A stretch of 64,000 bases of DNA from Alphaproteobacteria bacterium (GTDB lineage Bacteria > Pseudomonadota > Alphaproteobacteria > CALKHQ01). The stretch covers positions 1,568,001-1,632,000 of the forward strand of contig CBDDFZ010000001.1 of assembly GCA_965227515.1 (NCBI GenBank), written 5' to 3'. Within the stretch, counting starts at the first letter, position 1. The number at the start of each line of letters is the position of its first letter. The notes beneath the pieces were generated by a model. That model saw only the letters and a list, made by a program, of their open reading frames with translations, did not search any database and was not told the origin of the DNA. A program made the position numbers and the translations under genes. Shown in pieces: positions 1 through 64,000 of this stretch.

Positions 1-30
1 ACGGAGAGGAATCCTGAATCTCAACAGGCC

Positions 31-822
31 TTAGTTCACCGCGACCAGGTGGCCGCGCACCGCGCCCCAATTGGTGTCCGCCTCCAGGCGCACCGGGATC
101 ATCGGCCCGCCGGGCGATGCCGGTGCCAGATAGACCACGAACTCCTCCGGGCCGCGCCGGTCCGGCGGCGCCCGCCAGAAACCGGCCTCGCGCCGCACGC
201 CGATGGTGCAGCGCAGCCCATCGCCGCCATAGATGCCGTAGTCGCTTACCGGCAGGGCGGTCGCCTCCGACGAGTTCACCTGAATGGTGTAGAGCCGCCG
301 ACCGTCGAAGATGCGCTGGTCGGTGCCGCATGTGCCGGTCTGGGCCGCCAGGTCGGTCGCCGCCAGCACGGCCGTGAACGGGTCGATGGTGTCGGCCCGC
401 GCCGAGGGCGAGACCGGGTCGCGGTCGTCGTATTCCGGCTCGGGGTCGATCACCACGTCGCTGACGCGCGCGTTCTCATAGAGCACGTCGACCGTGCGGT
501 CGTCGCCGTTGAACCGGCTGAAGGTGAAGTACCGCTGCGGCTGCAGGCCCTGGGGCATGTCCAGACCCTCGGCGGTGGCCTGGGTCTTCATCTCCACCAG
601 CGCGGCGAACAGCCCGATCACCTCCGCCTCGACCTGGAAGGCGTATGCACCGTTCGATCGGTCGATGGCGACATCGACCACGCTCATGTGGCTGCCGCCC
701 ATGTAGACGTCGTAGCGCAACCGATAGCTCTCTTGCCCCTCGGCCATGGCCGGCAGTGCAAGCCCGCCAGCCATGCCCAGAACTGCCAAGCCCAAAACAA
801 CGTGCCGTGTCCGGATTGTCAT
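31..822 (-). CDS. DUF3108-domain exported protein
   Basis: Signal peptide from ATG 822 (MTIRTRHVVLGLAVLG); 'TIDPFTA..C...IFDGRRLY' and C-terminal 'IPVRLEADTNWG' motifs typical of DUF3108. Confidence 0.75.
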   Translation of the reverse strand: MTIRTRHVVLGLAVLGMAGGLALPAMAEGQESYRLRYDVYMGGSHMSVVDVAIDRSNGAYAFQVEAEVIGLFAALVEMKTQATAEGLDMPQGLQPQRYFTFSRFNGDDRTVDVLYENARVSDVVIDPEPEYDDRDPVSPSARADTIDPFTAVLAATDLAAQTGTCGTDQRIFDGRRLYTIQVNSSEATALPVSDYGIYGGDGLRCTIGVRREAGFWRAPPDRRGPEEFVVYLAPASPGGPMIPVRLEADTNWGAVRGHLVAVN

Positions 823-1053
823 GCCGTTCGCCTCCTTGCGCTCTGGCCTGCTGCTGTGACACCCGTCGTGCCATTCGTGCAGGCCCGTCACCGACGCCTT
901 GACTTCGCGGCTACCGGGTCTTTATATCCCGGCCTTCGCCAACGTCGGCCATCACGTCTCGGTAACCGCGACTTTGTCTGGTTACGAAGCGGCCGGCACT
1001 CTGGTTCAGTGCCACATGCTGAAACCGGAGTCCCGAAAGGCGCCGTCTGTGAC

Positions 1054-1128
1054 GGGCCGTTAGCTCAGCGGGAGAGCGCTCGCCTCACACGCGAGAGGTC
1101 GCTGGTTCAATCCCAGCACGGCCCACCA
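1054..1128 (+). tRNA. tRNA-Val (CAC)
   Basis: GGGCCGT/ACGGCCC acceptor stem, TAGCTCAG D arm, anticodon arm CTCGC-CTCACAC-GCGAG, GGTTCAATCC T loop, encoded CCA. Confidence 0.97.
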
Positions 1129-1130
1129 CG

Positions 1131-1220
1131 CTTCGCACTTCGTGCTTCGGCTCGGCAAGCCGAGACGAAGCCGATAGGAGAAGGCTGTCGCGCCGAAGTT
1201 CAGAAGGAACGTAGGCGGAC
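1131..1220. repeat. Imperfect palindromic doublet (CTTCG...CGAAG type) between tRNA-Val and GIY-YIG gene
   Basis: CTTCGCACTTCGTGCTTCGGCTCGGCAAGCC partly complementary to GGCTGTCGCGCCGAAG downstream. Confidence 0.45.
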
Positions 1221-1287
1221 GTCTGGCGGTCGCGTCTCTCGATCATCTAATCTGTTTTCTTGTTGGCCTTCGATCATCTGGTTGGAT

Positions 1288-1527
1288 TTGATCTACGTTT
1301 ACATTTTGCAGAGCCTGTCAAACTCGGATCGGTACTATGTCGGTCTGACAGGGGATTTGAAATCGCGACTCAAAATGCACAACGCGGGGGAGGTCGTGCA
1401 CACGGCCAAATTCCTGCCATGGACAGTGAAGACCTACGTAGCGTTCTCTGATCGCGAACGTGCCGTTGCCTTCGAGAGGTATCTCAAGACAGCGTCCGGG
1501 CGAGCATTTGCCAAGAAACGCCTGTGA
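1288..1527 (+). CDS. Small GIY-YIG nuclease (UPF0213-like)
   Basis: YVYILQS..DRYYVGLT.DL..RL..HN...T....PW.....AF....A..FE.YLK..SGR; probable TTG start. Confidence 0.88.
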   Translation: MIYVYILQSLSNSDRYYVGLTGDLKSRLKMHNAGEVVHTAKFLPWTVKTYVAFSDRERAVAFERYLKTASGRAFAKKRL

Positions 1528-1686
1528 CGCGACTTGGATAACCAGAGCCACCCACTCCTCCGCTGTGAACCAACGCCACCTTCATTTCGGCGTATTTGCG
1601 TGTAGGCTAAACGCCTTGCCGCCGGGGCCAGCCGCAAGGCGACCGGGCGGTTGACGTTCCACCGCCGCGCCAGATACGACATCTGC

Positions 1687-3204
1687 ATGATCCACATTCC
1701 GCTACGTTTCGCGGCCGTTCTGCCGCTGCTGCTGCTGTTGGCCCAGGCAGCCGGTGTGCTGCCCGCGCAGGCGCAATCGGCGGCTGCGGAGTCCTGGACC
1801 GTCGAGGTTTCGGCACAGGCCAACATCTTCGGCGCCGGTCAGCCGGTGCCGCCCGACCCGGGTGACGGCAGCGGCGGCCTCGCGCCGCCGTCGATCGCGT
1901 TTCCGGCCGGGCCGGGCAATGTGTTTCGGTTCGACGCGTCCGGCGCCACCGGCTGCTGCGGGGTCGATTATCAGCCGACCCTGCCGCCCGACGGCGGAGA
2001 CGGCTGCTGCGGTGGCGGCACCGCGATCTCCGGCAGCGGCGGTATCGCCGGCATCTCCGGCAACAGCCAGATGCCGCTGGTTGGCGTGTTCTTGGGTGAC
2101 GGGACTCCGCCGGCCACGGCGCCCGCGCCTTTGCCGGCGTTCGATCACGTCGCGGCGCCGGCAGAACTGTCGCCCGCGCTCGGCCAGCCGTTCTTCATCG
2201 GCGATGGCCGCACAGGCAATGGGTCCGGGGATGTGCAGGCGATCACGGCGCCGGAAGGTGCGACCCATCTCTACCTGGGGTTTGCCGACGCCGGCGGGTT
2301 CAGCGGCGCACCCGGCGCCTATACCGACAACCCGGGCGGCCTGACCGTGCGGGTCACCATGACCGTCGAGCCTGACGGCCTGACCGCACGCGCGCCGGCC
2401 ACGCTGACATTCACCGGCCAGGGCGACGACGACATGACCGCCTACGCGGCGGCACTGAGTTTCGTCGGCCAGAGCGACGAGGGCATCACCGCCTATGCCG
2501 ACGGCCTGAGTTTCGTCGGCCAGAACCAGGACATTCGGGTGGTGGTCGAGCAGGCGTTGGTCTTCACCGGCCAGAGCGACGAAGCCTTGGTGGCCCGGGC
2601 CCCCGCGCCGCTGACCTTCGTCGGCCAGAGCGAGGACACGATCCTGGCCTATGCCGGCGGTGTCGACTTCGTGGGGCAGGGGCAGGAAACCCTTGTCGCC
2701 TATGCCGGCCCGCTCAGCTTCGAGGGCCAGACGCCGGGGCCGGTCATCACCCAGACCGTGCAGCTCTTTGAAAACGTGCCGGACGCCTGGTCGGAGACCT
2801 TTCGCGCCAACACCGATCCGCGGTTTTCCATCGACACGACGGACTGGGACACCACGCCTTATCGCCTGACCTCCAGCTTCCAGGGCGTCATCGTGGTGCC
2901 GCCCAATGCGCGTGTGACCCTGGCGGGCGACAGCCTGGGGAGCGCGAGTTTCAGGATTGACAACTTCATCGCGCTTGAAATCGGCGACGGGCCCGCCGTG
3001 GTCCTGGGTGCCGTGGCGCCGGTAACCTTTGACGGCCAGGTGCTGGAGCGAATTGCCGGGGGCTACAACCATGCGGCCGGCAGCATCGACCTGACACCGT
3101 ATTTCGAGCCCGGTGTGCCCACGCAACTCATCGCCCATGCGTTCGACTATGGTGGCACGGGGTATGTCAGCGACGTTTTCCTCGTCATCGAGACGAGGCA
3201 GTGA
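1687..3204 (+). CDS. Secreted multi-domain protein with central ~17-aa tandem repeats
   Basis: Signal peptide ending AQA; Gly-rich N-terminal domain with two CC pairs; seven 'L-x-F-x-GQ' repeats; beta-rich C-terminal domain. Confidence 0.75.
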   Translation: MIHIPLRFAAVLPLLLLLAQAAGVLPAQAQSAAAESWTVEVSAQANIFGAGQPVPPDPGDGSGGLAPPSIAFPAGPGNVFRFDASGATGCCGVDYQPTLPPDGGDGCCGGGTAISGSGGIAGISGNSQMPLVGVFLGDGTPPATAPAPLPAFDHVAAPAELSPALGQPFFIGDGRTGNGSGDVQAITAPEGATHLYLGFADAGGFSGAPGAYTDNPGGLTVRVTMTVEPDGLTARAPATLTFTGQGDDDMTAYAAALSFVGQSDEGITAYADGLSFVGQNQDIRVVVEQALVFTGQSDEALVARAPAPLTFVGQSEDTILAYAGGVDFVGQGQETLVAYAGPLSFEGQTPGPVITQTVQLFENVPDAWSETFRANTDPRFSIDTTDWDTTPYRLTSSFQGVIVVPPNARVTLAGDSLGSASFRIDNFIALEIGDGPAVVLGAVAPVTFDGQVLERIAGGYNHAAGSIDLTPYFEPGVPTQLIAHAFDYGGTGYVSDVFLVIETRQ

Positions 3205-3256
3205 TCCGGTTCCGCAATCCGGGGCCACCAAGCACAAGACCGAACGGGAGTTTGAT

Positions 3257-3703
3257 ATGAAGGCAACAATCGCAGCCGTTCTGGCAGGCCTCGTGGGGCT
3301 GTCGGGGTTGGGCGCAACGGCGGCCCAGGCCGAGGACTTCACCATCATCGTGCCGGTCGAGGTCAGCAACCTGCCCGAGGGCGCCCAGCCGCAGGTTGAG
3401 TGCTATGTCTTTGCCGAGGATCGGAGCAACATCCTGGGCATCGGCGAAGCGGCGGTGCCGGGCGGTGCGGCGGACTTTTCCGGCACGGTGACGGTCGCGT
3501 TCGACCTGTTCGAGGGCACAGACACCGTCGTACCGTCCGACGCGACGGGCTATTCCTGCCACTTGATGGTGCATCCGGACGCCGACCATGCCGCGCTGTC
3601 GTGGGCGCGGTGCGAGGAAGTGGGCCGCGATCCGCGCAACGAGCCGTTGATCTGCGGTGCCCGCGGCGCGCCGGTGGTCGGCCTGGTCGAAGGGACGTTC
3701 TGA
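3257..3703 (+). CDS. Secreted hypothetical protein
   Basis: GGGAG RBS, signal peptide MKATIAAVLAG..AAQA, four Cys. Confidence 0.75.
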   Translation: MKATIAAVLAGLVGLSGLGATAAQAEDFTIIVPVEVSNLPEGAQPQVECYVFAEDRSNILGIGEAAVPGGAADFSGTVTVAFDLFEGTDTVVPSDATGYSCHLMVHPDADHAALSWARCEEVGRDPRNEPLICGARGAPVVGLVEGTF

Positions 3704-3787
3704 TCCGGCGCCTCAAGGCGCCACAGTCGACCGGCCGTTCGCCTTAAGCCGATCTTCAGCTAGTCCGGGCTACACGCATCCGTTGCA

Positions 3788-4975
3788 ATGTATGAACGCG
3801 GAGCGTGGCGAATGTTTCTTTACATGTTCATGGTGCGGCGTGGCTGGCCCAGAACCTATCTGGGCAAGATCCTGCTGGTCAGCTTCATCGGTGTGCACAT
3901 CCCGATGATTGGCGCGGTGGCCTTCGCGCTGCTGCTCAGCGACGTGCCGATGGCCGACCAGTGGCCGATACTGGTCGCCCTGTTGGCCGCGACGCTGGTC
4001 GGCACCGTGGCGACGATGCTGTCCCTGGGCGCGCTGCTATCGCCGATGCGGCGCGCGACCCATGCGATCAACGCCTATCTCCGCGAGAAAAAGACGCCGC
4101 GCCTGCCGTCGCAGATCAAGGACGAGGCCGGCGTGCTGATGGCCAGCATCCAGGAAGGCATCACGCGGCTGGATGCCGCCCTGACCACGGCCGAGCTGCA
4201 CCGCGACGAGATGAAGGACGGCCACGCCCAGAAGTTCCAGGTCATCTCTGGCATGAGCCACGATATTCGCACGCCGCTCAACCACATCCTGGGATTCGCC
4301 ACCATGATGAAGGCGGAGGCGATGGGGCCGCTGGGCCAGGACTGCTACCGCCAATATGCCTCCACCATCGACGAGTCCGGCCGCGAGCTGCTGGACACGC
4401 TGCAATCGGTCCTCGATCTCAGCCAGGCGGAATCGGCGCCGTTCCGTGCCGACGAACTCGCCCATGTCGATCTGGCCGAGGTGGCCGACGAAGCCATCGG
4501 GCTGGAGCACCTGAACGCCGAGACCAAGGGCGTATCGGTGCGCCAGGCCGGCGCGCCGGTGGCCGAGGCGCATTCCGATCGCGCAACCGTCAAGCAGTCC
4601 ATCAGCGTCATGCTGCAGGTCGCCATCGATACCTCGATGGCGGGCGACACCGTTGAGATCGCGCTTGGCTGCAGGCCGAATGGCGGTGGGGCGGAAGTCC
4701 AGGTGACCGATGCGGGCCGTCACTTCTGGCTAGAGGACGTGCCGCCGGAGATGCGCGGCCGAATCGCCGGCCTGAAGCCCTATGCGGCGTCGGGCACGGC
4801 GGAGGATGGCGGCATCGTGTCGACGTCGCGCACCGCGGTACGGCTCTCGTTGCTGGCGACACTGGCACAGTTGGTTGGTGCCAGCCTCGACATCCGCCAT
4901 CGCGACGGCGTTGGCAAGGTGGTGTCGCTGACGCTGCCGGAGTCGAGGTCCGGGGCGTTGAAGGCTGCCGCCTAA
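3788..4975 (+). CDS. Membrane HAMP-HisKA histidine kinase-like protein with degenerate ATPase domain
   Basis: Two TM helices, HAMP, H-box MSHDIRTPLNHILGF; N, G1 and G2 boxes eroded. Confidence 0.8.
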   Translation: MYERGAWRMFLYMFMVRRGWPRTYLGKILLVSFIGVHIPMIGAVAFALLLSDVPMADQWPILVALLAATLVGTVATMLSLGALLSPMRRATHAINAYLREKKTPRLPSQIKDEAGVLMASIQEGITRLDAALTTAELHRDEMKDGHAQKFQVISGMSHDIRTPLNHILGFATMMKAEAMGPLGQDCYRQYASTIDESGRELLDTLQSVLDLSQAESAPFRADELAHVDLAEVADEAIGLEHLNAETKGVSVRQAGAPVAEAHSDRATVKQSISVMLQVAIDTSMAGDTVEIALGCRPNGGGAEVQVTDAGRHFWLEDVPPEMRGRIAGLKPYAASGTAEDGGIVSTSRTAVRLSLLATLAQLVGASLDIRHRDGVGKVVSLTLPESRSGALKAAA

Positions 4976-5024
4976 GCGGCGTCAGTCCCGGGTGCTGGCA
5001 GGCGGCAGGTCGGCTGTCCCGGCG

Positions 5025-5959
5025 CGCGCCGCCAGTTGCCAGCGGCAGGCCTCGAAATGGTAGCTGGCGCGAAAAAACGCCCGTGACCGACTCGGCGAAT
5101 CTCGGGTCGGTAGCATAGCTCGCCTAATACCCCACGCCCTCTCACCTCCGACATTGGACACGGCCCGAGCCATCGTCAAACTTTATTATGGAGAAAAACC
5201 AATACCCCTGATATACTTTTGCGTGTAAATCATAGTGTGGGGCGTGGGCCAATGGGGAAAGTGATATTATGTCTATTCCTGCTCGCAGGATGTTCGTTCA
5301 AGGGCCAAGCCAGTGCAACAGCTGGCGCCGCGGCTGAGGTTCTACCCCAGCGTGCCATTCCGGCGACTGCCAGTGTGTATCTGTCGTCGGAGTTGTCCGG
5401 TCTATCCCGGACAGTCTCCCCCTCCTATGTGTGCGGAGCGCATGCCTACCCACTGAGCCTCGGGGCTGCGATCCAAACCAGCATCATCACCACGAATGAA
5501 GCCGCGTTCGATGCGGTAGTCTCCGGCAAGGCTGCGACGTCACCGGAACCCGGAGCCTTGCGACACATTGCGTTTGACCTAGAGCAGATGAGCGCGCGGC
5601 TGGAGTTCTCGCCGGGTTTCTTCACGGCGAACGCACAGGCCAATGTCGACTTGATTATGGGAGTTAGCGTGTACGATGCTGCTGGCACGCAGATCTTGCG
5701 CGCCGTGGTGCAGGGCAACGGCTTTGCGGAGCAACAGGGTGATTGTCCGAGCGGCTCATCAGTACTGGGTCGTGCGGCAACAACTGCGATTGAGCGTGCG
5801 TTGGAGGAGTACGTCTTCAAAGTGATCAATGCAGATCAAATCGGCCTAACTGAGGACGAGCTTGCTATCGGTAGCTAAGCGCACCAAGCACCGGTGGCTT
5901 TGGGCAATGGCTCGGCTGGTTACCCCATTCCCTTTCGCGCCGCCAGTTGCCAGCGGCAG
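5025..5959. mobile_element. Small insertion bounded by a 24-bp direct repeat in the 3' end of the aquaporin gene
   Basis: CGCGCCGCCAGTTGCCAGCGGCAG occurs at 5025-5048 and 5936-5959; the interior is visibly lower GC. Confidence 0.75.
5252..5878 (+). CDS. Hypothetical lipoprotein
   Basis: Lipobox LLAG-C after ATG 5252; atypical codon usage. Confidence 0.7.
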   Translation: MGKVILCLFLLAGCSFKGQASATAGAAAEVLPQRAIPATASVYLSSELSGLSRTVSPSYVCGAHAYPLSLGAAIQTSIITTNEAAFDAVVSGKAATSPEPGALRHIAFDLEQMSARLEFSPGFFTANAQANVDLIMGVSVYDAAGTQILRAVVQGNGFAEQQGDCPSGSSVLGRAATTAIERALEEYVFKVINADQIGLTEDELAIGS

Positions 5960-6597
5960 AACCCCAGCGCGGCCGCGGCGCCGACAAGCTGGGCGACGAT
6001 GAACAGCGGCATGTGCGCCGGGTCGATGCCGGCGAAAGTGTCGGAGAAGCTGCGCGCGATGGTGACTGCCGGGTTGGCGAACGAGGTCGACGCGGTGAAC
6101 CAGTAGGCGGCGGTGATGTAGAGCCCCACCGCCATCGCGACCGCCTGCGGGCGCGCCTTCAGGGTCAGCAGGATGGTGGCGACGAGGCCGAATGTGGCGA
6201 TGCCTTCCGCGAACCATTGCGCGCCGCCGGTGCGTTCCTTCAGCGAGAACTGGACCACCGCTTCCTCGAACATCAGGTGGGCGGCTGCCACCCCGGCCAG
6301 CCCGCCGATGACCTGCGCCACCACATAGGCGCCGCTCTCGCCGACGCCGATATCGCGTTTGAGTGCGAATACCATGGTCACGGCCGGGTTGAAGTGCGCG
6401 CCGGAGATCGGCCCCAGCATGGTGATCAGCACCACCAGGATCGCACCGGTCGGGATGGTATTGCCCAGCAACGCGATGGCGACGTTTCCGTCCGCCAGCC
6501 GCTCGGCCATGATGCCGGACCCGACCACGGTGGCGAGCAGGAACGCGGTGCCGACCGCTTCCGCGCCCAGCCGCTGTGCGAAAGATGCGGCAGTCAC
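5920..6597 (-). CDS. aqpS: Arsenic-associated aquaporin (MIP family, AqpS-like)
   Basis: ISGAHFNPAVT and STSFANPAVT NPA motifs; GTG start overlaps arsC stop; located in ars operon. Confidence 0.88.
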   Translation of the reverse strand: MTAASFAQRLGAEAVGTAFLLATVVGSGIMAERLADGNVAIALLGNTIPTGAILVVLITMLGPISGAHFNPAVTMVFALKRDIGVGESGAYVVAQVIGGLAGVAAAHLMFEEAVVQFSLKERTGGAQWFAEGIATFGLVATILLTLKARPQAVAMAVGLYITAAYWFTASTSFANPAVTIARSFSDTFAGIDPAHMPLFIVAQLVGAAAALGFCRWQLAARKGMG

Positions 6598-7112
6598 GCG
6601 GCCTGCGTTCCGTCGTCGTCGGGCGCGCCGATCCTGTCCAACCGCTTCTGCAGGGCGAGCTTGTCGATGCTGGCCAGCGGCAGGTTCACGAAGATCGAGA
6701 TCCGGCTGTTGAGCATGCGATAGGCCTCGGAGTACGCGAACGCGATCTCCGCCTCGCTGCCTTCCGCCGCCGCCGGATCCGGCACGCCCCAGTGCGCCGT
6801 CATCGGCTGGCCGGGCCAGACCGGGCACATCTCCGCCGCCGCGCTGTCGCAGACCGTGAACACGAAGTCCATCTGCGGCGCGTCCGGCCCGGCGAACTCT
6901 CCCCAGTTCTTGGATCGGGCGAAGCTGACGTCGTGGTTCAGGCTCTTCAGCAGGGCCAGCGCATGGGGCTTGACGCTGCCCGAAGGATGGGAGCCGGCCG
7001 AGAAGGCCTGGAACCTGCCCATGCCCTCGCGGCGCAAGATCGCCTCCGCCATGATCGAACGGGCCGAGTTGCCCGTGCACAGGAACAGCACATTGAAGAT
7101 GCGGTCCGCCAT
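6594..7112 (-). CDS. arsC: Arsenate reductase, LMW-PTP/thioredoxin type
   Basis: NVLFLCTGNSARS active site; TVCD..A.E.CPVWPG..HWGVPDP. Confidence 0.93.
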   Translation of the reverse strand: MADRIFNVLFLCTGNSARSIMAEAILRREGMGRFQAFSAGSHPSGSVKPHALALLKSLNHDVSFARSKNWGEFAGPDAPQMDFVFTVCDSAAAEMCPVWPGQPMTAHWGVPDPAAAEGSEAEIAFAYSEAYRMLNSRISIFVNLPLASIDKLALQKRLDRIGAPDDDGTQAA

Positions 7113-7125
7113 CGGAAATCCCTCG

Positions 7126-7455
7126 CTATCCGCAGGTCACCATTTCGATTACCGGCTGGCACAATTCGGGTGTGCCGCCGCAGCAGTCCTCCATCAGGTA
7201 GCCAAGCAGTCCGCGCAGGCCCTCGACATCGGCGAAATAGCGTATCGACCGCCCCTCGCGCCGGTTGCGCACCAGCCCCGCGCCCAGCAGCACCGACAGG
7301 TTGGTCGACATGGTGTTCTGGCGCACGCCCATGCGCTCGCCGATCTCGCCGGCCGCCATGCCCGCCGGACCCGCCTGCAGCAACAGGCGCAGCGCATCCA
7401 GCCTGGTTTCCTGGCTCAGGGCCGCGAAGGCCTCCAGCACCGTTGTCTTATCCAT
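7126..7455 (-). CDS. arsR: ArsR/SmtB repressor (C-terminal CC type)
   Basis: ALSQETRL..LRLL, HTH, REGRSIRY, EDCCGG...C. Confidence 0.92.
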   Translation of the reverse strand: MDKTTVLEAFAALSQETRLDALRLLLQAGPAGMAAGEIGERMGVRQNTMSTNLSVLLGAGLVRNRREGRSIRYFADVEGLRGLLGYLMEDCCGGTPELCQPVIEMVTCG

Positions 7456-7476
7456 ATATCATGAATAGTAGATATA
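7455..7476. promoter_or_regulatory. Probable ArsR operator
   Basis: Inverted repeat TATATC-N10-GATATA abutting the arsR start codon. Confidence 0.6.
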
Positions 7477-7544
7477 AAAGGCAATGTCCAGTGGTCGACA
7501 TGGCCGGTGGTCATGCCGCGACCGCGGTGCAGGTTTGGCCGGTC

Positions 7545-8306
7545 TCAGTCGTCGCGGTGGGGCAGGGCAGTGTTCAGCATCAGCATCTCCTGGCCGCGGA
7601 ACAGGCCGGCCACGGTATCGTTACTGGCGCCGCGCAACTGGTCGAACATCTCGCGGAAGGGTGCCGACGACAGATAGGTCAACGCGTCGGCATTGCTGTC
7701 GAACCACAACTCCAGGTTCCAATCGTACGAGGTCTGCCCCTCGGCGGGCAGGGTGGAGACGTAGCCGACCGGAATGGTCTTGCCGACGGTGGTGCCGAAG
7801 ATGTGCTCGCGGACCAGCGGGTGCAGACCCAAATCGGCGAAGCGCTGTGCGTACCAGTCCTTGATCGCGGCAGCGCCGTCATTGGCCATGCCGAAGGCGA
7901 TGAACTTGGAGATGGTGCCGTCCTCGCGGGCGCGATAGCCGCGGCGGAAGGTGCTGAACTGCGCCGGCTGCGACACCTCGAACTGCTTGTGGGTGGTCAG
8001 CGCGATGCCGGGCAGGGTGCCTGGGTCCAGGCCCATGTGCGCCATGCCGTCGCCCAGCAGCGCATAGCCGGTGGAGTGCACCCAGCAGGCGCAGGCGTCT
8101 TCCCAGGTTTCCCAATATTCTTGTGCCACGCGGAAGAACTCGCCGTGCGCGGCCTCCGGCTGTTCGGCGACCCGCCGATTGATCGAATAGCGGACGATCT
8201 TGTGCGCTACCTTCGCGAACTCGGTGTGGATGCCGAGGTACCACTTGTCGAACTTCTCCTCGCTCAGGTGGGCGGGCAACGTGATCAGCCAGTTGAAATT
8301 GATCAC
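7545..8306 (-). CDS. EthD-like (dimeric alpha-beta barrel) hypothetical protein
   Basis: 'EEKFDKWYLGIHTEFAK..IVRYSIN' EthD-like pattern with a second related half; GTG start after GAGGGAG. Confidence 0.6.
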   Translation of the reverse strand: MINFNWLITLPAHLSEEKFDKWYLGIHTEFAKVAHKIVRYSINRRVAEQPEAAHGEFFRVAQEYWETWEDACACWVHSTGYALLGDGMAHMGLDPGTLPGIALTTHKQFEVSQPAQFSTFRRGYRAREDGTISKFIAFGMANDGAAAIKDWYAQRFADLGLHPLVREHIFGTTVGKTIPVGYVSTLPAEGQTSYDWNLELWFDSNADALTYLSSAPFREMFDQLRGASNDTVAGLFRGQEMLMLNTALPHRDD

Positions 8307-8473
8307 CGGCAATTCTCCCTCATTCTCCAAGATTAAAGATCAAGACTTTTTTTCAAAGATGATGGCAGCCCGTAGCGGTGTCAACATGGCTGCGGCATGG
8401 GGCCTGGTCAGGGTCGGCTACCGGCATGTCGCCACCGCGAATTCGGCCGGCTGTCGACCGAGCGCCAGCCGTA

Positions 8474-8514
8474 TTGACACCCGCCGGACCACCCCTTAAC
8501 GTAAATATAAAGAT
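8474..8514 (+). promoter_or_regulatory. sigma70-like promoter with overlapping TAAAGA direct-repeat site
   Basis: TTGACA-N17-TAACGT followed by TAAATATAAAGA. Confidence 0.6.
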
Positions 8515-8580
8515 GTTTGTTCTTTGGGCCTGCAGGGGGTGCCGCAGGTTCGTTCAACCGCTCGGTTTCGGAGGCAATCT

Positions 8581-9687
8581 ATGAACACCAAGCTTAGGCT
8601 GACAGCGACCGCACTGACGAGCGCGGTCATATTTGGGGGTGGCTTGTCGGCGTCGCAGGCCCAGGATTTCGAGCCCACGGGCACGCTCGAGGGCGAGGGC
8701 CGCGAGCTGGTGATGTTCACGATCACCGCCTCCAACGTGTATGGCGCGAACCAGATCGCCGGCGCGGAAGCCGAGGCCGAGCGCCTGGGCTACAATCTTA
8801 CGGTGTTCCAGAACAACTTCTCCCAGCCCGAGCAGGACCGCCAGGTGCAGCAGTACATCGCCAGCGGCGCCGAGCCGGCGGCGGTCATCTTCTGGCCGTG
8901 GGTTGCCGATGCGGCGATCAACGACGTGCGCCAGTTGGCGCAGATCGCGCCGGTCATCCAGCTGACCCAGGAGCCGAACGAGCAGTCCTGGCCCTACGTC
9001 CAGGCCTATTCCGGTGCCAACCAGATCCTGATCGGCCAGACCTTGGGCGAGATGATGATTCTGGCGCGCGAGGCCGCGCGCGAGGCCGGTATGGACTTCG
9101 AGACGCCGGAAGGCAACCTGCTGGTGTTCCAGCATCCCGAGGGCGAGAAGACCGGCACCGAGCGGATGAAGGGCTTCCTGGAAGTCACCGCCGACGAGCC
9201 GTTCAACATCATCCACACCGAATTCGGCGCCAACAGCCCGGAGACCGGCTACGAGATCGGCAGCCAGGTGATCCCGCGCTTCAAGGGCGAGTTCGACTTC
9301 CTGTTCGTGTCCAACCAGCAGGCGGCGAATGGCATCATCCGCGCCCTGATCGAGAACGACATTACCCCGGGTGAGGACGTCTACATCGTCTCCGGCGACT
9401 GCTCTGGCTCCCTGGACGCGGTGAAAGACGGCCAGACCTTCGGCACTGGAATTCAGCCGGCGGCGGTCGAGGGCGCGCTTGCCGTGCGCACCGCGGCACG
9501 CTTCATTGCCCATGGCATGATCGAGGGCGACGTGATCCAAATGGAAGTCGAGGCCGAGGCTCCGGAACTGGAGGACTCGCCGCCGGCGAAGTACAACTAC
9601 ATGCCGCACGCGCCGGCGATCGGCGCCGATGGCGTCGCCAATACCCTGATCTGGGGCTATTCGGCCGACGAGATCTGCGCCGGTTGA
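8581..9687 (+). CDS. Sugar-type (RbsB family) ABC substrate-binding protein
   Basis: GGAGG RBS, signal peptide, Peripla_BP_4-like motifs (ERMKGF, SGD, QP), heads an ABC operon. Confidence 0.85.
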   Translation: MNTKLRLTATALTSAVIFGGGLSASQAQDFEPTGTLEGEGRELVMFTITASNVYGANQIAGAEAEAERLGYNLTVFQNNFSQPEQDRQVQQYIASGAEPAAVIFWPWVADAAINDVRQLAQIAPVIQLTQEPNEQSWPYVQAYSGANQILIGQTLGEMMILAREAAREAGMDFETPEGNLLVFQHPEGEKTGTERMKGFLEVTADEPFNIIHTEFGANSPETGYEIGSQVIPRFKGEFDFLFVSNQQAANGIIRALIENDITPGEDVYIVSGDCSGSLDAVKDGQTFGTGIQPAAVEGALAVRTAARFIAHGMIEGDVIQMEVEAEAPELEDSPPAKYNYMPHAPAIGADGVANTLIWGYSADEICAG

Positions 9688-9722
9688 TGCCGCGCCGCGT
9701 GTGATCGCGGCGACAGGATAGC

Positions 9723-11258
9723 GTGAGTATGCAGACCGATCTGGACGCGCCGCGCTCTGGGCTCCCGAACTCCGGGCTCAGGGTGCGGCGTCTTTCCAAA
9801 CGCTACGGCAATGTGCAGGCCCTGGCCGAGGTCGACTTCGAGCTCAGGCCCGGCGAGGTGATGGCGCTGTTGGGCGAGAACGGCGCCGGCAAGTCGACGC
9901 TGGTGAAGATCCTGTCCGGGCTGGTCCAGCCCGACAGCGGCAGCATCGAGATCGATGGCACGCCGACCACGCTTTATCCCAGCGCGCGGTCCCAGGATGC
10001 CGGGGTGGCGGTCGTCCACCAGGAATACAGTTCGGTCCCGACGCTGAGCGTCGCGGAGAATTTGGTCCTCGGCCAGAAGGGCGTGTCGGCGCTGTGGCTG
10101 CCCCAACGCCTGAACGCCAACGCGCGCAAACTGCTGCAGACGGTGGGCCTGGAGCACATCAATCCGCGGACGCCGGTGGAGCGCCTCAGCGTCGCCGAGA
10201 TGCAGTTGCTGGAGATCGCCCGCCTGCTGGTGCGTGACGCCCGCATCCTGATCTTCGACGAACCGACGGCGGCGCTGGCCGACAAGGAGATCGAGCGCGT
10301 ACTGGCGGTGATCAAGCGGCTTTCGGCGGAGGGGCGCAGCGTCATCTACGTCACCCACCGCCTGCCCGAGGTGTTTCGCCTGGCCGACCGGGTGACGGTG
10401 TTCCGCAACGGCCGCAGCCTGCCGGCGCGCGCCGCCAGCGAGCTCGACGTCGATGCCGTCATCTCGATGATGCTGGGCCGCGACCTGGAGACCATGTTTC
10501 CGGCCCACGGCACGGCGACGGCGCAGACCCTGTTGCAGGTGCAAGCGCTGGAGGCGCCGGGCCTGGCGGCCCCAGTCGACTTCCAGGTGCGGGCCGGCGA
10601 GATCGTCGGCCTGACCGGACAGCTCGGCAGCGGCGCCGACGCGGTGGTGAAGGCGCTGGCCGGCATGTCGCCGCCACGAGGGGGCCAGATCGTGCTCGAC
10701 GGCCAGCAGGTGGCGCTGACCAGCCGCGCGTCCGCCCTGAAGCACGGCATCGCCTATTGCTCGGCCGACCGCAAACGCGACGGCATCTTTGCCGAGCGCT
10801 CGATCCGCGAGAACCTGTCCTCGCCATGGGTGCGCGCGGTGGCGCCGAGCGGCTTCATCTCCGCGCGCGGCGAGACGGCGCGGGCCACCGACATCGCGAA
10901 ACGGTTCGCCATCGACGTCAAGCGCCTGGGGGCCGCGGTCGGCGCGCTCAGCGGCGGCAACCAGCAGAAGGTGGCGGTCGGCAAGTGGCTGGGGGCGGAG
11001 CCGCGCGTGATGCTGCTTGAAGAGCCGACCCGCGGCGTCGACATCGGTGCGCGCGCGGAGATCTACCAGCGCCTGCGCGACCTGTGCCGGTCGGGCCTCG
11101 GCATCGTCATTGCCAGCTCCGACACCGCCGAGGTGCTCGGCCTTTCCGACACCATTGCCACGTTCTACCGTGGGCGGATGACGGCCATCCGGGCCCATGA
11201 CGATTGGACCGAGGACAGCCTCGTGCGCGAGGTGATGCACCAGGAGGCGGCCGCTTGA
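9723..11258 (+). CDS. Sugar ABC transporter ATP-binding protein (two NBDs)
   Basis: GENGAGKS, FDEPT, LSGGNQQK, EEPTRGVD. Confidence 0.95.
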   Translation: MSMQTDLDAPRSGLPNSGLRVRRLSKRYGNVQALAEVDFELRPGEVMALLGENGAGKSTLVKILSGLVQPDSGSIEIDGTPTTLYPSARSQDAGVAVVHQEYSSVPTLSVAENLVLGQKGVSALWLPQRLNANARKLLQTVGLEHINPRTPVERLSVAEMQLLEIARLLVRDARILIFDEPTAALADKEIERVLAVIKRLSAEGRSVIYVTHRLPEVFRLADRVTVFRNGRSLPARAASELDVDAVISMMLGRDLETMFPAHGTATAQTLLQVQALEAPGLAAPVDFQVRAGEIVGLTGQLGSGADAVVKALAGMSPPRGGQIVLDGQQVALTSRASALKHGIAYCSADRKRDGIFAERSIRENLSSPWVRAVAPSGFISARGETARATDIAKRFAIDVKRLGAAVGALSGGNQQKVAVGKWLGAEPRVMLLEEPTRGVDIGARAEIYQRLRDLCRSGLGIVIASSDTAEVLGLSDTIATFYRGRMTAIRAHDDWTEDSLVREVMHQEAAA

Positions 11259-12250
11259 GCGAGCCGGTCCGCGACGCCACGCTGGACATGCCGCCGGCCC
11301 AGGCTGCCGACCGCGGCATGCCGGACTGGCTGCCGTTCGCCGCGATCCTGGGCGTGGTCGCGGTCGCGGTTGTCGTCGCCATCATCGTCACGCCGAACTT
11401 CGCCACCGTCGACAATGCGCGCGCGATCCTGCGCAACGCCTCCATCGTCGGCATCATCGCGGTGGCGATGACCCCGATCACGCTGTCGGGCAACTTCGTG
11501 TCGCTCGCCATCTCGCAGTCGGCGATGCTGGCGATGGTCTCGTTCGTCGCCCTGGTCGGCGACGGCTGGCCGCAGGCGCTGGCGATCCCGGTGGTGATCG
11601 CCGGCCTTGTCGTGGTCGGCGTGCTGCAGGGCTTCGTCGTGGCCGCCGGCCTCAACCCGATCATCACCACGCTGGCGGCCGGCGCGATCATCTTCGGCGT
11701 GGTGTCGGAGGCGACGGGCGGCGGCATCGTGCGGTCCGGCGACGTCACCCTGACCTGGGGCCGCGAGACGCTGGCCGGCATCCCGATCCAGGTGCTGGTG
11801 TTCCTGATCTTCACCGCTCTCGTCAGCGTGCTGATGTCGCGTACCGTCACCGGGCGGGAGACCACCTTGGTCGGCGCCAATCGCGCGACCGCGCGGATCA
11901 GCGGCATCTCCGCCACCCGGGTCACCGTGGTTGCGTTCGCCATCTTCTCGGTCGGGCTCGCCATTGCCGGCATCCTGAACGGGGCGGCGTTCAGTCAGGC
12001 GACCGCGAACTCGTTCAGCGATGCCACCATCGACGTGATCGCCGCCCTTCTGGTCGGCGGCACCGCGATCCAAGGCGGGCGCGGCTCACCGTTGCGCTCG
12101 GCCGGCGGCGCGATCCTGATCGCGGTGATCTCCAACATGATGGTGCTGAACGATTTCTCGACCGGCGGCCGCCTCGCCATCCAGGGTGCCGTCGTGGTGG
12201 TCGTCGTCGTGCTGATGGAAATCGTGCGACGCAGAAGCGGGGTCCGGTGA
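11255..12250 (+). CDS. Sugar ABC permease (RbsC type)
   Basis: Multiple TM helices, GANRATARISGI, IAALLVGGT. Confidence 0.9.
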   Translation: MSEPVRDATLDMPPAQAADRGMPDWLPFAAILGVVAVAVVVAIIVTPNFATVDNARAILRNASIVGIIAVAMTPITLSGNFVSLAISQSAMLAMVSFVALVGDGWPQALAIPVVIAGLVVVGVLQGFVVAAGLNPIITTLAAGAIIFGVVSEATGGGIVRSGDVTLTWGRETLAGIPIQVLVFLIFTALVSVLMSRTVTGRETTLVGANRATARISGISATRVTVVAFAIFSVGLAIAGILNGAAFSQATANSFSDATIDVIAALLVGGTAIQGGRGSPLRSAGGAILIAVISNMMVLNDFSTGGRLAIQGAVVVVVVVLMEIVRRRSGVR

Positions 12251-13251
12251 TGATGCGCGCCGTTGCCAACGCCATGCGGCCCTATGCGCTGCCGCTGCTG
12301 ATCCTGATCCTGACCTGGATCGTCATCGCCGCGATCACCCCCAGCTTCCGTGGCACCGGTAGCATCTACGCGGTGCTGGAGGGTTTCCCGCTGGTCGGCC
12401 TGGTGGCGCTGGGCCTTTCGATCACCATCGTTGCCGGCGAGCTCGACCTTTCCGTCGGGTCGATGGCGGCACTCGCGGCGGTGGTCGCTGTGCTGACGTC
12501 GCCGCTCGGCCTCATCGGCTGCCTCGCGGTGGCGACGCTGACCGGCGTGGTGCTGGGCGCGCTGCAGGGCACGCTGATCGGCTGGTTCCGCATCAACTCG
12601 CTGGTGTTCACCATCGGCACGCTGATCCTGCTGCGCGGGCTCACCTACATTTTCAGCGGGCATGCCCCGATCATCATCCAGAACATCGAGATCACCGACC
12701 CGCTGCTGGCCCGCTACTGGGTGTTCTCGTTCTCCAGCATCACCACCCTGGCGGTGTTCCTGCTCGCCGCCCTGTTCCTGACATTCACGCGCTGGGGGCG
12801 GGAGATCTATGCCATCGGCGGGGCGCGCAACGAGGCGATCGCGGCCGGCGTGCCGCGCGTGCGGCCGCTGACCATCAGCTTCGCCTGTTCCGCCGGCTGC
12901 GCCAGCCTGGCCGGTGCGCTCGCCGCCACACGCGGCGGCAGTGCCGCACCGCAGAATTATGAGGACCTGCTGCTCAGCGCGGCGGCGGCGGCGCTGCTCG
13001 GCGGTATCAGCCTCTATGGCGGGCGCGGCACCGTGCTCAACGTGATCCTGGGCGTCGCCGTGCTGTCGGTGGTCGGCGCCGGTCTCGCGGCGCGCGGCAG
13101 TGCCGCCTCCCTGGTGCAACTGGTCACCGGCGCTCTGCTGCTGACGATCATCGCCTTTGAATTCGCCACCGGGCGGCTGAGGCTCAGCGAGACGGTATTC
13201 GGCCGCATCGTGCCGAAACGTCCGCGCGCTTCCATAGATCCGGGTGGCTGA
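12247..13251 (+). CDS. Sugar ABC permease (RbsC type)
   Basis: GELDLSVGS, YAIGG..A...GV, LLGGISLYGGRG. Confidence 0.9.
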   Translation: MMMRAVANAMRPYALPLLILILTWIVIAAITPSFRGTGSIYAVLEGFPLVGLVALGLSITIVAGELDLSVGSMAALAAVVAVLTSPLGLIGCLAVATLTGVVLGALQGTLIGWFRINSLVFTIGTLILLRGLTYIFSGHAPIIIQNIEITDPLLARYWVFSFSSITTLAVFLLAALFLTFTRWGREIYAIGGARNEAIAAGVPRVRPLTISFACSAGCASLAGALAATRGGSAAPQNYEDLLLSAAAAALLGGISLYGGRGTVLNVILGVAVLSVVGAGLAARGSAASLVQLVTGALLLTIIAFEFATGRLRLSETVFGRIVPKRPRASIDPGG

Positions 13252-13289
13252 CCAACCGATATGCGCATTTCACGGAAAGGACGGACACG

Positions 13290-14039
13290 ATGACGGGACG
13301 TTTGGCCGGCAAGACGGCAATGGTGACGGGGGCGTCGACCGGCATCGGCTCGGCGACCGCGCGGCTGATGGTCGACGAGGGCGCGCACGTGTTCGCCGTC
13401 GACATCAAGGCGCCGGGCGACGACCTGGCCGCCAAGCTGGACGCACACGGCGACGTGCTGAAGTTCGACACGCTGGATATCCGCAGCGAGCAGGCCTGGG
13501 CCGACGGGCTCGCCAAGTGCGTGGCCGCGTTCGGCCATCCCCATGTGTTGATCAACAATGCCGGCGCGCTCGGCTCCGGCAAGCCGGTGCACGAGGAGAG
13601 CGTGGAGGCGATGACCCGCGCCTTCGAGAGCAACGTCATCGGCATGTTCCTGGGCATGAAGACGGTGGTCCCCGGCATGATCGCGGCCGGCGGCGGCGCC
13701 ATCGTCAACGTGTCCTCGGTCTGGGGCTGGTCGGGTGTCGCCAACAACGCCGCCTACCAGACCGCGAAGGGGGCGGCGGTCATGCTGACCAAGAACGCCG
13801 GCGTCACCTACGCGCCGCACAACATCCGAGTGAACTGCGTGCTGCCGGGCTATGTCGACACCCCGATGTCGCGCGGGGTGACGCCCGACGAGGCCAAGAT
13901 GCTGGTCGACTTCACGCCGCTCGGCCGCCGGGCGGAGCCGCATGAGATCGCACCGATGATGGTGTTCCTGGCCTCCGACGAGGCGAGTTTCGTGGCCGCC
14001 GGCAACTACATGGTCGACGGCGGGATGGCCGCCCTATGA
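13290..14039 (+). CDS. Short-chain dehydrogenase/reductase
   Basis: TGASTGIG, NNAG, YQTAK catalytic motif. Confidence 0.95.
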   Translation: MTGRLAGKTAMVTGASTGIGSATARLMVDEGAHVFAVDIKAPGDDLAAKLDAHGDVLKFDTLDIRSEQAWADGLAKCVAAFGHPHVLINNAGALGSGKPVHEESVEAMTRAFESNVIGMFLGMKTVVPGMIAAGGGAIVNVSSVWGWSGVANNAAYQTAKGAAVMLTKNAGVTYAPHNIRVNCVLPGYVDTPMSRGVTPDEAKMLVDFTPLGRRAEPHEIAPMMVFLASDEASFVAAGNYMVDGGMAAL

Positions 14040-15049
14040 CGACAGAGGTCCACAGATTCGAGCTGGGCGACTTCGCGCTCGATGCCGGCGTCACCCTGCC
14101 CGGCGCGCACGTCGCCTATGCCACTTACGGCACGCTGAACGACGCGCGCGACAACGCGATCGTGTTCCCGACCTGGTTCGTCGGCAGCCACGCCGACGTG
14201 GAATGGCTGATCGGTGACGGCCAGCCCTTGGACACGTCCAAGTACTTCGTCGTCGTGCCCAGCATGTTTGGCAATGGGCTGTCGTCGTCGCCCTCCAACA
14301 CGCCGGTACCGTTCGACCGTGCGCGCTTCCCAGCGATCACCGTGCAGGACAACGTGCGCGCCCAACACCGGCTGATGACCGAGGTGTTCGACGTGGCCAA
14401 GATCCAGCTCGCCATCGGCGGGTCGATGGGCGCGTTCCAGGCCTATCAGTGGGGGTTGGCGCATCCCGACCTTGTCGCGCGGATCGCGCCCTGTTGCGGC
14501 GCGGCGCGCTGCAGCCCGCACTGCTACGTGTTCCTGGAGGGCGCGAAGGCGGCGCTGCTGGCCGATCCGGTCTATGCCGGCGGCGACTACGAGAAGACGC
14601 CCGAGGTCGGCTTGCGTGCGCTGGGCCGGGTCTGGGCCGGATGGGCGCTGTCGCAGGCGTTCTATCGCGACCGGCTGCACAGCGTGATGGGCTTCGACGA
14701 CCTGGATGCCTTCCTGTCGGATTTCTGGGAGGCGTTCTGGGTCGGCCTCGACGCCAACGACCTGCTGAGCCAGCTCCACACCTGGCAGACCGCCGACATC
14801 TCGCAAACCCCCGGCTATGACGGCAATCTGGTGCGCGCGCTGGGCGACATTCGCGCCAAGGCGGTGCTCAGCCCCGGCGAGAAGGACCTCTATTTCCCGC
14901 CCGAGGACATGGGCTGGGAAGCCGAGAAGATGCAAGATGCCGAGCTACGCACGATCCCGGGCGTGTGGGGCCATTTCTCCGAGGTCGGCATCGATGCCGC
15001 GTGCAACGAATATCTCGGCGCGTCGATCCGCGGCCTGCTGGCCCGCTGA
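14036..15049 (+). CDS. Alpha/beta hydrolase, homoserine O-acetyltransferase-like
   Basis: YATYGTLN, GNGLSSSPSN, GGSMG nucleophile elbow, DLYFPP, WGH. Confidence 0.85.
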   Translation: MTTEVHRFELGDFALDAGVTLPGAHVAYATYGTLNDARDNAIVFPTWFVGSHADVEWLIGDGQPLDTSKYFVVVPSMFGNGLSSSPSNTPVPFDRARFPAITVQDNVRAQHRLMTEVFDVAKIQLAIGGSMGAFQAYQWGLAHPDLVARIAPCCGAARCSPHCYVFLEGAKAALLADPVYAGGDYEKTPEVGLRALGRVWAGWALSQAFYRDRLHSVMGFDDLDAFLSDFWEAFWVGLDANDLLSQLHTWQTADISQTPGYDGNLVRALGDIRAKAVLSPGEKDLYFPPEDMGWEAEKMQDAELRTIPGVWGHFSEVGIDAACNEYLGASIRGLLAR

Positions 15050-15121
15050 GCGCTTCGCGCACGACGCCTGCGACCTGTTGCACCAAGCGGTGTGAAACCG
15101 ATTGCAGGGGCGCTGGCCTGC

Positions 15122-15164
15122 TTGACACTGCTCCGCGCCGCTCCCTATTATCAAAAATAAAGAC
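15122..15164 (+). promoter_or_regulatory. sigma70-like promoter with TAAAGA direct-repeat site
   Basis: TTGACA-N18-TATTAT followed by CAAAAATAAAGA. Confidence 0.6.
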
Positions 15165-15191
15165 CATTGATCTTTTGGAGAAGCGGCCGCG

Positions 15192-16706
15192 ATGGCGCTG
15201 ATGACCGTTCCCCGCCACGACGATGTGGAAATGCGCGCGTTCGGCCATCATGTCGGCGGCAGCGACCTGTCGCCGGACGGCGACCGGTTCCAGTCCATCA
15301 ACCCCACCACCGGGCGGCCGTGGGCCGATTTCCCGTTGGGCGACCGGTCGGTCGTGGACCAGGCGGTGGCGGCGGCGCGGGATGCGTTCGAGCGCGGCCC
15401 GTGGGCGGAGATGTCGCCGACCCGGCGCGGCCGGCTGCTGATGCGCTGGGGCGATGCGATCGCGGCGGATGCCGAGCGGATCGGCCGCCTGGAGTCGATG
15501 CAGAACGGCAAGCTGCCGGGCGAGATGATCCTGCAGGCCCGCATCGTTGCTGACTGGCTCTATTACTATGGCGGGCTCGCCGACAAGATTGAGGGTCGGG
15601 TCATCCCGCTCGACCGCACGTCGGTGCTCAACTACACGCGGCGCGAGCCGCTGGGCGTGGTGGCGGCGATCACGCCGTGGAACTCGCCGCTGTTCCTCAC
15701 CATCATGGCAGTGGCGCCGGCGCTGGCCGCCGGCAATACGGTGGTGATCAAGCCGTCGGAAGTGACCCCGGCGGGCCCGCTGGAGGCGGCGCGGCTGGCG
15801 GAGAGCGCCGGGATCCCGCCCGGTGTGGTCAATGTCGTGACCGGCGACCGCGCGACCGGCGAGGCACTGGTCGACCACCCCGACGTGGCCAAGATCGCGT
15901 TCACTGGCGGCGTCAACGCGGGCCGCGCCATCGCGGCGCGGGCCGGCGAGCGGCTGGCCCATGTGACGCTGGAGCTGGGCGGCAAGAGCGCCAATATCGT
16001 CTTTGCCGATGCGGCACTGGAGCAGGCCAAGGCCGGCCTGCTCGCCGGCATCTTCGCGGCGGCGGGCCAGACCTGTGTCGCGGGATCGCGCGCGCTGGTC
16101 CACCGCAGCCTCTATGCCGGGCTGGTCGACTGGCTGGCCGCGCAGGCGCGGGGCATCAGGATCGGCGATCCGTTCGAGGACTCGACCCAGATGGGTCCGG
16201 TGGCGACCGCCGCCCAACTGGAAAAGAACCTCAGCATGGTGGCGCGCGCGGCCAATGACGGCGCGCAGGTCATTGCCGGCGGCGCCCGCGCCGACGTCGC
16301 CGGGTTCCCGGACGGCTTCTTCTTCCAGCCGACGGTGCTGACCGAGGTCGCGCCGGAAAGCTTCATCGCCCAGAACGAGGTGTTCGGGCCGGTGATGGCG
16401 GTGATCCCGTTCGACGACGAGGACCAGGCGGTCGCGATTGCGAACACGACCGAGTTCGGGTTGGCGGCCGGCGTTTGGACCCGCGACATCAACCGCGCCC
16501 ACCGCGTCGCGGCGCGGCTGCGCGCCGGCACCGTCTGGGTCAATACCTACCGCGCCATGACATTCAACTCGCCGTTCGGCGGCTACAAGCAGTCGGGCAT
16601 CGGCCGCCAGAACGGCATCGAGGCGATGGATGCCTATCTGCAGACCAAGAGCGTGTGGTGCGAGATGAGCGACGAGGTGCAGAACCCGTTCGTCATGCGC
16701 GGGTGA
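15192..16706 (+). CDS. Aldehyde dehydrogenase
   Basis: ITPWN, KPSE, FTGG, LELGGKS, GQTC, EVFGPV, PFGGYKQSG. Confidence 0.95.
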   Translation: MALMTVPRHDDVEMRAFGHHVGGSDLSPDGDRFQSINPTTGRPWADFPLGDRSVVDQAVAAARDAFERGPWAEMSPTRRGRLLMRWGDAIAADAERIGRLESMQNGKLPGEMILQARIVADWLYYYGGLADKIEGRVIPLDRTSVLNYTRREPLGVVAAITPWNSPLFLTIMAVAPALAAGNTVVIKPSEVTPAGPLEAARLAESAGIPPGVVNVVTGDRATGEALVDHPDVAKIAFTGGVNAGRAIAARAGERLAHVTLELGGKSANIVFADAALEQAKAGLLAGIFAAAGQTCVAGSRALVHRSLYAGLVDWLAAQARGIRIGDPFEDSTQMGPVATAAQLEKNLSMVARAANDGAQVIAGGARADVAGFPDGFFFQPTVLTEVAPESFIAQNEVFGPVMAVIPFDDEDQAVAIANTTEFGLAAGVWTRDINRAHRVAARLRAGTVWVNTYRAMTFNSPFGGYKQSGIGRQNGIEAMDAYLQTKSVWCEMSDEVQNPFVMRG

Positions 16707-16740
16707 GCACACACATGACCACGCCCAGGCACAAGACCCC

Positions 16741-18105
16741 ATGATCGCATCCAGCCATGCCGGCGGCGCCGCCGCCACCACCCAGCAACGGGCGCGGAAG
16801 TACCTGCGGCACCTGATCGTCGACTTCGAGGCGTTCGAGAAGGACTATCCGGGCCAATTCCCGCGGGCGATCACGGCGGGCGACGGTGCCTACCTGATCG
16901 ACGAGCACGGCAACCGGCTGCTCGACGCCGGCACCCACCTGGGCGCCTGCCAGATCGGCCACGGCCGCGCCGACGTTGCCGAGGCGATTGCCGAGCAGGT
17001 GCGGACGCTGGAGTTCGTGGCGCTGGACGGCGGGGTGACGCACCCGGCCGCGGTCGACCTGGCCGAGCGCCTGTCGGGCATTGCCGCCTGCGACGACGCC
17101 AACATCTCGTTCACCTCCAGCGGCAGCGAGGCGAACGAGCTTGCGGTCAAGATCGCGCGCAACTACCACGCGCGCCATGGCGAGCCTGAACGGGTGAAGG
17201 TGTTCTCCCGCCAGGGCTCCTATCACGGATGGACTTATGCCGGGCTCGCCGCCACCGGCATGAGCGTGTTCAAGAACGGCTTCGGCGAGCTCGCGCCCGG
17301 GTTTTACCAGGCCACGCAGCCCTCCCCCCGACGTTGTCGCCATTGCGGCGCGAACGTCGCCTGTACCCTCGCGTGCCTGGATGACCTGGAGTCCGCGATC
17401 CTCGCCGAAGACCCGTCGACGGTTGCCGCGGTCATCGCCGAGCCGGTGGCGATACCGCAGGCGGTGAAGGTGCCGCACGCGGACTATTTCCGACGCTTGC
17501 GCCGGTTCTGCGACGTGCACGGCATACTGCTGATCATCGACGAGGTGGTGTGCGGGTTCGGGCGCACCGGCAAGATGTTCGGCAGCGAGCATTTCGGCGT
17601 GCGCGCCGACATGGTGACCTACGCCAAGGGGCTGACCAGCGGCTACATCCCGATGGGCGCGGTCGCGGTGTCCGGCAAGGTCAATGCCGCGTTCGCCGCC
17701 AGCCCGCTGGTCCACCTCAACACCTATGCCGGCCATCCGGTTGCCTGCGCGGCGGCCCAGGCGTGCCTGGACATCATGCGCGACGAGGCCCTGGTGGAGA
17801 ACGCCGCGGCGATGAAGCATGTGCTGCGCCGCGAGCTGGAGCGGATGAGCCAGGCGGTGCCGCGGGTGCAGGAAATCTCGGTGATCGGGCTGCTGTCCAG
17901 CGTGGTGCTGGATATCGCCGACATCGGCGACCGCGACGCTTTGATTCGCCAGATGCGCTATCACGCGTATAACAACGGGCTGCTGGCCAGATTCGCCAAG
18001 GACGCCGACGAGATGAGCGTCCACTTCTACCCGGCGCTGACGGTCAACGAGGACGACATCATCATTGGCGTCGCCGCGCTGGAGCGCACCCTGCGCACCA
18101 TCTGA
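16741..18105 (+). CDS. Class III PLP aminotransferase
   Basis: SGSEANE, SYHG, LIIDEVVCGFGRTG, AKGLTSGY. Confidence 0.93.
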   Translation: MIASSHAGGAAATTQQRARKYLRHLIVDFEAFEKDYPGQFPRAITAGDGAYLIDEHGNRLLDAGTHLGACQIGHGRADVAEAIAEQVRTLEFVALDGGVTHPAAVDLAERLSGIAACDDANISFTSSGSEANELAVKIARNYHARHGEPERVKVFSRQGSYHGWTYAGLAATGMSVFKNGFGELAPGFYQATQPSPRRCRHCGANVACTLACLDDLESAILAEDPSTVAAVIAEPVAIPQAVKVPHADYFRRLRRFCDVHGILLIIDEVVCGFGRTGKMFGSEHFGVRADMVTYAKGLTSGYIPMGAVAVSGKVNAAFAASPLVHLNTYAGHPVACAAAQACLDIMRDEALVENAAAMKHVLRRELERMSQAVPRVQEISVIGLLSSVVLDIADIGDRDALIRQMRYHAYNNGLLARFAKDADEMSVHFYPALTVNEDDIIIGVAALERTLRTI

Positions 18106-18158
18106 CCCGGTCCGCGCCCGTATCATCTGAAAGCCTGTCTCACCTGAAAGGTTGCTCC

Positions 18159-19328
18159 ATGACCCTGCGCATCCGCGAGGTTCGAGAGGCGTCCATCAAG
18201 CTGCACGCCGACATTCAGAACGCCGTCGTCAGCTTCGACGAGCATGACGTCTCGCTGGTCGCCGTCATCAGCGATGCCGTGCGCGACGGCCGCCCGGTCG
18301 TCGGCCTGGCGTTCAATTCGATCGGGCGTTTCGCCCAGGGCGGGCTGATGCGCGAGCGCTTCATCCCGCGGCTGCTTGCGGCCGATCCGGCCGGGTTGTG
18401 CGACGAGACCGGCGAGGCATTCGACACCGCCGCCGCCAGGGCCGCGATGATGCGCAACGAGAAGCCGGGCGGGCATGGCGACCGGGCCGGCGCGGTGGCG
18501 GCGCTGGAACTGGCGCTGTGGGACGCCAATGCCAAGCTCAAGGGCGTGCCGGCGCACCGGCTGATCTCGGATACCTTTGGTGTCGAAGGCAGCGATGCGG
18601 TGCCGGTCTACGCGGCCGGCGGCTACTATGCGGCGGGCGACGACTTCCAGGCGCTGACCGACGAGATGCGCGGCTACGCCGACAGGGGCTACACCTATTT
18701 CAAGATGAAGATCGGCGGCGCCGACCTCGCCACCGACATGAAGCGGATCGAGGCCGCGCTGGCCGGCGTGCCGTCGGCCGACCGCCTGGCGGTCGATGCG
18801 AATGGCCGCTTCGATTTGGCGACAGCACTCGCCTACGGCCGCGAGATGAGCGGCTACGGGCTGCGCTGGTACGAGGAGCCGGGCGACCCTCTGGACTATG
18901 CCCTCAACCGCAGCGTGGTGGAGGCGTATCCGCACCCGGTCTCTACCGGCGAGAACCTGTTCTCCCGCCAGGACGTTCGCAACCTGGTGCTGTTCGGCGG
19001 CATGCGCCCCGGCATCGACTACCTGCAGATGGACCCGGGCCTGGGCTACGGGCTGGGCGAGTACGCCGGCATGGTGGACGACATCGTCGAGCATGGGTTC
19101 GACCGCCGCCAGGTGCACCCGCATGGCGGCCACGTCATCGGGCTGCATGTCGCGGTCGGCCTGGGGCTCGGGGGCTGCGAGGCCTATCCCGGCGTGTTCC
19201 AGCCGTTCGGCGGCTATCCGGCGGCCTGTGCGGTCGGCGACGGCACCGTGGCCCCGACCGACGCACCCGGTTTCGGCATCGAGGAAAAGGTCGAGCTACA
19301 GCCGCACGTGAAAGCCTTATTGGACTAA
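18159..19328 (+). CDS. Enolase superfamily dehydratase, D-tartrate dehydratase (TarD)-like subgroup
   Basis: NEKPGGHG, YAAGGYY, KMKIGG, DANG, WYEE.GDPLDY, TGENLFS, PHGGH as recalled for the TarD family; substrate not established. Confidence 0.85.
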   Translation: MTLRIREVREASIKLHADIQNAVVSFDEHDVSLVAVISDAVRDGRPVVGLAFNSIGRFAQGGLMRERFIPRLLAADPAGLCDETGEAFDTAAARAAMMRNEKPGGHGDRAGAVAALELALWDANAKLKGVPAHRLISDTFGVEGSDAVPVYAAGGYYAAGDDFQALTDEMRGYADRGYTYFKMKIGGADLATDMKRIEAALAGVPSADRLAVDANGRFDLATALAYGREMSGYGLRWYEEPGDPLDYALNRSVVEAYPHPVSTGENLFSRQDVRNLVLFGGMRPGIDYLQMDPGLGYGLGEYAGMVDDIVEHGFDRRQVHPHGGHVIGLHVAVGLGLGGCEAYPGVFQPFGGYPAACAVGDGTVAPTDAPGFGIEEKVELQPHVKALLD

Positions 19329-19341
19329 CAGGAAATCGCGG

Positions 19342-20142
19342 TCAGTCCCCGTCCGGGCCGCGCGCTGCCACGGCCTGCTCCAGCGGCGCGAGGTGGACGT
19401 CGACCGCGTGCTCGATCTTGGCGCGGTCGCGTGTGCGCAGCGCGGCCAGCGTTTCCTCGTGCAGTGCGATCACGCTGTCCACGTCCTCGATGTCCTTGAA
19501 GTACTCTCCCATCCGCAGGAACAACTGCTCCAGGATCTGGTGCTGGTAGAGCGCCAGCGCCCGGCTGCGGGCCGCGCGGCCGATGTTGTAGTGGAACAGG
19601 TGATCGTGGCGGATGCGCGCCTCCAGGCCCTCGCGGCGGTGGTCGCGCAGCGCGGTGACGCAGCTCTCCAGCAGCGCGAAGTCGCTGTCGGTGGCGCGCT
19701 CCGCGGCCAGGATCGCCAGGCTGGTCTCCACCGGTCGCCGGGCCTCCACGATGTCCATCACGCTGAGGTGCGCCGCCTGGGTGCTCAACGCCATCACGTC
19801 GGCCGGGATGTCGTTGGTCAGCACCGTCAGGCCGCCATTGATGCCGCGCTGCACCTGCAGCACGCCGGCACGCGACAGCACCTTCAGCGCCTCGCCGATC
19901 ACCGGCTTGCTGACCTTCATGGTCTTCGACAGCGCCTCGATGGACGGCAGCCGGTCGCCCGGTGCGAACGCACTGGCGCGCAAGGCAAAGGTGATCTGCT
20001 CGACCACCGCTTCGTGCGCGCGTGCGTTGGCGATGGGGTGGAACGCCCATTGGTCGGTATCCGGGCGCGGGGCGCCGTGACCCGCCGCAGGCCGGTCGGG
20101 CTCTGCGTCCCCGGATTCGGTGGGCACGATGGCGTTTGTCAT
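19342..20142 (-). CDS. GntR/FadR-family regulator (FCD domain)
   Basis: PGDRLPS...L....VS...I.EAL..L...G wHTH; DHLFH in the FCD domain. Confidence 0.9.
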   Translation of the reverse strand: MTNAIVPTESGDAEPDRPAAGHGAPRPDTDQWAFHPIANARAHEAVVEQITFALRASAFAPGDRLPSIEALSKTMKVSKPVIGEALKVLSRAGVLQVQRGINGGLTVLTNDIPADVMALSTQAAHLSVMDIVEARRPVETSLAILAAERATDSDFALLESCVTALRDHRREGLEARIRHDHLFHYNIGRAARSRALALYQHQILEQLFLRMGEYFKDIEDVDSVIALHEETLAALRTRDRAKIEHAVDVHLAPLEQAVAARGPDGD

Positions 20143-20390
20143 ATTCTTCAACTGCAATAGGCGGGCATGCCAAGCCGGCTGATCGGTGCGCTGACCTGGT
20201 CGCCCTAAAGCTCAAGCCTGTTGATGTTTACGGGCAGCCGGCGATTCCTGTCAACGCGACGGCTGGGCACATCTTGGCGCACCGGCCCGCGGTTGCTTTG
20301 ACTAAAGATAAACACCTTTTATAAAATGGCCAATCCCATGTGCGGCTGGCAAGCTCGCGTGGACGCACCCAAGGCACGACAGGGACGACC

Positions 20391-21143
20391 ATGGACATCA
20401 ACTGCGACTGCGGCGAGAGCTATGGCAACTGGCGCATGGGCGCCGACGAGGCATTGCTGCCGCTGATCACCACCGCCAACGTGGCCTGCGGGTTCCATGC
20501 CGGCGACCCGGTCACCATGCTGCGGACAGTGGAGCTGGCGGTCGAGAACGGGGTCTCGGTCGGGGCACACCCTGGGTTGCCCGACCTGATGGGCTTTGGC
20601 CGGCGCCGGATGCAGATCTCGCCGGAGGAGGCTTACGCCTATGTGGCCTATCAGGCCGGCGGGCTGGCCGGCGTGCTCAGCCGCTTCGGGCGGACGCTCA
20701 ACCACATCAAGCCGCACGGCGCGCTCTACCTGATGCTGAACGAGGACCGGGCGCTGGCCGATGCGGTGGTCAAGGCAATCGTCGATGTCTGCCCGGCGCC
20801 GAAGCTCTATTGGCCGGCCCCCATCGCCGGGCGCGCGCTGCCGGAAGCGGCCACCGAAGCCGGCATCCCCGTGGTGCGCGAGGTCTATTTCGACCTGCAG
20901 TACGACCGCGACGCCAACCTGGTGCTGCAACGCCAGAAGGGCGCGGTCGATATCGCCGACCTGCGGCGGCGGCTGGAGACCTATTTGTCGACGGGCGAGA
21001 TCGTCGCGACAACCGGCGAGCGACTGAAGCTGGAGGCGGAGAGCATTTGCGTCCACGGCGACGGCCCCAACGCGGCCGAGATCGCCAGCACCGTCCGCGA
21101 CGTGCTTGCGGCGCGGGATGCGCCGGTGGCGGCCGCCGGCTGA
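20391..21143 (+). CDS. pxpA: 5-oxoprolinase subunit A / LamB-YcsF family
   Basis: DINCDCGES, ANVACGFHAGDP, GAHP, HIKPHGALY, SICVHGD. Confidence 0.9.
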   Translation: MDINCDCGESYGNWRMGADEALLPLITTANVACGFHAGDPVTMLRTVELAVENGVSVGAHPGLPDLMGFGRRRMQISPEEAYAYVAYQAGGLAGVLSRFGRTLNHIKPHGALYLMLNEDRALADAVVKAIVDVCPAPKLYWPAPIAGRALPEAATEAGIPVVREVYFDLQYDRDANLVLQRQKGAVDIADLRRRLETYLSTGEIVATTGERLKLEAESICVHGDGPNAAEIASTVRDVLAARDAPVAAAG

Positions 21144-21166
21144 GACCACTGATCGGAACGCCCGCT

Positions 21167-22036
21167 ATGCAATATGACGAGCCCAGGATTCTGCCCGCCG
21201 GCGACCGGTTCGTGCTGGTCGAGTTCGGCAACGAGACTAACCTGGCGCTGAATTTCAAGGCGCAGGGGCTGGCCGCGATGATCGCTGACGGCGCCATCGA
21301 GGGCGTGGTCGAGACCGCGCCGGCCTTCGCCTCGCTGCTGGTCCACTACGACCCGGAGACGATCAGCTACAACAACCTTTCCGACGGGCTGATCGAGGCG
21401 TCTGGCGAGCTCAGCGCCGGCGAGGACCTGGTGCTCGACAGCCGCCTGTTCTACCTGCCGACCATGTATCTGGACCCGTGGAGCAACGAGGCGATCGACC
21501 GTTACATCCGCGACATCGCGCCGAAGCAGCGCGACGCGGAGATGATCGTCGAGCAGAACGGGCTGGAGGACACCGACCAGCTGGTGCGGGTGCACTCGGG
21601 GTCGGAATACTGGGTCTCGGCCATCGGCTGGTGGCCGGGGGTGCCGTTCATGATGGCGCTGGACCCGCGCTGCCGCATGGCGGTGCCGAAGTACAATCCG
21701 CCGCGGCTCTACACCAAGAAAGGCACGGTGGGCCTGGGCGGCTCCAACACCGGTATCTACCCGGAGGACCTGCCCGGCGGCATCCAGATCTTCGCGCGCA
21801 CGCCGGTGCCGATCTGGGACCGGGCGCAACGCTTCGACGTGTTCCGGGACTCGATCTGCCTGCTCCGGCCCGGCGACCGGATCAAGTTCGTGCCCTGCGG
21901 CCTGGAGGAGTTCGAGGCGGTCGAGCGCCAGGTCGACGAGGGCACCTACACCTTCAACGTGATCGAGTACCAGAAGTTCTCGGTGCCCGACTACAACCGC
22001 TGGCTCGACGACCTGGACACCAGCGTGCGTTTCTAG
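21167..22036 (+). CDS. PxpB / allophanate hydrolase subunit 1-like carboxyltransferase-domain protein
   Basis: AGDRFVLVEFG, SLLVHYDP, PKYNPPR, GIYP...PGG.QIF.RTP, LRPGDRIKF. Confidence 0.85.
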   Translation: MQYDEPRILPAGDRFVLVEFGNETNLALNFKAQGLAAMIADGAIEGVVETAPAFASLLVHYDPETISYNNLSDGLIEASGELSAGEDLVLDSRLFYLPTMYLDPWSNEAIDRYIRDIAPKQRDAEMIVEQNGLEDTDQLVRVHSGSEYWVSAIGWWPGVPFMMALDPRCRMAVPKYNPPRLYTKKGTVGLGGSNTGIYPEDLPGGIQIFARTPVPIWDRAQRFDVFRDSICLLRPGDRIKFVPCGLEEFEAVERQVDEGTYTFNVIEYQKFSVPDYNRWLDDLDTSVRF

Positions 22037-22117
22037 GTGCTACACGTCCGAACCCAAATACCGGGCGAGCAGGCAGGGTGGGCGCGGCGCCTATTTGCGA
22101 GTCCAAAGAAAGAGATT

Positions 22118-22136
22118 TGGCGCACCCGGGAGGATT
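22118..22136 (-). repeat. att-like copy of the tRNA-Arg 3' end
   Basis: TGGCGCACCCGGGAGGATT versus TGGCGCACCCGGCAGGATT at 24221-24239 (18/19). Confidence 0.8.
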
Positions 22137-22305
22137 TGGTTCGAACATCCTATTCCAGACGCTGGAGGAATGGAGCAGGCTGCTGGAGGACAATTCGCTG
22201 TCAAATTCTATGGATTATGACTAGAGGGACGGTTGAGGCCCACTGAGGCGCACAACCGGTTCATATGGGCCGGGTTTGCATGGGGGCTGAGATCAAGTCG
22301 TTCCG

Positions 22306-22338
22306 CAAGATGTGTGTTGTACTACAACACACATCTTG
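22306..22338. other. Perfect 16-bp inverted repeat, oriT-like
   Basis: CAAGATGTGTGTTGTA-C-TACAACACACATCTTG. Confidence 0.55.
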
Positions 22339-22546
22339 GCAAAGGGGCGTGCCGCCCCCGTTGCATCCCTCCTGCCGGATGGCGCTACGCGCCAATGGAA
22401 CGTCCGGCGGTTCTATCACCACTCGGGGAATGTCCCCCGACACCCCATTCAAGCTCTATTGAGCGAGCCACGCCTCTCCTGCTGGACCTCGACGCCAGAT
22501 ATCATATACTCAAGTGGACTCAAATCGCGAAACTTGGTTATTTGGA

Positions 22547-23029
22547 ATGTCTACGGGAAAATGGAAAGAAGCAGGCGTACCTCATAAAGACTGGACCAAT
22601 ATCGACATGGAGGACCTGGGGTCGCCAGTCGAAATATGCGAGATGTGCGAGGTTCGAGAGATTCGGTATGTCCACATCATGCAGCATGACAACTATCCAG
22701 AGGTACTTCGAGTTGGTTGTGTGTGTGCCGGCCATATGGAAGAAAACAAGGTGGGCGCACGCAACAGAGAGCATTCATTTAAGAATTTCCGCAAGCGTCG
22801 CCAAAATTGGCCGAAGCGTAAGGCGTGGAAAATCTCGACAAAAGGTAATCCGACAATAACCTCTGAGGGGTATCGAATTACTGTTTTTGAAAGAAGCAAC
22901 AGCTCGTGGTCTGGGGTAATCGAGAATCTTTCCACTGGTCAGAAGACCTGGGCCAGGAAGCGCTACAGGACCGAGGTTGAGGCAAAGCTGGCTGCATTCG
23001 ATGGGATGGTGTGGTTGATGAGCCACTAG
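22547..23029 (+). CDS. Hypothetical basic Cys-motif (CEMC..VGCVC) protein
   Basis: Clean low-GC ORF with putative Zn-binding motifs. Confidence 0.7.
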   Translation: MSTGKWKEAGVPHKDWTNIDMEDLGSPVEICEMCEVREIRYVHIMQHDNYPEVLRVGCVCAGHMEENKVGARNREHSFKNFRKRRQNWPKRKAWKISTKGNPTITSEGYRITVFERSNSSWSGVIENLSTGQKTWARKRYRTEVEAKLAAFDGMVWLMSH

Positions 23030-23040
23030 GGGATATATCC

Positions 23041-23871
23041 ATGGAAACGAAAGATCAGTGGTCAGATTCGGAAGGTATAGAGTTCTTTTGCAGACATTTG
23101 ATTGCCCTGTGCATCACTTATAAAATCATTGATGAAGATGATGTTCAGGAAACAAATCTACGATTCTCTGCATATGCGGGGACCCTAATTCGCATCGAAG
23201 GCGCCTACTACTATCTCACGTCGGGCCACATTCTCCGGGAGATTGAGGCAGCGCTGGCAAGCGATGCAGTCAACATAGAAAACACACGACTAGCGGACAC
23301 GCTCGGATATAGGCGCATCAGCGATAACCCCATACCGATTGACCTTTCTAGCACTCCGCGTTTCTATGTAGATGACGATGAGCTTGGGCTCGATTACGGA
23401 TTGATGGCCATCCATCCTCATCATATTCGGCTGCTGGCAGCAAACAATGTCGTTGCTCTTGAGGAGGTAAATTGGGCTCATCAATCGGAGTTAACATTCG
23501 ACGCCTATATCATGCTTGGACTGCCTCAGGAATTTACATCTGAATTCGTATCGGAGTCTGGAGCAGGTACTGTTTCCCCGACGATGTTCAGAGTTCACAA
23601 AGTCGACCCGAATTCGGAAGAGCACACGAAAACCCACTTCCCACGGTTTGTCGGAAGGATCGACCCTGAACTTGAGCTAAAGAGCATAAAAGGAATGAGC
23701 GGCGGACCGATCTTTGGGTTCAAGATTGATAAGGAGACACGATATTGGGTGGTTGCGTTGCAAAGCTCTTGGAACAAACGAACGCGTGCAGTTTACGGTT
23801 GCCTCCTCCCTGTGCTTGCAGAGCATATCGCCTCGCTCCAAAGCCGGGTCGAGGATCGGACAGAATCTTAG
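23041..23871 (+). CDS. Trypsin-like serine protease
   Basis: LTSGH (His), LDYGL (Asp), GMSGGPIF (Ser) triad; no signal peptide. Confidence 0.75.
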   Translation: METKDQWSDSEGIEFFCRHLIALCITYKIIDEDDVQETNLRFSAYAGTLIRIEGAYYYLTSGHILREIEAALASDAVNIENTRLADTLGYRRISDNPIPIDLSSTPRFYVDDDELGLDYGLMAIHPHHIRLLAANNVVALEEVNWAHQSELTFDAYIMLGLPQEFTSEFVSESGAGTVSPTMFRVHKVDPNSEEHTKTHFPRFVGRIDPELELKSIKGMSGGPIFGFKIDKETRYWVVALQSSWNKRTRAVYGCLLPVLAEHIASLQSRVEDRTES

Positions 23872-24220
23872 TTCCACCAACTATCAATTGACCAAGGGGC
23901 TTCGCCCCTCTCGCGCGCAAGGCATCCAAACGTCTCCCCGCTTTGCGGGGCCCCTCGTTCGGAGCGTCCTTGCGCTTGCTACCCTCACTCTCGGCGAGGG
24001 CCAATGGTTGCTGGCGCAACCCGTATGTGGAGTTAGAACCGCTTCAGCTGTTATGCCAAGCCATTGAAATGGCTAGCGGGGTCGGGCGCGCACAATCTGT
24101 CGATGATGACGCATCAAGCGGCACCAGACCAGAGCGATGAAGGAAATTTCGAACCGATTAGAACCAGATTTCTAATGGCAATTCAATATGTTGAGTGGAA
24201 AACTGCATAGAAAAGCAGGA

Positions 24221-24297
24221 TGGCGCACCCGGCAGGATTCGAACCTGCGGCCTCTGCCTTCGGAGGGCAGCACTCTATCCAGCTGAGCTACGGGTGC
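24221..24297 (-). tRNA. tRNA-Arg (CCG)
   Basis: Reverse complement GCACCCGTAGCTCAGCTGGATAGAGTGCTGCCCTCCGAAGGCAGAGGCCGCAGGTTCGAATCCTGCCGGGTGCGCCA. Confidence 0.97.
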
Positions 24298-24513
24298 GCA
24301 TGCGCCGTGCAATCGTGCACGCTCGCGCCGCACATGTAGCTTGCGGGGGCGCGGGGCGTCAAGTCGGGGCGATCCGTTGCGCCGCAAACCAGGCTCCACA
24401 AATGCGAACACCGGCCGTCCCGCGGCGGCCGGTGCTCTTCCAGGGTTCGATTGGGAGCAGGGAGGGGATGACGGGAGGATCGATCCCTGGTGTCGGGTTG
24501 ATCGGTCGGCCTG

Positions 24514-24690
24514 CTAGAAGCCGAGGTTGGCGCTGGGCCGGTAGTAGACCCCGCTGTTGCCGATCTCCGTGCTCGGCATATAGACGCCAAGCGACCCGTT
24601 GACCGGCAGGTCGGCCACTGGCTTCGCAGACTGGCAACCGGCCAGCGCGGCAGCAGCGGCAAGAATCACACTCAGAACCATCGCACGCAT
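24514..24690 (-). CDS. Small lipoprotein
   Basis: AGGAGG RBS, lipobox ALAG-C, 58 aa. Confidence 0.65.
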   Translation of the reverse strand: MRAMVLSVILAAAAALAGCQSAKPVADLPVNGSLGVYMPSTEIGNSGVYYRPSANLGF

Positions 24691-24909
24691 GTTTCTTCCT
24701 CCTGTTGAAGGTCGCCGCCTCGCCCGTCCGCGGCCAGCCGGCAACATCGGGGTAGTCGCGCGACCGATGCGCCGGGTTCAAAAAAAGTGTCGCCCCAGGG
24801 GGTCATGGCCGTGGGTGAGGCGAGGCGGCCATTGGCGCGGTCCACTTTTTCGGCAAGATTGTGTGGTCCAGTGGCGAGGTGGGCTGGAGCCAATGCAAAA
24901 GGGGTGAAC

Positions 24910-25662
24910 ATGATGGATCTTGAACCGAGCCTGTCGACGTCGAGCCTGATATGCGCGTTGTTCTCCAGCGCGGCCGGTTGCCCCGACGGCCCGGCCCTGG
25001 ACGAGGCGATGCCCGAGATCGTGGAAGTGGGCGCCTACACCATCGAGTTGCAGGCGCGCCAGCAGCACGACATGGCGGTCCTCGACCAGGCTCTGGCCGT
25101 GATCATGGACCGGCTGGACGACGATGCCGGCACCCGCGGGATCACCGGCACCGTCAACGCCGACGGCACGCTGGTGCTGGAAATCGAGGCCGCGATGGAC
25201 GTGGACATGGTGGTGGACCTGGCGACCGCCACCGGCGCGGTGGACCTTTATGTGGTGGATGCCGACCGCACGGCGACCGGCGAGATCGGGCCGGGCTATG
25301 GCATATATGGCGACCGTGACGGCAACGAGTACGTGGTGGTCTGGGAGCCGTTGTTGCCGGCGGGCGCGTTCGAGGATGCGTACGTGCAACAACAGGACCA
25401 CGGGCCGGTCATCACGTTCCGACTTACCGACGAGGCCGGGCAGATCTTTGCGGACTTCACCGCCGAACACATCGGCGAGGCCATTGCGGTGGTGCTGGAT
25501 GGCGTGGTGCTGATGGCGCCCGTGGTGCAGTCGCCGATCACTGGCGGGTCCGGCCTCATCACCGGCAACTTCTCGGTCAGCGAATTGGAGACGATTGCCA
25601 CCATCCTGCGCTCCGGCCCGCTGCCCGACGGCATGTCGCTGGAATTCACAGCGATCCGCTGA
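24910..25662 (+). CDS. SecDF P1 head-domain protein (no SecD TM domain)
   Basis: FADFTAEHIGEAIAVVLDGVVLMAPVVQSPITGG...ITGNFS..E...IA..LRSGPLP matches the SecD periplasmic segment. Confidence 0.75.
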   Translation: MMDLEPSLSTSSLICALFSSAAGCPDGPALDEAMPEIVEVGAYTIELQARQQHDMAVLDQALAVIMDRLDDDAGTRGITGTVNADGTLVLEIEAAMDVDMVVDLATATGAVDLYVVDADRTATGEIGPGYGIYGDRDGNEYVVVWEPLLPAGAFEDAYVQQQDHGPVITFRLTDEAGQIFADFTAEHIGEAIAVVLDGVVLMAPVVQSPITGGSGLITGNFSVSELETIATILRSGPLPDGMSLEFTAIR

Positions 25663-25673
25663 GGGCAAGATTT

Positions 25674-26177
25674 TTGCAGGAGCGCGCGCGGTACCGGCCG
25701 GCCACCATTGCCGATCTGGAGCGGCACGGACCGGCGCTGGAGGCGCTCTACGACCGCTCGGCGCGCGCACTGCACGCCTCTCACTACTCCACGGCGCAGA
25801 TCGCGGGCATGGTACCGGAACTGGTGCGGATCAACCGGCAGCGCATTCCCGCCGGCCACCACATGCTGGCGCTGGTGGAGGACGATGTGGCCGGCATCGC
25901 CTGCTGGGTGCCCGGCGACTTTCACGGCGCAAGCGCGCGTATCGGCACGCTCTATGTCCTGCCCGAATACAGCGGCCGGGGCATCGGCAGCGACCTCGTC
26001 CGGCGCACGCTCGACGATGCCGCGGCGGCCGGTCATCCGCGCCTGGGCGTCAACGCGTCGCTGAACGCGGTCGACTTCTATGCGCGCTTCGGCTTCGTGC
26101 CGGTCGGCGAGTTGCAGATCCCGCTCGCTGACGGCCTCACGTTTCCGTGCATCGAAATGGTGCAGCCCGCGCCTTGA
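25674..26177 (+). CDS. GNAT N-acetyltransferase
   Basis: LYVLPEYSGRGIG, ASLNAVDFYARFGF. Confidence 0.85.
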   Translation: MQERARYRPATIADLERHGPALEALYDRSARALHASHYSTAQIAGMVPELVRINRQRIPAGHHMLALVEDDVAGIACWVPGDFHGASARIGTLYVLPEYSGRGIGSDLVRRTLDDAAAAGHPRLGVNASLNAVDFYARFGFVPVGELQIPLADGLTFPCIEMVQPAP

Positions 26178-26246
26178 ACGAGGCTGGCCTGGGGCCGATC
26201 TATGTACAACGACGGATTGCGTCACCCACAGGCCAAGGATCGAGAC

Positions 26247-26861
26247 ATGCCGCAACGCACCCGCCGCGCCCTGCTGGCGGCCACGCCGGCGCTGTTGCTG
26301 CCGACGCTGGCGCATGCCCTGCCACTGACCCCGCGCGCAACCGAAGGGCCGTTCTACCCGGTCGCCCTGCCCGAGGATCATGACGCCGACCTGATCCGCG
26401 ACGAGGCGGGGGTCCGTCAGGCCGGCGGCGAGGTGCTGCACATCGTCGGTCGGCTGGTGACCGCGGGCGAGCAGCCGTTGCCGCGCGGTATCGTCGAGAT
26501 CTGGCAGTGCGACATGGCCGGCGTCTATCTGCACCCCGGCAGCCCGGGCAGTTTCAACCCGGCCTTCCAAGGCTTCGGGCAGGTGGTAACCGATGCCGAC
26601 GGGGCCTTCTTCTTCCGCACGCTGTTGCCGGTGCCCTACACCGGCCGCACGCCGCACATTCACCTGAAGGCCTATGTGGACGGCAGCGACGTGCTGACCA
26701 CCCAGTTCTATCTGGCCGACCACCCGCAGAACGCGGGCGACAGGCTGTTCAACCGGATGTCGGCGGACGAGCAGGCGCGCCAGTCCATGGTGCTGACCGC
26801 ACGGCCCGACCGCACGTCCGGCACATACGTGACCCAGATCGACGTGGTGGTTCCGGGCTGA
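26247..26861 (+). CDS. Exported intradiol ring-cleavage dioxygenase-family protein
   Basis: TRRALL Tat-like signal; TEGPFYP, EIWQCD..G.Y, PYTGRTPHIH. Confidence 0.88.
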   Translation: MPQRTRRALLAATPALLLPTLAHALPLTPRATEGPFYPVALPEDHDADLIRDEAGVRQAGGEVLHIVGRLVTAGEQPLPRGIVEIWQCDMAGVYLHPGSPGSFNPAFQGFGQVVTDADGAFFFRTLLPVPYTGRTPHIHLKAYVDGSDVLTTQFYLADHPQNAGDRLFNRMSADEQARQSMVLTARPDRTSGTYVTQIDVVVPG

Positions 26862-27075
26862 GCGGCGTCTCGATCCCGGGCGGTGTCCGCATATCGTTCG
26901 GCGGCACGGCCATGTTTGCGCCCATTTTGCGCCCCAATTTCGCGCCAATCGCCGCAAATTGTGCGGTACGGGGAATTTTCAGTGCAATGAAGCATCCATC
27001 CATGGGCCTTCGGACGGGTTTGGGTGCTGGCATCAGCGGCGGGCGGCATGCCGGCCCGGCGCAACAGGAGTTGCC

Positions 27076-27837
27076 ATGACCATAATCGCGCGTATGGCGG
27101 TTGCGGCCGGCGGACTGGCCATTGCAGCCGCTTCGTCCGGGGCCGCCCAGGCTGACACCGTCTACAGCCGTTACGAGCTGCTGCTGGGCGGCACGCCGGC
27201 GGCAAAGCTGGAAACCGAGATCACGATCAATGGCGGCGACTATCGCGTCGCCGCGCAGGCCGAACTGACAGGCGGCTACGCCGTCATGGCGGACTGGGAC
27301 CTGACGGTGCGCACCGTTGGTCTCGTGCAGGGCGAATCCTTGCTGCCGCTGGACCACTACAAGGTTTCCGACGGCGGGGACCGGTGGGTGCAGATCAACT
27401 ATGCCGATGGCCTGGTGACCAATCTGGACTACCGCCCGTCGTCGCTGACCGTCGACGTTCAGGGCCTGTCGCAGGAGACGATCGACACCGCCATCGACCC
27501 GTTGACCGCCATCGCGATGCTGTCGCGGCAGGTGGGCGAGACCGGCAATTGCAGCGCCACGGCCTGGATTTTCGATGGCCGCAAGTATTTCGAGGCGACC
27601 GTCACCCACGGCGGACAGACCACGCCGCCGGCCGGCGACTACAGTGGCAGCGCCTACCGGTGCGTCCTTCAACTGGACGACGCTTCGCCCTATGGCCGGG
27701 TCGACGACGATCCCAACCGTTTCGACCTCTGGATCGCCCAGCCGGTGGCGGGCGCGCCCTACGTGCCAGTGGTGATCGACACCCGTGTCGGCTGGGGTTC
27801 GGTGCGGGTCGTGCTGCTGAACGCGCGTTCGAGCTGA
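27076..27837 (+). CDS. DUF3108-domain exported protein
   Basis: Signal peptide; AIDPLTA..C...IFDGRKYF; VPV.IDTRVGWG; paralog of 31..822. Confidence 0.72.
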   Translation: MTIIARMAVAAGGLAIAAASSGAAQADTVYSRYELLLGGTPAAKLETEITINGGDYRVAAQAELTGGYAVMADWDLTVRTVGLVQGESLLPLDHYKVSDGGDRWVQINYADGLVTNLDYRPSSLTVDVQGLSQETIDTAIDPLTAIAMLSRQVGETGNCSATAWIFDGRKYFEATVTHGGQTTPPAGDYSGSAYRCVLQLDDASPYGRVDDDPNRFDLWIAQPVAGAPYVPVVIDTRVGWGSVRVVLLNARSS

Positions 27838-28000
27838 TGTGAGATCAGGTCGGCCGCGGCAGACCAACATCGGGGCTTGAGGAGGTGTAGATGGGCTAAC
27901 GGCCCTTGTTTGGTGGCGTGCATGAGTGGTCGTCCCTCAAGATGTCGGTGTCATACACGGAGTCGGGTTTGCCGCTCCAAGACATCGAGGAGAGACGACC

Positions 28001-29038
28001 ATGAACTACTATGCCGGGATTGACGTTTCTTTGGAATGGTCATCGGTGTGCGTTGTTGACGGCGCGGGCGGGATTGTCTGCGAGGCTCGTATTGCGAGCA
28101 CGCCGGCGGGTTTGTTGTTGTGGTTTGGGTCTTTGGGGATTTCGGTTGAGCGGATTGGTCTTGAGGCGGGGCCGTTGTCGCAATGGCTTGTGCGGGGATG
28201 TAGCGAGGGCGGTCTTTCGGTTGAGTTGCTGGAGACGCGTCATGTTGCGCGAGCGCTTTCGACGATGCCGGTGAAGTCGGACCGCTCGGACGCACGCGGG
28301 ATTGCTCAGCTGATGCGTGTGGGCTGGTTTCGTCCGGTTCACTGCAAGTCTTTGGCGGCCCAGGAGATGCGGGCCCTTTTGAAGGGTCGCGACCAGCTCC
28401 GCGCGAAGCTGCACGATCTTGAGATGCACCTTCGTGGTCAGCTGCGGAACTTCGGGCTGAAGGTAGGGCACACCACCAGGCGCAGCTTTTCGACACGTAT
28501 TTCGGAGCTTGTGGCGGGGCATCCGGTACTGGAGGCGGGGGCGCTGCTGTCGGCACGCGATGGCCTGTTGCTATCGTTCACGGCGCTGGACCGGCAGGTC
28601 CGGGCGGCGGCGCAGGCCGACGATCGCGCTCGCCTGCTGATGACGGTGCCGGGCGTGGGGAGCATTGTCGGACTGACCTACTTGTCGGGAGTGGACGACC
28701 CCGGGCGGTTTGCCTCGTCGCGCCTGGTGGGTGCGCACTTCGGCCTGACGCCGACCAAGCGCCAGTCGGGCGAGAGCGAGGTGATGGGGCGGATATCGAA
28801 GGTAGGGGACGCCGATGTGCGCTCGGCCCTCTATGAGGCGGCACACGTGGCTCTGACCCGGCCGATCGAGGGCGGCTGGCTGAAGAGCTGGGCGATGAAG
28901 CTGGCCAGGCGTGCGGGCATGAGGAAGGCGAAGGTCGCGCTGGCGCGCCGGCTCGCCGTGATCATGCACCGGATGTGGGTTGACGGCACACCGTTCAACC
29001 ATGCCGGACCGGTGCGCCCGGCGATGGCGACAGCATGA
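28001..29038 (+). CDS. IS110 DEDD recombinase/transposase
   Basis: GIDVS, LEAG, KSDRSDA, TVPGVG, GLTPTKRQSG (catalytic Ser), ALARRLA. Confidence 0.95.
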   Translation: MNYYAGIDVSLEWSSVCVVDGAGGIVCEARIASTPAGLLLWFGSLGISVERIGLEAGPLSQWLVRGCSEGGLSVELLETRHVARALSTMPVKSDRSDARGIAQLMRVGWFRPVHCKSLAAQEMRALLKGRDQLRAKLHDLEMHLRGQLRNFGLKVGHTTRRSFSTRISELVAGHPVLEAGALLSARDGLLLSFTALDRQVRAAAQADDRARLLMTVPGVGSIVGLTYLSGVDDPGRFASSRLVGAHFGLTPTKRQSGESEVMGRISKVGDADVRSALYEAAHVALTRPIEGGWLKSWAMKLARRAGMRKAKVALARRLAVIMHRMWVDGTPFNHAGPVRPAMATA

Positions 29039-29094
29039 TGGCCGCGGCATAAGGAGAACCGACACACGAGCTTCGACGGGCACCGACACCGGCC

Positions 29095-29265
29095 CGTCGA
29101 GCGCCGTCCCGCGCCGGGACGATGGATCAGGTCAGGCCGCCATCCGGGATGTCGCCTCGCATGAGAGCACGCTTCCGTAGATTGGACCGACCGATCCTCG
29201 CATATCCATCTTGGCGGCGGCCCTGCGCCGACCCCGTACAGAAGCATGACCCAGGCGCCGGGACG
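29095..29265 (+). ncRNA. Putative bridge/seekRNA of IS copy 1 (boundaries approximate)
   Basis: Hairpin GTCCC-GCGCC-GGGAC; target guides CATCCGGG (29141-48) and CCGTAG (29175-80); donor guides CCATCTT (29206-12) and TACAGAAG (29237-44). Confidence 0.8.
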
Positions 29266-29304
29266 ACGAAAAAGGGATTGACCAACAATGGCCCGTTACA
29301 GAAG

Positions 29305-29385
29305 CCCGGATGGAGCGAAGCGCAATCCGGGGAACTCTGAGGTGAAGGTATGTCCCCGGGTTGCACTTCGTTCCACCCGGGCTAC
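29305..29385. repeat. GTAG-type REP doublet (left REP split by IS110; its GTAG is at 27887-90)
   Basis: CCCGGATGGAGCGAAGCGCAATCCGGG ... CCCGGGTTGCACTTCGTTCCACCCGGGCTAC. Confidence 0.88.
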
Positions 29386-29413
29386 GACTGAATCCGCGTA
29401 AGCCGATCCCGAT

Positions 29414-29836
29414 CTAGTCGTCGCGCTGCAAGCGCTCCATGCGCTCGTGGCGCTCCTGCGCCTCCAAGCTCAACGTGGCGATCGGCCGCGCCTCCAGGCG
29501 GCGCAGCGAGATCGGCTCCTGGGTCACTTCGCAATAGCCGTACGACCCGTCCTCGATACGCCGGAGCGCGGCATCGATCTTGGAGATCAGCTTGCGCTGG
29601 CGGTCGCGGGTGCGCAGCTCGATGGCGCGGTCGGTTTCCTTGGTCGCCCGGTCGGAAAGATCGGGCTCGGCCATGCTCTCGCCTTGCAGGCTGCGGATCG
29701 TATCGCTCGATTCCTGGAGCAATTCCGCCCGCCATTGCAACAGCTTGGCACGGAAATATTCCCGCTGGCGCCCGTTCATGAACTCCTCATCATCCGATGG
29801 GCGATAGTTGTCATCGATGATGATCTGGTCGTTCAT
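29414..29836 (-). CDS. dksA: RNA polymerase-binding factor DksA
   Basis: YRPSDDEEFMN..Q.EYFR, DLSDRA..E, ELRTRDRQRKLISKI, YGYCEVT.EPI...RLEARP. Confidence 0.95.
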   Translation of the reverse strand: MNDQIIIDDNYRPSDDEEFMNGRQREYFRAKLLQWRAELLQESSDTIRSLQGESMAEPDLSDRATKETDRAIELRTRDRQRKLISKIDAALRRIEDGSYGYCEVTQEPISLRRLEARPIATLSLEAQERHERMERLQRDD

Positions 29837-30056
29837 TGTCAAGCCGGGCCCCACCTCTGCTCCCCACAGCAACCGGCGGCTATATATCAACGCCGCCACG
29901 ATGCCGCAAGCGCTCAGCACACCTTCGTGCGCGCTCCATGCGCGATGGCAACACCTTGAATTAAATGGACTTTGAATTGGGCCGGCTTGCAGTGCCGATT
30001 CAGCGGAAGCCGATCCTGGCCTAGGTCGGGATCAGCTTACGCTGAATCTGCGCCAG

Positions 30057-30119
30057 CCCTCTCCCCCACCCGGCCGCCCAATCAGGATACTGCCGTGGGT
30101 GGCCGGGTGGGGGAGAGGG
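30057..30119. repeat. Long palindrome (CCCTCTCCC type)
   Basis: CCCTCTCCCCCACCCGGCC ... GGCCGGGTGGGGGAGAGGG. Confidence 0.8.
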
Positions 30120-30145
30120 CCGGTGCCGACTTAAACGATCATGCT

Positions 30146-30574
30146 CTAGTCGCGCTCGTACTTCGCCAGTTCCACCCTGGCGCGCAACTCGATCTGGTCC
30201 AGAACCGCGGTCAGGCCGGGGTCGTCGGTGTGCGACCGCCGCGCCGACACCATGTCGGCGAGCCGATGCAACTGGCCGACGCTCAGGGTTCCGGCCAGCA
30301 GGCCCTCGCGCAACTCGTCCAAGGCGTCCAGGACGTCCTGGCCCTGGCGGGCCGCCTTGCGGTTCTGTTCGGTCGCGTCAGGCACCGCCTGAACCGCGAC
30401 GACGGAAGATACCGCGGCCAGCGAAGATGCTGCGTCGATGGCCGGCAGCGACGACGGCCCGTCGACGCCGGCGGCGGCCATGCTGTCGGAAAAGCGGGCC
30501 GAGGTGCCGCGCGTCTTGGCGGCCGGCTTGGGCGCAACGGCGGCTGAGGCCTGGCTGACGCGGTTGATCTTCAT
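30146..30574 (-). CDS. fliX: Flagellar assembly regulator FliX
   Basis: G..VLDALDELR.GLLAG, DP.L..VLDQIELRARVELAK; divergent from flgI as in Caulobacter. Confidence 0.9.
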   Translation of the reverse strand: MKINRVSQASAAVAPKPAAKTRGTSARFSDSMAAAGVDGPSSLPAIDAASSLAAVSSVVAVQAVPDATEQNRKAARQGQDVLDALDELREGLLAGTLSVGQLHRLADMVSARRSHTDDPGLTAVLDQIELRARVELAKYERD

Positions 30575-30725
30575 GCCGTGAGATGGTCCTGGGCGACGAT
30601 CATGGGTGACGATGGAGCGCCGGGTCCGCTTGGCACCGGTCGCATGGGGCGCGATAGCCGGCTCTCCCGTCACCTGCTAACTGCGCCCAAAATGGTTTGC
30701 GCGGCGTTAACGCCAGCGAAACCAT

Positions 30726-30839
30726 GGGCAGCTTTTGCCGCGCCCCTGGCACAACCTGCCGTGCACCCCCTGCAATGCCCGGCAAATGCCAACGAAAAAG
30801 CCCGGTATTCCGCCAATTCCCGCTGGCACGCGCTTCGCT
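30726..30839 (+). promoter_or_regulatory. sigma54 promoter of flgI with upstream FlbD ftr-like enhancer sites
   Basis: TGGCAC-N5-TCGCT at 30824-39; GGCA..TGCC dyads at 30726-40, 30746-61 and 30778-90. Confidence 0.65.
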
Positions 30840-30887
30840 AGTGGAATGGCGCCGCCAGAAAAGACGCGGCCGAACTGCAGGATCAAG

Positions 30888-32060
30888 ATGACCCACATCG
30901 CTACCACATTCGATGCCCCGCTGCCCTCCGGCCGGACCCGCTGGCTCGGGCGGGTGCTGACGGCCCTGGCCGCGGCGACCATGGCATTGGCCTCCGGCTG
31001 GCCCGTTCCGGCGGACGCCGCGCGGATCAAGGACATCGTCGAGTTCGAGGGCGTGCGCGACAACATGCTGGTCGGCTACGGCATCGTGGTCGGCCTGGAT
31101 GGCACTGGCGACAGCCTCCAGAACTCGCCGTTCACCGAGCAGAGCCTGGTCGGCATGCTGGAGCGCCTGGGCATTTCCGTGCGCAACGCCAATCTCAGGA
31201 CCGCCAATATCGCCGCCGTAATGGTGACGGCGACCCTGCCGCCGTTCTCGCGCCAGGGCAGCCGCATCGACATCACCGTGAGTTCGCTGGGCGACGCCAC
31301 CAGCCTGTCCGGCGGCACCCTGCTGGTCACCCCGCTGTTGGGCGCGGACGGCGAGGTCTATGCGGTCGGCCAGGGGCCGATCCAGGTCGGCGGCTTCGTC
31401 GCCCAGGGCGACGCCGAGACCGTTACCCGCGGCGTGCCGACCACCGGCGAGATCGCCAACGGCGCCATCATCGAGCGCGAGATCGGGTTCGAGCTCGCCG
31501 AGCTCGGCGTGGTCCGCATGGCGCTGCGCAACCCCGACTTCACCACCGCACGCCGGCTGGCCAACGTGATCAACGCCAACATCGGCGGCGGCGTGGCGCG
31601 CGCCATCGACCCGACCACTGTCGTGGCCGACATTCCGGGCCGCTACAACGGCGACATCGTCGCTTTCATCGGCGACATCGAGCAGCTCGACGTCCAGCCC
31701 GATCAGGTCGCCCGCGTGGTGATCGACGAATCGACCGGCGTCATCGTCATCGGCAACGACGTGCGCATCAGCACCGTCGCCATCGCCCAGGGCAACCTGA
31801 CCATCCGGGTGACCGAGACGCCCCAGGTCGACCAGGCCCAGCCGCTGGCCCCGAATGGCGAGACAGTGGTGGTGCCGAACACCAACATCGTGGTCGACGA
31901 CGACGCCGACCGCCGGCTGGCCCTGTTGCAGGACACCATTTCGCTGGAAGAGCTGGTCAACGGCCTGAATGCCCTGGGCCTGGGGCCGCGCGACCTGATT
32001 TCGATCCTCCAGGCGATCAAGGCGGCCGGCGCGATGCAGGCCGAGCTGGAGGTGCGCTGA
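30888..32060 (+). CDS. flgI: Flagellar P-ring protein
   Basis: RIKDIV..EGVRDN.LVGYG.VVGLDGTGD, AAVMVTA.LPPF, SILQAIKAAGA. Confidence 0.97.
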   Translation: MTHIATTFDAPLPSGRTRWLGRVLTALAAATMALASGWPVPADAARIKDIVEFEGVRDNMLVGYGIVVGLDGTGDSLQNSPFTEQSLVGMLERLGISVRNANLRTANIAAVMVTATLPPFSRQGSRIDITVSSLGDATSLSGGTLLVTPLLGADGEVYAVGQGPIQVGGFVAQGDAETVTRGVPTTGEIANGAIIEREIGFELAELGVVRMALRNPDFTTARRLANVINANIGGGVARAIDPTTVVADIPGRYNGDIVAFIGDIEQLDVQPDQVARVVIDESTGVIVIGNDVRISTVAIAQGNLTIRVTETPQVDQAQPLAPNGETVVVPNTNIVVDDDADRRLALLQDTISLEELVNGLNALGLGPRDLISILQAIKAAGAMQAELEVR

Positions 32061-32061
32061 C

Positions 32062-32391
32062 ATGGACAACGCGATCTTCGATCTGGTCGGCACCACCAGC
32101 CCGGCGGCCCTGCGCGGCCTGCAAGCCGACAGCCCGGTGCCGACCCCGAAGCCGGGCGACGACGTGCACGAGGCGGCGGAGACCTTCGAGGCCTTCGTCC
32201 TCGGCCAGTTCGTCGAGATCATGTTCCAAGGGGTGGACGACGACCCGCTGTTCGGCGGTGGCCAGGGTGCCGCGGTGTACCGGTCGCTGTTGCACCGGGA
32301 GTACGCCAACCACATGGCCGCCAGCGGCGGCATCGGCATCGCCGATCAAGTTGCGGCAGAACTGCTGCGAGCACAGGAGACGAGTCAATGA
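32062..32391 (+). CDS. flgJ: Rod-binding protein (FlgJ N-terminal type)
   Basis: EAAETFEA, FGGGQG..VYRSLL..EYA..MA..GGIGIAD. Confidence 0.8.
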   Translation: MDNAIFDLVGTTSPAALRGLQADSPVPTPKPGDDVHEAAETFEAFVLGQFVEIMFQGVDDDPLFGGGQGAAVYRSLLHREYANHMAASGGIGIADQVAAELLRAQETSQ

Positions 32392-32876
32392 GCCAAGCCC
32401 AGACAGCTGCCCAGCGCCAGCCAACCGCGCCCGAACCACACGCGTTGCAGCGCCAGCGCGCCCGGACCCTGATCTCGACGGCGGAACGGCTGAGCGACGT
32501 TTTGTGCACCGAGGCCACGGCCCTGCGCGCCATGCGGTTTGACGACGCCGCCGAGCTCAACGTGGAGAAATCCACCCTGCTGGAGGTCTACGACCGCTGC
32601 ATGAAGGATGTGGTGGCGGACGGCGGCCTGCCGGAGGTGGTGCTGGACATGGAGACCCGCAGCGCCCTGCGCCATGCCGGCGAGCGCCTGATCGACGTGA
32701 CCCGCGACAGCGAGCGCACGATCAAGGCGATGCAGCAGGTGAACGAGCGCGTGCTGGCCGCGATCATCGACGCGGCGCGCGAACAGCGGGTGCAGAAAAC
32801 CGGCTACGGCGCCAACGGCGTCAGCGCGGCGATGTCGGAGAACAAGGTCTCCCTGGCGCTGGACCGCAGCCTCTGA
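32388..32876 (+). CDS. Putative FlgN-like flagellar chaperone
   Basis: Helical protein between flgJ and flgK. Confidence 0.55.
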   Translation: MSQAQTAAQRQPTAPEPHALQRQRARTLISTAERLSDVLCTEATALRAMRFDDAAELNVEKSTLLEVYDRCMKDVVADGGLPEVVLDMETRSALRHAGERLIDVTRDSERTIKAMQQVNERVLAAIIDAAREQRVQKTGYGANGVSAAMSENKVSLALDRSL

Positions 32877-32948
32877 CCTGCGACTTGTGACTGACTGCGC
32901 GGCGGTCGGCCCCACACGGCCGCGCAAACATTTGCCCAGGAGGGAACG

Positions 32949-34757
32949 ATGTCATTGCAGTTGGCACTTCAATCGGCGCTGAGCGGACTGAACGTCGCGC
33001 AGGCTGGCCTGCAGGTCACGTCCAACAACATCGCCAACGTCAATACCGAGGGTTACACCAAGAAGTCGGTCGACCAGCAGTCGAATGCACTCGGCGGGCA
33101 GGGCGTCGGCGTCAAGCTGAACGCCGTCGGCCGCACGGTCGACCAGGTTCTGCTGACCCAGATTCGCGATCAGGCGGCCGTCACCGGCAAGCTGGACGTG
33201 ACGCGCCAGTTCCTGCAACTGGTCGAAAGCCAGTTCGGCCGCGTGTCCGACGACGCCTCGCTGGCCCACCGGGTCGGCGCTCTGGGCAATGCCGGCGAGG
33301 CGCTGGCAAACACGCCCGAGAGCAGCGAGCTGAGATTCTCGTTCGTCAACGAGGCCAAGCAGCTCGCGTTGCAGATCACCAACACCCACGCGCAGCTTCA
33401 GGATTCGCGGCTGAACGCCGACCGGCAGATCGAGTCCGCCGTCGGCGAGCTGAACACCCTTCTGAACGACGTCGCCAACCTGAACGTCCAGATCGCGCGG
33501 GCGATCGGCCTCAACCAGGACACCGCCGAGCTGGACGACCAGCGCGATCTGGCGCTGAAGGATATTTCCGAGCTGGTGGACATCGCCACGTTCACCCGGT
33601 CCAGCGGCGAGACGGTCATCATGACCACCAGCGGCAAGTCGCTGCTGGATGGTCCGTTCCGCAGCCTGTCGCACACCGCCGTCACCACCATGTCGTCGTC
33701 GATCTCCTACACAGCCGGCGGGTCGAGCACCGGCAACGGCACGGTCGACGGCATCTATATCGGGACTGCCGCCGTCACCTCCGACATCACCGGCGACATC
33801 TCCGGCGGCAAGCTGGGCGGGCTGATCGCCCTGCGCGACACCACGCTGCCCGCCCTGACCGCGCAGTTGGAGGAGTTCACCCAAGAGTTCCGTTACGCGA
33901 TCAACGCGCAGCACAACACCGGCACGGCGCTGCCTGCGCCCAACAGCCTGACCGGCCAGCTCACCGTTGCCGGGACCGATGCCCTGGGCACCGCGCGCAG
34001 CGGCACGTTCACCACCAGCATTCTGGATGCGAACGGCGCCGTGGTCGGCACCTGGACCAGCGCCGACCTCAGCACCTATGCCAACGTCAACGCGATGATC
34101 GCCGACTTCAACACCGCGCTCAGCCCGGCCACCGCGACGATGGCGATCAACACGGACGGCAAGCTCACAGTCACCGCCACGTCGTCCAGCAACGGCGTCG
34201 CCATCAACCAGGGCGACACGTCGGTCACGGCGGGCGGCCAGACCTATGGCGTGTCGCACTATTTCGGCCTGAACGACGTGTTCACGGTCAGCGGCGCCAC
34301 CGGCACGTCGGAATCGAGCACGCTCGCCGTGCGCGCCGACATCGTGAACGATCCGAACCTGCTGGCCCATGGCACGCTGGACGCGACCGCCACGGTGGGC
34401 GAGATCGCGCTGACCGCGGGCGACGGCTCGGCCATGACCCAGATCGCGGCGGCGTTCACGTCGACCACCACGTTCGATGCCGCGGGCGGCCAGCCGGCCA
34501 GTTCCAGCACATTCGAGACCTATGCCAGCGCCATCATCGGCTACACCGCCACCCTGGTCTCCGATGCGGACCGCGAATACACGTTCGCCGTCACCTACAG
34601 CGAGACGCTGGAGTTCCGGGCCACCAACCAATCCGGCGTCAATATCGACGAGGAACTGTCCAACATCGTGCTGCTGGAGAATGCCTACCAGGCATCGGCG
34701 CGCGTGCTGCAGGTCGCATCCGATATGCTCGAGATTCTGACCAACCTTGGCCGTTAG
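32949..34757 (+). CDS. flgK: Flagellar hook-associated protein 1
   Basis: ALSGL..AQ..L.VTSNNIANVNTEGY; SGVNIDEEL......NAYQASARV. Confidence 0.95.
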   Translation: MSLQLALQSALSGLNVAQAGLQVTSNNIANVNTEGYTKKSVDQQSNALGGQGVGVKLNAVGRTVDQVLLTQIRDQAAVTGKLDVTRQFLQLVESQFGRVSDDASLAHRVGALGNAGEALANTPESSELRFSFVNEAKQLALQITNTHAQLQDSRLNADRQIESAVGELNTLLNDVANLNVQIARAIGLNQDTAELDDQRDLALKDISELVDIATFTRSSGETVIMTTSGKSLLDGPFRSLSHTAVTTMSSSISYTAGGSSTGNGTVDGIYIGTAAVTSDITGDISGGKLGGLIALRDTTLPALTAQLEEFTQEFRYAINAQHNTGTALPAPNSLTGQLTVAGTDALGTARSGTFTTSILDANGAVVGTWTSADLSTYANVNAMIADFNTALSPATATMAINTDGKLTVTATSSSNGVAINQGDTSVTAGGQTYGVSHYFGLNDVFTVSGATGTSESSTLAVRADIVNDPNLLAHGTLDATATVGEIALTAGDGSAMTQIAAAFTSTTTFDAAGGQPASSSTFETYASAIIGYTATLVSDADREYTFAVTYSETLEFRATNQSGVNIDEELSNIVLLENAYQASARVLQVASDMLEILTNLGR

Positions 34758-34814
34758 AGCTCGATGACGTCCTCTGCCCCCCGTTCGACGGCATAAATCA
34801 AAAGGATTCGACCC

Positions 34815-35762
34815 ATGGTCGCCAGCCGTATCAGTACCTACGCCACGTCCCAGGCCAGCATCAGCCGCATGCTGGAAACCCGCCTGGAAGTGTTCCGGAA
34901 GCAGGAGCAGATCGCGTCCGGCAAGATCACACAGGAATATTCCGGCATCGCGTCGGAGACCCGGCGTCTGGTGTCGCTGGAGACCCAGTTCGCGCGGTCG
35001 GAGAAGTTCCAGAGCAACATCACCATCGTGCAACAGCGCGTCGAGTTGATGAACAACTCGGTCACGCAGATCTCCGACGCGGCCCGCGACCTGCGCAGCC
35101 TGCTGAGCTCGTCGGCCGCCGCCGACAAGGACAATTTCGAGATCGCGCTCGGCGTGCCGACCCAGGCGGCCAACGCGCGCGACTTCATCGTCGACCTGCT
35201 GAACGAGCGCGACGGCACCCGCTATCTGTTTGCCGGCGGACGCACCGACCAGCGGCCGGTCGACCTGAACAACGGCACCTACACCGCGCCGACCCCGCCG
35301 CCGTTCCCGGCCGCCGCCAACACCGACTACTACAGCGGCGGCAGCCAGGTCGCGAGTGTGCGCGCGGACGAGAACTTCACGGTGTCCTACGGCATCAACG
35401 CCGACAACCCGGCGTTCGAGAAGGTGATCCGCGCGTTCGACACCATCGCCAACCTGACGCTCTCCGACCCGCCGACGGCGGCAGAGCAGCAGGTGGCCAC
35501 AGATGCCCGCGACCTGCTGAACACGGCGATCGAGGAACTGCAGGCGCTGGAGAACAATCTGGCGGTCGACGCGCTCAGCCTGGCCAAGGCGCAGGAGCAG
35601 CACGACGTGTTCCAGCAGCGCGCGGAGGCGACCATCGCCGATATCGAGAACGTGGACACCGCCCAGGCCGTCGCCGAGCTGAACGCCGCCCAGCTTCAGT
35701 TGGAGGCGTCCTACACCACGCTGTCGCGGATCCAGAACCTCAGCCTGTTGAAGTTCTTGTAG
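34815..35762 (+). CDS. flgL: Flagellar hook-associated protein 3
   Basis: Follows flgK; QIASGK, RYLFAGGRTD..PV, QLEASY......LSLLKFL. Confidence 0.85.
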   Translation: MVASRISTYATSQASISRMLETRLEVFRKQEQIASGKITQEYSGIASETRRLVSLETQFARSEKFQSNITIVQQRVELMNNSVTQISDAARDLRSLLSSSAAADKDNFEIALGVPTQAANARDFIVDLLNERDGTRYLFAGGRTDQRPVDLNNGTYTAPTPPPFPAAANTDYYSGGSQVASVRADENFTVSYGINADNPAFEKVIRAFDTIANLTLSDPPTAAEQQVATDARDLLNTAIEELQALENNLAVDALSLAKAQEQHDVFQQRAEATIADIENVDTAQAVAELNAAQLQLEASYTTLSRIQNLSLLKFL

Positions 35763-35785
35763 GCGTTGCTGATTGCCAATACGTC

Positions 35786-35816
35786 GTAGCCCGGGTGGAG
35801 CGTAGCGCAACCCGGG
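35786..35816 (+). repeat. GTAG REP upstream of RAYT
   Basis: GTAGCCCGGGTGGAGCGTAGCGCAACCCGGG. Confidence 0.9.
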
Positions 35817-35853
35817 GATATTCTTCGGTCAGCTGGCTGGCTATCCTCGGTGG

Positions 35854-36381
35854 ATGGTTCGGTATCGCAGAAACCTCGTTCCCGGTGGCTCCTACTTTTT
35901 CACCGTGACCTTGCGGGACCGTCGGTCGAGCATTCTTGTCGACCAGATTGGCGCATTGCGAGATGCGTTCAGGGTTACGCGCGTCGCGCAACCATTCTCG
36001 GTCGACGCCATCGTTGTGTTGCCGGATCACATTCACACGGTGTGGACGCTTCCTGGAGGTGATGCCGATTACGCTGGGCGTTGGCGCCGTATCAAGGGCC
36101 GGTTCACATCACGGATAAAATCTCAGGAGGGGCAACTCGTGCCAAATGAACGGGGTGAGCATGCCCTCTGGCAGAGTCGGTTCTGGGAACACACAATTCG
36201 TGACGAGGACGACATGGAGAAGCACGTCGCCTACATCCACCACAATCCGGTGAAACACGGGCTGGTTCGACGCCCGTGCGACTGGCCGTATTCATCCTTT
36301 CATCACTACGTTCGCATGGGACATTTGCCGGCAGATTGGGCAACGGCGCCAGAGGGCCTGTCCGAGAGATTTGGCGAATAG
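35854..36381 (+). CDS. rayT: REP-associated tyrosine transposase (RAYT / TnpA-REP)
   Basis: YRR..VPGGSYFFTV, VLPDHIH (HUH), WQSRFWEHTIRD, YIHHNPVKHG, DWPYSSF; flanked by inverted REPs. Confidence 0.93.
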   Translation: MVRYRRNLVPGGSYFFTVTLRDRRSSILVDQIGALRDAFRVTRVAQPFSVDAIVVLPDHIHTVWTLPGGDADYAGRWRRIKGRFTSRIKSQEGQLVPNERGEHALWQSRFWEHTIRDEDDMEKHVAYIHHNPVKHGLVRRPCDWPYSSFHHYVRMGHLPADWATAPEGLSERFGE

Positions 36382-36398
36382 CGGCTGGACGGGAATGC

Positions 36399-36429
36399 CC
36401 CGGGTTTCGTTTCACTTCACCCGGGCTAC
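36399..36429 (-). repeat. GTAG REP downstream of RAYT (inverted)
   Basis: CCCGGGTTTCGTTTCACTTCACCCGGGCTAC. Confidence 0.88.
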
Positions 36430-36451
36430 GGTGCCGTGCCGTCGCATCCCC

Positions 36452-37561
36452 CTACCGCACCAGGTGCATGCGGTAGCGGATCATGAAGTCGGCGCCGGCC
36501 AGGCACATCACGATGGTCGCCTGGATCAGGCCGACAAGCGCCGTCGGCAAATTGTAGAACACCTGCAGCGACTGGCCGCCGACATAAAGCCCGCCAAACA
36601 GGAACGCGACCACCAGCACCAGCACCGGGTTGTTGCGGGCCAGGAACGCGATGACGATGCCGGAAAAGCCGTAGCCCGCCGCCATCGACGGGGTGAGGCG
36701 GAACTCCTGCGCCGCCGCCATCGCATAGCCGGCCAGCCCCGATAGCGCTCCCGAGGCCAGTACCGCGCCGAACACCACCAACGTCACCGGCACGCCGACC
36801 GCCAGCGACATGCGCGGGTTGGCGCCGACGAAGCGCATGTAGCGGCCGAAGCGGCTGGCGCTCATCAGCCACCAGATCACCAGTGTCGCCACCAGGGCGA
36901 CGATCAGGCCCGCGTCCACCCGCTGCCAGCCGAGCAGGGGCAGGCGCTCGAAGTCCTGGTACTGGGCGGTGCGCGGGAATTGCGCCGTCGGGTCCTGCCA
37001 GGCGCCGTAGACCAGGTGCTCCACGAACCTGAGCGCGACGTAGTTCAACAGCAGCGTGGTGATGATCTCGTTGACGCCGAGCCTGAGCTTCAGAAACGCC
37101 GGCACCACGGTCCACAAGGCACCGCCAATGATCGCGCCTGCCGCCATCAGCACGATGCGATAGGACGGGTCGCCGATGCCGTAGACGGTGAAGAACGTCG
37201 CCCCGATGACGCCGAAGAAGAACTGGCCCTCGATGCCGATGTTCCAGAACTGGACCCGGAAAGCGATGGCCGCCGACAGGCCGACCAGGGTCAGCGGGCC
37301 GGTCTCCACCAGCACGTTGCTGAGGCCGGCGGCGTCGAAGAAGGTGTAGCCGATGAACTCGTCGAACACGCCGCCGGGCGCCACGCCGGCGAGTGCCAGG
37401 ATGGCGAGCGAGATGCCGAGCCCGACCGCGATCGAGAGCGCGATCAAGAGCGCATGGTGCCAGAACGGCAAGCGTTGGCGCACCTCCAGCCGCAGACGGC
37501 GGCGCAGGCGCGGCTGGACCGTTGAGGATGCGGTGGGGGAGGGGCCGGCGGTCTCAGCCAT
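36452..37561 (-). CDS. Nucleoside/BMP-type ABC permease
   Basis: WNIGIEGQ, GVNEIITTLLLNY, GYGFSGIVIAFLARNNP. Confidence 0.92.
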   Translation of the reverse strand: MAETAGPSPTASSTVQPRLRRRLRLEVRQRLPFWHHALLIALSIAVGLGISLAILALAGVAPGGVFDEFIGYTFFDAAGLSNVLVETGPLTLVGLSAAIAFRVQFWNIGIEGQFFFGVIGATFFTVYGIGDPSYRIVLMAAGAIIGGALWTVVPAFLKLRLGVNEIITTLLLNYVALRFVEHLVYGAWQDPTAQFPRTAQYQDFERLPLLGWQRVDAGLIVALVATLVIWWLMSASRFGRYMRFVGANPRMSLAVGVPVTLVVFGAVLASGALSGLAGYAMAAAQEFRLTPSMAAGYGFSGIVIAFLARNNPVLVLVVAFLFGGLYVGGQSLQVFYNLPTALVGLIQATIVMCLAGADFMIRYRMHLVR

Positions 37562-39050
37562 GGTCCACCATCAGTGCGCCGATGGCGTGGCGGTCCGCCG
37601 GCTGCTCGAACTCGCCGACGATGCGCCCGCGGGTCATCACGCCGATGCGGTCGGCCAGGTTCAGCACCTCGTCCAGATCCTCGCTGATCACCAGCACCGC
37701 GGCCCCGCCGTCGCGGGCGCGGCGCAAATGGTCGTGGATGGCGGTGCAGGCGCGCACGTCCAACCCACGGGTCGGCGAGTGGGCGACGATCACCCGCGCG
37801 CCCTCGTTCAGCTCGCGCGCCAGCACCAGCTTCTGGGCATTGCCGCCGGAGAGCAGGCCGGCCTTGATGGTCGGGCGCGCGCCCTGGATGTCGAAACCGG
37901 CGATGGCGGCCTCGGTGTCCGCCGTCATCGGCCGCCCACGGGTCCAGGCGATGTTGCCATAGCGGCCGCGCCGCATGCCGCCGACCGCGTAGTTTTCCCG
38001 AATGGTCAAATCGTTGGCGAGGCCGTCGCTCGACCGGTCGGCCGGCACGCTGACCAGCCCCAAGCGCCGCCGGCGGCGCGGGTCGGCGGCGGTCACGGCG
38101 GCGCGGTCGATGCGGATGTCGCCGGCGCGCGCCCGGCGGATGCCGGTCAGCGCCTCGGCCAGCTCGGTCTGTCCGTTGCCGCCGACACCGGCGACGGCAT
38201 AGATCTCGCCGGCACGCACGTTCAGGCTGAGCCCGTCGACAGTGACCGCGCCGTCGTCGCGGGCGACCTGCAGCCCCTCGACATCGAACAATACCTCGCC
38301 GATGGCGGTGGCCGCCTCGCGCTGGTCGGCCGGGCTGTCGCCGACCATCATCCGGGTCAGGTCGGCCGGGGTCAGGTCGCGCGCGCCCGCCGTCGCCACC
38401 GTGCGCCCGGCCCGCATCACCGTGACCTTGTCAGCGTATTTCGGCGCCTCGCGCAGCTTGTGGGTGATCAGCACCACCGCCCGGCCCTCGTCGGCCAACC
38501 CGCGCATGGTGGCGAGCAATCGGTCGGCCTCCTCGTCGGTCAAAACGGCGGTCGGCTCGTCCAGGATCAGGATGCGCGCGCCGGAGACCAGCACCTTCAC
38601 GATCTCCGCGCGCTGCTGCTCGGCGACGGAGATTTCGGAGACCTGCCGGTCGGGGTCGATATCGAAACGCAGCGCGTCGCTGAGGCGGGCGATCTCCGCC
38701 TTCACGTGGCGCAGGCCCTGGCGCCAGGAGCGCTGCGGGTTGGCCAGCATGATGTTCTCGGCCACGGTGAACGGGCCGACCAGCTTGAAGTGCTGGTGGA
38801 CCATGCCGATGCCCGCGTCCTTGGCCGCGTTGGGGCCGGAGAACGAGACCGGCGTGCCGTCGAGCCGCATGGTGCCCTCGTCGGGCGCGTAGAGGCCGCT
38901 CGCCACCGACATCAGCGACGACTTGCCGGCGCCGTTCTCGCCCAGTAACGCGTGAACCTCGCCCCAGGCGAGGTGGAAGCTGGCGTCATCCAGGATTCGG
39001 CGACCCTCGAACGCTTTCACGATGCCATCGAGGGCGAGTGCGGAGGTCAT
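37554..39050 (-). CDS. Nucleoside-type ABC ATP-binding protein
   Basis: GENGAGKS, GMVHQHF, LDEPTAVL, LSGGNAQK, PTRGLD. Confidence 0.95.
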   Translation of the reverse strand: MTSALALDGIVKAFEGRRILDDASFHLAWGEVHALLGENGAGKSSLMSVASGLYAPDEGTMRLDGTPVSFSGPNAAKDAGIGMVHQHFKLVGPFTVAENIMLANPQRSWRQGLRHVKAEIARLSDALRFDIDPDRQVSEISVAEQQRAEIVKVLVSGARILILDEPTAVLTDEEADRLLATMRGLADEGRAVVLITHKLREAPKYADKVTVMRAGRTVATAGARDLTPADLTRMMVGDSPADQREAATAIGEVLFDVEGLQVARDDGAVTVDGLSLNVRAGEIYAVAGVGGNGQTELAEALTGIRRARAGDIRIDRAAVTAADPRRRRRLGLVSVPADRSSDGLANDLTIRENYAVGGMRRGRYGNIAWTRGRPMTADTEAAIAGFDIQGARPTIKAGLLSGGNAQKLVLARELNEGARVIVAHSPTRGLDVRACTAIHDHLRRARDGGAAVLVISEDLDEVLNLADRIGVMTRGRIVGEFEQPADRHAIGALMVDHG

Positions 39051-39136
39051 TCGGTGTTTCCACTCGCCGTCATGGGTGGACTTTGTCGGTCTTTGCCATC
39101 GAGACGTATATGTCCGCAACGAGTGCGTTCATTTCA

Positions 39137-39364
39137 CCTCTCCCCGCCGCGGAGCGGTGTGGGAGAGGAAGGGGCCCAGCCGCAGGCTGGGAAGGTGAGG
39201 GGCACGGCGCGACCGGTCGCAATCCGACGATGCCGAGGGCAAGGAAGTGACATTCTTGACCGCAAGACTGTGAAGACGCATCCAATGGAGCCGTGCCCTC
39301 ACCCTCCCGCAAACCTGCGGTTCGCGGGCCCCTCCCTCTCCCGCGCGTGCCGCTGGGAGAGGGG
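39137..39364. repeat. CCTCTCCC-type palindromic doublet
   Basis: CCTCTCCCCG..GGGAGAGG..GGTGAGGGG mirrored by CCCTCACC..CCCTCTCCCG..GGGAGAGGG. Confidence 0.75.
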
Positions 39365-39425
39365 AAACGCAGCCCTCGGCACAAGGCCGAGGGCGTCAGG
39401 TATTTCTCGAAGGCGCAGTCAGCAC

Positions 39426-40544
39426 CTATTCCAGGCTGCCGATCACGCCGTCGACGAGGTAGTCCATGCCCCACAGCGCGCCGTCGTCGGGGAACGCGCC
39501 TGCCGCGACCACTTCCTCGCCGGCCTGGTTCATGATCGGGCCGTCGAACACGTGCATCTCGCCGTTCACGATCTTCTCGCGCTCGGCCATCACCATGTCG
39601 ACCACGTCCTGCGGCACGGCGTCATTGCAGCACGCGATGTCGGTGCCGCCGTCGGCGATGCCCAGGAACGCGCCGTAGGGCGCGGTCTCCCAACCGCCGG
39701 CGACGATTTTCTCGATCTCCGGCGTCAGGTAGCGGTCCCACACCCAAGCCGACGAGCACAGGGTCGCTTCCGGCGCGAACTCGCTCATGTCGCGGTGGTG
39801 GCCGGTGCCGTAGACGCCGTTCTCCTGCGCCACGACCTGCGGGGTCGGCGTGTCGACATGCTGGCCGACGACGTCGATGCCCTGCTCGATCAGCGCCTGG
39901 GTCGCTGCGCGCTCCTGCACCGGGTCATACCAGGAGCCAGTGTAGACCACGGTGACGGTGGCGTCCGGGTTCACCTTGCGGGCGCCGAGCAGATAGGCGT
40001 TGACGGTCCAGGTGACCAGGCCCAGCGGGTAGGCGGCCACGAAGCCCAGCTTGTTGGTCTCGGTCATCGCGCCGGCGACCATGCCGCACAGATACTGGCT
40101 CTCATAGGTGCGGCCGTAGAACGACTGCAGGTTCGGCCCGTTGGTGGTGCCGGCGGGGTTCAGGAACGCGACCTCCGGATATTCCTCGCTCAGCTCCAGG
40201 AAGGCGTCGGAATAGCCGAACGCGCTGCCCAGGATGATGTTGGTGCCGCGCTGGATGTAGCGCTCGACCACCGGGCGGATGTCGGACGCGACTTCCGGCA
40301 CCTTCTCGGTGAACGGAATCTCGATGCCCAGCGCCTCTTCCATGCGCACCCTGGCTTCCTCCAGCGCCTGCACCCAGCCGCCGTCGTCGCGCACATTGAA
40401 ATAGACCCAGGCAACCTGCGGATCGCCCTCCAGGGTGAAGCCTTGCGCGCTCGCCGTGGTGGCCGCCGCGCCGATGGCCAATGCCGCCCCCAGCGTGGCC
40501 CCCAGCGCTGCCCCAACTGCCTTTACGCCGAATCTCGTCTGCAT
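39426..40544 (-). CDS. BMP-family ABC substrate-binding protein
   Basis: Signal peptide; DDGGW, SAFGY, YLCGMVAG.MT.TNKLGFV, GSWYDP..E. Confidence 0.92.
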   Translation of the reverse strand: MQTRFGVKAVGAALGATLGAALAIGAAATTASAQGFTLEGDPQVAWVYFNVRDDGGWVQALEEARVRMEEALGIEIPFTEKVPEVASDIRPVVERYIQRGTNIILGSAFGYSDAFLELSEEYPEVAFLNPAGTTNGPNLQSFYGRTYESQYLCGMVAGAMTETNKLGFVAAYPLGLVTWTVNAYLLGARKVNPDATVTVVYTGSWYDPVQERAATQALIEQGIDVVGQHVDTPTPQVVAQENGVYGTGHHRDMSEFAPEATLCSSAWVWDRYLTPEIEKIVAGGWETAPYGAFLGIADGGTDIACCNDAVPQDVVDMVMAEREKIVNGEMHVFDGPIMNQAGEEVVAAGAFPDDGALWGMDYLVDGVIGSLE

Positions 40545-40642
40545 CCCCGTTCTCCCTCTCGCTCGCGGTACGGTCAACGCATCCAGACCCAGGATGCGTT
40601 TGACACGCCCGCCTGGACCCCCATACTGCAAAATCCCTGCCA

Positions 40643-40661
40643 GTATCCGGTATCTGGATAC
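40643..40661. promoter_or_regulatory. Probable IclR operator in divergent promoter
   Basis: GTATCC-N7-GGATAC dyad between the BMP gene and the IclR gene. Confidence 0.55.
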
Positions 40662-40754
40662 GGCATTCGGATTGCGAGTATGGAAGCGAGCCGGCGCCCA
40701 TGTCAATTGGCGCCAATCGGCCCGCCAAAGCCAGGGATCGAGGACGGGCGCCAG

Positions 40755-41576
40755 ATGGGTGATGCGGCTAAGAACGGCCCGGGGGTCGGCGGTGCGGAGA
40801 GCCCGACCACGCTGAAGGGCGTGCACCGGGCGCTGCAGGTCATCGAGTACATCGCCGAGCATCCGGGGCGGGCGAGCGAACTGGCGGAGGGGTTGGGCAT
40901 CTCCTGGGCGACCATGCACCGCACCTTGTCGGCGCTGGAGAAGACCGGGTTCCTGGAGCGCGACACGGAGAGCAACCGCTACCACATCGGCCCGCGTATG
41001 TGGTTCATCGGCTCCACCTACCTGGCCCGCCACCCGGTGCTGCAAGTGGCGCACCCCTATCTCTCGGAACTGGCCATGCGCTGCGACGGCTCGGTGCAAC
41101 TGGTCGAGCGGCTGGGCCGGCAGGCGGTGACGCTCTATGCCCACACCGCCTCCGGCGAGGTGATCACCAAGTCGACCTATGGCCACCACTTCCCGCTGCA
41201 CTGCGGCTCAAAAGGGCAGGCATTGCTGGCGTTCGAGGCACCGGCTTTCGTCGAGGACTACCTCAACGGCCCGCTGGAGACCCTGACCGCCGAGACGATC
41301 ACCGACCCCAATGAGCTGCGCGACCGGCTGGCCGACATCCGCACCGCCGGCTTCGCGGTGACCGCGGGCGACGTGCAGCCCTTCACCGGATCGCTGTCGG
41401 CGCCGGTGTTCGACCGGTCCGGCAAGGTGGTGGCGGCGGTGTGCATCATCGTGCGCCGCGCGGTGCTGGAGGACGAGAAGCAGGCGGCCGAGTTGCAGGA
41501 CCGGGTCCAGAACGCCGCACAGTCGACCTCGATCGCGCTCGGCTGGGCCCCGCGCCCGGTAACGAGGGCGGGGTAG
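40755..41576 (+). CDS. IclR-family regulator
   Basis: RALQVIE HTH, PLHCGSKGQALLAF, SLSAPVFD. Confidence 0.92.
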   Translation: MGDAAKNGPGVGGAESPTTLKGVHRALQVIEYIAEHPGRASELAEGLGISWATMHRTLSALEKTGFLERDTESNRYHIGPRMWFIGSTYLARHPVLQVAHPYLSELAMRCDGSVQLVERLGRQAVTLYAHTASGEVITKSTYGHHFPLHCGSKGQALLAFEAPAFVEDYLNGPLETLTAETITDPNELRDRLADIRTAGFAVTAGDVQPFTGSLSAPVFDRSGKVVAAVCIIVRRAVLEDEKQAAELQDRVQNAAQSTSIALGWAPRPVTRAG

Positions 41577-42324
41577 AGGGACGCCCGTCCCCTCCCGTTG
41601 TCATCCTCGGCCGGAGCGAATGCGGAGTGCCGGGGATCCATTTCACGGATCGCGCGATAACCGGAATGGACCCTCGGCCTGACGGCCAAGGGTGACAATA
41701 TTGAATTTGCCTGGATCGCCGCGCCCCGTAACGAGGGCGGGGTAGCCCAACACCCGGTCGTCATGCCCGCACTTGTTGCGGGCATCCACGTCTTGGCAAC
41801 GGTCGATGAAAGTCGTGGATGGTCGGGACAAGCCCGACCATGACGTGTTTGGGGGTGTGGCCGTCCCTACGTCTTCCGCTCGGTGTAAGACCCCTGCTTA
41901 TGAAAGAATCGTAGCCCGGGTGGAACGAAGTGGAACCCGGGGACATCGAACTGCCGGCGGCCGAACCCGGGTTTCGCTACGCTCCACCCGGGCTACGCAT
42001 TGCGCTGGGCCCCGCGCCCGGTAACGAGGGCGGGGTAGTCGAACACACGGTCGTCATGCCCGCACTTGTTGCGCGCATCCACGTCTTGGCAACGGTCGAT
42101 GAAAGTCGTGGATGGTCGGGACAAGCCCGACCATGACGTGTTTGGGGGTGTGGCCGTCCCTACGTCTTCCGCTCGGTGTAAGACCCCTGCTTATGAAAGA
42201 ATCGTAGCCCGGGTGGAACGAAGTGGAACCCGGGGACATCGAACTGCGGGCGGCCGAACCCGGGTTTCGCTACGCTCCACCCAGGCTTCTGTAACGGGCC
42301 ATTGTTGGTCAATCCCTTTTTCGT

Positions 42325-42495
42325 CGTCCCGGCGCCTGGGTCATGCTTCTGTACGGGGTCGGCGCACGGCCGCCACCAAGATGGATATGCGAGGATCGGT
42401 CGGTCCAATCTACGGAAGCGTGCTCTCGTGCGAGGCGACATCCTGGATGGCGGCCTGACCTGATCCATCGTCCCGGCGCGGGACGGCGCTTGACG
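42325..42495 (-). ncRNA. Putative bridge/seekRNA of IS copy 2 (boundaries approximate)
   Basis: Guides CATCCAGG (42442-49), CCGTAG (42410-15), CCATCTT (42378-84), TACAGAAG (42346-53), all on the minus strand. Confidence 0.8.
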
Positions 42496-42560
42496 GGCCG
42501 GTGTCTGCGCCCGCCGAAGCTCGTGTGCTGGTTCTCCCTATGCGGCGGTCGTCTTTGCCA

Positions 42561-43598
42561 TTAGGCCGCTGCCATCGCCGGGCGCACCGGTCCGGCATGG
42601 TTGAACGCGGTGCCGTCAACCCACATCCGGTGCATGATCACGGCCAGCCGGCGCGCCAGCGCGACCTTCGCCTTCCTCATGCCGGCTCGCCTGGCCAGCT
42701 TCATCGCCCAGCTCTTCAACCACCCGCCCTTGATCGGCCGGGTCAGGATTACGTGCGCCGCCTCGTAAAGCGCTGCACGCACGTCCGCATCGCCCACCTT
42801 CGAGATCCGCCCCGTCATCTCGCTCTCGCCCGACTGGCGCTTGGTCGGCGTCAGGCCGAAGTGCGCCCCCACCAGGCGCGACGAGGCAAACCGCCCGGGG
42901 TCGTCCACTCCCGACAAGTAGGTCAGTCCGACAATGCTCCCCACGCCCGGCACCGTCATCAGCAGGCGAGCGCGATCGTCCGCCTGCGATGCCGCTCGGA
43001 CCTGCCGGTCCAGCGCCGTGAACGATAGCAACAGGCCATCGCGTGCCGACAGCAGCGCCCCCGCCTCCAGTACCGGATGCCCCGCCACAAGCTCCGAAAT
43101 ACGTGTCGAAAAGCTGCGCCTGGTGGTGTGCCCTACCTTCAGCCCGAAGTTCCGCAGCTGACCACGAAGGTGCATCTCAAGATCGTGCAGCTTCGCGCGG
43201 AGCTGGTCGCGACCCTTCAAAAGGGCCCGCATCTCCTGGGCCGCCAAAGACTTGCAGTGAACCGGACGAAACCAGCCCACACGCATCAGCTGAGCAATCC
43301 CGCGTGCGTCCGAGCGGTCCGACTTCACCGGCATCGTCGAAAGGGCCCGCGCAACATGACGCGTCTCCAGCAACTCAACCGAAAGACCGCCCTCGCTACA
43401 TCCCCGCACAAGCCATTGCGACAACGGCCCCGCCTCAAGACCAATCCGCTCAACCGAAATCCCCAAAGACCCAAACCACAACAACAAACCCGCCGGCGTG
43501 CTCGCAATACGAGCCTCGCAGACAATCCCGCCCGCGCCGTCAACAACGCACACCGATGACCATTCCAAAGAAACGTCAATCCCGGCATAGTAGTTCAT
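42561..43598 (-). CDS. IS110 DEDD recombinase/transposase
   Basis: 345 aa; 8 substitutions relative to copy 1. Confidence 0.95.
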   Translation of the reverse strand: MNYYAGIDVSLEWSSVCVVDGAGGIVCEARIASTPAGLLLWFGSLGISVERIGLEAGPLSQWLVRGCSEGGLSVELLETRHVARALSTMPVKSDRSDARGIAQLMRVGWFRPVHCKSLAAQEMRALLKGRDQLRAKLHDLEMHLRGQLRNFGLKVGHTTRRSFSTRISELVAGHPVLEAGALLSARDGLLLSFTALDRQVRAASQADDRARLLMTVPGVGSIVGLTYLSGVDDPGRFASSRLVGAHFGLTPTKRQSGESEMTGRISKVGDADVRAALYEAAHVILTRPIKGGWLKSWAMKLARRAGMRKAKVALARRLAVIMHRMWVDGTAFNHAGPVRPAMAAA

Positions 43599-43899
43599 GG
43601 TCGTCTCTCCTCGATGTCTTGGAGCGGCAAACCCGACTCCGTGTATGACACCGACATCTTGAGGGACGACCACTCATGCACGCCACCAAACAAGGGCCGT
43701 TAGCCCATCTACGCATCGCGCTGGATCGCCGCGCCCGGTGACGAGGGCGGGGTAGCCAAACACCCGGTCGTCATTGCGAGGAGCGCGGCACGCGCGACGC
43801 GGCAATCCAGAGGGACATTAGGCACGTGCACCGCAATCGCCTGGATCGCCCATCGGTTTTTGGGGCCGCCATTTGGCGGCTCGCGATGACGGCAAGAGT

Positions 43900-44685
43900 C
43901 TACGTCTTCCGCTCGGTGTACGACCCCTGCAGGTTCTGGAACATCTCCACCAGCGCGTCGACGGCGGCGTCGATCATGACCTTGCCGGACTCCGCGGTCG
44001 CGTGCTTCGGCGCACCGAAGATCGACGCATGGTTGGTGGTCGGGTTGGGCCGGCGCTGATAGGTGCGCACCGGCTCCACCGGTGCCACCAGGTCCCAGCC
44101 GACCAGCGGCGCGTGCACGCCCTCCAGCCGGTCCATGTGCACCAGCTCCGGCCGCGTCGCGAGCTGGAACGAGGTCTCGAACTCGCCGCCATGGCCCATG
44201 CCGCCGACCTCCGACTTGCGTGCGGCATGGATGGCAGCGGCCCCCGGCTCCCAGTAGCTGACGGCGGAGACCTTGAACTCGTAACGCTCGTCCAGATCGT
44301 CGACCAGCCGGCGCGCCACCGCATCGTTCGAGGTGCCGTTGGGCCGGTTGCCGTTGAGGATGATCAGGTGCTTGAAGCCCTGCTTGATCAGCGCGCTGCC
44401 AACCTCGTAGACCAGTTCCTGGTAGGTCGGGATCGACAGCGAGATGGTGCCCATGAAGTGCTCGAAGGTCTTTGAGATGCCATAGGCAATGGGCGGCGCC
44501 ACCACCGCGCCGATCCGCTCCGCCACCCGCAGCGCCATGTATTCGGCCTGGTGGGTGTCGGTGTCGACCGGCATGTGCGGGCCGTGCGCCTCGGTCGCGC
44601 CGGTGGGCAGGATGACGGCCCGCCCCTCGGCGACGACCTCCGCCACTTCGTCATAGGTCATGGTCGAAAGGGCAACGTTCATCAT
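43900..44685 (-). CDS. Creatininase-family amidohydrolase
   Basis: LPTGATEAHGPHMPVDTD, YGIS, GTISL, HGGEFETS. Confidence 0.9.
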   Translation of the reverse strand: MMNVALSTMTYDEVAEVVAEGRAVILPTGATEAHGPHMPVDTDTHQAEYMALRVAERIGAVVAPPIAYGISKTFEHFMGTISLSIPTYQELVYEVGSALIKQGFKHLIILNGNRPNGTSNDAVARRLVDDLDERYEFKVSAVSYWEPGAAAIHAARKSEVGGMGHGGEFETSFQLATRPELVHMDRLEGVHAPLVGWDLVAPVEPVRTYQRRPNPTTNHASIFGAPKHATAESGKVMIDAAVDALVEMFQNLQGSYTERKT

Positions 44686-44802
44686 TGTCTCCCGCGCGCA
44701 CATCGGCTTGTGTTGTCCGTCTGCCGGATATTATGCTCGGATAGCGGACATCGACAACTGTCCGCATATCCACCCGTCACCACCCGCCGAGAGTGCCGCC
44801 CA

Positions 44803-45447
44803 TTGCCCCACGTCAGCCAAGCCTTCACGGTCGACCAGCCGATTGCCGCGGTGTGGGACTATTTTCAGGACGTGCCGGCCGTGGTGACCTGCATGCCGGG
44901 GCTGGAGCTGACCGGCCAGACCGGCGAGGACAGCTACACCGGGCGGGTGAAGATCAAGCTGGGGCCGATCACCGCCGCATTCGACGGCGAGGCGACGTTC
45001 ACCGACCGCAATCCCGATACGCGCACGTGCGCGCTGACCGCCAAGGGCATCGACAAGAAGGGCGGCAACCGGGCCCAGGCCAAGGTTGAGTACGCGATGA
45101 GCGAGCCGGCGCCAGGCCGGACCGAAGTGTCGCTGGAGGGCGACATCACGCTGACCGGCGCGCTGGCGCAGATGGGGCGCGGCGGCATCATCAACGACGT
45201 GGCGGCGCAGCTGACCGAGCAGTTCGCGACCGCGCTCAGGGCCAAGCTCGCGAGCGCGGCGCCGGCATCTCAGGCGGCACCTCAGGCGGCACCTCAGGCG
45301 GCACCCGCGCCTGCTTCGTCGGCACAGGCTGCATCGCCACAACCCTCGCCCTCGCCGTCGCCTGAGGCAGCAGGCGAGATCCGCGCCGGCAGTTTGATCT
45401 GGAAGGTGATCTGGCACCGGCTGACCGGTTGGTTGCGCCGGTCCTGA
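44803..45447 (+). CDS. CoxG / SRPBCC-family protein
   Basis: VWD.FQDVP.V..CMPG, KIKLGPI, G.LAQMGRG; Ala/Pro/Gln linker. Confidence 0.85.
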   Translation: MPHVSQAFTVDQPIAAVWDYFQDVPAVVTCMPGLELTGQTGEDSYTGRVKIKLGPITAAFDGEATFTDRNPDTRTCALTAKGIDKKGGNRAQAKVEYAMSEPAPGRTEVSLEGDITLTGALAQMGRGGIINDVAAQLTEQFATALRAKLASAAPASQAAPQAAPQAAPAPASSAQAASPQPSPSPSPEAAGEIRAGSLIWKVIWHRLTGWLRRS

Positions 45448-45623
45448 GTAATTGCGGGTAGCGGCGGACGCCTGCTCACAACCAGCCCGATTAATTTGCA
45501 GGCACTGCCTGCCAATTGGGCGGTGCGTTCGAACGGACTACGGAATCGCACGGCCTCCGCCATCGCTGCAATGCGTGGCATGCCAATTGCTGAAATGCCC
45601 CCGATGGATGGTCCATCGGGGGA

Positions 45624-46631
45624 GTGCGCATGGCTGCCGTTGAGCTGATTGCAGTCACCAAGGCCTATGGTACCGCGGTCGCGGTCGACAACATCGACCT
45701 GAAGATCGAGGACGGGTCCTATTGCTGTCTGCTGGGCCCCAGCGGCTGCGGCAAGACCTCGACCCTGCGGATGATCGCGGGCCACGAGACCATCACCAGC
45801 GGCGACATCCTGATCGGCGACACCCAGGTCAACGGCCTGCCGCCGGCCAAGCGCCCGGCGTCGATGATGTTCCAGAACTACGCGCTGTTCCCGCACCTGA
45901 GCTCGGTCGACAATGTCGCGTTCAGCCTGCGCATGTCCGGCGTCGACAAGGCGGAACGGCGCACCAAGGCGGCCGAGATGCTGGAGCGGCTGCATATGTC
46001 GGCCTATGCCGATCGCAAGCCGGGCCAGCTTTCCGGCGGCCAGCAACAGCGCGTGGCGCTGGCCCGCGCCCTGATCACCAACCCGCAGGTGCTGCTGCTC
46101 GACGAGCCGCTGTCGGCGCTGGACCCGTTCCTGCGCATCGCCATGCGCGCCGAATTGAAGCGCCTGCAGCTCGACCTCGGCCTCACGTTCATCCACGTCA
46201 CCCACAGCCAGGACGAGGCGATGGCGCTGGCCGACCAGATGGTGGTGATGAACGACGCCAAGATCGTGCAGGAAGGCCCGCCGATCGCCGTCTTCAACCA
46301 GCCGAAGTCACGCTTCATCGCGCAGTTCATGGGCGGCCACAACGTGCTGCCGGGCGACCTGCTGGGCGTCGACACCCCGCTGGGCGCGCTGCGCAGCGAC
46401 CGCATCGTCATCGACGGCAACGGGTCGGCGACAGGGGGAAGCGGCGTGCCGGCGACCGTACGGCTGATCGAGTATCTCGGCGCCCAGGTGCAGGTGCACC
46501 TGGTCGGCCCTTCTGACTCCGAAATCGACGTCCATCTGAGCGATGTCGCGTTCGCCGAGCGCGACCTGGCGCCCGGCAGCGCGGTGACCCTGTCGTGGCA
46601 GCCGGCCGACGTCCACCCGCTGCCGAACTGA
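45624..46631 (+). CDS. PotA-type ABC ATP-binding protein
   Basis: GPSGCGKT, FQNYALFPH, LSGGQQQR, TOBE-like C-terminus. Confidence 0.93.
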   Translation: MRMAAVELIAVTKAYGTAVAVDNIDLKIEDGSYCCLLGPSGCGKTSTLRMIAGHETITSGDILIGDTQVNGLPPAKRPASMMFQNYALFPHLSSVDNVAFSLRMSGVDKAERRTKAAEMLERLHMSAYADRKPGQLSGGQQQRVALARALITNPQVLLLDEPLSALDPFLRIAMRAELKRLQLDLGLTFIHVTHSQDEAMALADQMVVMNDAKIVQEGPPIAVFNQPKSRFIAQFMGGHNVLPGDLLGVDTPLGALRSDRIVIDGNGSATGGSGVPATVRLIEYLGAQVQVHLVGPSDSEIDVHLSDVAFAERDLAPGSAVTLSWQPADVHPLPN

Positions 46632-46686
46632 CCAAACTCACACAACGACCCCAACAACAACGGCCCCAACAACAACGGAGAGGGAC

Positions 46687-48009
46687 ATGACCGACAAGAC
46701 GAAGCTCAACGCCAAGACCACGAAGCCGCGCAAGAAGAGCGCGAAAGCGGGCATCACCCGGCGCCAGGCGCTGAGCGGGGTTGCCGCCGCGGGTGCGGCG
46801 GCTGCCGCCAGCACGGTGAAGGCGCCCTACGTGCACGCGCAGGAGCCCATCGTCATCCGCTACGCCGGCACCGGCGTGAACGCCTTCCGCGAGATTTCCG
46901 AGAAGGTGATGGAGGATCTGGGCATCGAGCTTCAGTACACCACGCTGACGTCCGACGACGTGGTGACCCGCGCGGTGACCCAGCCGACGTCGTTCGACCT
47001 GCTCGACAGCGAATACTGGATGCTGAAGAAGATCGTGCCGTCGGGGAATTTGCGCGGCATGGACGTGACCCGGGTCGACCAGTACGAGAACATCGTGCCG
47101 ATCTTCACCAAGGGCGAGCTGCCCGACGGCACGGTGACCGCGCGCCAGGGCACGGCGCCGATCGAGGTCAGCTACCTGACCGGCGGCGAGAGCACCGAGT
47201 TCTCCGAATCGCCGACCGATTTCATGACCCTGATCCCGACGGTCTACAACGCCGACACCCTGGGCATCCGCCCCGACCTGATCGACCGCCCGATCACCAG
47301 TTGGGCCGACCTGATGGACCCGGCCTTCGCCGGCAAGGCGTCGATCCTGAACATCCCCTCCATCGGCATCATGGACGCCGCCATGGTCTGCGAGGCGATG
47401 GGCGAGGTGGAGTACGAAGACAAGGGCAACATGACCCAGGAGCAGATCGACGCCACCATCGCGGTGATGATCGAGGCCAAGAACGCCGGCCAGTTCCGCG
47501 CCCTGTGGAAGGAGTTCAACGAGTCCGTCAACCTGATGGCTTCGGGCGAGGTGGTGATCCAGTCGATGTGGTCGCCGGCCGTCACCAAGGTGCGGCAGAT
47601 GGGCATTCCGTGCGTCTACCAGCCGCTGCAGGAAGGGTATCGCGCCTGGGCGGCAGGGCTCGGCATTCCGACCCATGTCGAGGGCCGGCTGCTGGATGCC
47701 TGCTACGAGTTCATCAACTGGTACCTCTCCGGCTGGGCCGGCGCGTTCCTCAACCGCCAGGGCTACTACACCGCCGTGCTGGGCACCGCCCAGGCACAGA
47801 TGGAAGGTTGGGAGTGGGACTACTGGATGGAAGGCGCCCCGGCGGCCGAGGCCGTGGTCAGCCCGACCGGCGACCAGATCGCGGAGGCCGGCGAGGTCCG
47901 CGACGGCGGCTCGTTCTGGGACCGCATGGGCGCGGTCTCGGTGTGGAACACCGTGATGGACGAGGACCGCTACATGGTTCGCAAGTGGAACGAGTTCGTC
48001 GCCGCTTAG
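46687..48009 (+). CDS. PotD-like substrate-binding protein (Tat signal)
   Basis: ITRRQAL Tat motif; YNADTLG, QSMWSP. Confidence 0.85.
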   Translation: MTDKTKLNAKTTKPRKKSAKAGITRRQALSGVAAAGAAAAASTVKAPYVHAQEPIVIRYAGTGVNAFREISEKVMEDLGIELQYTTLTSDDVVTRAVTQPTSFDLLDSEYWMLKKIVPSGNLRGMDVTRVDQYENIVPIFTKGELPDGTVTARQGTAPIEVSYLTGGESTEFSESPTDFMTLIPTVYNADTLGIRPDLIDRPITSWADLMDPAFAGKASILNIPSIGIMDAAMVCEAMGEVEYEDKGNMTQEQIDATIAVMIEAKNAGQFRALWKEFNESVNLMASGEVVIQSMWSPAVTKVRQMGIPCVYQPLQEGYRAWAAGLGIPTHVEGRLLDACYEFINWYLSGWAGAFLNRQGYYTAVLGTAQAQMEGWEWDYWMEGAPAAEAVVSPTGDQIAEAGEVRDGGSFWDRMGAVSVWNTVMDEDRYMVRKWNEFVAA

Positions 48010-48018
48010 CACAGCGCC

Positions 48019-48074
48019 GTAGCCTGGGTGGAGCGGGGCGGAACCCGGGTTCCACTTCGTTTCACCCGGGCTAC
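48019..48074. repeat. Fused GTAG REP doublet
   Basis: GTAGCCTGGGTGGAGCGGGGCGGAACCCGGGTTCCACTTCGTTTCACCCGGGCTAC. Confidence 0.85.
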
Positions 48075-48100
48075 GGGACCACTGGATTTCTCTTGAACGC

Positions 48101-49024
48101 ATGACCGCCGCGAACGACATCGCCAACGCCACACCTGCCGCCGGAAGGCTCGTTGGCAGCCAGATGCGGCGTGGCTATGCGTGGCTGGTCGCCTACATCC
48201 AGGCGATGCCGCTGATCGCGGTGTTCCTGGTCTTCTTCTGCCTGCCGATGTTCGTGGTGCTGGTGGTCTCGTTCTTCGACTACCAGACCTACGACATCCT
48301 GATCCCCGACTTCGTGACCTTCAACTACACCGACGTGTTCAGCGCGTCGGTCACCTGGCAGACATATTGGATCACGCTCAAGTTCTGCCTCATCGCCTGG
48401 GTGCTGACCCTGCTGCTGGGCTTCACCATCGCCTATTACCTGGCGTTCTACGTCGGCAGCCTGAAGTGGCAGATCGTGCTGTTCCTGATCTGCACGATCC
48501 CGTTCTGGACCTCCAACGTCATCCGCTCGATCTCGTGGATCCCGCTGCTGGGCCGCAATGGGCTGGTGAACGACGTGCTGCTGGGCCTGGGCGTGGTGGA
48601 GGAGCGGCAGGAATGGCTGCTCTATTCCGAGTTCTCCGTCGTTCTCGGCTACATCCACCTCTACACGCTGTTCATGATCGTGCCGATCTTCAACTCGATG
48701 ATGCGCATCGACAAGTCGCTGATCGAGGCGGCGGCCGATGCCGGCGCCAGCGAGTGGAAGACGATCTGGCACGTGGTGATCCCGCTCTGCAAGCCGGGCA
48801 TCGCCATCGGCACCATCTTCGTGGTCGCCATCGTGATGGGCGACTTCGTGACCGTGAACGTGCTTGGCGGCGGCCAGGTCGCCTCGGTCGGCAAGACCAT
48901 CTTCGCCGAGCTCGGCTACTTGCAATACCCGCCCGCCGCCGCCAACGCGGTGGCGCTGATGGCGATCGTGATCCTGATGATCGTCGGCCTGCTGCGCGTG
49001 GTCGACATCCGCCGGGAGCTGTGA
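48101..49024 (+). CDS. PotB-type ABC permease
   Basis: IPFWTSNVIR, IEAAADAGA (EAA loop). Confidence 0.92.
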   Translation: MTAANDIANATPAAGRLVGSQMRRGYAWLVAYIQAMPLIAVFLVFFCLPMFVVLVVSFFDYQTYDILIPDFVTFNYTDVFSASVTWQTYWITLKFCLIAWVLTLLLGFTIAYYLAFYVGSLKWQIVLFLICTIPFWTSNVIRSISWIPLLGRNGLVNDVLLGLGVVEERQEWLLYSEFSVVLGYIHLYTLFMIVPIFNSMMRIDKSLIEAAADAGASEWKTIWHVVIPLCKPGIAIGTIFVVAIVMGDFVTVNVLGGGQVASVGKTIFAELGYLQYPPAAANAVALMAIVILMIVGLLRVVDIRREL

Positions 49025-49052
49025 CGGTGGCGGACAAAGGCAAGAAACACGC

Positions 49053-49165
49053 CGTCATCGCGAGCCCGCAACAGCGGGCGCGGCGATCCAGGCGAATACC
49101 GTGGCGGCGGAGGGTTTGCTCTGGATTGCCGCGTCGCGCCATAACAGGCGCTCCTCGCAATGACG
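49053..49165. repeat. CGTC-type palindromic doublet
   Basis: CGTCATCGCGAG...GCGATCCAG / CTGGATTGC...CTCGCAATGACG. Confidence 0.8.
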
Positions 49166-49169
49166 AGGA

Positions 49170-50006
49170 GTGCTGACCATGCTCCGCACTGTCCATCGCC
49201 GCACCTTCATTTGCCTCAGCGTCCTGTTCGGCGTGTTCGTGCTGTTCCTCTACGGGCCGACGCTGATCATCACGCTCTTGAGCTTCCAGGGGCCGGACGG
49301 CGGTCTCACCTTCCCGATGAACGGGTTTTCGACCCACTGGTTCGCCGAGTTGTTCCGCCCGCAATCCATCGGCGACATCGGCGGCAGCTTCCAGCGCTCG
49401 ATGTACCTGGGCCTGATCGTCATGGTGCTGACGGTGGTGATCTCGTTCCTGGCCGGGCTCGCCTTCCGGCGCCGGTTCAGGGGCTCCACGTTCGTGTTCT
49501 ATGTGGTGGTCGCCAGCCTGATCATGCCGTCCATCGTGGTCTCGCTCGGCATCGGCTCGCTGTTCGAGCTGTTCGGCATCGAGCGGTTCTGGTGGAACGC
49601 CGGCATCGGCGCGCACCTGACATGGACGCTGCCGTTCGGCCTGTTGATCATGTTCGCCGTGTTCAACCGCTTCAACCCGTCCTACGAGGAGGCGGCGCGC
49701 GACCTCGGCGCCACCGGCTGGCAGACCGTCCGCCACGTGGTGCTGCCGATCGTGGCGCCCAGCCTGATCGGCGTCGGCCTGTTCGGCTTCACCCTCAGCT
49801 ACGACGAACTGCCCCGCTCGTCCCAGGTGATGGGCGCGCTGAACACGCTGCCGAAGGAATTGCAGGCGATGCAGACCAACGCCACCACGCCGGTGATCTA
49901 CGCGCTGGGCACGGTGACCACGGCGGTCTCGTTCCTGGTCATCGGCACCGCGTTGACCACGCTCAGCATCATGCGCCGGCGCCAGGCCAAGCGGATCGGC
50001 AAGTGA
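49170..50006 (+). CDS. PotC-type ABC permease
   Basis: FLYGP, YEEAARDLGA, FTLSYDE. Confidence 0.92.
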   Translation: MLTMLRTVHRRTFICLSVLFGVFVLFLYGPTLIITLLSFQGPDGGLTFPMNGFSTHWFAELFRPQSIGDIGGSFQRSMYLGLIVMVLTVVISFLAGLAFRRRFRGSTFVFYVVVASLIMPSIVVSLGIGSLFELFGIERFWWNAGIGAHLTWTLPFGLLIMFAVFNRFNPSYEEAARDLGATGWQTVRHVVLPIVAPSLIGVGLFGFTLSYDELPRSSQVMGALNTLPKELQAMQTNATTPVIYALGTVTTAVSFLVIGTALTTLSIMRRRQAKRIGK

Positions 50007-50734
50007 AGCTGCTGGTCGTCAACCCGAACACCACCGCCTCGATGACCGAGAAGATCGGCGCCGCGGCCCGGTCGGTCGCCGCGCCCGGCACCGAGATCGT
50101 GGCGCGCAATCCTGAGTTCGGCCCGGTCAGCATCGAGGGCTATTACGACGAGGTGTTCTGCGTACCCGGCCTGATCGAAGAGGTGCGGCGCGGCGTGGCG
50201 GAGGGGTGCGACGCCACCGTCGTGGCCTGCTTCGACGATCCCGGTATCGATGCCGCGCGCACGGTCTCGCCCGGCCCGCTGATCGGCATCTGCGAGGCGG
50301 CGCTGAAGACCGCCAGCCTGCTCGCCGAGCGCTTCACGGTCGTGACCACGCTGTCGATCGCCATTCCGCCGATGCGCCGGCTGGCGCAGCGCTATGGCGT
50401 GTCCGACAGTTGCGTCATCCGCGCCGCCGAGATTCCGGTACTGGCGTTGGAGGACGACGCATCGGATGCCGGGCAGCACATCCGCGCCGAGATCAGGGCC
50501 GCCGTCGACGAGGACGGTGCCCAGGCCATCGTGCTCGGTTGCGCCGGCATGGCCGACCTGACCGCGCGGCTGACCGAGGAGTTCGGCGTGCCGGTGATCG
50601 ATGGCGTCGCCGCCGCGGTGAAGCTGCTGGAGGGGCTGCTGGCCCTGGGTCTCAAGCCGGCGCGTCTCGGCGCGGGCGCCCCGCCGCTCGCCAAGCCCTA
50701 CACCGGGCGTTTCGCCGACTTCGCACCGGAGTAG
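50003..50734 (+). CDS. Asp/Glu/hydantoin racemase family protein
   Basis: VNPNTTASMT, ACFDDPG, LGCAGM, VPVIDGV. Confidence 0.92.
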   Translation: MKLLVVNPNTTASMTEKIGAAARSVAAPGTEIVARNPEFGPVSIEGYYDEVFCVPGLIEEVRRGVAEGCDATVVACFDDPGIDAARTVSPGPLIGICEAALKTASLLAERFTVVTTLSIAIPPMRRLAQRYGVSDSCVIRAAEIPVLALEDDASDAGQHIRAEIRAAVDEDGAQAIVLGCAGMADLTARLTEEFGVPVIDGVAAAVKLLEGLLALGLKPARLGAGAPPLAKPYTGRFADFAPE

Positions 50735-50823
50735 ATTTCCCCCTCACCCTCCCAGCGTCGCGCTGCGTTCTTCCCATTCCCACTGGCGGCTACTGGATTC
50801 ACGCATCTAATCACTAAACAATT

Positions 50824-51000
50824 GACATCCTCGGGCTTGTCCCGAGGATCCATTTATGTCCAAAATATCAATAGCTTGATAAGATTTTCTTTGTCAGTGG
50901 CGGGCGGTCTGCGGACTCTGAACTGCGCAGGCGTCGTGCTCACAGGCTCGTCTCATGCCCTTGCCCACAAATTGATCCTCGCCACAAGGGCGAGGACGAC
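50824..51000. repeat. CGTC-like palindromic doublet with AT-rich spacer
   Basis: ATCCTCGGGCTTGTCCCGAGGAT ... ATCCTCGCCACAAGGGCGAGGA. Confidence 0.7.
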
Positions 51001-51030
51001 AATTCTTGCTTGGGGGGAAGAACGAGACCC

Positions 51031-51801
51031 TCAGTACTCGCACTCTTCCAGGGTCGCGCCGACGGTCATCGGCCGGTTGGCGTCATGGAAGCAGCCGTTG
51101 ATCCAGCGGCCCTCGAACACCTCGCCGTCGGCCTGGGTGAAGGTGCCGTAGCCGTGGGCCTGGTTGTTCAGCCACTTGCCGTCGTAGCTATCGCCGTTGG
51201 TCCACTCCATCAGGCCGAAGCCCGTGCGTTCGCCCTCGGCCCAATCGCCCTCGTAGCGGTCGCCGGACCCCCAGACCATGACGCCGCGGCCGGTGCGGTA
51301 GCCGTCGACCCAATCGCCCTCGAACCGCGCGCCGTCGGGCCAGGTGTAGACACCGACCCCGTTCTGCATGTCATCGGCCCAGTCGCCGGCATACTGGCTG
51401 CCGTCGGGCCAGGTGTAGGTGCCGAATCCATGCAGCAGGTCGTCGACAAAGCCGCCGACATAGACGTGGTCGTCATGCCAGACATAGGTGCCTTCGCCAT
51501 GCAGCCGGCTGTTGACCATCGGACCGGTATAGACGTCCTCCACGAACGTCGCGTCGGCGGTGCTGCGATAGCGCCATGTCAGCTCGCCGGTGCCATACGT
51601 CCGGCCGAACAGGCACGGGCCCGACCATGTCACCGTTTCCTCCGGCTGCGGGGCGGCGTTCCAGACGCTGCACGCGGGGTCGTTGGCAAGCGCCTGCCAG
51701 AATGGCTCCGGGTCGCCTCCATCCTGTGCGCCGGCGCCGCCGGTAACCAGCACCGCCGGAGCCAATGCGGCCGCAAGAGCCATGCCGCGGATAAAGCGCA
51801 T
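51031..51801 (-). CDS. Secreted MORN-repeat protein
   Basis: Signal peptide; repeated Y.G.W......G.G.YTW.DG. Confidence 0.9.
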   Translation of the reverse strand: MRFIRGMALAAALAPAVLVTGGAGAQDGGDPEPFWQALANDPACSVWNAAPQPEETVTWSGPCLFGRTYGTGELTWRYRSTADATFVEDVYTGPMVNSRLHGEGTYVWHDDHVYVGGFVDDLLHGFGTYTWPDGSQYAGDWADDMQNGVGVYTWPDGARFEGDWVDGYRTGRGVMVWGSGDRYEGDWAEGERTGFGLMEWTNGDSYDGKWLNNQAHGYGTFTQADGEVFEGRWINGCFHDANRPMTVGATLEECEY

Positions 51802-51875
51802 ACCTGCCTGTCCTTTCGCGTATCGGGTGGCCGAGTATCGGGTGGCCGCGTATCGGATGGTCAACTGGCGGACGA

Positions 51876-52997
51876 TCAGAACGGAAAGCCGTCGTTGGCC
51901 GCTTCCAGGTCGCTTTCCAGCCGATAGACCGTCTTGGTGCCGAAGCCCCTGATCTCATGATCGCCCAGATCGGTGAATCGGAACTCGTTGGCGATCTTGT
52001 CGTGGCACTCGTCACTGACCAGGATTTCCATTGGCCCGCAAAGCGGCTCCAGCCGCGCCGCCAGGTTCATGCCCGGCCCGAACACGTCGTAGACGTATTT
52101 CTGCACCCCGACCACCGATCCGATGACCGGGCCGGAGTTGATGCCGATGCGGCAGTTCCACTCGAACTCGGAGTTGCTGTTGCGCCGTTTCAGGTAGCGC
52201 ACGAACCTGAGCGCCACCCGCGCAATATTGCGGGCATGGTCGGGGTTCGGGTCGGGCAGGCCGGACACCGCGACATAGGCATCGCCAATGGTCTTCAGCC
52301 GGTCGCAGCCGAACTGCTCGACGATGCGGTCGAACGACGTGAAGATGTCGTTCAACTCGGCGATCAGCTTTGTCGGCTCGTGGCTGATCGACATCTGGGT
52401 GAAGCCGACGAAATCCAGCATCAGGATCGAGGCGTCGTCATAGCGTTGCGGCGTGGTGACGCCGAACTGCTTCCACTCCTCATAGACCTGCTGCGGCATT
52501 ATGTTCAGCAGCAGCTTCTCGACCCGTTCCTTCTCCTTCTTCAGGTCCCGGTTCTGCCGCTCGATCATCTTCGAATAGGACTCGATCATGTACTCGAGTT
52601 CCTTGATCTTCGAGACGTTCTGGCACTGCAGCATCAGGTTGCCGTCGCTGTCGCCCTCTGCGGTGCCAATTTCGATCGCCAATGCCAGCGTGCGCCGTTT
52701 CGGCTTGGCTTCGACGTCGAACTTGGCGCGGCCGATCTCGCTCAACAGCATCTTGGTCTTGGCCGGGTCGAAGTTCGGCACGATCTCGGCGAGCGTGGCG
52801 TCGCCCTCCTGCATCGCGGGAAACCACGTCGCGAAGGTCGCGTTGTGCATGATGATGCGGAACGTTTCCGGGTCCACGACCGCCAGTCCCACGCCCACCG
52901 AATCCAGCAGCAGGGTGCGGAAGCGGTCCATGTTCATGGACAGCATGGCGGGCTCGGCCGACACTACGGCGTCCGATCCATCATTCCGAGATGACAA
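51876..52997 (-). CDS. Class III adenylate cyclase with N-terminal PAS-like domain
   Basis: LDFVGFT, LKTIGDAY, YDVFG..MNLAARLE (Lys/Asp ATP-specifying residues). Confidence 0.9.
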   Translation of the reverse strand: MSSRNDGSDAVVSAEPAMLSMNMDRFRTLLLDSVGVGLAVVDPETFRIIMHNATFATWFPAMQEGDATLAEIVPNFDPAKTKMLLSEIGRAKFDVEAKPKRRTLALAIEIGTAEGDSDGNLMLQCQNVSKIKELEYMIESYSKMIERQNRDLKKEKERVEKLLLNIMPQQVYEEWKQFGVTTPQRYDDASILMLDFVGFTQMSISHEPTKLIAELNDIFTSFDRIVEQFGCDRLKTIGDAYVAVSGLPDPNPDHARNIARVALRFVRYLKRRNSNSEFEWNCRIGINSGPVIGSVVGVQKYVYDVFGPGMNLAARLEPLCGPMEILVSDECHDKIANEFRFTDLGDHEIRGFGTKTVYRLESDLEAANDGFPF

Positions 52998-53340
52998 CTG
53001 GCGCGCGGGCTTCGATCTCGCCCATGATGATGTCGATGTCCGCCGGCTGGACGTCGAACTCGAACAGGGTCTCGCGCAACAGCTTTGCCATTTCGTCGAA
53101 TGCTTCCCGATCGATGTTGTGCGATGCGTGGACCCGCCGCAGCGCCTCGTTGGAATAGCTGGCCGGCCCGCCCATCACCGAGGCGATGAACTTGGTCTGA
53201 TGGTCGATCAGGTTCTTCAGGTCAATATCGTCAAAAAAAGGGCCGATGATGTCGGAATCGACAGCCTTGTCATAAAACGCCATCACGACCTTGCTGATGG
53301 TGGCGAACCCGCCATAGCGTTCGAACATGGATCCCGACAT
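52981..53340 (-). CDS. Group I truncated hemoglobin
   Basis: FERYGG, FY, FF, HQTKF...MGGP..Y....L..VH. Confidence 0.9.
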   Translation of the reverse strand: MSGSMFERYGGFATISKVVMAFYDKAVDSDIIGPFFDDIDLKNLIDHQTKFIASVMGGPASYSNEALRRVHASHNIDREAFDEMAKLLRETLFEFDVQPADIDIIMGEIEARAPVVISE

Positions 53341-53466
53341 CGCGCTCTCCCCCAGAATGCCGAATCGTCGACAGCGCCCGGCGGAGTGCCGAACGCTTGG
53401 AGCCGCCAGCCAAAGCCACGGCGCAGCCTGCGCCCAGCTTCGGTTCGACCCCAGGCAGGAACGCGA

Positions 53467-54813
53467 CTATAGCAGGGCAGCGGCCTCGCGATAACCGACC
53501 CGGTGCTGCGGATCGGCAAATCCGGCGGCCGCGGCGTCGTTGACCACGATGGCGGCGATGTCGCGGCGATTCTCCTGCCGCGCGGCGTCGGCCAGCAGTT
53601 GGAAGAAGATGTCGCGCTGGGCGTAGCTGCCGCCGATCTGCTTCAGGAGACGGCGCGCCGGCATCAATGCCTCGATCACGCCGGCGAAGTCGCCCTTGCG
53701 GTGGGCGATGGCCGCCTCGGCCGCCGGGATGGCCGCGGCCCGGGTGCGCGCGCCGAGCGGGCCGGTGTCGCTGGCGGCGAACGCGCGCATGGCCGCCAGC
53801 AGCGCCTCGGCCTGGTCGTATCGGCCGGCGGCCGCCAGGATCATGGCGTAGTGGGCGCTGGTGAACGGGCTCGACGGATCGTCCAGCCGTGGCTCGACCA
53901 GGTCGGCCATCTCGGTCCACCGGTCGCCGACGTCGACACCTTGCAGCTCCAGGCGCTTCAGCATCGAGGCGCCGTTCTGCATGTCGATGAACAGGTCGGG
54001 GATCGCCTGCAGCAGGGGCAGGTCGCGGTTGCGGACCCACTCGTCGTAGATCGACAGCACGGCGTCGAACTCGCGGCGCTCCAGGTGGAACAGACAGCGG
54101 TGCCACCACAGGTGCAGCTTCATCTGGTTGGTGTCGGCCCAGTTGTCCTTCAGCCCGTCCAGCCAGGCGATGCCCTCGTCGTGGCGGCCCTGCATGATCA
54201 TCACGTGGGCCGCGGCATGGGTGCCCCAGGCATCGGTCGGGTCGCGCTCCACGCCTTCGCGGGCCAGCCGCTCGGCGGTCTCGTACTCGTGCACCTCCTC
54301 CATGTCGAAGGCGCGGCACGACAGGTGGACGCCATAGTCGGGCACCGACCCGTCCCACGACTTGCCGGCCCTGGTGGAGATGCTGGCCGACCATTCCATC
54401 TCGCCGAGCCAGAACAGCTCGTTCTGGGCCATCCGCTGGGCGAACAGGTCGCGTGGATTGTCCGCCAGCACCTGCTCCATGTGCGCCACGAACTCAGTCA
54501 GCGCGCCGCGATACGCGGCGTCCAGGCCGGCGAGATAATGCTGTTCGCGGACTGTCAGCCGCGACGCTTGCGGGCGTGCGGCGTCCAGCGCCTCGGCGAT
54601 CTTCGGTCGGAAGCCGGTATTGCGGCCGCCGTGCAGCAGCAGGCCGAGCACGATGTGGCCGAGGGCGAACTCGGGGTCTGCGTCGAGCGCCGCCTTCACC
54701 TTGGGCAGCGTGTCGACGCGCCAATACACATAGCTGCGCATGGCATCCGACAGCTGGCCGGCGGCGGCTGCGTTGTCGGTGGTCATCGCGTGACCGCGAA
54801 TATCTTCCTGCAT
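53467..54813 (-). CDS. TTC38-like tetratricopeptide repeat protein
   Basis: DAWGTHAAAHV, HLWWH, IGGSYAQRDIF; start uncertain (54786 or 54813). Confidence 0.8.
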   Translation of the reverse strand: MQEDIRGHAMTTDNAAAAGQLSDAMRSYVYWRVDTLPKVKAALDADPEFALGHIVLGLLLHGGRNTGFRPKIAEALDAARPQASRLTVREQHYLAGLDAAYRGALTEFVAHMEQVLADNPRDLFAQRMAQNELFWLGEMEWSASISTRAGKSWDGSVPDYGVHLSCRAFDMEEVHEYETAERLAREGVERDPTDAWGTHAAAHVMIMQGRHDEGIAWLDGLKDNWADTNQMKLHLWWHRCLFHLERREFDAVLSIYDEWVRNRDLPLLQAIPDLFIDMQNGASMLKRLELQGVDVGDRWTEMADLVEPRLDDPSSPFTSAHYAMILAAAGRYDQAEALLAAMRAFAASDTGPLGARTRAAAIPAAEAAIAHRKGDFAGVIEALMPARRLLKQIGGSYAQRDIFFQLLADAARQENRRDIAAIVVNDAAAAGFADPQHRVGYREAAALL

Positions 54814-54894
54814 GGGCCCCGATCCGTTTCCTCGTCTGTTTTGACGAACACTAGGACAGCGGGACAGGCGCCGCATCGCGCCGAACGCCGCAGG

Positions 54895-55089
54895 TCAACC
54901 CTGCTCTTGATCTCTTGATCGCTCGCGCTCCCGACTTGAGCCAAACCGCGCGAACGTCGCCTTTAGCTCTTCATCGGTCACAAACCGGCCGGCCTGCGCA
55001 TCTGCCAGACCCTTCTCGATGGCCTCACCGAACTGCTGTTTTTGCAGCCGGCGGAGTGCGGCAACCGAGGCGGTGGTCGTCCGATCCAC
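54895..55089 (-). pseudogene. Probable truncated antitoxin (RelB/ParD-like C-terminus)
   Basis: AIEKGLADAQAGRFVTDEEL...FARF; no DNA-binding N-terminus and no adjacent toxin. Confidence 0.45.
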
Positions 55090-55092
55090 AAC

Positions 55093-56097
55093 TTAGCGCC
55101 TCGCGGTGCGCAGCCGGTCGATGAAGATGGCGGCGATGATGACGCAGCCGAGCACGATCATCTGCACGTTGCCGTCCAGCTCCACCAGGTTCATGCCGTT
55201 CGACAGCGTGGTGATGAACAGCGCGCCGATGATGACGGCGGGCACGCCGCCGATGCCGCCGCGCAGGCTGACCCCGCCGACCACCGCCGCGGCAATGCTC
55301 TCCAGCGTCAGGTTGCCGCCCAGGTTCGGCTCGCCGGAGCCGGTGCGCCCGGTCAGCATCATCGCGCCGACGGCGGCCAGGATGGAGCAGATGATGTAGG
55401 CGTAGATCAGGTAGCGCCGCGACGGCAGCCCGGCGATCCTGGACGCGCGCGGGTTACTGCCGAGCAGATAGAACGAGCGCCCGATCACCGTGCGGGTCAG
55501 GCCCAAATGGATCAGGATCAGCACCACCACGGTGATGATGATCGGGATCGGTATGCCCAGCAGGGTGCCGGAATAGATGATGCCGGAGAACTCGCGCGGC
55601 ACGTCGAACACCGGCCGGCCGCCGGAAATGGTGCTGGCGATGCCGTAGCAGATGTTCCAGCTCGCCAGGGTCGCCATGAACGGGTTGACCCTGAGCACGG
55701 CGACCGCGAAGCCGTTGAACAGCCCGACCAGGATGCCGAAGAAGATGCCGGCGGGAAGCGCAAGCACGATGCCGAGCCAGACCTGCGGATCCTCGCGCAG
55801 CGCGAACTCGACCATGATCAGCGAGGTCAGCACACTGACCGACGACACGCAACTGCCCAGCGACAGGTCGAAGCCGCGGGTCAGGATCACCACCATCTGG
55901 GCGGCCGCGAACACCGCCAGATAGGACGCCTGCTGCAAGATGTTCAGCAGATTGTCGCCTGACAGGATGGTCGGCTGATAGGCCGAGAAGCCGAGCAGCA
56001 TCACCACCAGCAGGATCGGCATCAGCGCCTGCATGATGTAGCGCTGGGTGGCGGCGGCGCGCTCCGCCGCGGTCAGGGGTGCTGCGGCGTCACTCAC
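55093..56097 (-). CDS. Sugar-type ABC permease
   Basis: GFDLSLG, NPFMATL, SIAAAVVGGVSLRGG. Confidence 0.92.
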   Translation of the reverse strand: MSDAAAPLTAAERAAATQRYIMQALMPILLVVMLLGFSAYQPTILSGDNLLNILQQASYLAVFAAAQMVVILTRGFDLSLGSCVSSVSVLTSLIMVEFALREDPQVWLGIVLALPAGIFFGILVGLFNGFAVAVLRVNPFMATLASWNICYGIASTISGGRPVFDVPREFSGIIYSGTLLGIPIPIIITVVVLILIHLGLTRTVIGRSFYLLGSNPRASRIAGLPSRRYLIYAYIICSILAAVGAMMLTGRTGSGEPNLGGNLTLESIAAAVVGGVSLRGGIGGVPAVIIGALFITTLSNGMNLVELDGNVQMIVLGCVIIAAIFIDRLRTARR

Positions 56098-57115
56098 GGA
56101 CCTGCCTCCGCCGGCTGAATTCCTCCAACGCCACCGCGGCGACCACGATGATGCCGATGACGATCGGCTGCAGGCGCGAATCCACTCGCATCAGGTTCAT
56201 CGCGTTGGTCAGGATGATCAGGAACAGCGCGCCCAGCGCCACCAGTTCCACCCGGCCGATGCCGCCGCGCAGGCTGACCCCGGCGATCACCGCCGCGGCA
56301 ATGGACTGCAGCATGAAGATGTTGCCGCCAATGGAGGTCTGGCCCGACCCGATGCGCGCCGTCATCACCACGCCGGCCACCGCGGCCAGCGTGCCGCAGA
56401 TGGTGTAGGTCAGCACCAGGTAGGACTTGGTGGGCACGCCGGAGACGACGGCCGCCTGCAGGTTGCCGCCGATGGCGTAGATGTAGCGGCCAAGGGTGGT
56501 GAACCGCTGGATCGCCCAGACCGCGATCAGGATGGCGACCGCAACGTAGAGCGAGATCGGCAGGCCGAGCCAGCTTCCGCGCCCGAACTCGTCGACGAAA
56601 CTCTCCGGCATGCCATAGACGGGTATGCCCTGGGTCAGCAGCAGGCCGAGCCCGGTGGCGATGGACAGCGTGCCCAGGGTCACCATGAAGGGCGATATGC
56701 GCAGGAACGCCACGCACATGCCGTTGACCAGCCCGATGGCGGTGCCGCTGCCGGCGCCGGCGAGCACGCCGACGAAGATCGCCACCCCCTCAGAGCCCTC
56801 GCCCTCGGCATAGAGATCGGCCATCACGGTCGAGGTGACGGTGCTGGCGAGCGCCATCACCGCGCCGACCGAGAGGTCGAAGCCGCCGACGATCAGCACC
56901 AGCATCTGGCCGGCGGCCACCGTCGCCAGGTCGGTGGTGTTGCGGAGCACGTTGAAGATGTTGCGCTCGGCATAGAAATTCGGCTCGAACAGCGCCATCA
57001 GCGCGAGCACGATCAACAGCAGCAGCGGCAACAGGCCGACCGACACCATGACCCGCAGCGCCTGCTCCGAGTTGAGGCCGCCGTGCGGGCCGCCCGTGGT
57101 GGAATAGGAACTCAT
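56090..57115 (-). CDS. Sugar-type ABC permease
   Basis: GGFDLSVG, SPFMVTLG, YAIGGN..AA..SGV. Confidence 0.92.
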   Translation of the reverse strand: MSSYSTTGGPHGGLNSEQALRVMVSVGLLPLLLLIVLALMALFEPNFYAERNIFNVLRNTTDLATVAAGQMLVLIVGGFDLSVGAVMALASTVTSTVMADLYAEGEGSEGVAIFVGVLAGAGSGTAIGLVNGMCVAFLRISPFMVTLGTLSIATGLGLLLTQGIPVYGMPESFVDEFGRGSWLGLPISLYVAVAILIAVWAIQRFTTLGRYIYAIGGNLQAAVVSGVPTKSYLVLTYTICGTLAAVAGVVMTARIGSGQTSIGGNIFMLQSIAAAVIAGVSLRGGIGRVELVALGALFLIILTNAMNLMRVDSRLQPIVIGIIVVAAVALEEFSRRRQVRE

Positions 57116-58752
57116 GCGGCCTGCCCCGACGGCTGGGTGCCGTCCTGCTCATGGAAGAACGACGACAGCACCGCCTCCTCGGTCATGTTCTCGCCGGTCA
57201 GCTCCGTCACCATGTGGGCGCGGTGCATGACGTAGAGCCGGTTGGACAGGTTCAGCACCTCCGGCAGCTCCGATGAGACCAGCACGATGGTGGCGCCGGT
57301 GTCGACCAGCGCCTTCATCAACTCGTAGACCTCGATCTTGGCGCCGACGTCGATGCCGACGGTGGGCTCGTCGAACAGGAAGATGCGGGTCTCGCGGGTC
57401 AGCCCGCGCGCCAGCATCACCTTCTGCCGGTTGCCGCCGCTCAGGTTGCCGACCACGCGCTCGATGTTGGGCGGGGAAAGCTTCAGGCGGTTGACGATGT
57501 CCTTGATGATCGACTTCTCGCCGCGCCGGTCGATGATGCGCATGCGCGCGAACTGCGCCATGTCCAGGGCCGCCATCGACGCGTTCTCGCGCACCGGGCG
57601 CTCCAGCGCCAGGCCCTCGACCACGCGGTCGGACGGGAAATAACAGACGCCGTTCTTCAGCGAGCCGGTGGGCGAGGGGTGGTGCACCGGCTTGCCGTCG
57701 ATCAGGATCTCGCCCTCGGCGATCGGCTCCAGGCCATAGATGGCGCGGATCAGCTCCGACTTGCCGCAGCCGACCAGCCCGGCCACGCCGGTGATCTCGC
57801 CGGCGCGCGCCACCATGTTCACGTCGACCACGGTGCCGTCGGCCAGCGTCAGGTCGCGCACTTCCAGCGTGGTCTCGCCGGGCTTGTGGTCGACCTGCGG
57901 GAACAGCACGTCGATCTTGCGGCCGGTCATCAGCTCGACGAGGCGGCCTTCGTCAACGTCGGCGGCATCGACGGTGGCGATGTGGCGGCCGTCGCGCAGC
58001 ACGGTGATGCGGTCGGCGATGCGCTTGATCTCCGCCATCCGGTGGGACACGTAGATGATGCCGACGCCGTCTGATTTCAGCCGCTCGATCAGGTCGAACA
58101 GCTTGTATGTCTCGTTCTCGGTCAGCGAGGCGGTGGGCTCGTCCAGGATCAGCAGTTTCACCTCGGCCAGCATGGCCTTGGCGATTTCCACCATCTGCTG
58201 GTGCGCGCGCGACAGCTCGCCGACCTTCTTGCGCGAGTTCAGGTCGAAGCCGAGCGCGGTGATGATTTCGGCGGCGCGCTCGCGCATGGCGCCCTTGCGC
58301 AGGAACCCGAAGCTGCGGATTTCGCGGCCCAGGAACAGGTTCTCCGCCACCGTCAGGTGCGGCACCAGCGAGAACTCCTGGAACACCGGGCTGATGCCCA
58401 TCAACCGCGCCTGGTGCGGCGTCAGGTGGCTGACCGGCTTGCCCTGATAGTCGAACGTCCCTTCGTCGGGGCCGAACGTCCCGGCGATCACGTTGATCAG
58501 GGTCGACTTGCCGGCGCCGTTCTCGCCGAACAGCACATGCACCTCGCCCTTCTTCAGTTCGAAGTCCACGCCGTCCAGGGCAAGCACACCGGGGAAGCGC
58601 TTGGAGATGCCGCGCATCGAAAGCAGCACGTCGCCGGTTCCCCCCGGCGAGGCCCGGTCGGGCCCACCAGACGGACCCCCGGACGCGGCGGGCGCCGGTC
58701 CGGGGGTGGCTTGCGTGTCTGCTTTCGTGTCGGCGGGTGCGGTTGCGTTCAC
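57112..58752 (-). CDS. Sugar-type ABC ATP-binding protein
   Basis: GENGAGKS, LDEPTASL, LSGGNRQK, DEPTVGID. Confidence 0.95.
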   Translation of the reverse strand: MNATAPADTKADTQATPGPAPAASGGPSGGPDRASPGGTGDVLLSMRGISKRFPGVLALDGVDFELKKGEVHVLFGENGAGKSTLINVIAGTFGPDEGTFDYQGKPVSHLTPHQARLMGISPVFQEFSLVPHLTVAENLFLGREIRSFGFLRKGAMRERAAEIITALGFDLNSRKKVGELSRAHQQMVEIAKAMLAEVKLLILDEPTASLTENETYKLFDLIERLKSDGVGIIYVSHRMAEIKRIADRITVLRDGRHIATVDAADVDEGRLVELMTGRKIDVLFPQVDHKPGETTLEVRDLTLADGTVVDVNMVARAGEITGVAGLVGCGKSELIRAIYGLEPIAEGEILIDGKPVHHPSPTGSLKNGVCYFPSDRVVEGLALERPVRENASMAALDMAQFARMRIIDRRGEKSIIKDIVNRLKLSPPNIERVVGNLSGGNRQKVMLARGLTRETRIFLFDEPTVGIDVGAKIEVYELMKALVDTGATIVLVSSELPEVLNLSNRLYVMHRAHMVTELTGENMTEEAVLSSFFHEQDGTQPSGQAA

Positions 58753-58788
58753 CTCACCCCCATTTTGGTCAGACCTAAGGGAGAGCCC

Positions 58789-59853
58789 TTATTCGGCGGT
58801 GACCGAATACACCGGGTCCCAGTCGGCCGGTGCCAGCACCAGGCCCATGTTGATCTGGTCGGCGTTGCCCGACGCGATCATGTCCGGGATCGGCTTCACG
58901 AACGGCATCACCTCTTCGCCTTCCAGCGCGCGGACGGCCATGTCGATGGCGACCTTGCCTTCCAGCACCGGATACTGCGTGGCGAAGCCCAGGATCTCGC
59001 CGGCGTTCATCGCATCCAGCATGGCCTGGTTCTCATAGGACGACATGATCAGGATGTCGCCGGTGGCGCCGATCTCGGCGACCGCGCCGATGGCGGCCTC
59101 TGCCGTGGGCGCGGTGCCCCAGATCACGTTCATGGTCGGATAGGCCTGCAGCGCGTCCTGAATCAGGCTGAGCTGCACACCGACACCGCTATCACCGAAC
59201 ATCTCGTCCAGAATCGCGACGTCGGAGCCTTCGAGCCCGCGCTGGAATCCCTCGTAGAAGCTTTCGGCCCAGCCGGAGCCCGCCGGGCCCGGGAACGCCA
59301 CCGCTTCGGCGCTGTCACCGTCCAGGTACTCGAGCAGGTAGTTGGCCGTCTGCTCGCCCATGGTGTCGAACTCGACGTACATCTTGGCGGTGGTCTGCGC
59401 ATCGGCAACCGGATTGACGGTCGCGATCACCGGCTTGCCGGCGGCGATGCCTTCCTCGAACTTCTGCGCCAGGCCGGCCTCGGAGATCGGGCCGACGATG
59501 ATGGCGTCGAAGTCGGAGGCCATGCAGTCATCGAACTGGGAGAGCTGACGCGGCAGGTTCTCGTAACCGCCGGCCTCGTACAGCGTCATGTTGACGCCCT
59601 GGCGCTCGGCCTCGGTGACGATGCCGTAGGCGACGGCCACCCAGAAGCTGTCTTTCATGTGCGGGAACAGGACGCACAGGTTCCACGGCTGTGAAGCGCC
59701 TTCCAGCGGCGAATAGGTCGTCTCGACGTTTTCGCCGGAGCTTGCGTCGTACACCGCCACGGGCCACCAATCCTCTGCGGTGGCCGGCCCAGCGATCGCG
59801 AACGCTGCACCCGCGAGCAAGGCGGCCCGCAAATGGGTGGTAACTGCAGACAT
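58789..59853 (-). CDS. TorT-like periplasmic binding protein
   Basis: W.LCVLFPHMKDSFWVAVAYG..EA.R.GV....EAGGY, FPGPAGSGW resemble the TorT family. Confidence 0.8.
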   Translation of the reverse strand: MSAVTTHLRAALLAGAAFAIAGPATAEDWWPVAVYDASSGENVETTYSPLEGASQPWNLCVLFPHMKDSFWVAVAYGIVTEAERQGVNMTLYEAGGYENLPRQLSQFDDCMASDFDAIIVGPISEAGLAQKFEEGIAAGKPVIATVNPVADAQTTAKMYVEFDTMGEQTANYLLEYLDGDSAEAVAFPGPAGSGWAESFYEGFQRGLEGSDVAILDEMFGDSGVGVQLSLIQDALQAYPTMNVIWGTAPTAEAAIGAVAEIGATGDILIMSSYENQAMLDAMNAGEILGFATQYPVLEGKVAIDMAVRALEGEEVMPFVKPIPDMIASGNADQINMGLVLAPADWDPVYSVTAE

Positions 59854-60193
59854 CTTTCAGTCCCCCTAGACTTGGTTGCACATTGAAAAGCCATGTGAGC
59901 ACATCTCAGCACCCACGTACAGAGGCTCAGCGTCGCGCTTCGCACAGCAAGGTATGTGCCATGCGGTTCGCGCGTGCGGTGCAGCAATGGCGGCGGGGAA
60001 GGGGCGCGCACGCGCCGATTAATCGCGGTCGTTGCGCATCGCGGCATCGTTTGCACGATCCGCAGGCAGCGGCTGGGCGCGGCCCAATCGCACCATGCGG
60101 CGGGCATGGTGTGGGATCGTGCGCGCCGATCGGCTATTCCTGGGTGAGCCCGGCAATTCGGCCAAGGGGGCGACCGAACAAGTGGGGGGAACG

Positions 60194-61123
60194 ATGATCT
60201 GCTGGACCGCATTGCGGCGCGCTCTGCTGGCGACGGCGCTGTTGGCGCCCGGTGCCGCCGGTGCCCAGGATGCCGACATGGCGGTGGGCGAGGTCGTTCA
60301 GGACTGCCCGCGCTGCCCGCCGATGGTGGCGATACCGGGCGGCGACTTCATGATGGGCTCGCCGCGTGGCGAGCCGGGGTCGAGCGGTCGCGAACAGCCC
60401 CAGCACCGGGTGACCGTGCCGTCGTTCATGCTGGCCATCCACGAGGTGACGCGCGCGCAGTTCCGCACCTTCGTCGCGGCCACCGGCCACGTGTCGGAGT
60501 CCTGCCAGGTCTACGACGGCAACCAAGTGTCCGTAGAGCGCGATCTGAACTGGGAAAATCCCGGCTTCGTGCAAGAGGACGACGAGCCGGTCGTTTGCAT
60601 CGGCGGCGCGGCGGCCCAGGCCTATGTCGACTGGCTGGCGTCAGAGACCGGCATCGCCTTCCGGCTGCCCAGCGAGGCGGAGTGGGAATACGCGGCGCGT
60701 GCCGGCACCGAGACCATGCGCTACTGGGGCGACCTCGCCGACGAGGGCTGTGCGTTCGAGAACATGGCCGACGAGGCGGCCGCGGTGGGGTTGGACTGGA
60801 ACCGCACCGTCGGCTGCAACGATGGCTTTGCCCACACCGCGCCGCCCGGGTCGTTCGCGCCGAACCCATTCGGTCTGTACGACATGCTGGGCAATGTGTC
60901 GGAATTGACCACGGATTGCTGGAACAACAACTACATCGTGCTGCCGCCGACCGACGGCAGTGCCTGGGACAGCGGCGAGTGCGGCTCGCGGCCGGCGCGC
61001 GGCGGCAATTGGGGGTCCGACGACCGCAATTTCCGCGCCGCCTACCGCGTCAGCATCTCCTTTGCGGGCAATGGGTCGAGCGCGGTCGGATTTCGCATCG
61101 CGCGCGACATTGCGCCGGAGTAG
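60194..61123 (+). CDS. Secreted FGE-sulfatase (SUMF1) domain protein
   Basis: DCPRCPPMV.IPGG.F.MGS, RLPSEAEWEYAARAG, NPFGLYDMLGNV, RGG.W, GFRIAR. Confidence 0.9.
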   Translation: MICWTALRRALLATALLAPGAAGAQDADMAVGEVVQDCPRCPPMVAIPGGDFMMGSPRGEPGSSGREQPQHRVTVPSFMLAIHEVTRAQFRTFVAATGHVSESCQVYDGNQVSVERDLNWENPGFVQEDDEPVVCIGGAAAQAYVDWLASETGIAFRLPSEAEWEYAARAGTETMRYWGDLADEGCAFENMADEAAAVGLDWNRTVGCNDGFAHTAPPGSFAPNPFGLYDMLGNVSELTTDCWNNNYIVLPPTDGSAWDSGECGSRPARGGNWGSDDRNFRAAYRVSISFAGNGSSAVGFRIARDIAPE

Positions 61124-61159
61124 CCGAGCGTCGCGAGCGCGTGGTGCGCTCGCGGCCGT

Positions 61160-63232
61160 TCAGGCTGCCTTGCGTTCGGTCTCGGCCGCTGCCTCGGCAT
61201 CTGCCGCCGCTTCGGTCGAGGCCAGGCTGTGCTGGAGCTTCGCGCGGGTATCTTCGTCGATGTCGAACTCGATGGCGCGGGATAACTCGGTTGCACGGAC
61301 CACGCGGCCGGCGAACTCGCCCAGCGCACTGATCCTGAGCTTGATGGCATTGCCCTTCTGGATGCCCTCGACCGCTTCGATCTCCGCGCCGCCGGCGGAC
61401 ACATCGTTCAGCCGGCATTCCCGCCATTGGCCATTCACAAATACCTCGGTCGGCGAGCAGATCTGCACGCGCTTGTACTTGCGGCGGTTGCCGGCCCGCG
61501 ATTCGCGCAGGATGGTGGTGATCTGCGCCTGAAGCGCCGCGACAGACTCGTTGACCTCACTGGCGTTGCCGCGAACCTGATCCGCCAGATTGCCGGAGTC
61601 CTTGGTCGCGGTGGTCACTTCGTTGATGCCGCTGGAAACATCGTTGGTGCCGCCGGCTGCTTCTGCGGCGCTGCGTGCGATTTCCTGGGTCGCTGTCGTC
61701 TGCTGCTTCACCGCACCGGCGATGTTGCTGGTGATCTCGCTGACCTCGCCGACCGTACTGCCGATCTGCTGGATCGCCGTCACCACCGCGCCCGTGGCGT
61801 TCTGGATGGCGTCGATCTGCCGGTCGATCTGTTCGGTGGCCTTGCCGGTCTGATTGGCCAGGCTCTTCACCTCCGATGCGACGACGGCAAAGCCCTTGCC
61901 CGCGTTGCCGGCGCGCGCTGCCTCGATGGTCGCGTTCAGGGCCAGCAGGTTGGTCTGCTCGGCGATGTCGTTGATCAGGGTGACGATAGCTTCGATCTCT
62001 TTCGCCGCTTCGTTCAGGCTGCTCACCATCTCGCCGGAGCGGGTGGCTTCCTGCACGGCGCTCTCCGTGATCGTCGTTGAGCGGTCGACCTGCCGGCTGA
62101 TCTCGGCAATGCTGCTGGACATTTCCTCAGCCGCGCTGGCCACGGTCTGCACGTTGGAGTTGGTTATCTCCGCCGCGGACGTCACCGACGCGCTGACCGC
62201 GCTGGCGTTCTGGGCAGAGGCGTTCATCTCGTCGGCCAGGCCCTGCATGTCGCCGGCCTTTTCCTGAATGATGCCGACGGCGACGCGGACTTGCTGGTCC
62301 AGCGCATCGGACAGGGCCAGCATCTCGCGACGCACTTTTTCGCTTGCCTCGGCTTCGCGGGCTTTTTCGGCGCCTTGCATCTCTTTCAGGCGAATCATCG
62401 AACCCCGCAGGCGTTCGATGGCCCCGCCGATCTTGCCAATCTCGTCGCGAGACTGGACGTGGCACGACACCGTGGTGTCGCCATCGGCCAAGCCGTCGAT
62501 GGCGGCCACCGAGCGAAGCAATGGCCGGATCATCATTTCCGCCATGAAGATACCGATGCCGACCGCCGCGATTACGCCCACGGCCAATGCGGCCCAGAGC
62601 ACGATTTCGGCGGTTTCCTCGTGGGCTTTGGCGGTGGCCGCTGCGGTGGCGGAGTGTTCGCGCAGGTCGTGCAACAGGCCGCTCAGCATGACGTCGAGAT
62701 TGTCGGCATGCGCTTCCAGTTCGATGGCCATCTGGCGCGCCTCGCCGAACGAGCCGGCCCGCATGGCCTCGAACAGCCTGGCCGCCTCGTCGTTGAACGC
62801 CGCGTGTTCGGTTTCCAGGGTCGCAAGGGCGTCGCGGACCACGACGAATTCCGATCGTGCCTCGGCATCGCCGTCGCGCTGCAATATCTCCTCTGCAAAG
62901 GCGCGCCCGGCGGCAAATTCCTCGTCAACCTTGGCGGCCAACGCATCGAATGCCGAGACGGTGGCGTCGAAGTGCTCGGCCGCGGCCGGGTCGGAACCCA
63001 TCTGCTCGCCGAACCGCAATGCGCGTTCCATCTGCACCGTTTGCTCAAGCTGGTGGACGGTGATCTCGGTGACCACGCCGGTCATCGGAATGTTCTCTTC
63101 CGAAATCTGGTTCAACTCTCCACCGATGCTGCCGATTTGAAATTGCGCGTAAAGGCTGATGGCCAGCAACAGTAGAACGCCGAACGCGACCTGGAACATG
63201 GTCTTGGTGCGGATGGAAAGATTCTTGTACAT
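61160..63232 (-). CDS. Methyl-accepting chemotaxis protein with C-terminal PilZ domain
   Basis: Two TM helices, HAMP, IAEQTNLLALNATIEAARAG; RRKYKR and DVSAGG PilZ motifs. Confidence 0.93.
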   Translation of the reverse strand: MYKNLSIRTKTMFQVAFGVLLLLAISLYAQFQIGSIGGELNQISEENIPMTGVVTEITVHQLEQTVQMERALRFGEQMGSDPAAAEHFDATVSAFDALAAKVDEEFAAGRAFAEEILQRDGDAEARSEFVVVRDALATLETEHAAFNDEAARLFEAMRAGSFGEARQMAIELEAHADNLDVMLSGLLHDLREHSATAAATAKAHEETAEIVLWAALAVGVIAAVGIGIFMAEMMIRPLLRSVAAIDGLADGDTTVSCHVQSRDEIGKIGGAIERLRGSMIRLKEMQGAEKAREAEASEKVRREMLALSDALDQQVRVAVGIIQEKAGDMQGLADEMNASAQNASAVSASVTSAAEITNSNVQTVASAAEEMSSSIAEISRQVDRSTTITESAVQEATRSGEMVSSLNEAAKEIEAIVTLINDIAEQTNLLALNATIEAARAGNAGKGFAVVASEVKSLANQTGKATEQIDRQIDAIQNATGAVVTAIQQIGSTVGEVSEITSNIAGAVKQQTTATQEIARSAAEAAGGTNDVSSGINEVTTATKDSGNLADQVRGNASEVNESVAALQAQITTILRESRAGNRRKYKRVQICSPTEVFVNGQWRECRLNDVSAGGAEIEAVEGIQKGNAIKLRISALGEFAGRVVRATELSRAIEFDIDEDTRAKLQHSLASTEAAADAEAAAETERKAA

Positions 63233-63452
63233 TGCAATACTTACCCCGTCCTGAGTAGCATCTCGTACCCGTTCGATGTGACGCCAGCAGCGTTTCAACA
63301 AGACTTGCCGTGGGCAGTATTGATAATGTTGCCCCAAACCCTGGTCGAAAACACGCTGCCCTGCCTAGTTTGGCGGCAACACTCGAACCTGGTCGGCCGT
63401 CGTCTCGAAATCGCCCCGTGGGATCACAAGTATGTCGATGTAACAAAGGCGG

Positions 63453-63468
63453 GTTATGCGACGGTTAA
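63453..63468 (-). promoter_or_regulatory. CtrA-like box upstream of the MCP gene
   Basis: TTAA-CCGTCGC-ATAAC on the minus strand (one mismatch to TTAA-N7-TTAAC). Confidence 0.45.
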
Positions 63469-63738
63469 TGGCTGGGAATTAGTTGGATGATCGGTCATAG
63501 ATCGGCCGTTCTTGGGTAAAATGGCCCAGGACATTGAACTGTTCTACAAACAGTAGTTGCATGAGTGCGGGTGTGGCGATCGGTCGGCTGCCGCGCCGGC
63601 ACCCCGCCATCACGTTTTGGTGGCCGGCGGGGTGAGTTTCCAAGCCCGATGTAATATGGTCAGCCGCGAAACGCCTTCCCCTGGCCGTCCCGGCGGGTGC
63701 GTGGGCCGTGGGGAATACGCAACAGGGAGTGCCGGTCA

Positions 63739-64000
63739 ATGAACTTTCACAGGGATGTGGTCGCGCGGGCGGCGGCCGCCTTCGCGTTGCCTTGGCTCGC
63801 GTCGGCGTCGGCATTTGCCGCCGAGCCCAGCACCAAGGGTATCTTCGACCGGCTGCAGGGTGGCGAGCCCTTCACCCTGATGATCGAACGCCCGGGCAGC
63901 ATCGTCGACATCACCTCGCTGGCGATCCTCGAGGACGGCCGGACCTGGATCTGCGGCTATGTCGAGGACCTGGGCGGCAGTTTCGCGGAGGGCTATCTGG
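63739..64000 (+). CDS. Secreted protein, truncated by window end
   Basis: GGGAG RBS, signal peptide ending AFA, frame open to the end of the window. Confidence 0.65.
   Translation, partial: MNFHRDVVARAAAAFALPWLASASAFAAEPSTKGIFDRLQGGEPFTLMIERPGSIVDITSLAILEDGRTWICGYVEDLGGSFAEGYL

Follow-up and report, generated by a model that had tools for sequence, protein, structure and literature searches.

Organization of the element and its REP target

The window, a stretch of 64 000 nucleotides of DNA, carries an insertion sequence that splits a REP and consists of a recombinase gene between a short left and a long right non-coding end (table 1). The left flank GTAG stops at 27890 and CCCGGATGGAGCGAAGCGCAATCCGGG begins at 29305, placing the insertion point at GTAG^CCCGGATG of a true REP. 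The initial annotation had proposed an AG core at both junctions, and AG is present at 27889–27890 and again at 29303–29304, so the position of the cut is ambiguous by 2 nt. It had also proposed that deletion of 27891–29304 would restore the REP. This is borne out by 114 uninterrupted GTAG^CCYGGRTG sites in the genome and by a contig from another organism (run X10), in which 27888 is joined to 29303 to give the empty site; this contig omits exactly 1414 bases, with two letters compatible with either side.

Table 1. Features of the element and of the REP that it interrupts (window coordinates).
Feature	Position	Strand	Remarks
Left target GTAG	27887–27890	+	final two bases AG = core, common to element right end
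Insertion sequence, 1414 bp	27891–29304	+	guide variant A; copy with in-frame 6-bp deletion
Left subterminal inverted repeat	27897–27914	+	18 nt, 78% complementary to 29281–29298
Hairpin in 5′ UTR	27927–28001	+	12-nt arms, 92%; 3′ arm covers ribosome-binding site up to first base of start codon
Recombinase gene, 345 aa + stop	28001–29038	+	DEDD/RuvC-like N-terminal domain; C-terminal domain with GLTPTKRQSG
Right non-coding end, 266 nt	29039–29304	+	left end = 110 nt
Predicted bridge/seekRNA core	29102–29268	+	closed by long-range stem P1 (29102–29118 with 29250–29268)
Target-binding arm	29120–29200	+	stem P2 (29120–29139 with 29183–29200) around both target guides and hairpin P3 (29151–29170)
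Right-target guide CCATCCGGG	29140–29148	+	complementary to top strand CCCGGATGG at 29305–29313
Left-target guide TTCCGTAG	29173–29182	+	sense of left target and core; then AT = first two bases of element (handshake-like)
Right-donor guide CCATCTT	29206–29212	+	complementary to AAG^ATGG of predicted circle junction
Hairpin P4, separating donor guides	29213–29233	+	predicted fold
Left-donor guide GTACAGAAG	29236–29244	+	last eight bases = element right end 29297–29304
TTGACC, −35-like hexamer	29278–29283	+	17 nt before GAAG of right end
Right subterminal inverted repeat	29281–29298	+	partner of 27897–27914; each repeat 6 nt from element end
Remainder of split REP	29305–29332	+	right target CCCGGATGG and palindrome CCCGGAT...ATCCGGG

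The genome holds 20 full copies of the element (89–100% identity) and one deleted copy of 825 bp. GTAG lies directly 5′ of the element in all 21, every one of which sits at GTAG^CCYGGRTG, and an intact reading frame of 345–347 aa is retained in 20 of 20 full copies. Insertion is thus site-specific, without target-site duplication and on a 2-nt core common to donor and target, as in the IS110 family. The 18-nt subterminal pair corresponds to the inverted repeats expected of IS1111 elements (approx. 7–17 bp), as does the longer non-coding region, with its predicted RNA, downstream of the recombinase gene (266 versus 110 nt upstream). The element's own part of the query had no match in the 30 other genomes searched, three of the same family included; REP-like matches were found in one of these three.

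REP-like hairpins number 172 in the genome, and eight full sites lie in the window. The same window encodes a RAYT (ORF 35854–36381; NF047646, 189 bits against a cut-off of 80) flanked by inverted REPs at 35786 (+) and 36399 (−). A short palindrome in many copies and a cognate RAYT between inverted REPs are the features of a REP family with its RAYT.

The recombinase and its putative expression signals

The recombinase matched PF01548 (E 9.3e-13) and PF02371 (E 2.3e-20), the RuvC-like DEDD domain and the conserved-serine domain of the IS110 family, and scored 231 bits (cut-off 140) against NCBIfam NF033542, 'IS110 family RNA-guided transposase'. The solved recombinases ISCro4 (E 3e-12) and IS621 (E 5e-11) are homologous to it, and the GIDVS, LEAG, KSDxxDA and SG motifs line up with theirs, SG lying within LTPTKRQSG. 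Both its length (345 aa, or 347 aa in other copies) and its GLTPTKRQSG sequence agree with the 330–350 aa and the GL-P----S(T)G motif of IS1111-type proteins. The Pfam and NCBIfam matches place the protein in the IS110 family, and the subterminal repeats and the long downstream non-coding region support the initial assignment to the IS1111 group. The closest relatives found share at most 72% protein identity, and the protein and plasmid matches are annotated only as 'transposase' or 'IS110 family transposase', with no ISfinder name among them.

The window copy, at 1414 bp and 345 aa, is shorter than 12 sister copies of 1420 bp and 347 aa. The 6-bp loss removes two residues from the interdomain region and falls within a GGCGGT/GGCGGG repeat at about 28533; the missing bases are present in contigs of other runs. 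The 345-aa protein may be impaired by this loss, in which case the family would work while the window copy, its protein disabled, could be moved only in trans by its sisters. We consider this rather unlikely, as the frame is open, and the sister copies have exactly the same RNA and ends. L015, the other copy in the window, also falls short of its sisters by 6 bp and 2 aa (1423 versus 1429 bp); if the same loss had recurred there, this would suggest that it is tolerated. The region between the coiled-coil helices is also described as varying in length by Siddiquee et al. (PMC11187229).

The hairpin in the 5′ UTR is unusually stable (z = −3.25; 2 of 200 shuffles as stable), and its arms vary in sequence among relatives yet stay paired. 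A sigma-70 consensus scan of the linear element found no promoter-like sites. TTGAC is kept in relatives at a spacing of 16–18 nt, and a circle would join the right-end GAAG to the left-end AT, which would build a promoter at the junction. Three terminator-like matches, all on the subterminal repeats, were not accepted as terminators.

A conserved fold in the right non-coding end

A stem around a complement of the right target had been noted initially, and it was confirmed at 29125–29196: its arms GATCAGGTCAGGCC (29125–29138) and GGACCGACCGATC (29184–29196) pair with each other and enclose CATCCGGG (29141–29148) and CCGTAG (29175–29180). For the working fold, the guides were forced to be single-stranded and the RNAs then aligned with a covariance model. 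At 23 loci the model of the window RNA gave a single match, 3′ of the recombinase gene and in the same orientation. Within the genome it gave 21 matches, every one inside the 21 element copies, and the search found no orphan RNA module. Folding and covariance modelling, the checks suggested by the initial annotation, revealed a conserved fold, with compensatory changes on both sides in 28 of 47 pairs (21 distinct relatives) and pairing in 88.1% of cells, compared with 30–44% when the partners were slid, these counts being taken from an alignment that was fitted to the model and therefore leans towards structure. One relative (L036), whose score was beyond the E-value limit, was omitted from this alignment. 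Not one of 500 shuffles equalled any of the five pairing measures. The RNA predicted in the right non-coding end thus has a conserved fold, a three-way junction.

The folding energy of the whole non-coding end was unexceptional (z = −1.58; 12 of 200 shuffles as stable). When 17 RNAs were aligned with MAFFT alone, RNAalifold returned only six pairs, because the helices are out of register in that alignment, and a structure derived by majority vote from seven sequences aligned with MAFFT was discarded as too ragged. Pairing of a conserved GAUGG, between P1 and P2, with the right-donor guide was rejected, as it is lost in L042. A permissive Rfam 15 scan of 27500–29700 found no matching family up to E 10. 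It yielded seven weak microRNA/sRNA matches, all far under the gathering scores and none within 29039–29296; two of them, closer to the element than the rest, begin at 29297 and 29302, on the REP pair.

Guide words and their covariation with targets and ends

Four candidate guides can be read within the predicted fold (table 1). CATCCGGG with its preceding C forms a 9-nt complement of CCCGGATGG, and the two core-facing positions of this right-target guide are AU, not CU. The second loop contains CCATCTT (29206–29212) and TACAGAAG (29237–29244), in agreement with the earlier reading that it holds both halves of the predicted circle junction, TACAGAAG-ATGG. CCGTAG, also read as the left target, is present in the target-binding arm as a word, but the left flank of the window copy is GTGTAG, so that the overlap is limited to GTAG (4 nt); in the REP family as a whole, CCGTAG is the most frequent left flank, occurring at 33 of 114 empty sites. 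When the non-coding region was shuffled 20 000 times with dinucleotides preserved, the four guide words occurred singly in 2.0%, 2.4%, 0.7% and 0.06% of shuffles, at least two in 0.1%, and all four in none.

It could be argued that the recombinase recognizes the REP hairpin or its DNA shape through the protein, and that the guide-like words are REP-like debris or chance matches with no RNA role. REP-like words are common in this genome, ATCCGGG lying within the REP's own 3′ arm; the folding energy of the non-coding end is unexceptional; and the REP-targeting ISPpu9 is reported to transpose without needing its downstream small RNA, Ssr9 (PMC12288879). We nevertheless regard this explanation as extremely unlikely, given that the four words never appear jointly in shuffles, that the fold covaries, that a single-base guide variant accompanies a single-base target difference (see below) and that relatives inserted at sites that are neither REPs nor palindromic have guides fitting their own flanks. 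In one such relative the guide CAAACCTTCT occurs with the flank AG^AAGGTTTG, and in a further one CATGTCCGCTT occurs with AAG^CGGACATG.

Covariation extends across the relatives as a group. For 14 distinct elements, the median length of the longest exact match between the right-target guide and its own flank was 9 nt; matches to the flanks of other elements averaged 4.0 nt, and none of 20 000 permutations attained the observed sum. The left-target guides scored a sum of 73 of a possible 104 against their own flanks (off-diagonal mean 3.8 of 8), a value that 0 of 20 000 permutations reached. The own right flank was unmatched in 3 of the 14 elements (L025, L032 and the first module of L039), and the left-flank match of L025 was also poor. 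Both matrices were computed without L048 and L045, whose guide regions are unaligned, and that for the right flank also without L023 and L046, whose right ends were not found. The donor guides follow the element ends: AGCGAAG, AGAGAAG or ACAGAAG is shared by guide and right end, and in L042 the guide GGCAT goes with the left end ATGCC. The predicted RNA thus shows the hallmarks of a bridge RNA or seekRNA: a structure and two pairs of guides, directed to both strands of target and donor around the core and covarying with them.

Guide variants within the genome

The copies in the genome carry right-target guides that differ by one base at 29146, G in variant A or A in variants B and C. Variant A, with guide CATCCGGG, occupies 11 CCC and 2 CCT sites, while variants B and C, with guide CATCCAGG, occupy no CCC and 7 CCT sites (Fisher p=4.6e-4; 20 full copies, the 825-bp deletion copy L021/L022 being left out as it lacks the target loop). 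The natural target forms are CCCGGATG, CCCGGGTG, CCTGGGTG and CCTGGATG. Variant A fills 9 of 27 perfect-match CCCGGATG sites versus 2 of 62 CCCGGGTG sites, an approximately tenfold preference. Wherever guide and site pair imperfectly, the mispairs are all G-T or U-G wobbles, and the combination that would give an A-C mismatch was observed zero times.

A different role for the guides has also to be weighed, in which they serve mainly excision and circle formation, or regulation of the recombinase (for example by stabilizing the protein), rather than target choice. The donor guides are invariant among copies, and the transposase yield of ISEc11 is reported to be raised by its RNA. However, a donor-side or stabilizing role alone would leave the covariation of the target guides with the flanks unexplained, and we judge it highly improbable. 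Assignment of the guides to targets and donor ends, as made in the initial annotation, is supported by covariation both among relatives and between the co-resident variants.

Proposed mechanism and significance

Copies, an empty site, a conserved fold and guides that covary with targets and ends are all observed for this element, and we consider it very probable that it is an IS1111-type member of the IS110 family with an RNA-guided recombinase, targeting REPs. An RNA of about 165 nt, derived from the 3′ non-coding end and folded as a three-way junction, would guide a DEDD/serine recombinase; the promoter for this RNA would probably be one reassembled where the ends of the circle meet. The excised circle would consist of the right end joined to the left end via AG, and would recombine into GTAG^CCYGGRTG at the foot of the REP hairpin without target duplication. 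The recombinase would presumably bind the RNA, with chemistry analogous to that of IS621 and ISEc11, and the natural guide variants suggest indirectly that a change in the RNA would change the target. Of the sequencing runs listed for this stretch, none is of RNA, and no circle joint is listed among the assembled contigs of the DNA runs, in which circles would not be visible. Two points were overstated initially: the recombinase can only be called putatively programmable, and the AG core is not a new property, being already present in ISPpu9 and equal to the CT of IS621 on the other strand.

This class of mechanism has been in the literature since 2024 and has entered NCBI protein naming; the element type is well described, and the window element is a further example that leaves the known picture unchanged. 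What it offers is a clean case from nature, with about 21 intact-looking copies: 114 empty sites allow site preference to be measured, two co-resident guide variants illustrate single-base retargeting and wobble tolerance in nature, and relatives offer different, readable targets. It is a reasonable candidate for bench study of IS1111-type bridge recombinases, a group that has received less attention than IS621. It also bears on the joint evolution of REP families and the elements that parasitize them.

Comparison with known systems

In IS1111 elements, the guide that pairs with the top strand comes first, on the 5′ side of the one for the bottom strand (Siddiquee et al. 2024, PMC11187229), and the guide order in the window agrees with this. 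The element resembles the seekRNA-associated ISPa11, ISEc11 and ISKpn4 of that study in its DEDD transposase of 330–350 aa with GL-P----SG, its subterminal repeats, its long downstream non-coding region and a sole promoter formed at the circle junction, which is a prediction here. Like ISPa11, it targets a REP, although a different, alphaproteobacterial one.

ISPpu9 and ISPpu10 of Pseudomonas putida (Pares-Guillen et al. 2025, PMC12288879) are also IS110-family elements inserted in REPs, with AG at both ends as documented for ISPpu9, but the host class and the REP differ from those of the window. A hybrid promoter arises at the circle junction of ISPpu10, comparable to the junction promoter proposed here, and ISPpu10 is listed by Durrant et al. 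(PMC11208160) among elements with a predicted bridge RNA. ISPpu9 has an extra sRNA module, ssr9, mobile on its own, whereas the covariance-model search found no such orphan module in the window genome.

Durrant et al. (2024, PMC11208160) give an LTG/RTG/LDG/RDG rule, which the guide senses in the window fit. As in IS621 (PMC11208160; Hiraizumi et al. 2024, PMC11208158), left guides are directed to the bottom strand and right guides to the top strand around a 2-nt core, and the position in the palindrome is the same (ATCAGGC-CT-AC for IS621 and, on the other strand, CATCCGGG-CT-AC for the window site). In the 3′ target guide, the core is followed by two bases that match the donor rather than the target, as in the handshake guides of IS621. 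Unlike that of IS621, the window RNA would come from the right end of the element instead of the left, and its guides run in the opposite order with respect to the gene; the donor guides are predicted to be closed by a long-range outer stem, in a three-way junction, and not by a separate second stem-loop; the right-target guide pairs incompletely with the core; and the protein match is mainly confined to the C-terminal domain (E 5e-11). Because the guide variants divide by site and handshake-like bases follow the 3′ guides, we give an even chance to the view that IS1111-type elements are IS621-type machines read on the opposite strand, with the same CT core, the same REP position, a long 5′ guide and a short 3′ guide plus handshake, and differing by a nested three-way-junction RNA in which a long-range stem closes the donor loop.

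Element boundaries and target sites

The 1414 bp insertion sequence at 27891–29304, inserted in a REP, is flanked by a DUF3108 gene and dksA. Its recombinase scored 231 bits against NCBIfam NF033542 ('IS110 family RNA-guided transposase', cut-off 140) and is homologous to the solved recombinases of ISCro4 (E 3e-12) and IS621 (E 5e-11). The catalytic motifs can be aligned, including the serine of GLTPTKRQSG; published work on IS621 identifies its catalytic residues (PMC11208160; PMC11208158). A long hairpin (z = −3.25) occupies 27927–28001 in the 5′ UTR, with the ribosome-binding site within its 3′ arm, whose last base is the first of the start codon. Among relatives the arms vary with complementarity kept (GGTCGTCCCTC/GAGGGACGACC versus GCTGCGCTTC/GAAGCGCAGC), and the hairpin probably controls translation of the recombinase gene.

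Features of the element, its predicted RNA and the neighbouring REP/RAYT unit
Feature	Position	Strand	Remarks
DUF3108 gene	26959–27837	+	neighbour, left side of element
Left end of element			110 nt
Subterminal inverted repeats			18 nt each, 6 nt inward of either tip
Recombinase gene	28001–29038		345 aa; Pfam PF01548 (DEDD_Tnp_IS110) and PF02371
Right non-coding end of element			266 nt
P1	29102–29118 with 29250–29268		long outer stem
P2	29120–29139 with 29183–29200		arm; the two target guides sit in its internal loop, one on each side of hairpin P3
Donor part of RNA			after P2: right-donor guide, hairpin P4, left-donor guide; closed by P1
dksA	29414–29920	−	neighbour, right side of element
REP flanking RAYT gene	35786–35816	+	
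REP flanking RAYT gene	36399–36429	−	inverted relative to 35786–35816

The host genome (two contigs, 5.52 Mb) carries 20 full-length copies (89–100% identity), each with an open frame of 345–347 aa, and one 825 bp copy with an internal deletion. All 21 have GTAG to their left and CC(C/T)GG(A/G)TG to their right, and each of the two junctions carries AG. The same genome holds 114 uninterrupted junctions: CCCGGGTG (60), CCTGGGTG (33), CCCGGATG (18) and CCTGGATG (3). Among assembled contigs of another organism (sequencing run X10) there is one in which 27888 is followed directly by 29303, with exactly 1414 bases missing and two letters fitting both sides. Together, these observations place the boundaries and the AG core where the initial annotation had put them. 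X10 also yielded a 1430 nt contig whose ends are the element tips, at about 10 times the depth of the flanks.

Several copies have features of their own. The second copy in the window (42286–43708, − strand, guide variant B, 1423 bp) lies in another REP at GCGTAG^CCTGGGTGG; it is 6 bp below the length of its sister copies (1429 bp), and the copy at 27891–29304 is likewise shorter by 6 bp. The deleted copy (C1:998357–999181, at TCGTAG^CCTGGGTGG) retains its two ends and the RNA's donor half, the target loop and most of the gene being gone; it could be a non-autonomous derivative mobilised in trans. The most divergent copy (C1:694774–696202, − strand, 89% identity) has on its right a 19 nt partial REP (CCTGGATGGAACCCCGTAG) with a full REP beginning CCTGGGTGG behind it, a tandem arrangement.

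The target repeat is a true REP, with 172 hairpins of this kind genome-wide. A RAYT gene at 35854–36381 (175 aa; NF047646 'REP-associated tyrosine transposase', 189 bits, cut-off 80) stands between two inverted REPs, so that 35786–36429 forms a classical REP/RAYT unit and a mobilising enzyme for the element's target family is encoded close by. On the − strand at 29355–29385, 50 bp past the downstream end of the element, GTAG^CCCGGGTGG is an unoccupied target site that forms an inverted REP pair with the occupied REP.

TTGAC is conserved 16–18 nt upstream of GAAG at the right tip, both here and in relatives. On circularization the right tip would meet the AT of the left tip to give TTGACC-17-GAAGAT, a putative junction promoter, in line with a scan of the linear element that found no promoter-like site.

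A predicted bridge RNA with a covarying fold

The four guide words read by the initial annotation (right-target, left-target, right-donor and left-donor) lie where it had placed them, at 29141–29148, 29175–29180, 29206–29212 and 29237–29244; none of 20 000 dinucleotide-preserving shuffles of the non-coding end contained all four jointly. The folding energy of this end is not distinctive (z = −1.58), RNAalifold on the raw MAFFT alignment returned just 6 pairs, and no Rfam family matched it. With the guide words held single-stranded, a common architecture was found in 11 of 12 related RNAs, L036 being the exception.

A covariance model made from this element's RNA (hits taken at E up to 0.01) gave one match per locus in 23 loci, downstream of the gene and on its strand. 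In the host genome it gave 21 matches, one within each copy, and the scan thus found no orphan RNA module there. In the model alignment (21 distinct rows), which was itself fitted to the covariance model, 88.1% of cells are paired versus 30–44% with slid partners, two-sided changes occur at 28 of 47 pairs, and none of 500 shuffles attained any of these measures. G-U pairs are common in the alignment (18 of 21 rows in one instance) and compatible with the + strand only.

Guides follow flanks and ends among relatives

A scan with a single genome for each species returned 29 related loci (39–69% protein identity), nearly all from Alphaproteobacteria, with two from Acidobacteriota genomes from metagenomes. 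For 14 distinct elements, the right-target guide region was compared with right flanks by the longest stretch of exact complementarity: the median was 9 nt for an element's own flank, against a mean of 4.0 for other elements' flanks; the observed own-flank sum was attained in 0 of 20 000 permutations. Examples, mostly with non-REP targets, are CATGCGGG with CCCGCATG, AATCCGCC with GGCGGATT, CATGTCCGCTT with AAG|CGGACATG, CAAACCTTCT with AG|AAGGTTTG and GGAATGCCTT with AAG|GCATTCC. For the AG-anchored left-target guide, too, the element's own flank was a better match than those of other elements (0 of 20 000 permutations); it is short, and the sole invariant left flank in the host genome is GTAG.

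The donor guides follow the element ends: in every case the left-donor guide finishes with the seven bases found at the right end (ACAGAAG, AGAGAAG or AGCGAAG), and in L042 GGCAT in the donor guide occurs together with the left end ATGCC. Exceptions among the target guides are L025, which matches both flanks poorly, L032, matched 8/8 on the left and unmatched on the right, and L039, whose first module does not match the right flank.

L039 (Hyphomicrobium sp., metagenome-assembled; 2564–3081) has a right end of about 540 nt, in which a second target-loop-like module follows a complete bridge RNA. This second module (GTTCCGTCC-CT) fits the actual right flank AG|GGACGGAA, whereas the first (CTTCGATCC-CT) does not; the element may have two target loops or contain a nested remnant. 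Two further related elements, L028 and L044, sit in the same sequence offset by one base (AAG|ACTCGAA versus AAG|GACTCGAA), and the difference between their right-target guides is exactly the corresponding extra C (TTCGAGT-CTT versus TTCGAGTC-CTT).

Natural guide variants within one genome

Three variants were distinguished among the full-length copies: A (guide CATCCGGG, 13 copies), B (CATCCAGG, 6 copies) and C (also CATCCAGG, one copy, 89% identity). Variant A occupies CCCGGATG in nine cases and CCCGGGTG and CCTGGGTG in two each, variant B occupies CCTGGGTG in all six, and variant C occupies CCTGGATG, a perfect match to its guide. Because the flanks differ, the insertions are independent events, although the copies are kin by descent. 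The statistics are as follows: guide variant against CCC/CCT site, Fisher p = 4.6e-4; 7/7 CCT against the background of all sites, p = 4.8e-4; and the preference of A for CCCGGATG, 9/13 against 31/134, p = 5.4e-4. Of the 27 sites that match its guide perfectly, variant A has filled 9; of the 62 CCCGGGTG sites, only 2. All imperfect guide–site pairings are G-T or U-G wobbles, and no copy in the host genome shows the A-C mismatch required for B at a CCC site. This pattern is as RNA–DNA pairing predicts.

Comparison with known systems

The initial annotation of a REP-targeting IS1111-type element with readable guides is borne out, in observation and interpretation alike. Judged by protein identity (at most 72% to anything else found), the element is new; its kind is known and recently characterized, and neither the AG core nor the REP target is new. 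The element's value lies in the guide variant found inside one genome and in a set of relatives that can be read likewise.

In the parts of the literature drawn on here, the IS1111-family RNA lies downstream of the gene, is recovered together with the purified transposase and can be programmed, its top-strand match is 5′ of the bottom-strand match, and the circle-junction promoter was the sole promoter seen (Siddiquee et al., PMC11187229). A bridge RNA was predicted in the right end for 93% of ISfinder IS1111 elements, with loops drawn for ISPpu10 and ISPa11, among others (Durrant et al., PMC11208160); our guide assignment agrees with the LTG/RTG/LDG/RDG strand rule of that study. REP targeting is described for IS621 (PMC11208160; PMC11208158), ISPa11 (PMC11187229) and ISPpu9 (PMC12288879), the last also having AG at both ends.

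Read on the other strand, the target is CATCCGGG-CT-AC against ATCAGGC-CT-AC in IS621, and the guides are arranged as in IS621, a long one on the 5′ side with a short one on the 3′ side after it. In 10 of 10 distinct cases the two post-core bases of the 3′ target guide are identical to the element's first two bases, also where these have changed from AT to CT (L039 and L046), and in no case do they match its own right target. For the left-donor guide, the base that follows is identical to the first right-target base in 7 of 12 cases, and in 5 of 12 the agreement covers both bases. These post-guide bases resemble the handshake guides described for IS621 (PMC11208160; PMC11208158), a likeness with few independent changes behind it.

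Follow-up and report, generated by a model that had tools for sequence, protein, structure and literature searches.

A 64,000-nucleotide stretch of the genome of an alphaproteobacterium (hereafter the window; contig CBDDFZ010000001.1 of assembly GCA_965227515.1) contains an insertion sequence (IS) in two copies that are inverted relative to each other and 96% and 94% alike over two aligned blocks. Each copy abuts a REP and bears, near its 3′ end, a short segment that could pair with it; between the copies, the segment differs at one base, and the REP differs at the position opposite. The locus thus raises a question: has this element been naturally retargeted to a variant of its host's repeats through a single base of a guide RNA? 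A sequence-only reading of the window had proposed as much, while granting that two copies were too few to exclude chance. We agree with that reservation; the 20 guide-bearing copies in the genome as a whole permit a test.

An IS1111-group element inserted at REPs

Both transposases match the Pfam families PF01548 (E = 9e-13) and PF02371 (E = 1e-19 and 2e-20), i.e., a DEDD (RuvC-like) N-terminal domain and an IS110-type C-terminal domain are present in each. With a score of 231 bits (cut-off 140), the copy 1 protein also matches the NCBIfam model NF033542, “IS110 family RNA-guided transposase.” Between the stop codon of copy 1 (29036-29038) and the end of the IS (29304), 266 nt of non-coding sequence lie downstream of the gene, compared with 110 nt upstream (27891-28000). 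The longer non-coding region is thus the downstream one, as in the IS1111 group, and the arms of a subterminal inverted repeat each lie 6 nt inside their IS end in this copy. Judged by its domains, the NF033542 match, the 266-nt 3′ non-coding end, and the subterminal inverted repeat (cf. PMC11187229), the element is a member of the IS1111 group of the IS110 family, in a lineage that has no name. The transposase proteins of the closest loci that we found are 43-68% identical. A megablast search of a plasmid collection with copy 2 gave no match, and when the 3′ end of the IS was compared at the DNA level with 100 related genomes, it matched the window's own genome only.

Comparison of empty and occupied sites shows that insertion is site-specific and duplicates nothing of the target other than a dinucleotide core, AG. 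An empty site reads GTAGCCCGGGTG, and an occupied one reads GTAG, the IS (ending in GAAG), and CCTGGGTG. Read at the junctions, empty GTAG CCCGGGTG corresponds to occupied GTAG / ATGGGC ... ACAGAAG / CCTGGGTG, where slashes mark the IS boundaries; AG alone is common to the target and the IS. On the opposite strand, this core is CT, the same dinucleotide as the core of IS621. Counted outward from the AG core, the variable flank base comes third and is therefore part of the target, not of the IS. We also considered the possibility that the variable T belongs to the IS and rejected it: AG is all that the donor junction has in common with the target, and two copies that carry the G guide also have T flanks.

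The features of both copies and of the neighboring empty sites are collected in the table.

Table. Features of the two IS copies and of nearby target sites in the window. The extent of copy 1 counts the 2-nt core AG with the right end.
Feature	Coordinates	Strand	Details
IS copy 1, G-guide sub-lineage “T1”	27891..29304	+	1414 nt, ATGGGC...ACAGAAG; boundaries from comparison of occupied with empty site and from alignment of the copies
IS copy 2, A-guide sub-lineage “T2”	42286..43708	-	1423 nt
Transposase gene, copy 1	28001..29038	+	345 aa + stop; PF01548 DEDD_Tnp_IS110, PF02371 Transposase_20; NF033542
Transposase gene, copy 2	42561..43598	-	345 aa + stop; PF01548 + PF02371
Left subterminal inverted repeat, copy 1	27897..27914		Partner 29281-29298; 18 nt, 78% complementary (repeat search)
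Structured core of 3′ non-coding RNA, copy 1	29112..29257	+	Outer stem P1 to P1′; predicted, RNAalifold consensus
Structured core of 3′ non-coding RNA, copy 2	42333..42478	-	Predicted; transferred from copy 1 through the alignment, gap-free here
Guide g1, copy 1, CCAUCCGGG	29140..29148	+	5′ side of target-binding loop; pairs with top strand of right flank
Guide g2, copy 1, CCGUAG	29175..29180	+	3′ side of target-binding loop; left flank + core sense
Putative donor guide g3, copy 1, CCAUCU	29206..29211	+	Complementary to core + left end (AG ATGG)
Putative donor guide g4, copy 1, ACAGAAG	29238..29244	+	Same sense as right end + core
Guide g1, copy 2, CCAUCCAGG	42442..42450	-	Differing base at 42444
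Guide g2, copy 2, CCGUAG	42410..42415	-	
Putative donor guide g3, copy 2, CCAUCU	42379..42384	-	
Putative donor guide g4, copy 2, ACAGAAG	42346..42352	-	
Left-flank GTAG, copy 1	27887..27890	+	Last two bases = core AG
Right-flank target, copy 1, CCCGGATGG	29305..29313	+	5′ arm of REP hairpin; 9/9 with g1
Left-flank GTAG, copy 2	43709..43712	-	
Right-flank target, copy 2, CCTGGGTGG	42277..42285	-	8 Watson-Crick pairs + one U.G wobble with g1
Empty equivalent target, GTAG CCCGGGTG	41985..41996	-	Uninterrupted, reads GTAGCCCGGGTG; neighboring unit of 293-bp tandem duplication
Empty target, GTAG CCCGGGTGG	41911..41923	+	Partner REP of inverted REP pair, unit 1
Empty target, GTAG CCCGGGTGG	42204..42216	+	Partner REP, unit 2

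Copy 1 guide CATCCGGG (29141-29148, plus strand) pairs 8/8 with its right flank, CCCGGATG, at 29305-29312. For copy 2 (minus strand), the guide CATCCAGG at 42442-42449 forms seven Watson-Crick pairs and one U.G wobble with the flank CCTGGGTG at 42278-42285. A ninth pair, C with G, lengthens the match in both window copies. These are the pairings that the sequence-only reading had described, including the difference in the copy 2 guide that is matched by the C/T difference in the flank; all of its sequences and coordinates proved correct when we re-read them directly. It had also pointed to an equivalent REP at 41985-41996, and this site is indeed of the CCCGG type and unoccupied. The site and the flank of copy 2 lie in different units of a tandem duplication (293 bp; units 41719-41994 and 42012-42287, 97% identical). 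Four target sites are found in the two units (n = 4): the three with CCCGG are all empty, and the single CCTGG site is occupied. REP-type targets are also known for another element, ISPa11.

A predicted RNA with target and donor guides

The 3′ end of the IS appears to encode a structured RNA of the seekRNA or bridge-RNA kind, one that would be transcribed and would associate with the transposase. The RNAalifold consensus, computed from 61 sequences, contains 33 base pairs, eight of which have compensatory changes. For this alignment, 61 of the 65 available sequences were used; L094, L102, L110, and L112 were omitted owing to long insertions. The consensus comprises an outer stem, a long stem P2, an internal loop with g1 on its 5′ side and g2 on its 3′ side, and a hairpin P3. 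The two putative donor matches are in a second loop, next to stem P4. Compensatory changes occur in the stems on either side of the internal loop that holds g1 and g2. Single-sequence minimum-free-energy folds yielded two different structures that were weakly better than shuffled sequences (z = -2.0 and -1.8); because these folds diverge and their z-scores are weak, the structure rests on the alignment fold. A permissive Rfam 15 scan of positions 27000-45000 returned only miRNA and sRNA families, matched weakly and well short of their gathering scores.

The two sides of the internal loop match opposite strands of the target. Segment g1 complements the right flank; g2, which has the sense of the left flank plus core, would pair with the bottom strand. 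The available text on the IS1111 seekRNAs describes them as programmable, with the top-strand match located 5′ of the bottom-strand match (PMC11187229); the g1-then-g2 order here is the same. The donor matches that flank P4, namely CCAUCU (against AG + ATGG of the left end) and ACAGAAG (identical to the right end plus core), are invariant and hence provide no covariation signal. The sequence-only reading had held that the three guide segments other than g1 are identical between the window copies. This observation can be extended: g2, g3, and g4 are invariant in all 20 genomic copies, and g4 is nearly so in the 61 relatives as well.

Guide versus flank across the genome

All guide-bearing copies in the whole genome (two contigs, 5.5 Mb) were tabulated together with their right flanks. 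The right-end 15-mer had 30 matches; the 10 without a guide, nine chance matches and one partial copy, were dropped. The genome has exactly 20 guide-bearing copies, 13 with G and seven with A at the variable guide position. The sites used by the two groups differ. Among the G-guide (CAUCCGGG) copies, nine are flanked by CCCGGATG, two by CCCGGGTG, two by CCTGGGTG, and none by CCTGGATG. The A-guide (CAUCCAGG) copies are flanked by CCTGGGTG in six cases and by CCTGGATG in one; neither CCCGGATG nor CCCGGGTG occurs beside them. As nine-base segments following GTAG, the target variants are CCCGGATGG, CCCGGGTGG, CCTGGATGG, and CCTGGGTGG.

CCTGG variants thus hold 7/7 A-guide copies and 2/13 G-guide copies, and CCCGG sites hold 11/13 of the latter, nine of them in the perfectly matching CCCGGATG (Fisher test of guide against flank C/T, [[11,2],[0,7]], p = 4.6e-4). 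The CAUCCAGG copies were not found equally in CCCGG sites; none of the seven is in one. Among the 20 genomic copies, none had inserted where the third base from the core would form an A.C mismatch.

Of course, such a table must be read against the sites on offer. Uninterrupted GTAG-prefixed sites that are empty number 60 with CCCGGGTG, 33 with CCTGGGTG, 18 with CCCGGATG, and three with CCTGGATG, such that T is found at 36/114 empty sites and, when occupied sites are included, at 46/135 (~34%). Assuming that all GTAG-prefixed sites are equally accessible, the probability that seven of seven A-guide copies would be in T sites is (46/135)^7 = 5.3e-4; a conservative count restricted to GGTG-type sites gives (42/104)^6 = 4.3e-3. 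The G-guide copies, for their part, are in perfect CCCGGATG sites in nine of 13 cases, compared with 27 of 135 available sites (20%; p = 1.7e-4 on the same assumption). Per available site, perfect matches are used ~10 times more than sites with a single U.G wobble. Within GGTG-type REPs, the direct comparison between the lineages (G-guide, 2 C:2 T; A-guide, 0:6) is not significant (Fisher p = 0.13); the significance of the association therefore rests on the background site frequencies.

The insertions are independent events, not segmental copies, because their left flanks are unique. This comparison covered 19 of the guide-bearing copies plus the guide-less partial copy, whose left flanks are all unique sequence except for (C)GTAG: GTAG is present in 20/20, and C at -5 in 16/20. 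The one divergent copy outside that set (C1:694774) has CCCGTAG on its left, and its flank is otherwise unique as well. On the right, the flanks of the copies diverge from one another just past the 8-mer.

These counts bear on the claim of the sequence-only reading. Natural retargeting to a REP variant was proposed with a G-to-A change in the guide; the association between guide and site is supported, and the data would fit a change in either direction. In this genome, site specificity is strict for the A guide (7/7 in T sites). Overall, it is asymmetric and leaky, with 2/13 G-guide copies in CCTGG sites.

Covariation in metagenomic relatives

We wished to compare guide and flank in relatives of the element as well. 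A metagenome scan with the guide context and nine free positions gave 0 matches. A 22-nt scaffold motif located just upstream of the guide was found in at least 120 metagenomic stretches, of which 80 loci were listed. The guide-flank comparison took 62 of the 82 listed motif hits, the others lacking either 12 nt of flank or a recognizable right end. The comparison covered the right-flank guide, and a wobble was scored as one half. The g1 segment was complementary to the right flank (at least 8/9) in 38 of the 62 listed relatives (61%), as opposed to 5.7% of shuffled pairings. The register was the same as that of the window IS in 43/62. Among these 43 elements, there are 37 distinct guide-flank pairs, whose 296 cells comprise 272 Watson-Crick pairs, nine wobbles, four A.C or C.A mismatches, and 11 other mismatches. 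By its covariation with the right flank across relatives, the 8-mer segment is the predicted target guide.

One relative, L069, has the guide CAAUCCAGG beside CCCGGAUUG, i.e., an A guide with a CCCGG flank and an A.C mismatch at the very position that varies in the genome studied here. The guide-site rule is therefore not absolute. The mismatch in L069 may have arisen by mutation after insertion.

Two sub-lineages and the direction of change

Copies within each lineage are 99.3-99.4% identical and the reading frames of all 20 are intact; both lineages thus look recently active. Their transposases (lineage consensuses) differ at 11 of 347 residues, six of these in the C-terminal domain. One copy, C1:926326, combines stretches of both lineages: IS nt 713-1064 resemble T1, and everything from nt 1100 onward, with the A guide, resembles T2. 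At the six C-terminal-domain differences (206, 263, 264, 277, 286, and 292), this mosaic is T1 throughout; residues 66, 68, 69, 333, and 346 are still linked to the A guide. The copy sits in CCTGGGTG, a CCTGG site, as the A guide predicts. The partial copy (C1:~998353-999181) is devoid of both target guides and T2/D-like elsewhere; it is located in CCTGGGTGG. A private 6-nt deletion common to both window copies indicates that gene conversion between IS copies does occur.

All seven A-guide insertions descend from one guide state, and the guide change accordingly counts as a single event. The markers of its direction are as follows. A-guide copies are basal in a nucleotide tree with outgroups (69 sequences), amino-acid polarity is mixed at the eight discriminating positions that were tabulated, and the nearest relatives with similar guides carry G. 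Contigs of four other sequencing runs were compared with the 3′ end of copy 1. These contigs, which speak to presence and not to absence and in which guide-flank linkage is unsafe for a repeated element, have G at 29146 in every covering contig; the X9 and X14 contigs also have T>C at 29162, i.e., a G guide combined with a T2-type base.

A pairing model and its alternatives

How might a single base divide the sites? The IS inserts at GTAG/CCYGGRTGG (the slash denoting the insertion point), at the foot of a REP hairpin. As we envision it, guide g1, CCAUCC[G/A]GG, would pair with the top strand of the first nine bases to the right of the insertion point; g2, CCGUAG, on the opposite side of the first loop, would match the left flank and the AG core, and the two guides of the second loop would serve the IS ends. 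The genome holds two sub-lineages, both seemingly active, whose g1 segments are one base apart. The presumed pairing rules are that a guide G accepts C or, less well, T; that A accepts T only; and that U accepts A or, less well, G. Under these rules, the G-guide lineage would prefer the perfectly matching CCCGGATG REPs while tolerating U.G and G.T wobbles. The A-guide lineage would be confined to CCTGG variants, since A opposite C is a true mismatch. The single guide base would be the cause of the differing site choice, and we consider it likely that RNA pairing explains the guide-matched choices of the two sub-lineages.

A further step is a more even matter, to which we lend about as much belief as doubt: a one-base guide change split the IS into two lineages that divide the genome's REPs between them, one of which gained REPs that match it perfectly and expanded to 13 copies. 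Because of wobble geometry, the split would run one way only, the G guide entering T sites and the A guide not entering C sites; with 2/13 G-guide copies in CCTGG sites, as a G.T wobble permits, the partition is one-sided. If this proposal is true, it would represent “speciation by guide mutation” of a mobile element within a single genome, and it would provide a naturally occurring gauge of how well an IS1111-type RNA discriminates single mismatches.

Three other explanations deserve consideration. The guide polymorphism could be neutral, with A-guide copies having arrived in CCTGG REPs by chance or through a bias toward a REP subfamily or accessible regions. T sites are indeed common (~34% of candidates), the guide change is one evolutionary event, and the lineages do not differ significantly inside GGTG-type REPs (Fisher p = 0.13). 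Still, an outcome of 7/7 against 46/135 available sites would be rare (5.3e-4, or 4.3e-3 by the conservative count), and the guide-less T2/D-like copy constitutes an eighth insertion in a T site. Moreover, the G-guide lineage independently favors its own perfect match (9/13 vs. 20%, p = 1.7e-4), and the loop segment tracks the flank in 61% of the 62 listed relatives (5.7% when shuffled). We therefore regard chance or regional bias as unlikely. Could the transposase, not the RNA, read the C/T position through its 11 residue differences, six of which are in the C-terminal domain? The mosaic copy leaves some room for this notion, in that residues 66, 68, 69, 333, and 346 are linked to its A guide. 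The same copy, however, is T1 at all six C-terminal-domain differences and is still in a CCTGG site; in addition, the base that changed in the guide is the exact complement of the one that changed in the target, and RNA alone reprograms the targets of the IS110 and IS1111 elements in the available accounts of their study (PMC11187229, PMC11208160). Recognition by the transposase is thus very improbable.

Finally, the match might postdate insertion, either by C-to-T mutation at the CpG of the CCGG motif in both guide and flank or by gene conversion from the IS end into the REP flank. The guide and flank changes are both transitions, at one and the same CpG within one 5-mer; relative L069 shows an independent G-to-A at this guide position, and the deletion shared by the window copies attests to gene conversion between IS copies. 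Against these points, the same flank change would be needed at seven independent sites beside copies that have diverged by ~0.6%, the flanks differ from one another just beyond the 8-mer, and T is already present at 36/114 empty sites. Uncorrected wobbles also persist (U.G in 6/7 A-guide copies and G.T in two G-guide copies), on which account we rejected the idea that flanks were rewritten to fit the guide. Of the three, an origin after insertion seems to us the least credible. Pairing of the RNA with the REP is the explanation that we retain, and the natural-retargeting reading is supported.

Comparison with known systems

IS110 and IS1111 RNA-guided recombinases are being developed as genome-writing tools, for which discrimination of single mismatches is a practical question. 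The genome studied here offers a natural experiment: 20 independent insertions made with two guides one base apart, with ~135 candidate sites in four variants. It illustrates a way in which such elements can diversify inside one host, by tracking variants of the host's own repeats, and involves no new mechanism; it is of use chiefly because it measures single-base discrimination in nature. Because programmability and natural guide-target covariation have already been published (PMC11187229, PMC11208160), the finding is a statistically supported case, from an IS1111-group lineage that has no name, of a mechanism already known. In the literature outside supplementary tables, we found no report of two sub-lineages in one genome, one guide base apart, on matching REP variants. 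Comparable single-base guide variants may be present in the extended data and supplementary tables of PMC11208160, where target motifs for distinct guides are given.

The closest counterparts are the IS1111 elements ISEc11, ISPa11, ISKpn4, and ISPst6 (Siddiquee et al. 2024, PMC11187229). As portrayed in the available text of that report, these elements share with the present one a DEDD transposase of ~340-350 aa, a 3′ non-coding region, subterminal inverted repeats, site-specific insertion, and an RNA in which the top-strand match is 5′ of the bottom-strand match. The present element differs in its distinct transposase lineage, in its target (GTAG/CCYGGRTGG), and in its two sub-lineages one guide base apart; it is known from sequence alone.

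More distant is IS621 (Durrant et al. 2024, PMC11208160). The portions of that work available to us describe a two-loop RNA pairing with the target as well as the donor around a core of 2 nt (CT, equivalent to AG here), REP targets, and natural guide-target covariation across orthologues, all of which have observed or predicted parallels here; bridge RNAs were in fact defined there by guide-target covariation across 5,511 pairs. IS621, however, belongs to the IS110 group, and according to the same portions, its RNA lies in the left end upstream of the gene with the guides in reverse order, whereas the RNA described here is in the right end.

ISPpu10 of Pseudomonas putida also targets REP copies (preprint 10.64898/2026.03.19.712850). 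The available part of that study reports that, under saturation mutagenesis, G.U and G.T wobbles were tolerated and other mismatches near the core were not; an A-to-G change at RTG position 3, which creates a G.T wobble, gave comparable efficiency. This tolerance of wobbles mirrors the asymmetry between the G and A guides observed here. ISPpu10 is an IS110-group element, and its variants, as presented there, were designed and assayed experimentally; those described here arose naturally, and their effects are deduced from insertion sites.

Differences between the IS copies

In the alignment of the IS copies, the transposase genes of both copies in the window lack six in-frame nucleotides, GGCGGT. 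This deletion is private to the two, as the other 18 copies are without it. The two are of separate lineages, copy 1 of T1 and copy 2 of T2; they are inverted relative to each other, at a distance of 13.5 kb. Because the deletion is found in both of these neighbors and is absent from the other 18 copies, the alignment points to gene conversion between them. Their guides have remained distinct.

The differences between the T1 and T2 lineages are not spread evenly along the IS: the two are nearly identical over IS nt 1-700, and the differences fall in clusters, including two dense blocks. Such a mosaic is suggestive of recombination involving other IS variants. The lineages also differ in stem P4 of the predicted RNA, which stands beside the second (putative donor) loop: at IS position -90, T2 has a U that forms a U-A pair; T1 and a divergent copy elsewhere in the genome have a C, resulting in a C.A mismatch.

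Features of the IS copies, their sites and their relatives (G000:C1, a contig of this genome; L061, a metagenome locus)
Feature	Location	Strand	Detail
6-nt deletion	copy 1: around window 28533-28538; copy 2: equivalent position		alignment columns 643-648
T1/T2 difference block	IS nt 891-990 (copy 1: window about 28781-28880)		~24 differences in 100 nt
T1/T2 difference block	IS nt 1100-1209 (copy 1: window about 28990-29099)		~20 differences and a 9-nt indel
Stem P4 variant base	window 29215 / 42375		IS position -90
Tandem duplication	window 41719-42287		293 bp, 97% identical
Divergent IS copy	G000:C1:694764-696206	-	~89% identity to copy 1
Partial IS copy	G000:C1:~998353-999181		internal deletion
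Two RNA-module copies	L061:7985-8820		~680 nt apart, single contig

Insertion sites and atypical copies

Both units of a tandem duplication contain an inverted REP pair, and the second unit has copy 2 at its end. The divergent copy carries the A guide and its reading frame is intact; its flank, CCTGGATG, is a perfect match to the guide. A GTAG CCTGGGTGG site, itself uninterrupted, follows fifteen bases further along; a piece of an earlier flank may have travelled with the IS. In the partial copy, the internal deletion has taken out both target guides together with the gene's 3' half, but both ends and the putative donor guides are retained; this copy may be a non-autonomous derivative.

Metagenome relatives

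The metagenome loci L060-L139 represent a large element family, the common features of which are the exact 22-nt scaffold motif and the right end GGCCCGTTACAGAAG. Their loop segments are hypervariable, and their guides match several distinct REP-like flanks (e.g., GGTGGGCAAAGG, GGCGCAATAAGCG and GATGGGTAGAG). At the locus with two RNA modules, the flank of the second is matched better by the guide of the first module than by the second's own.
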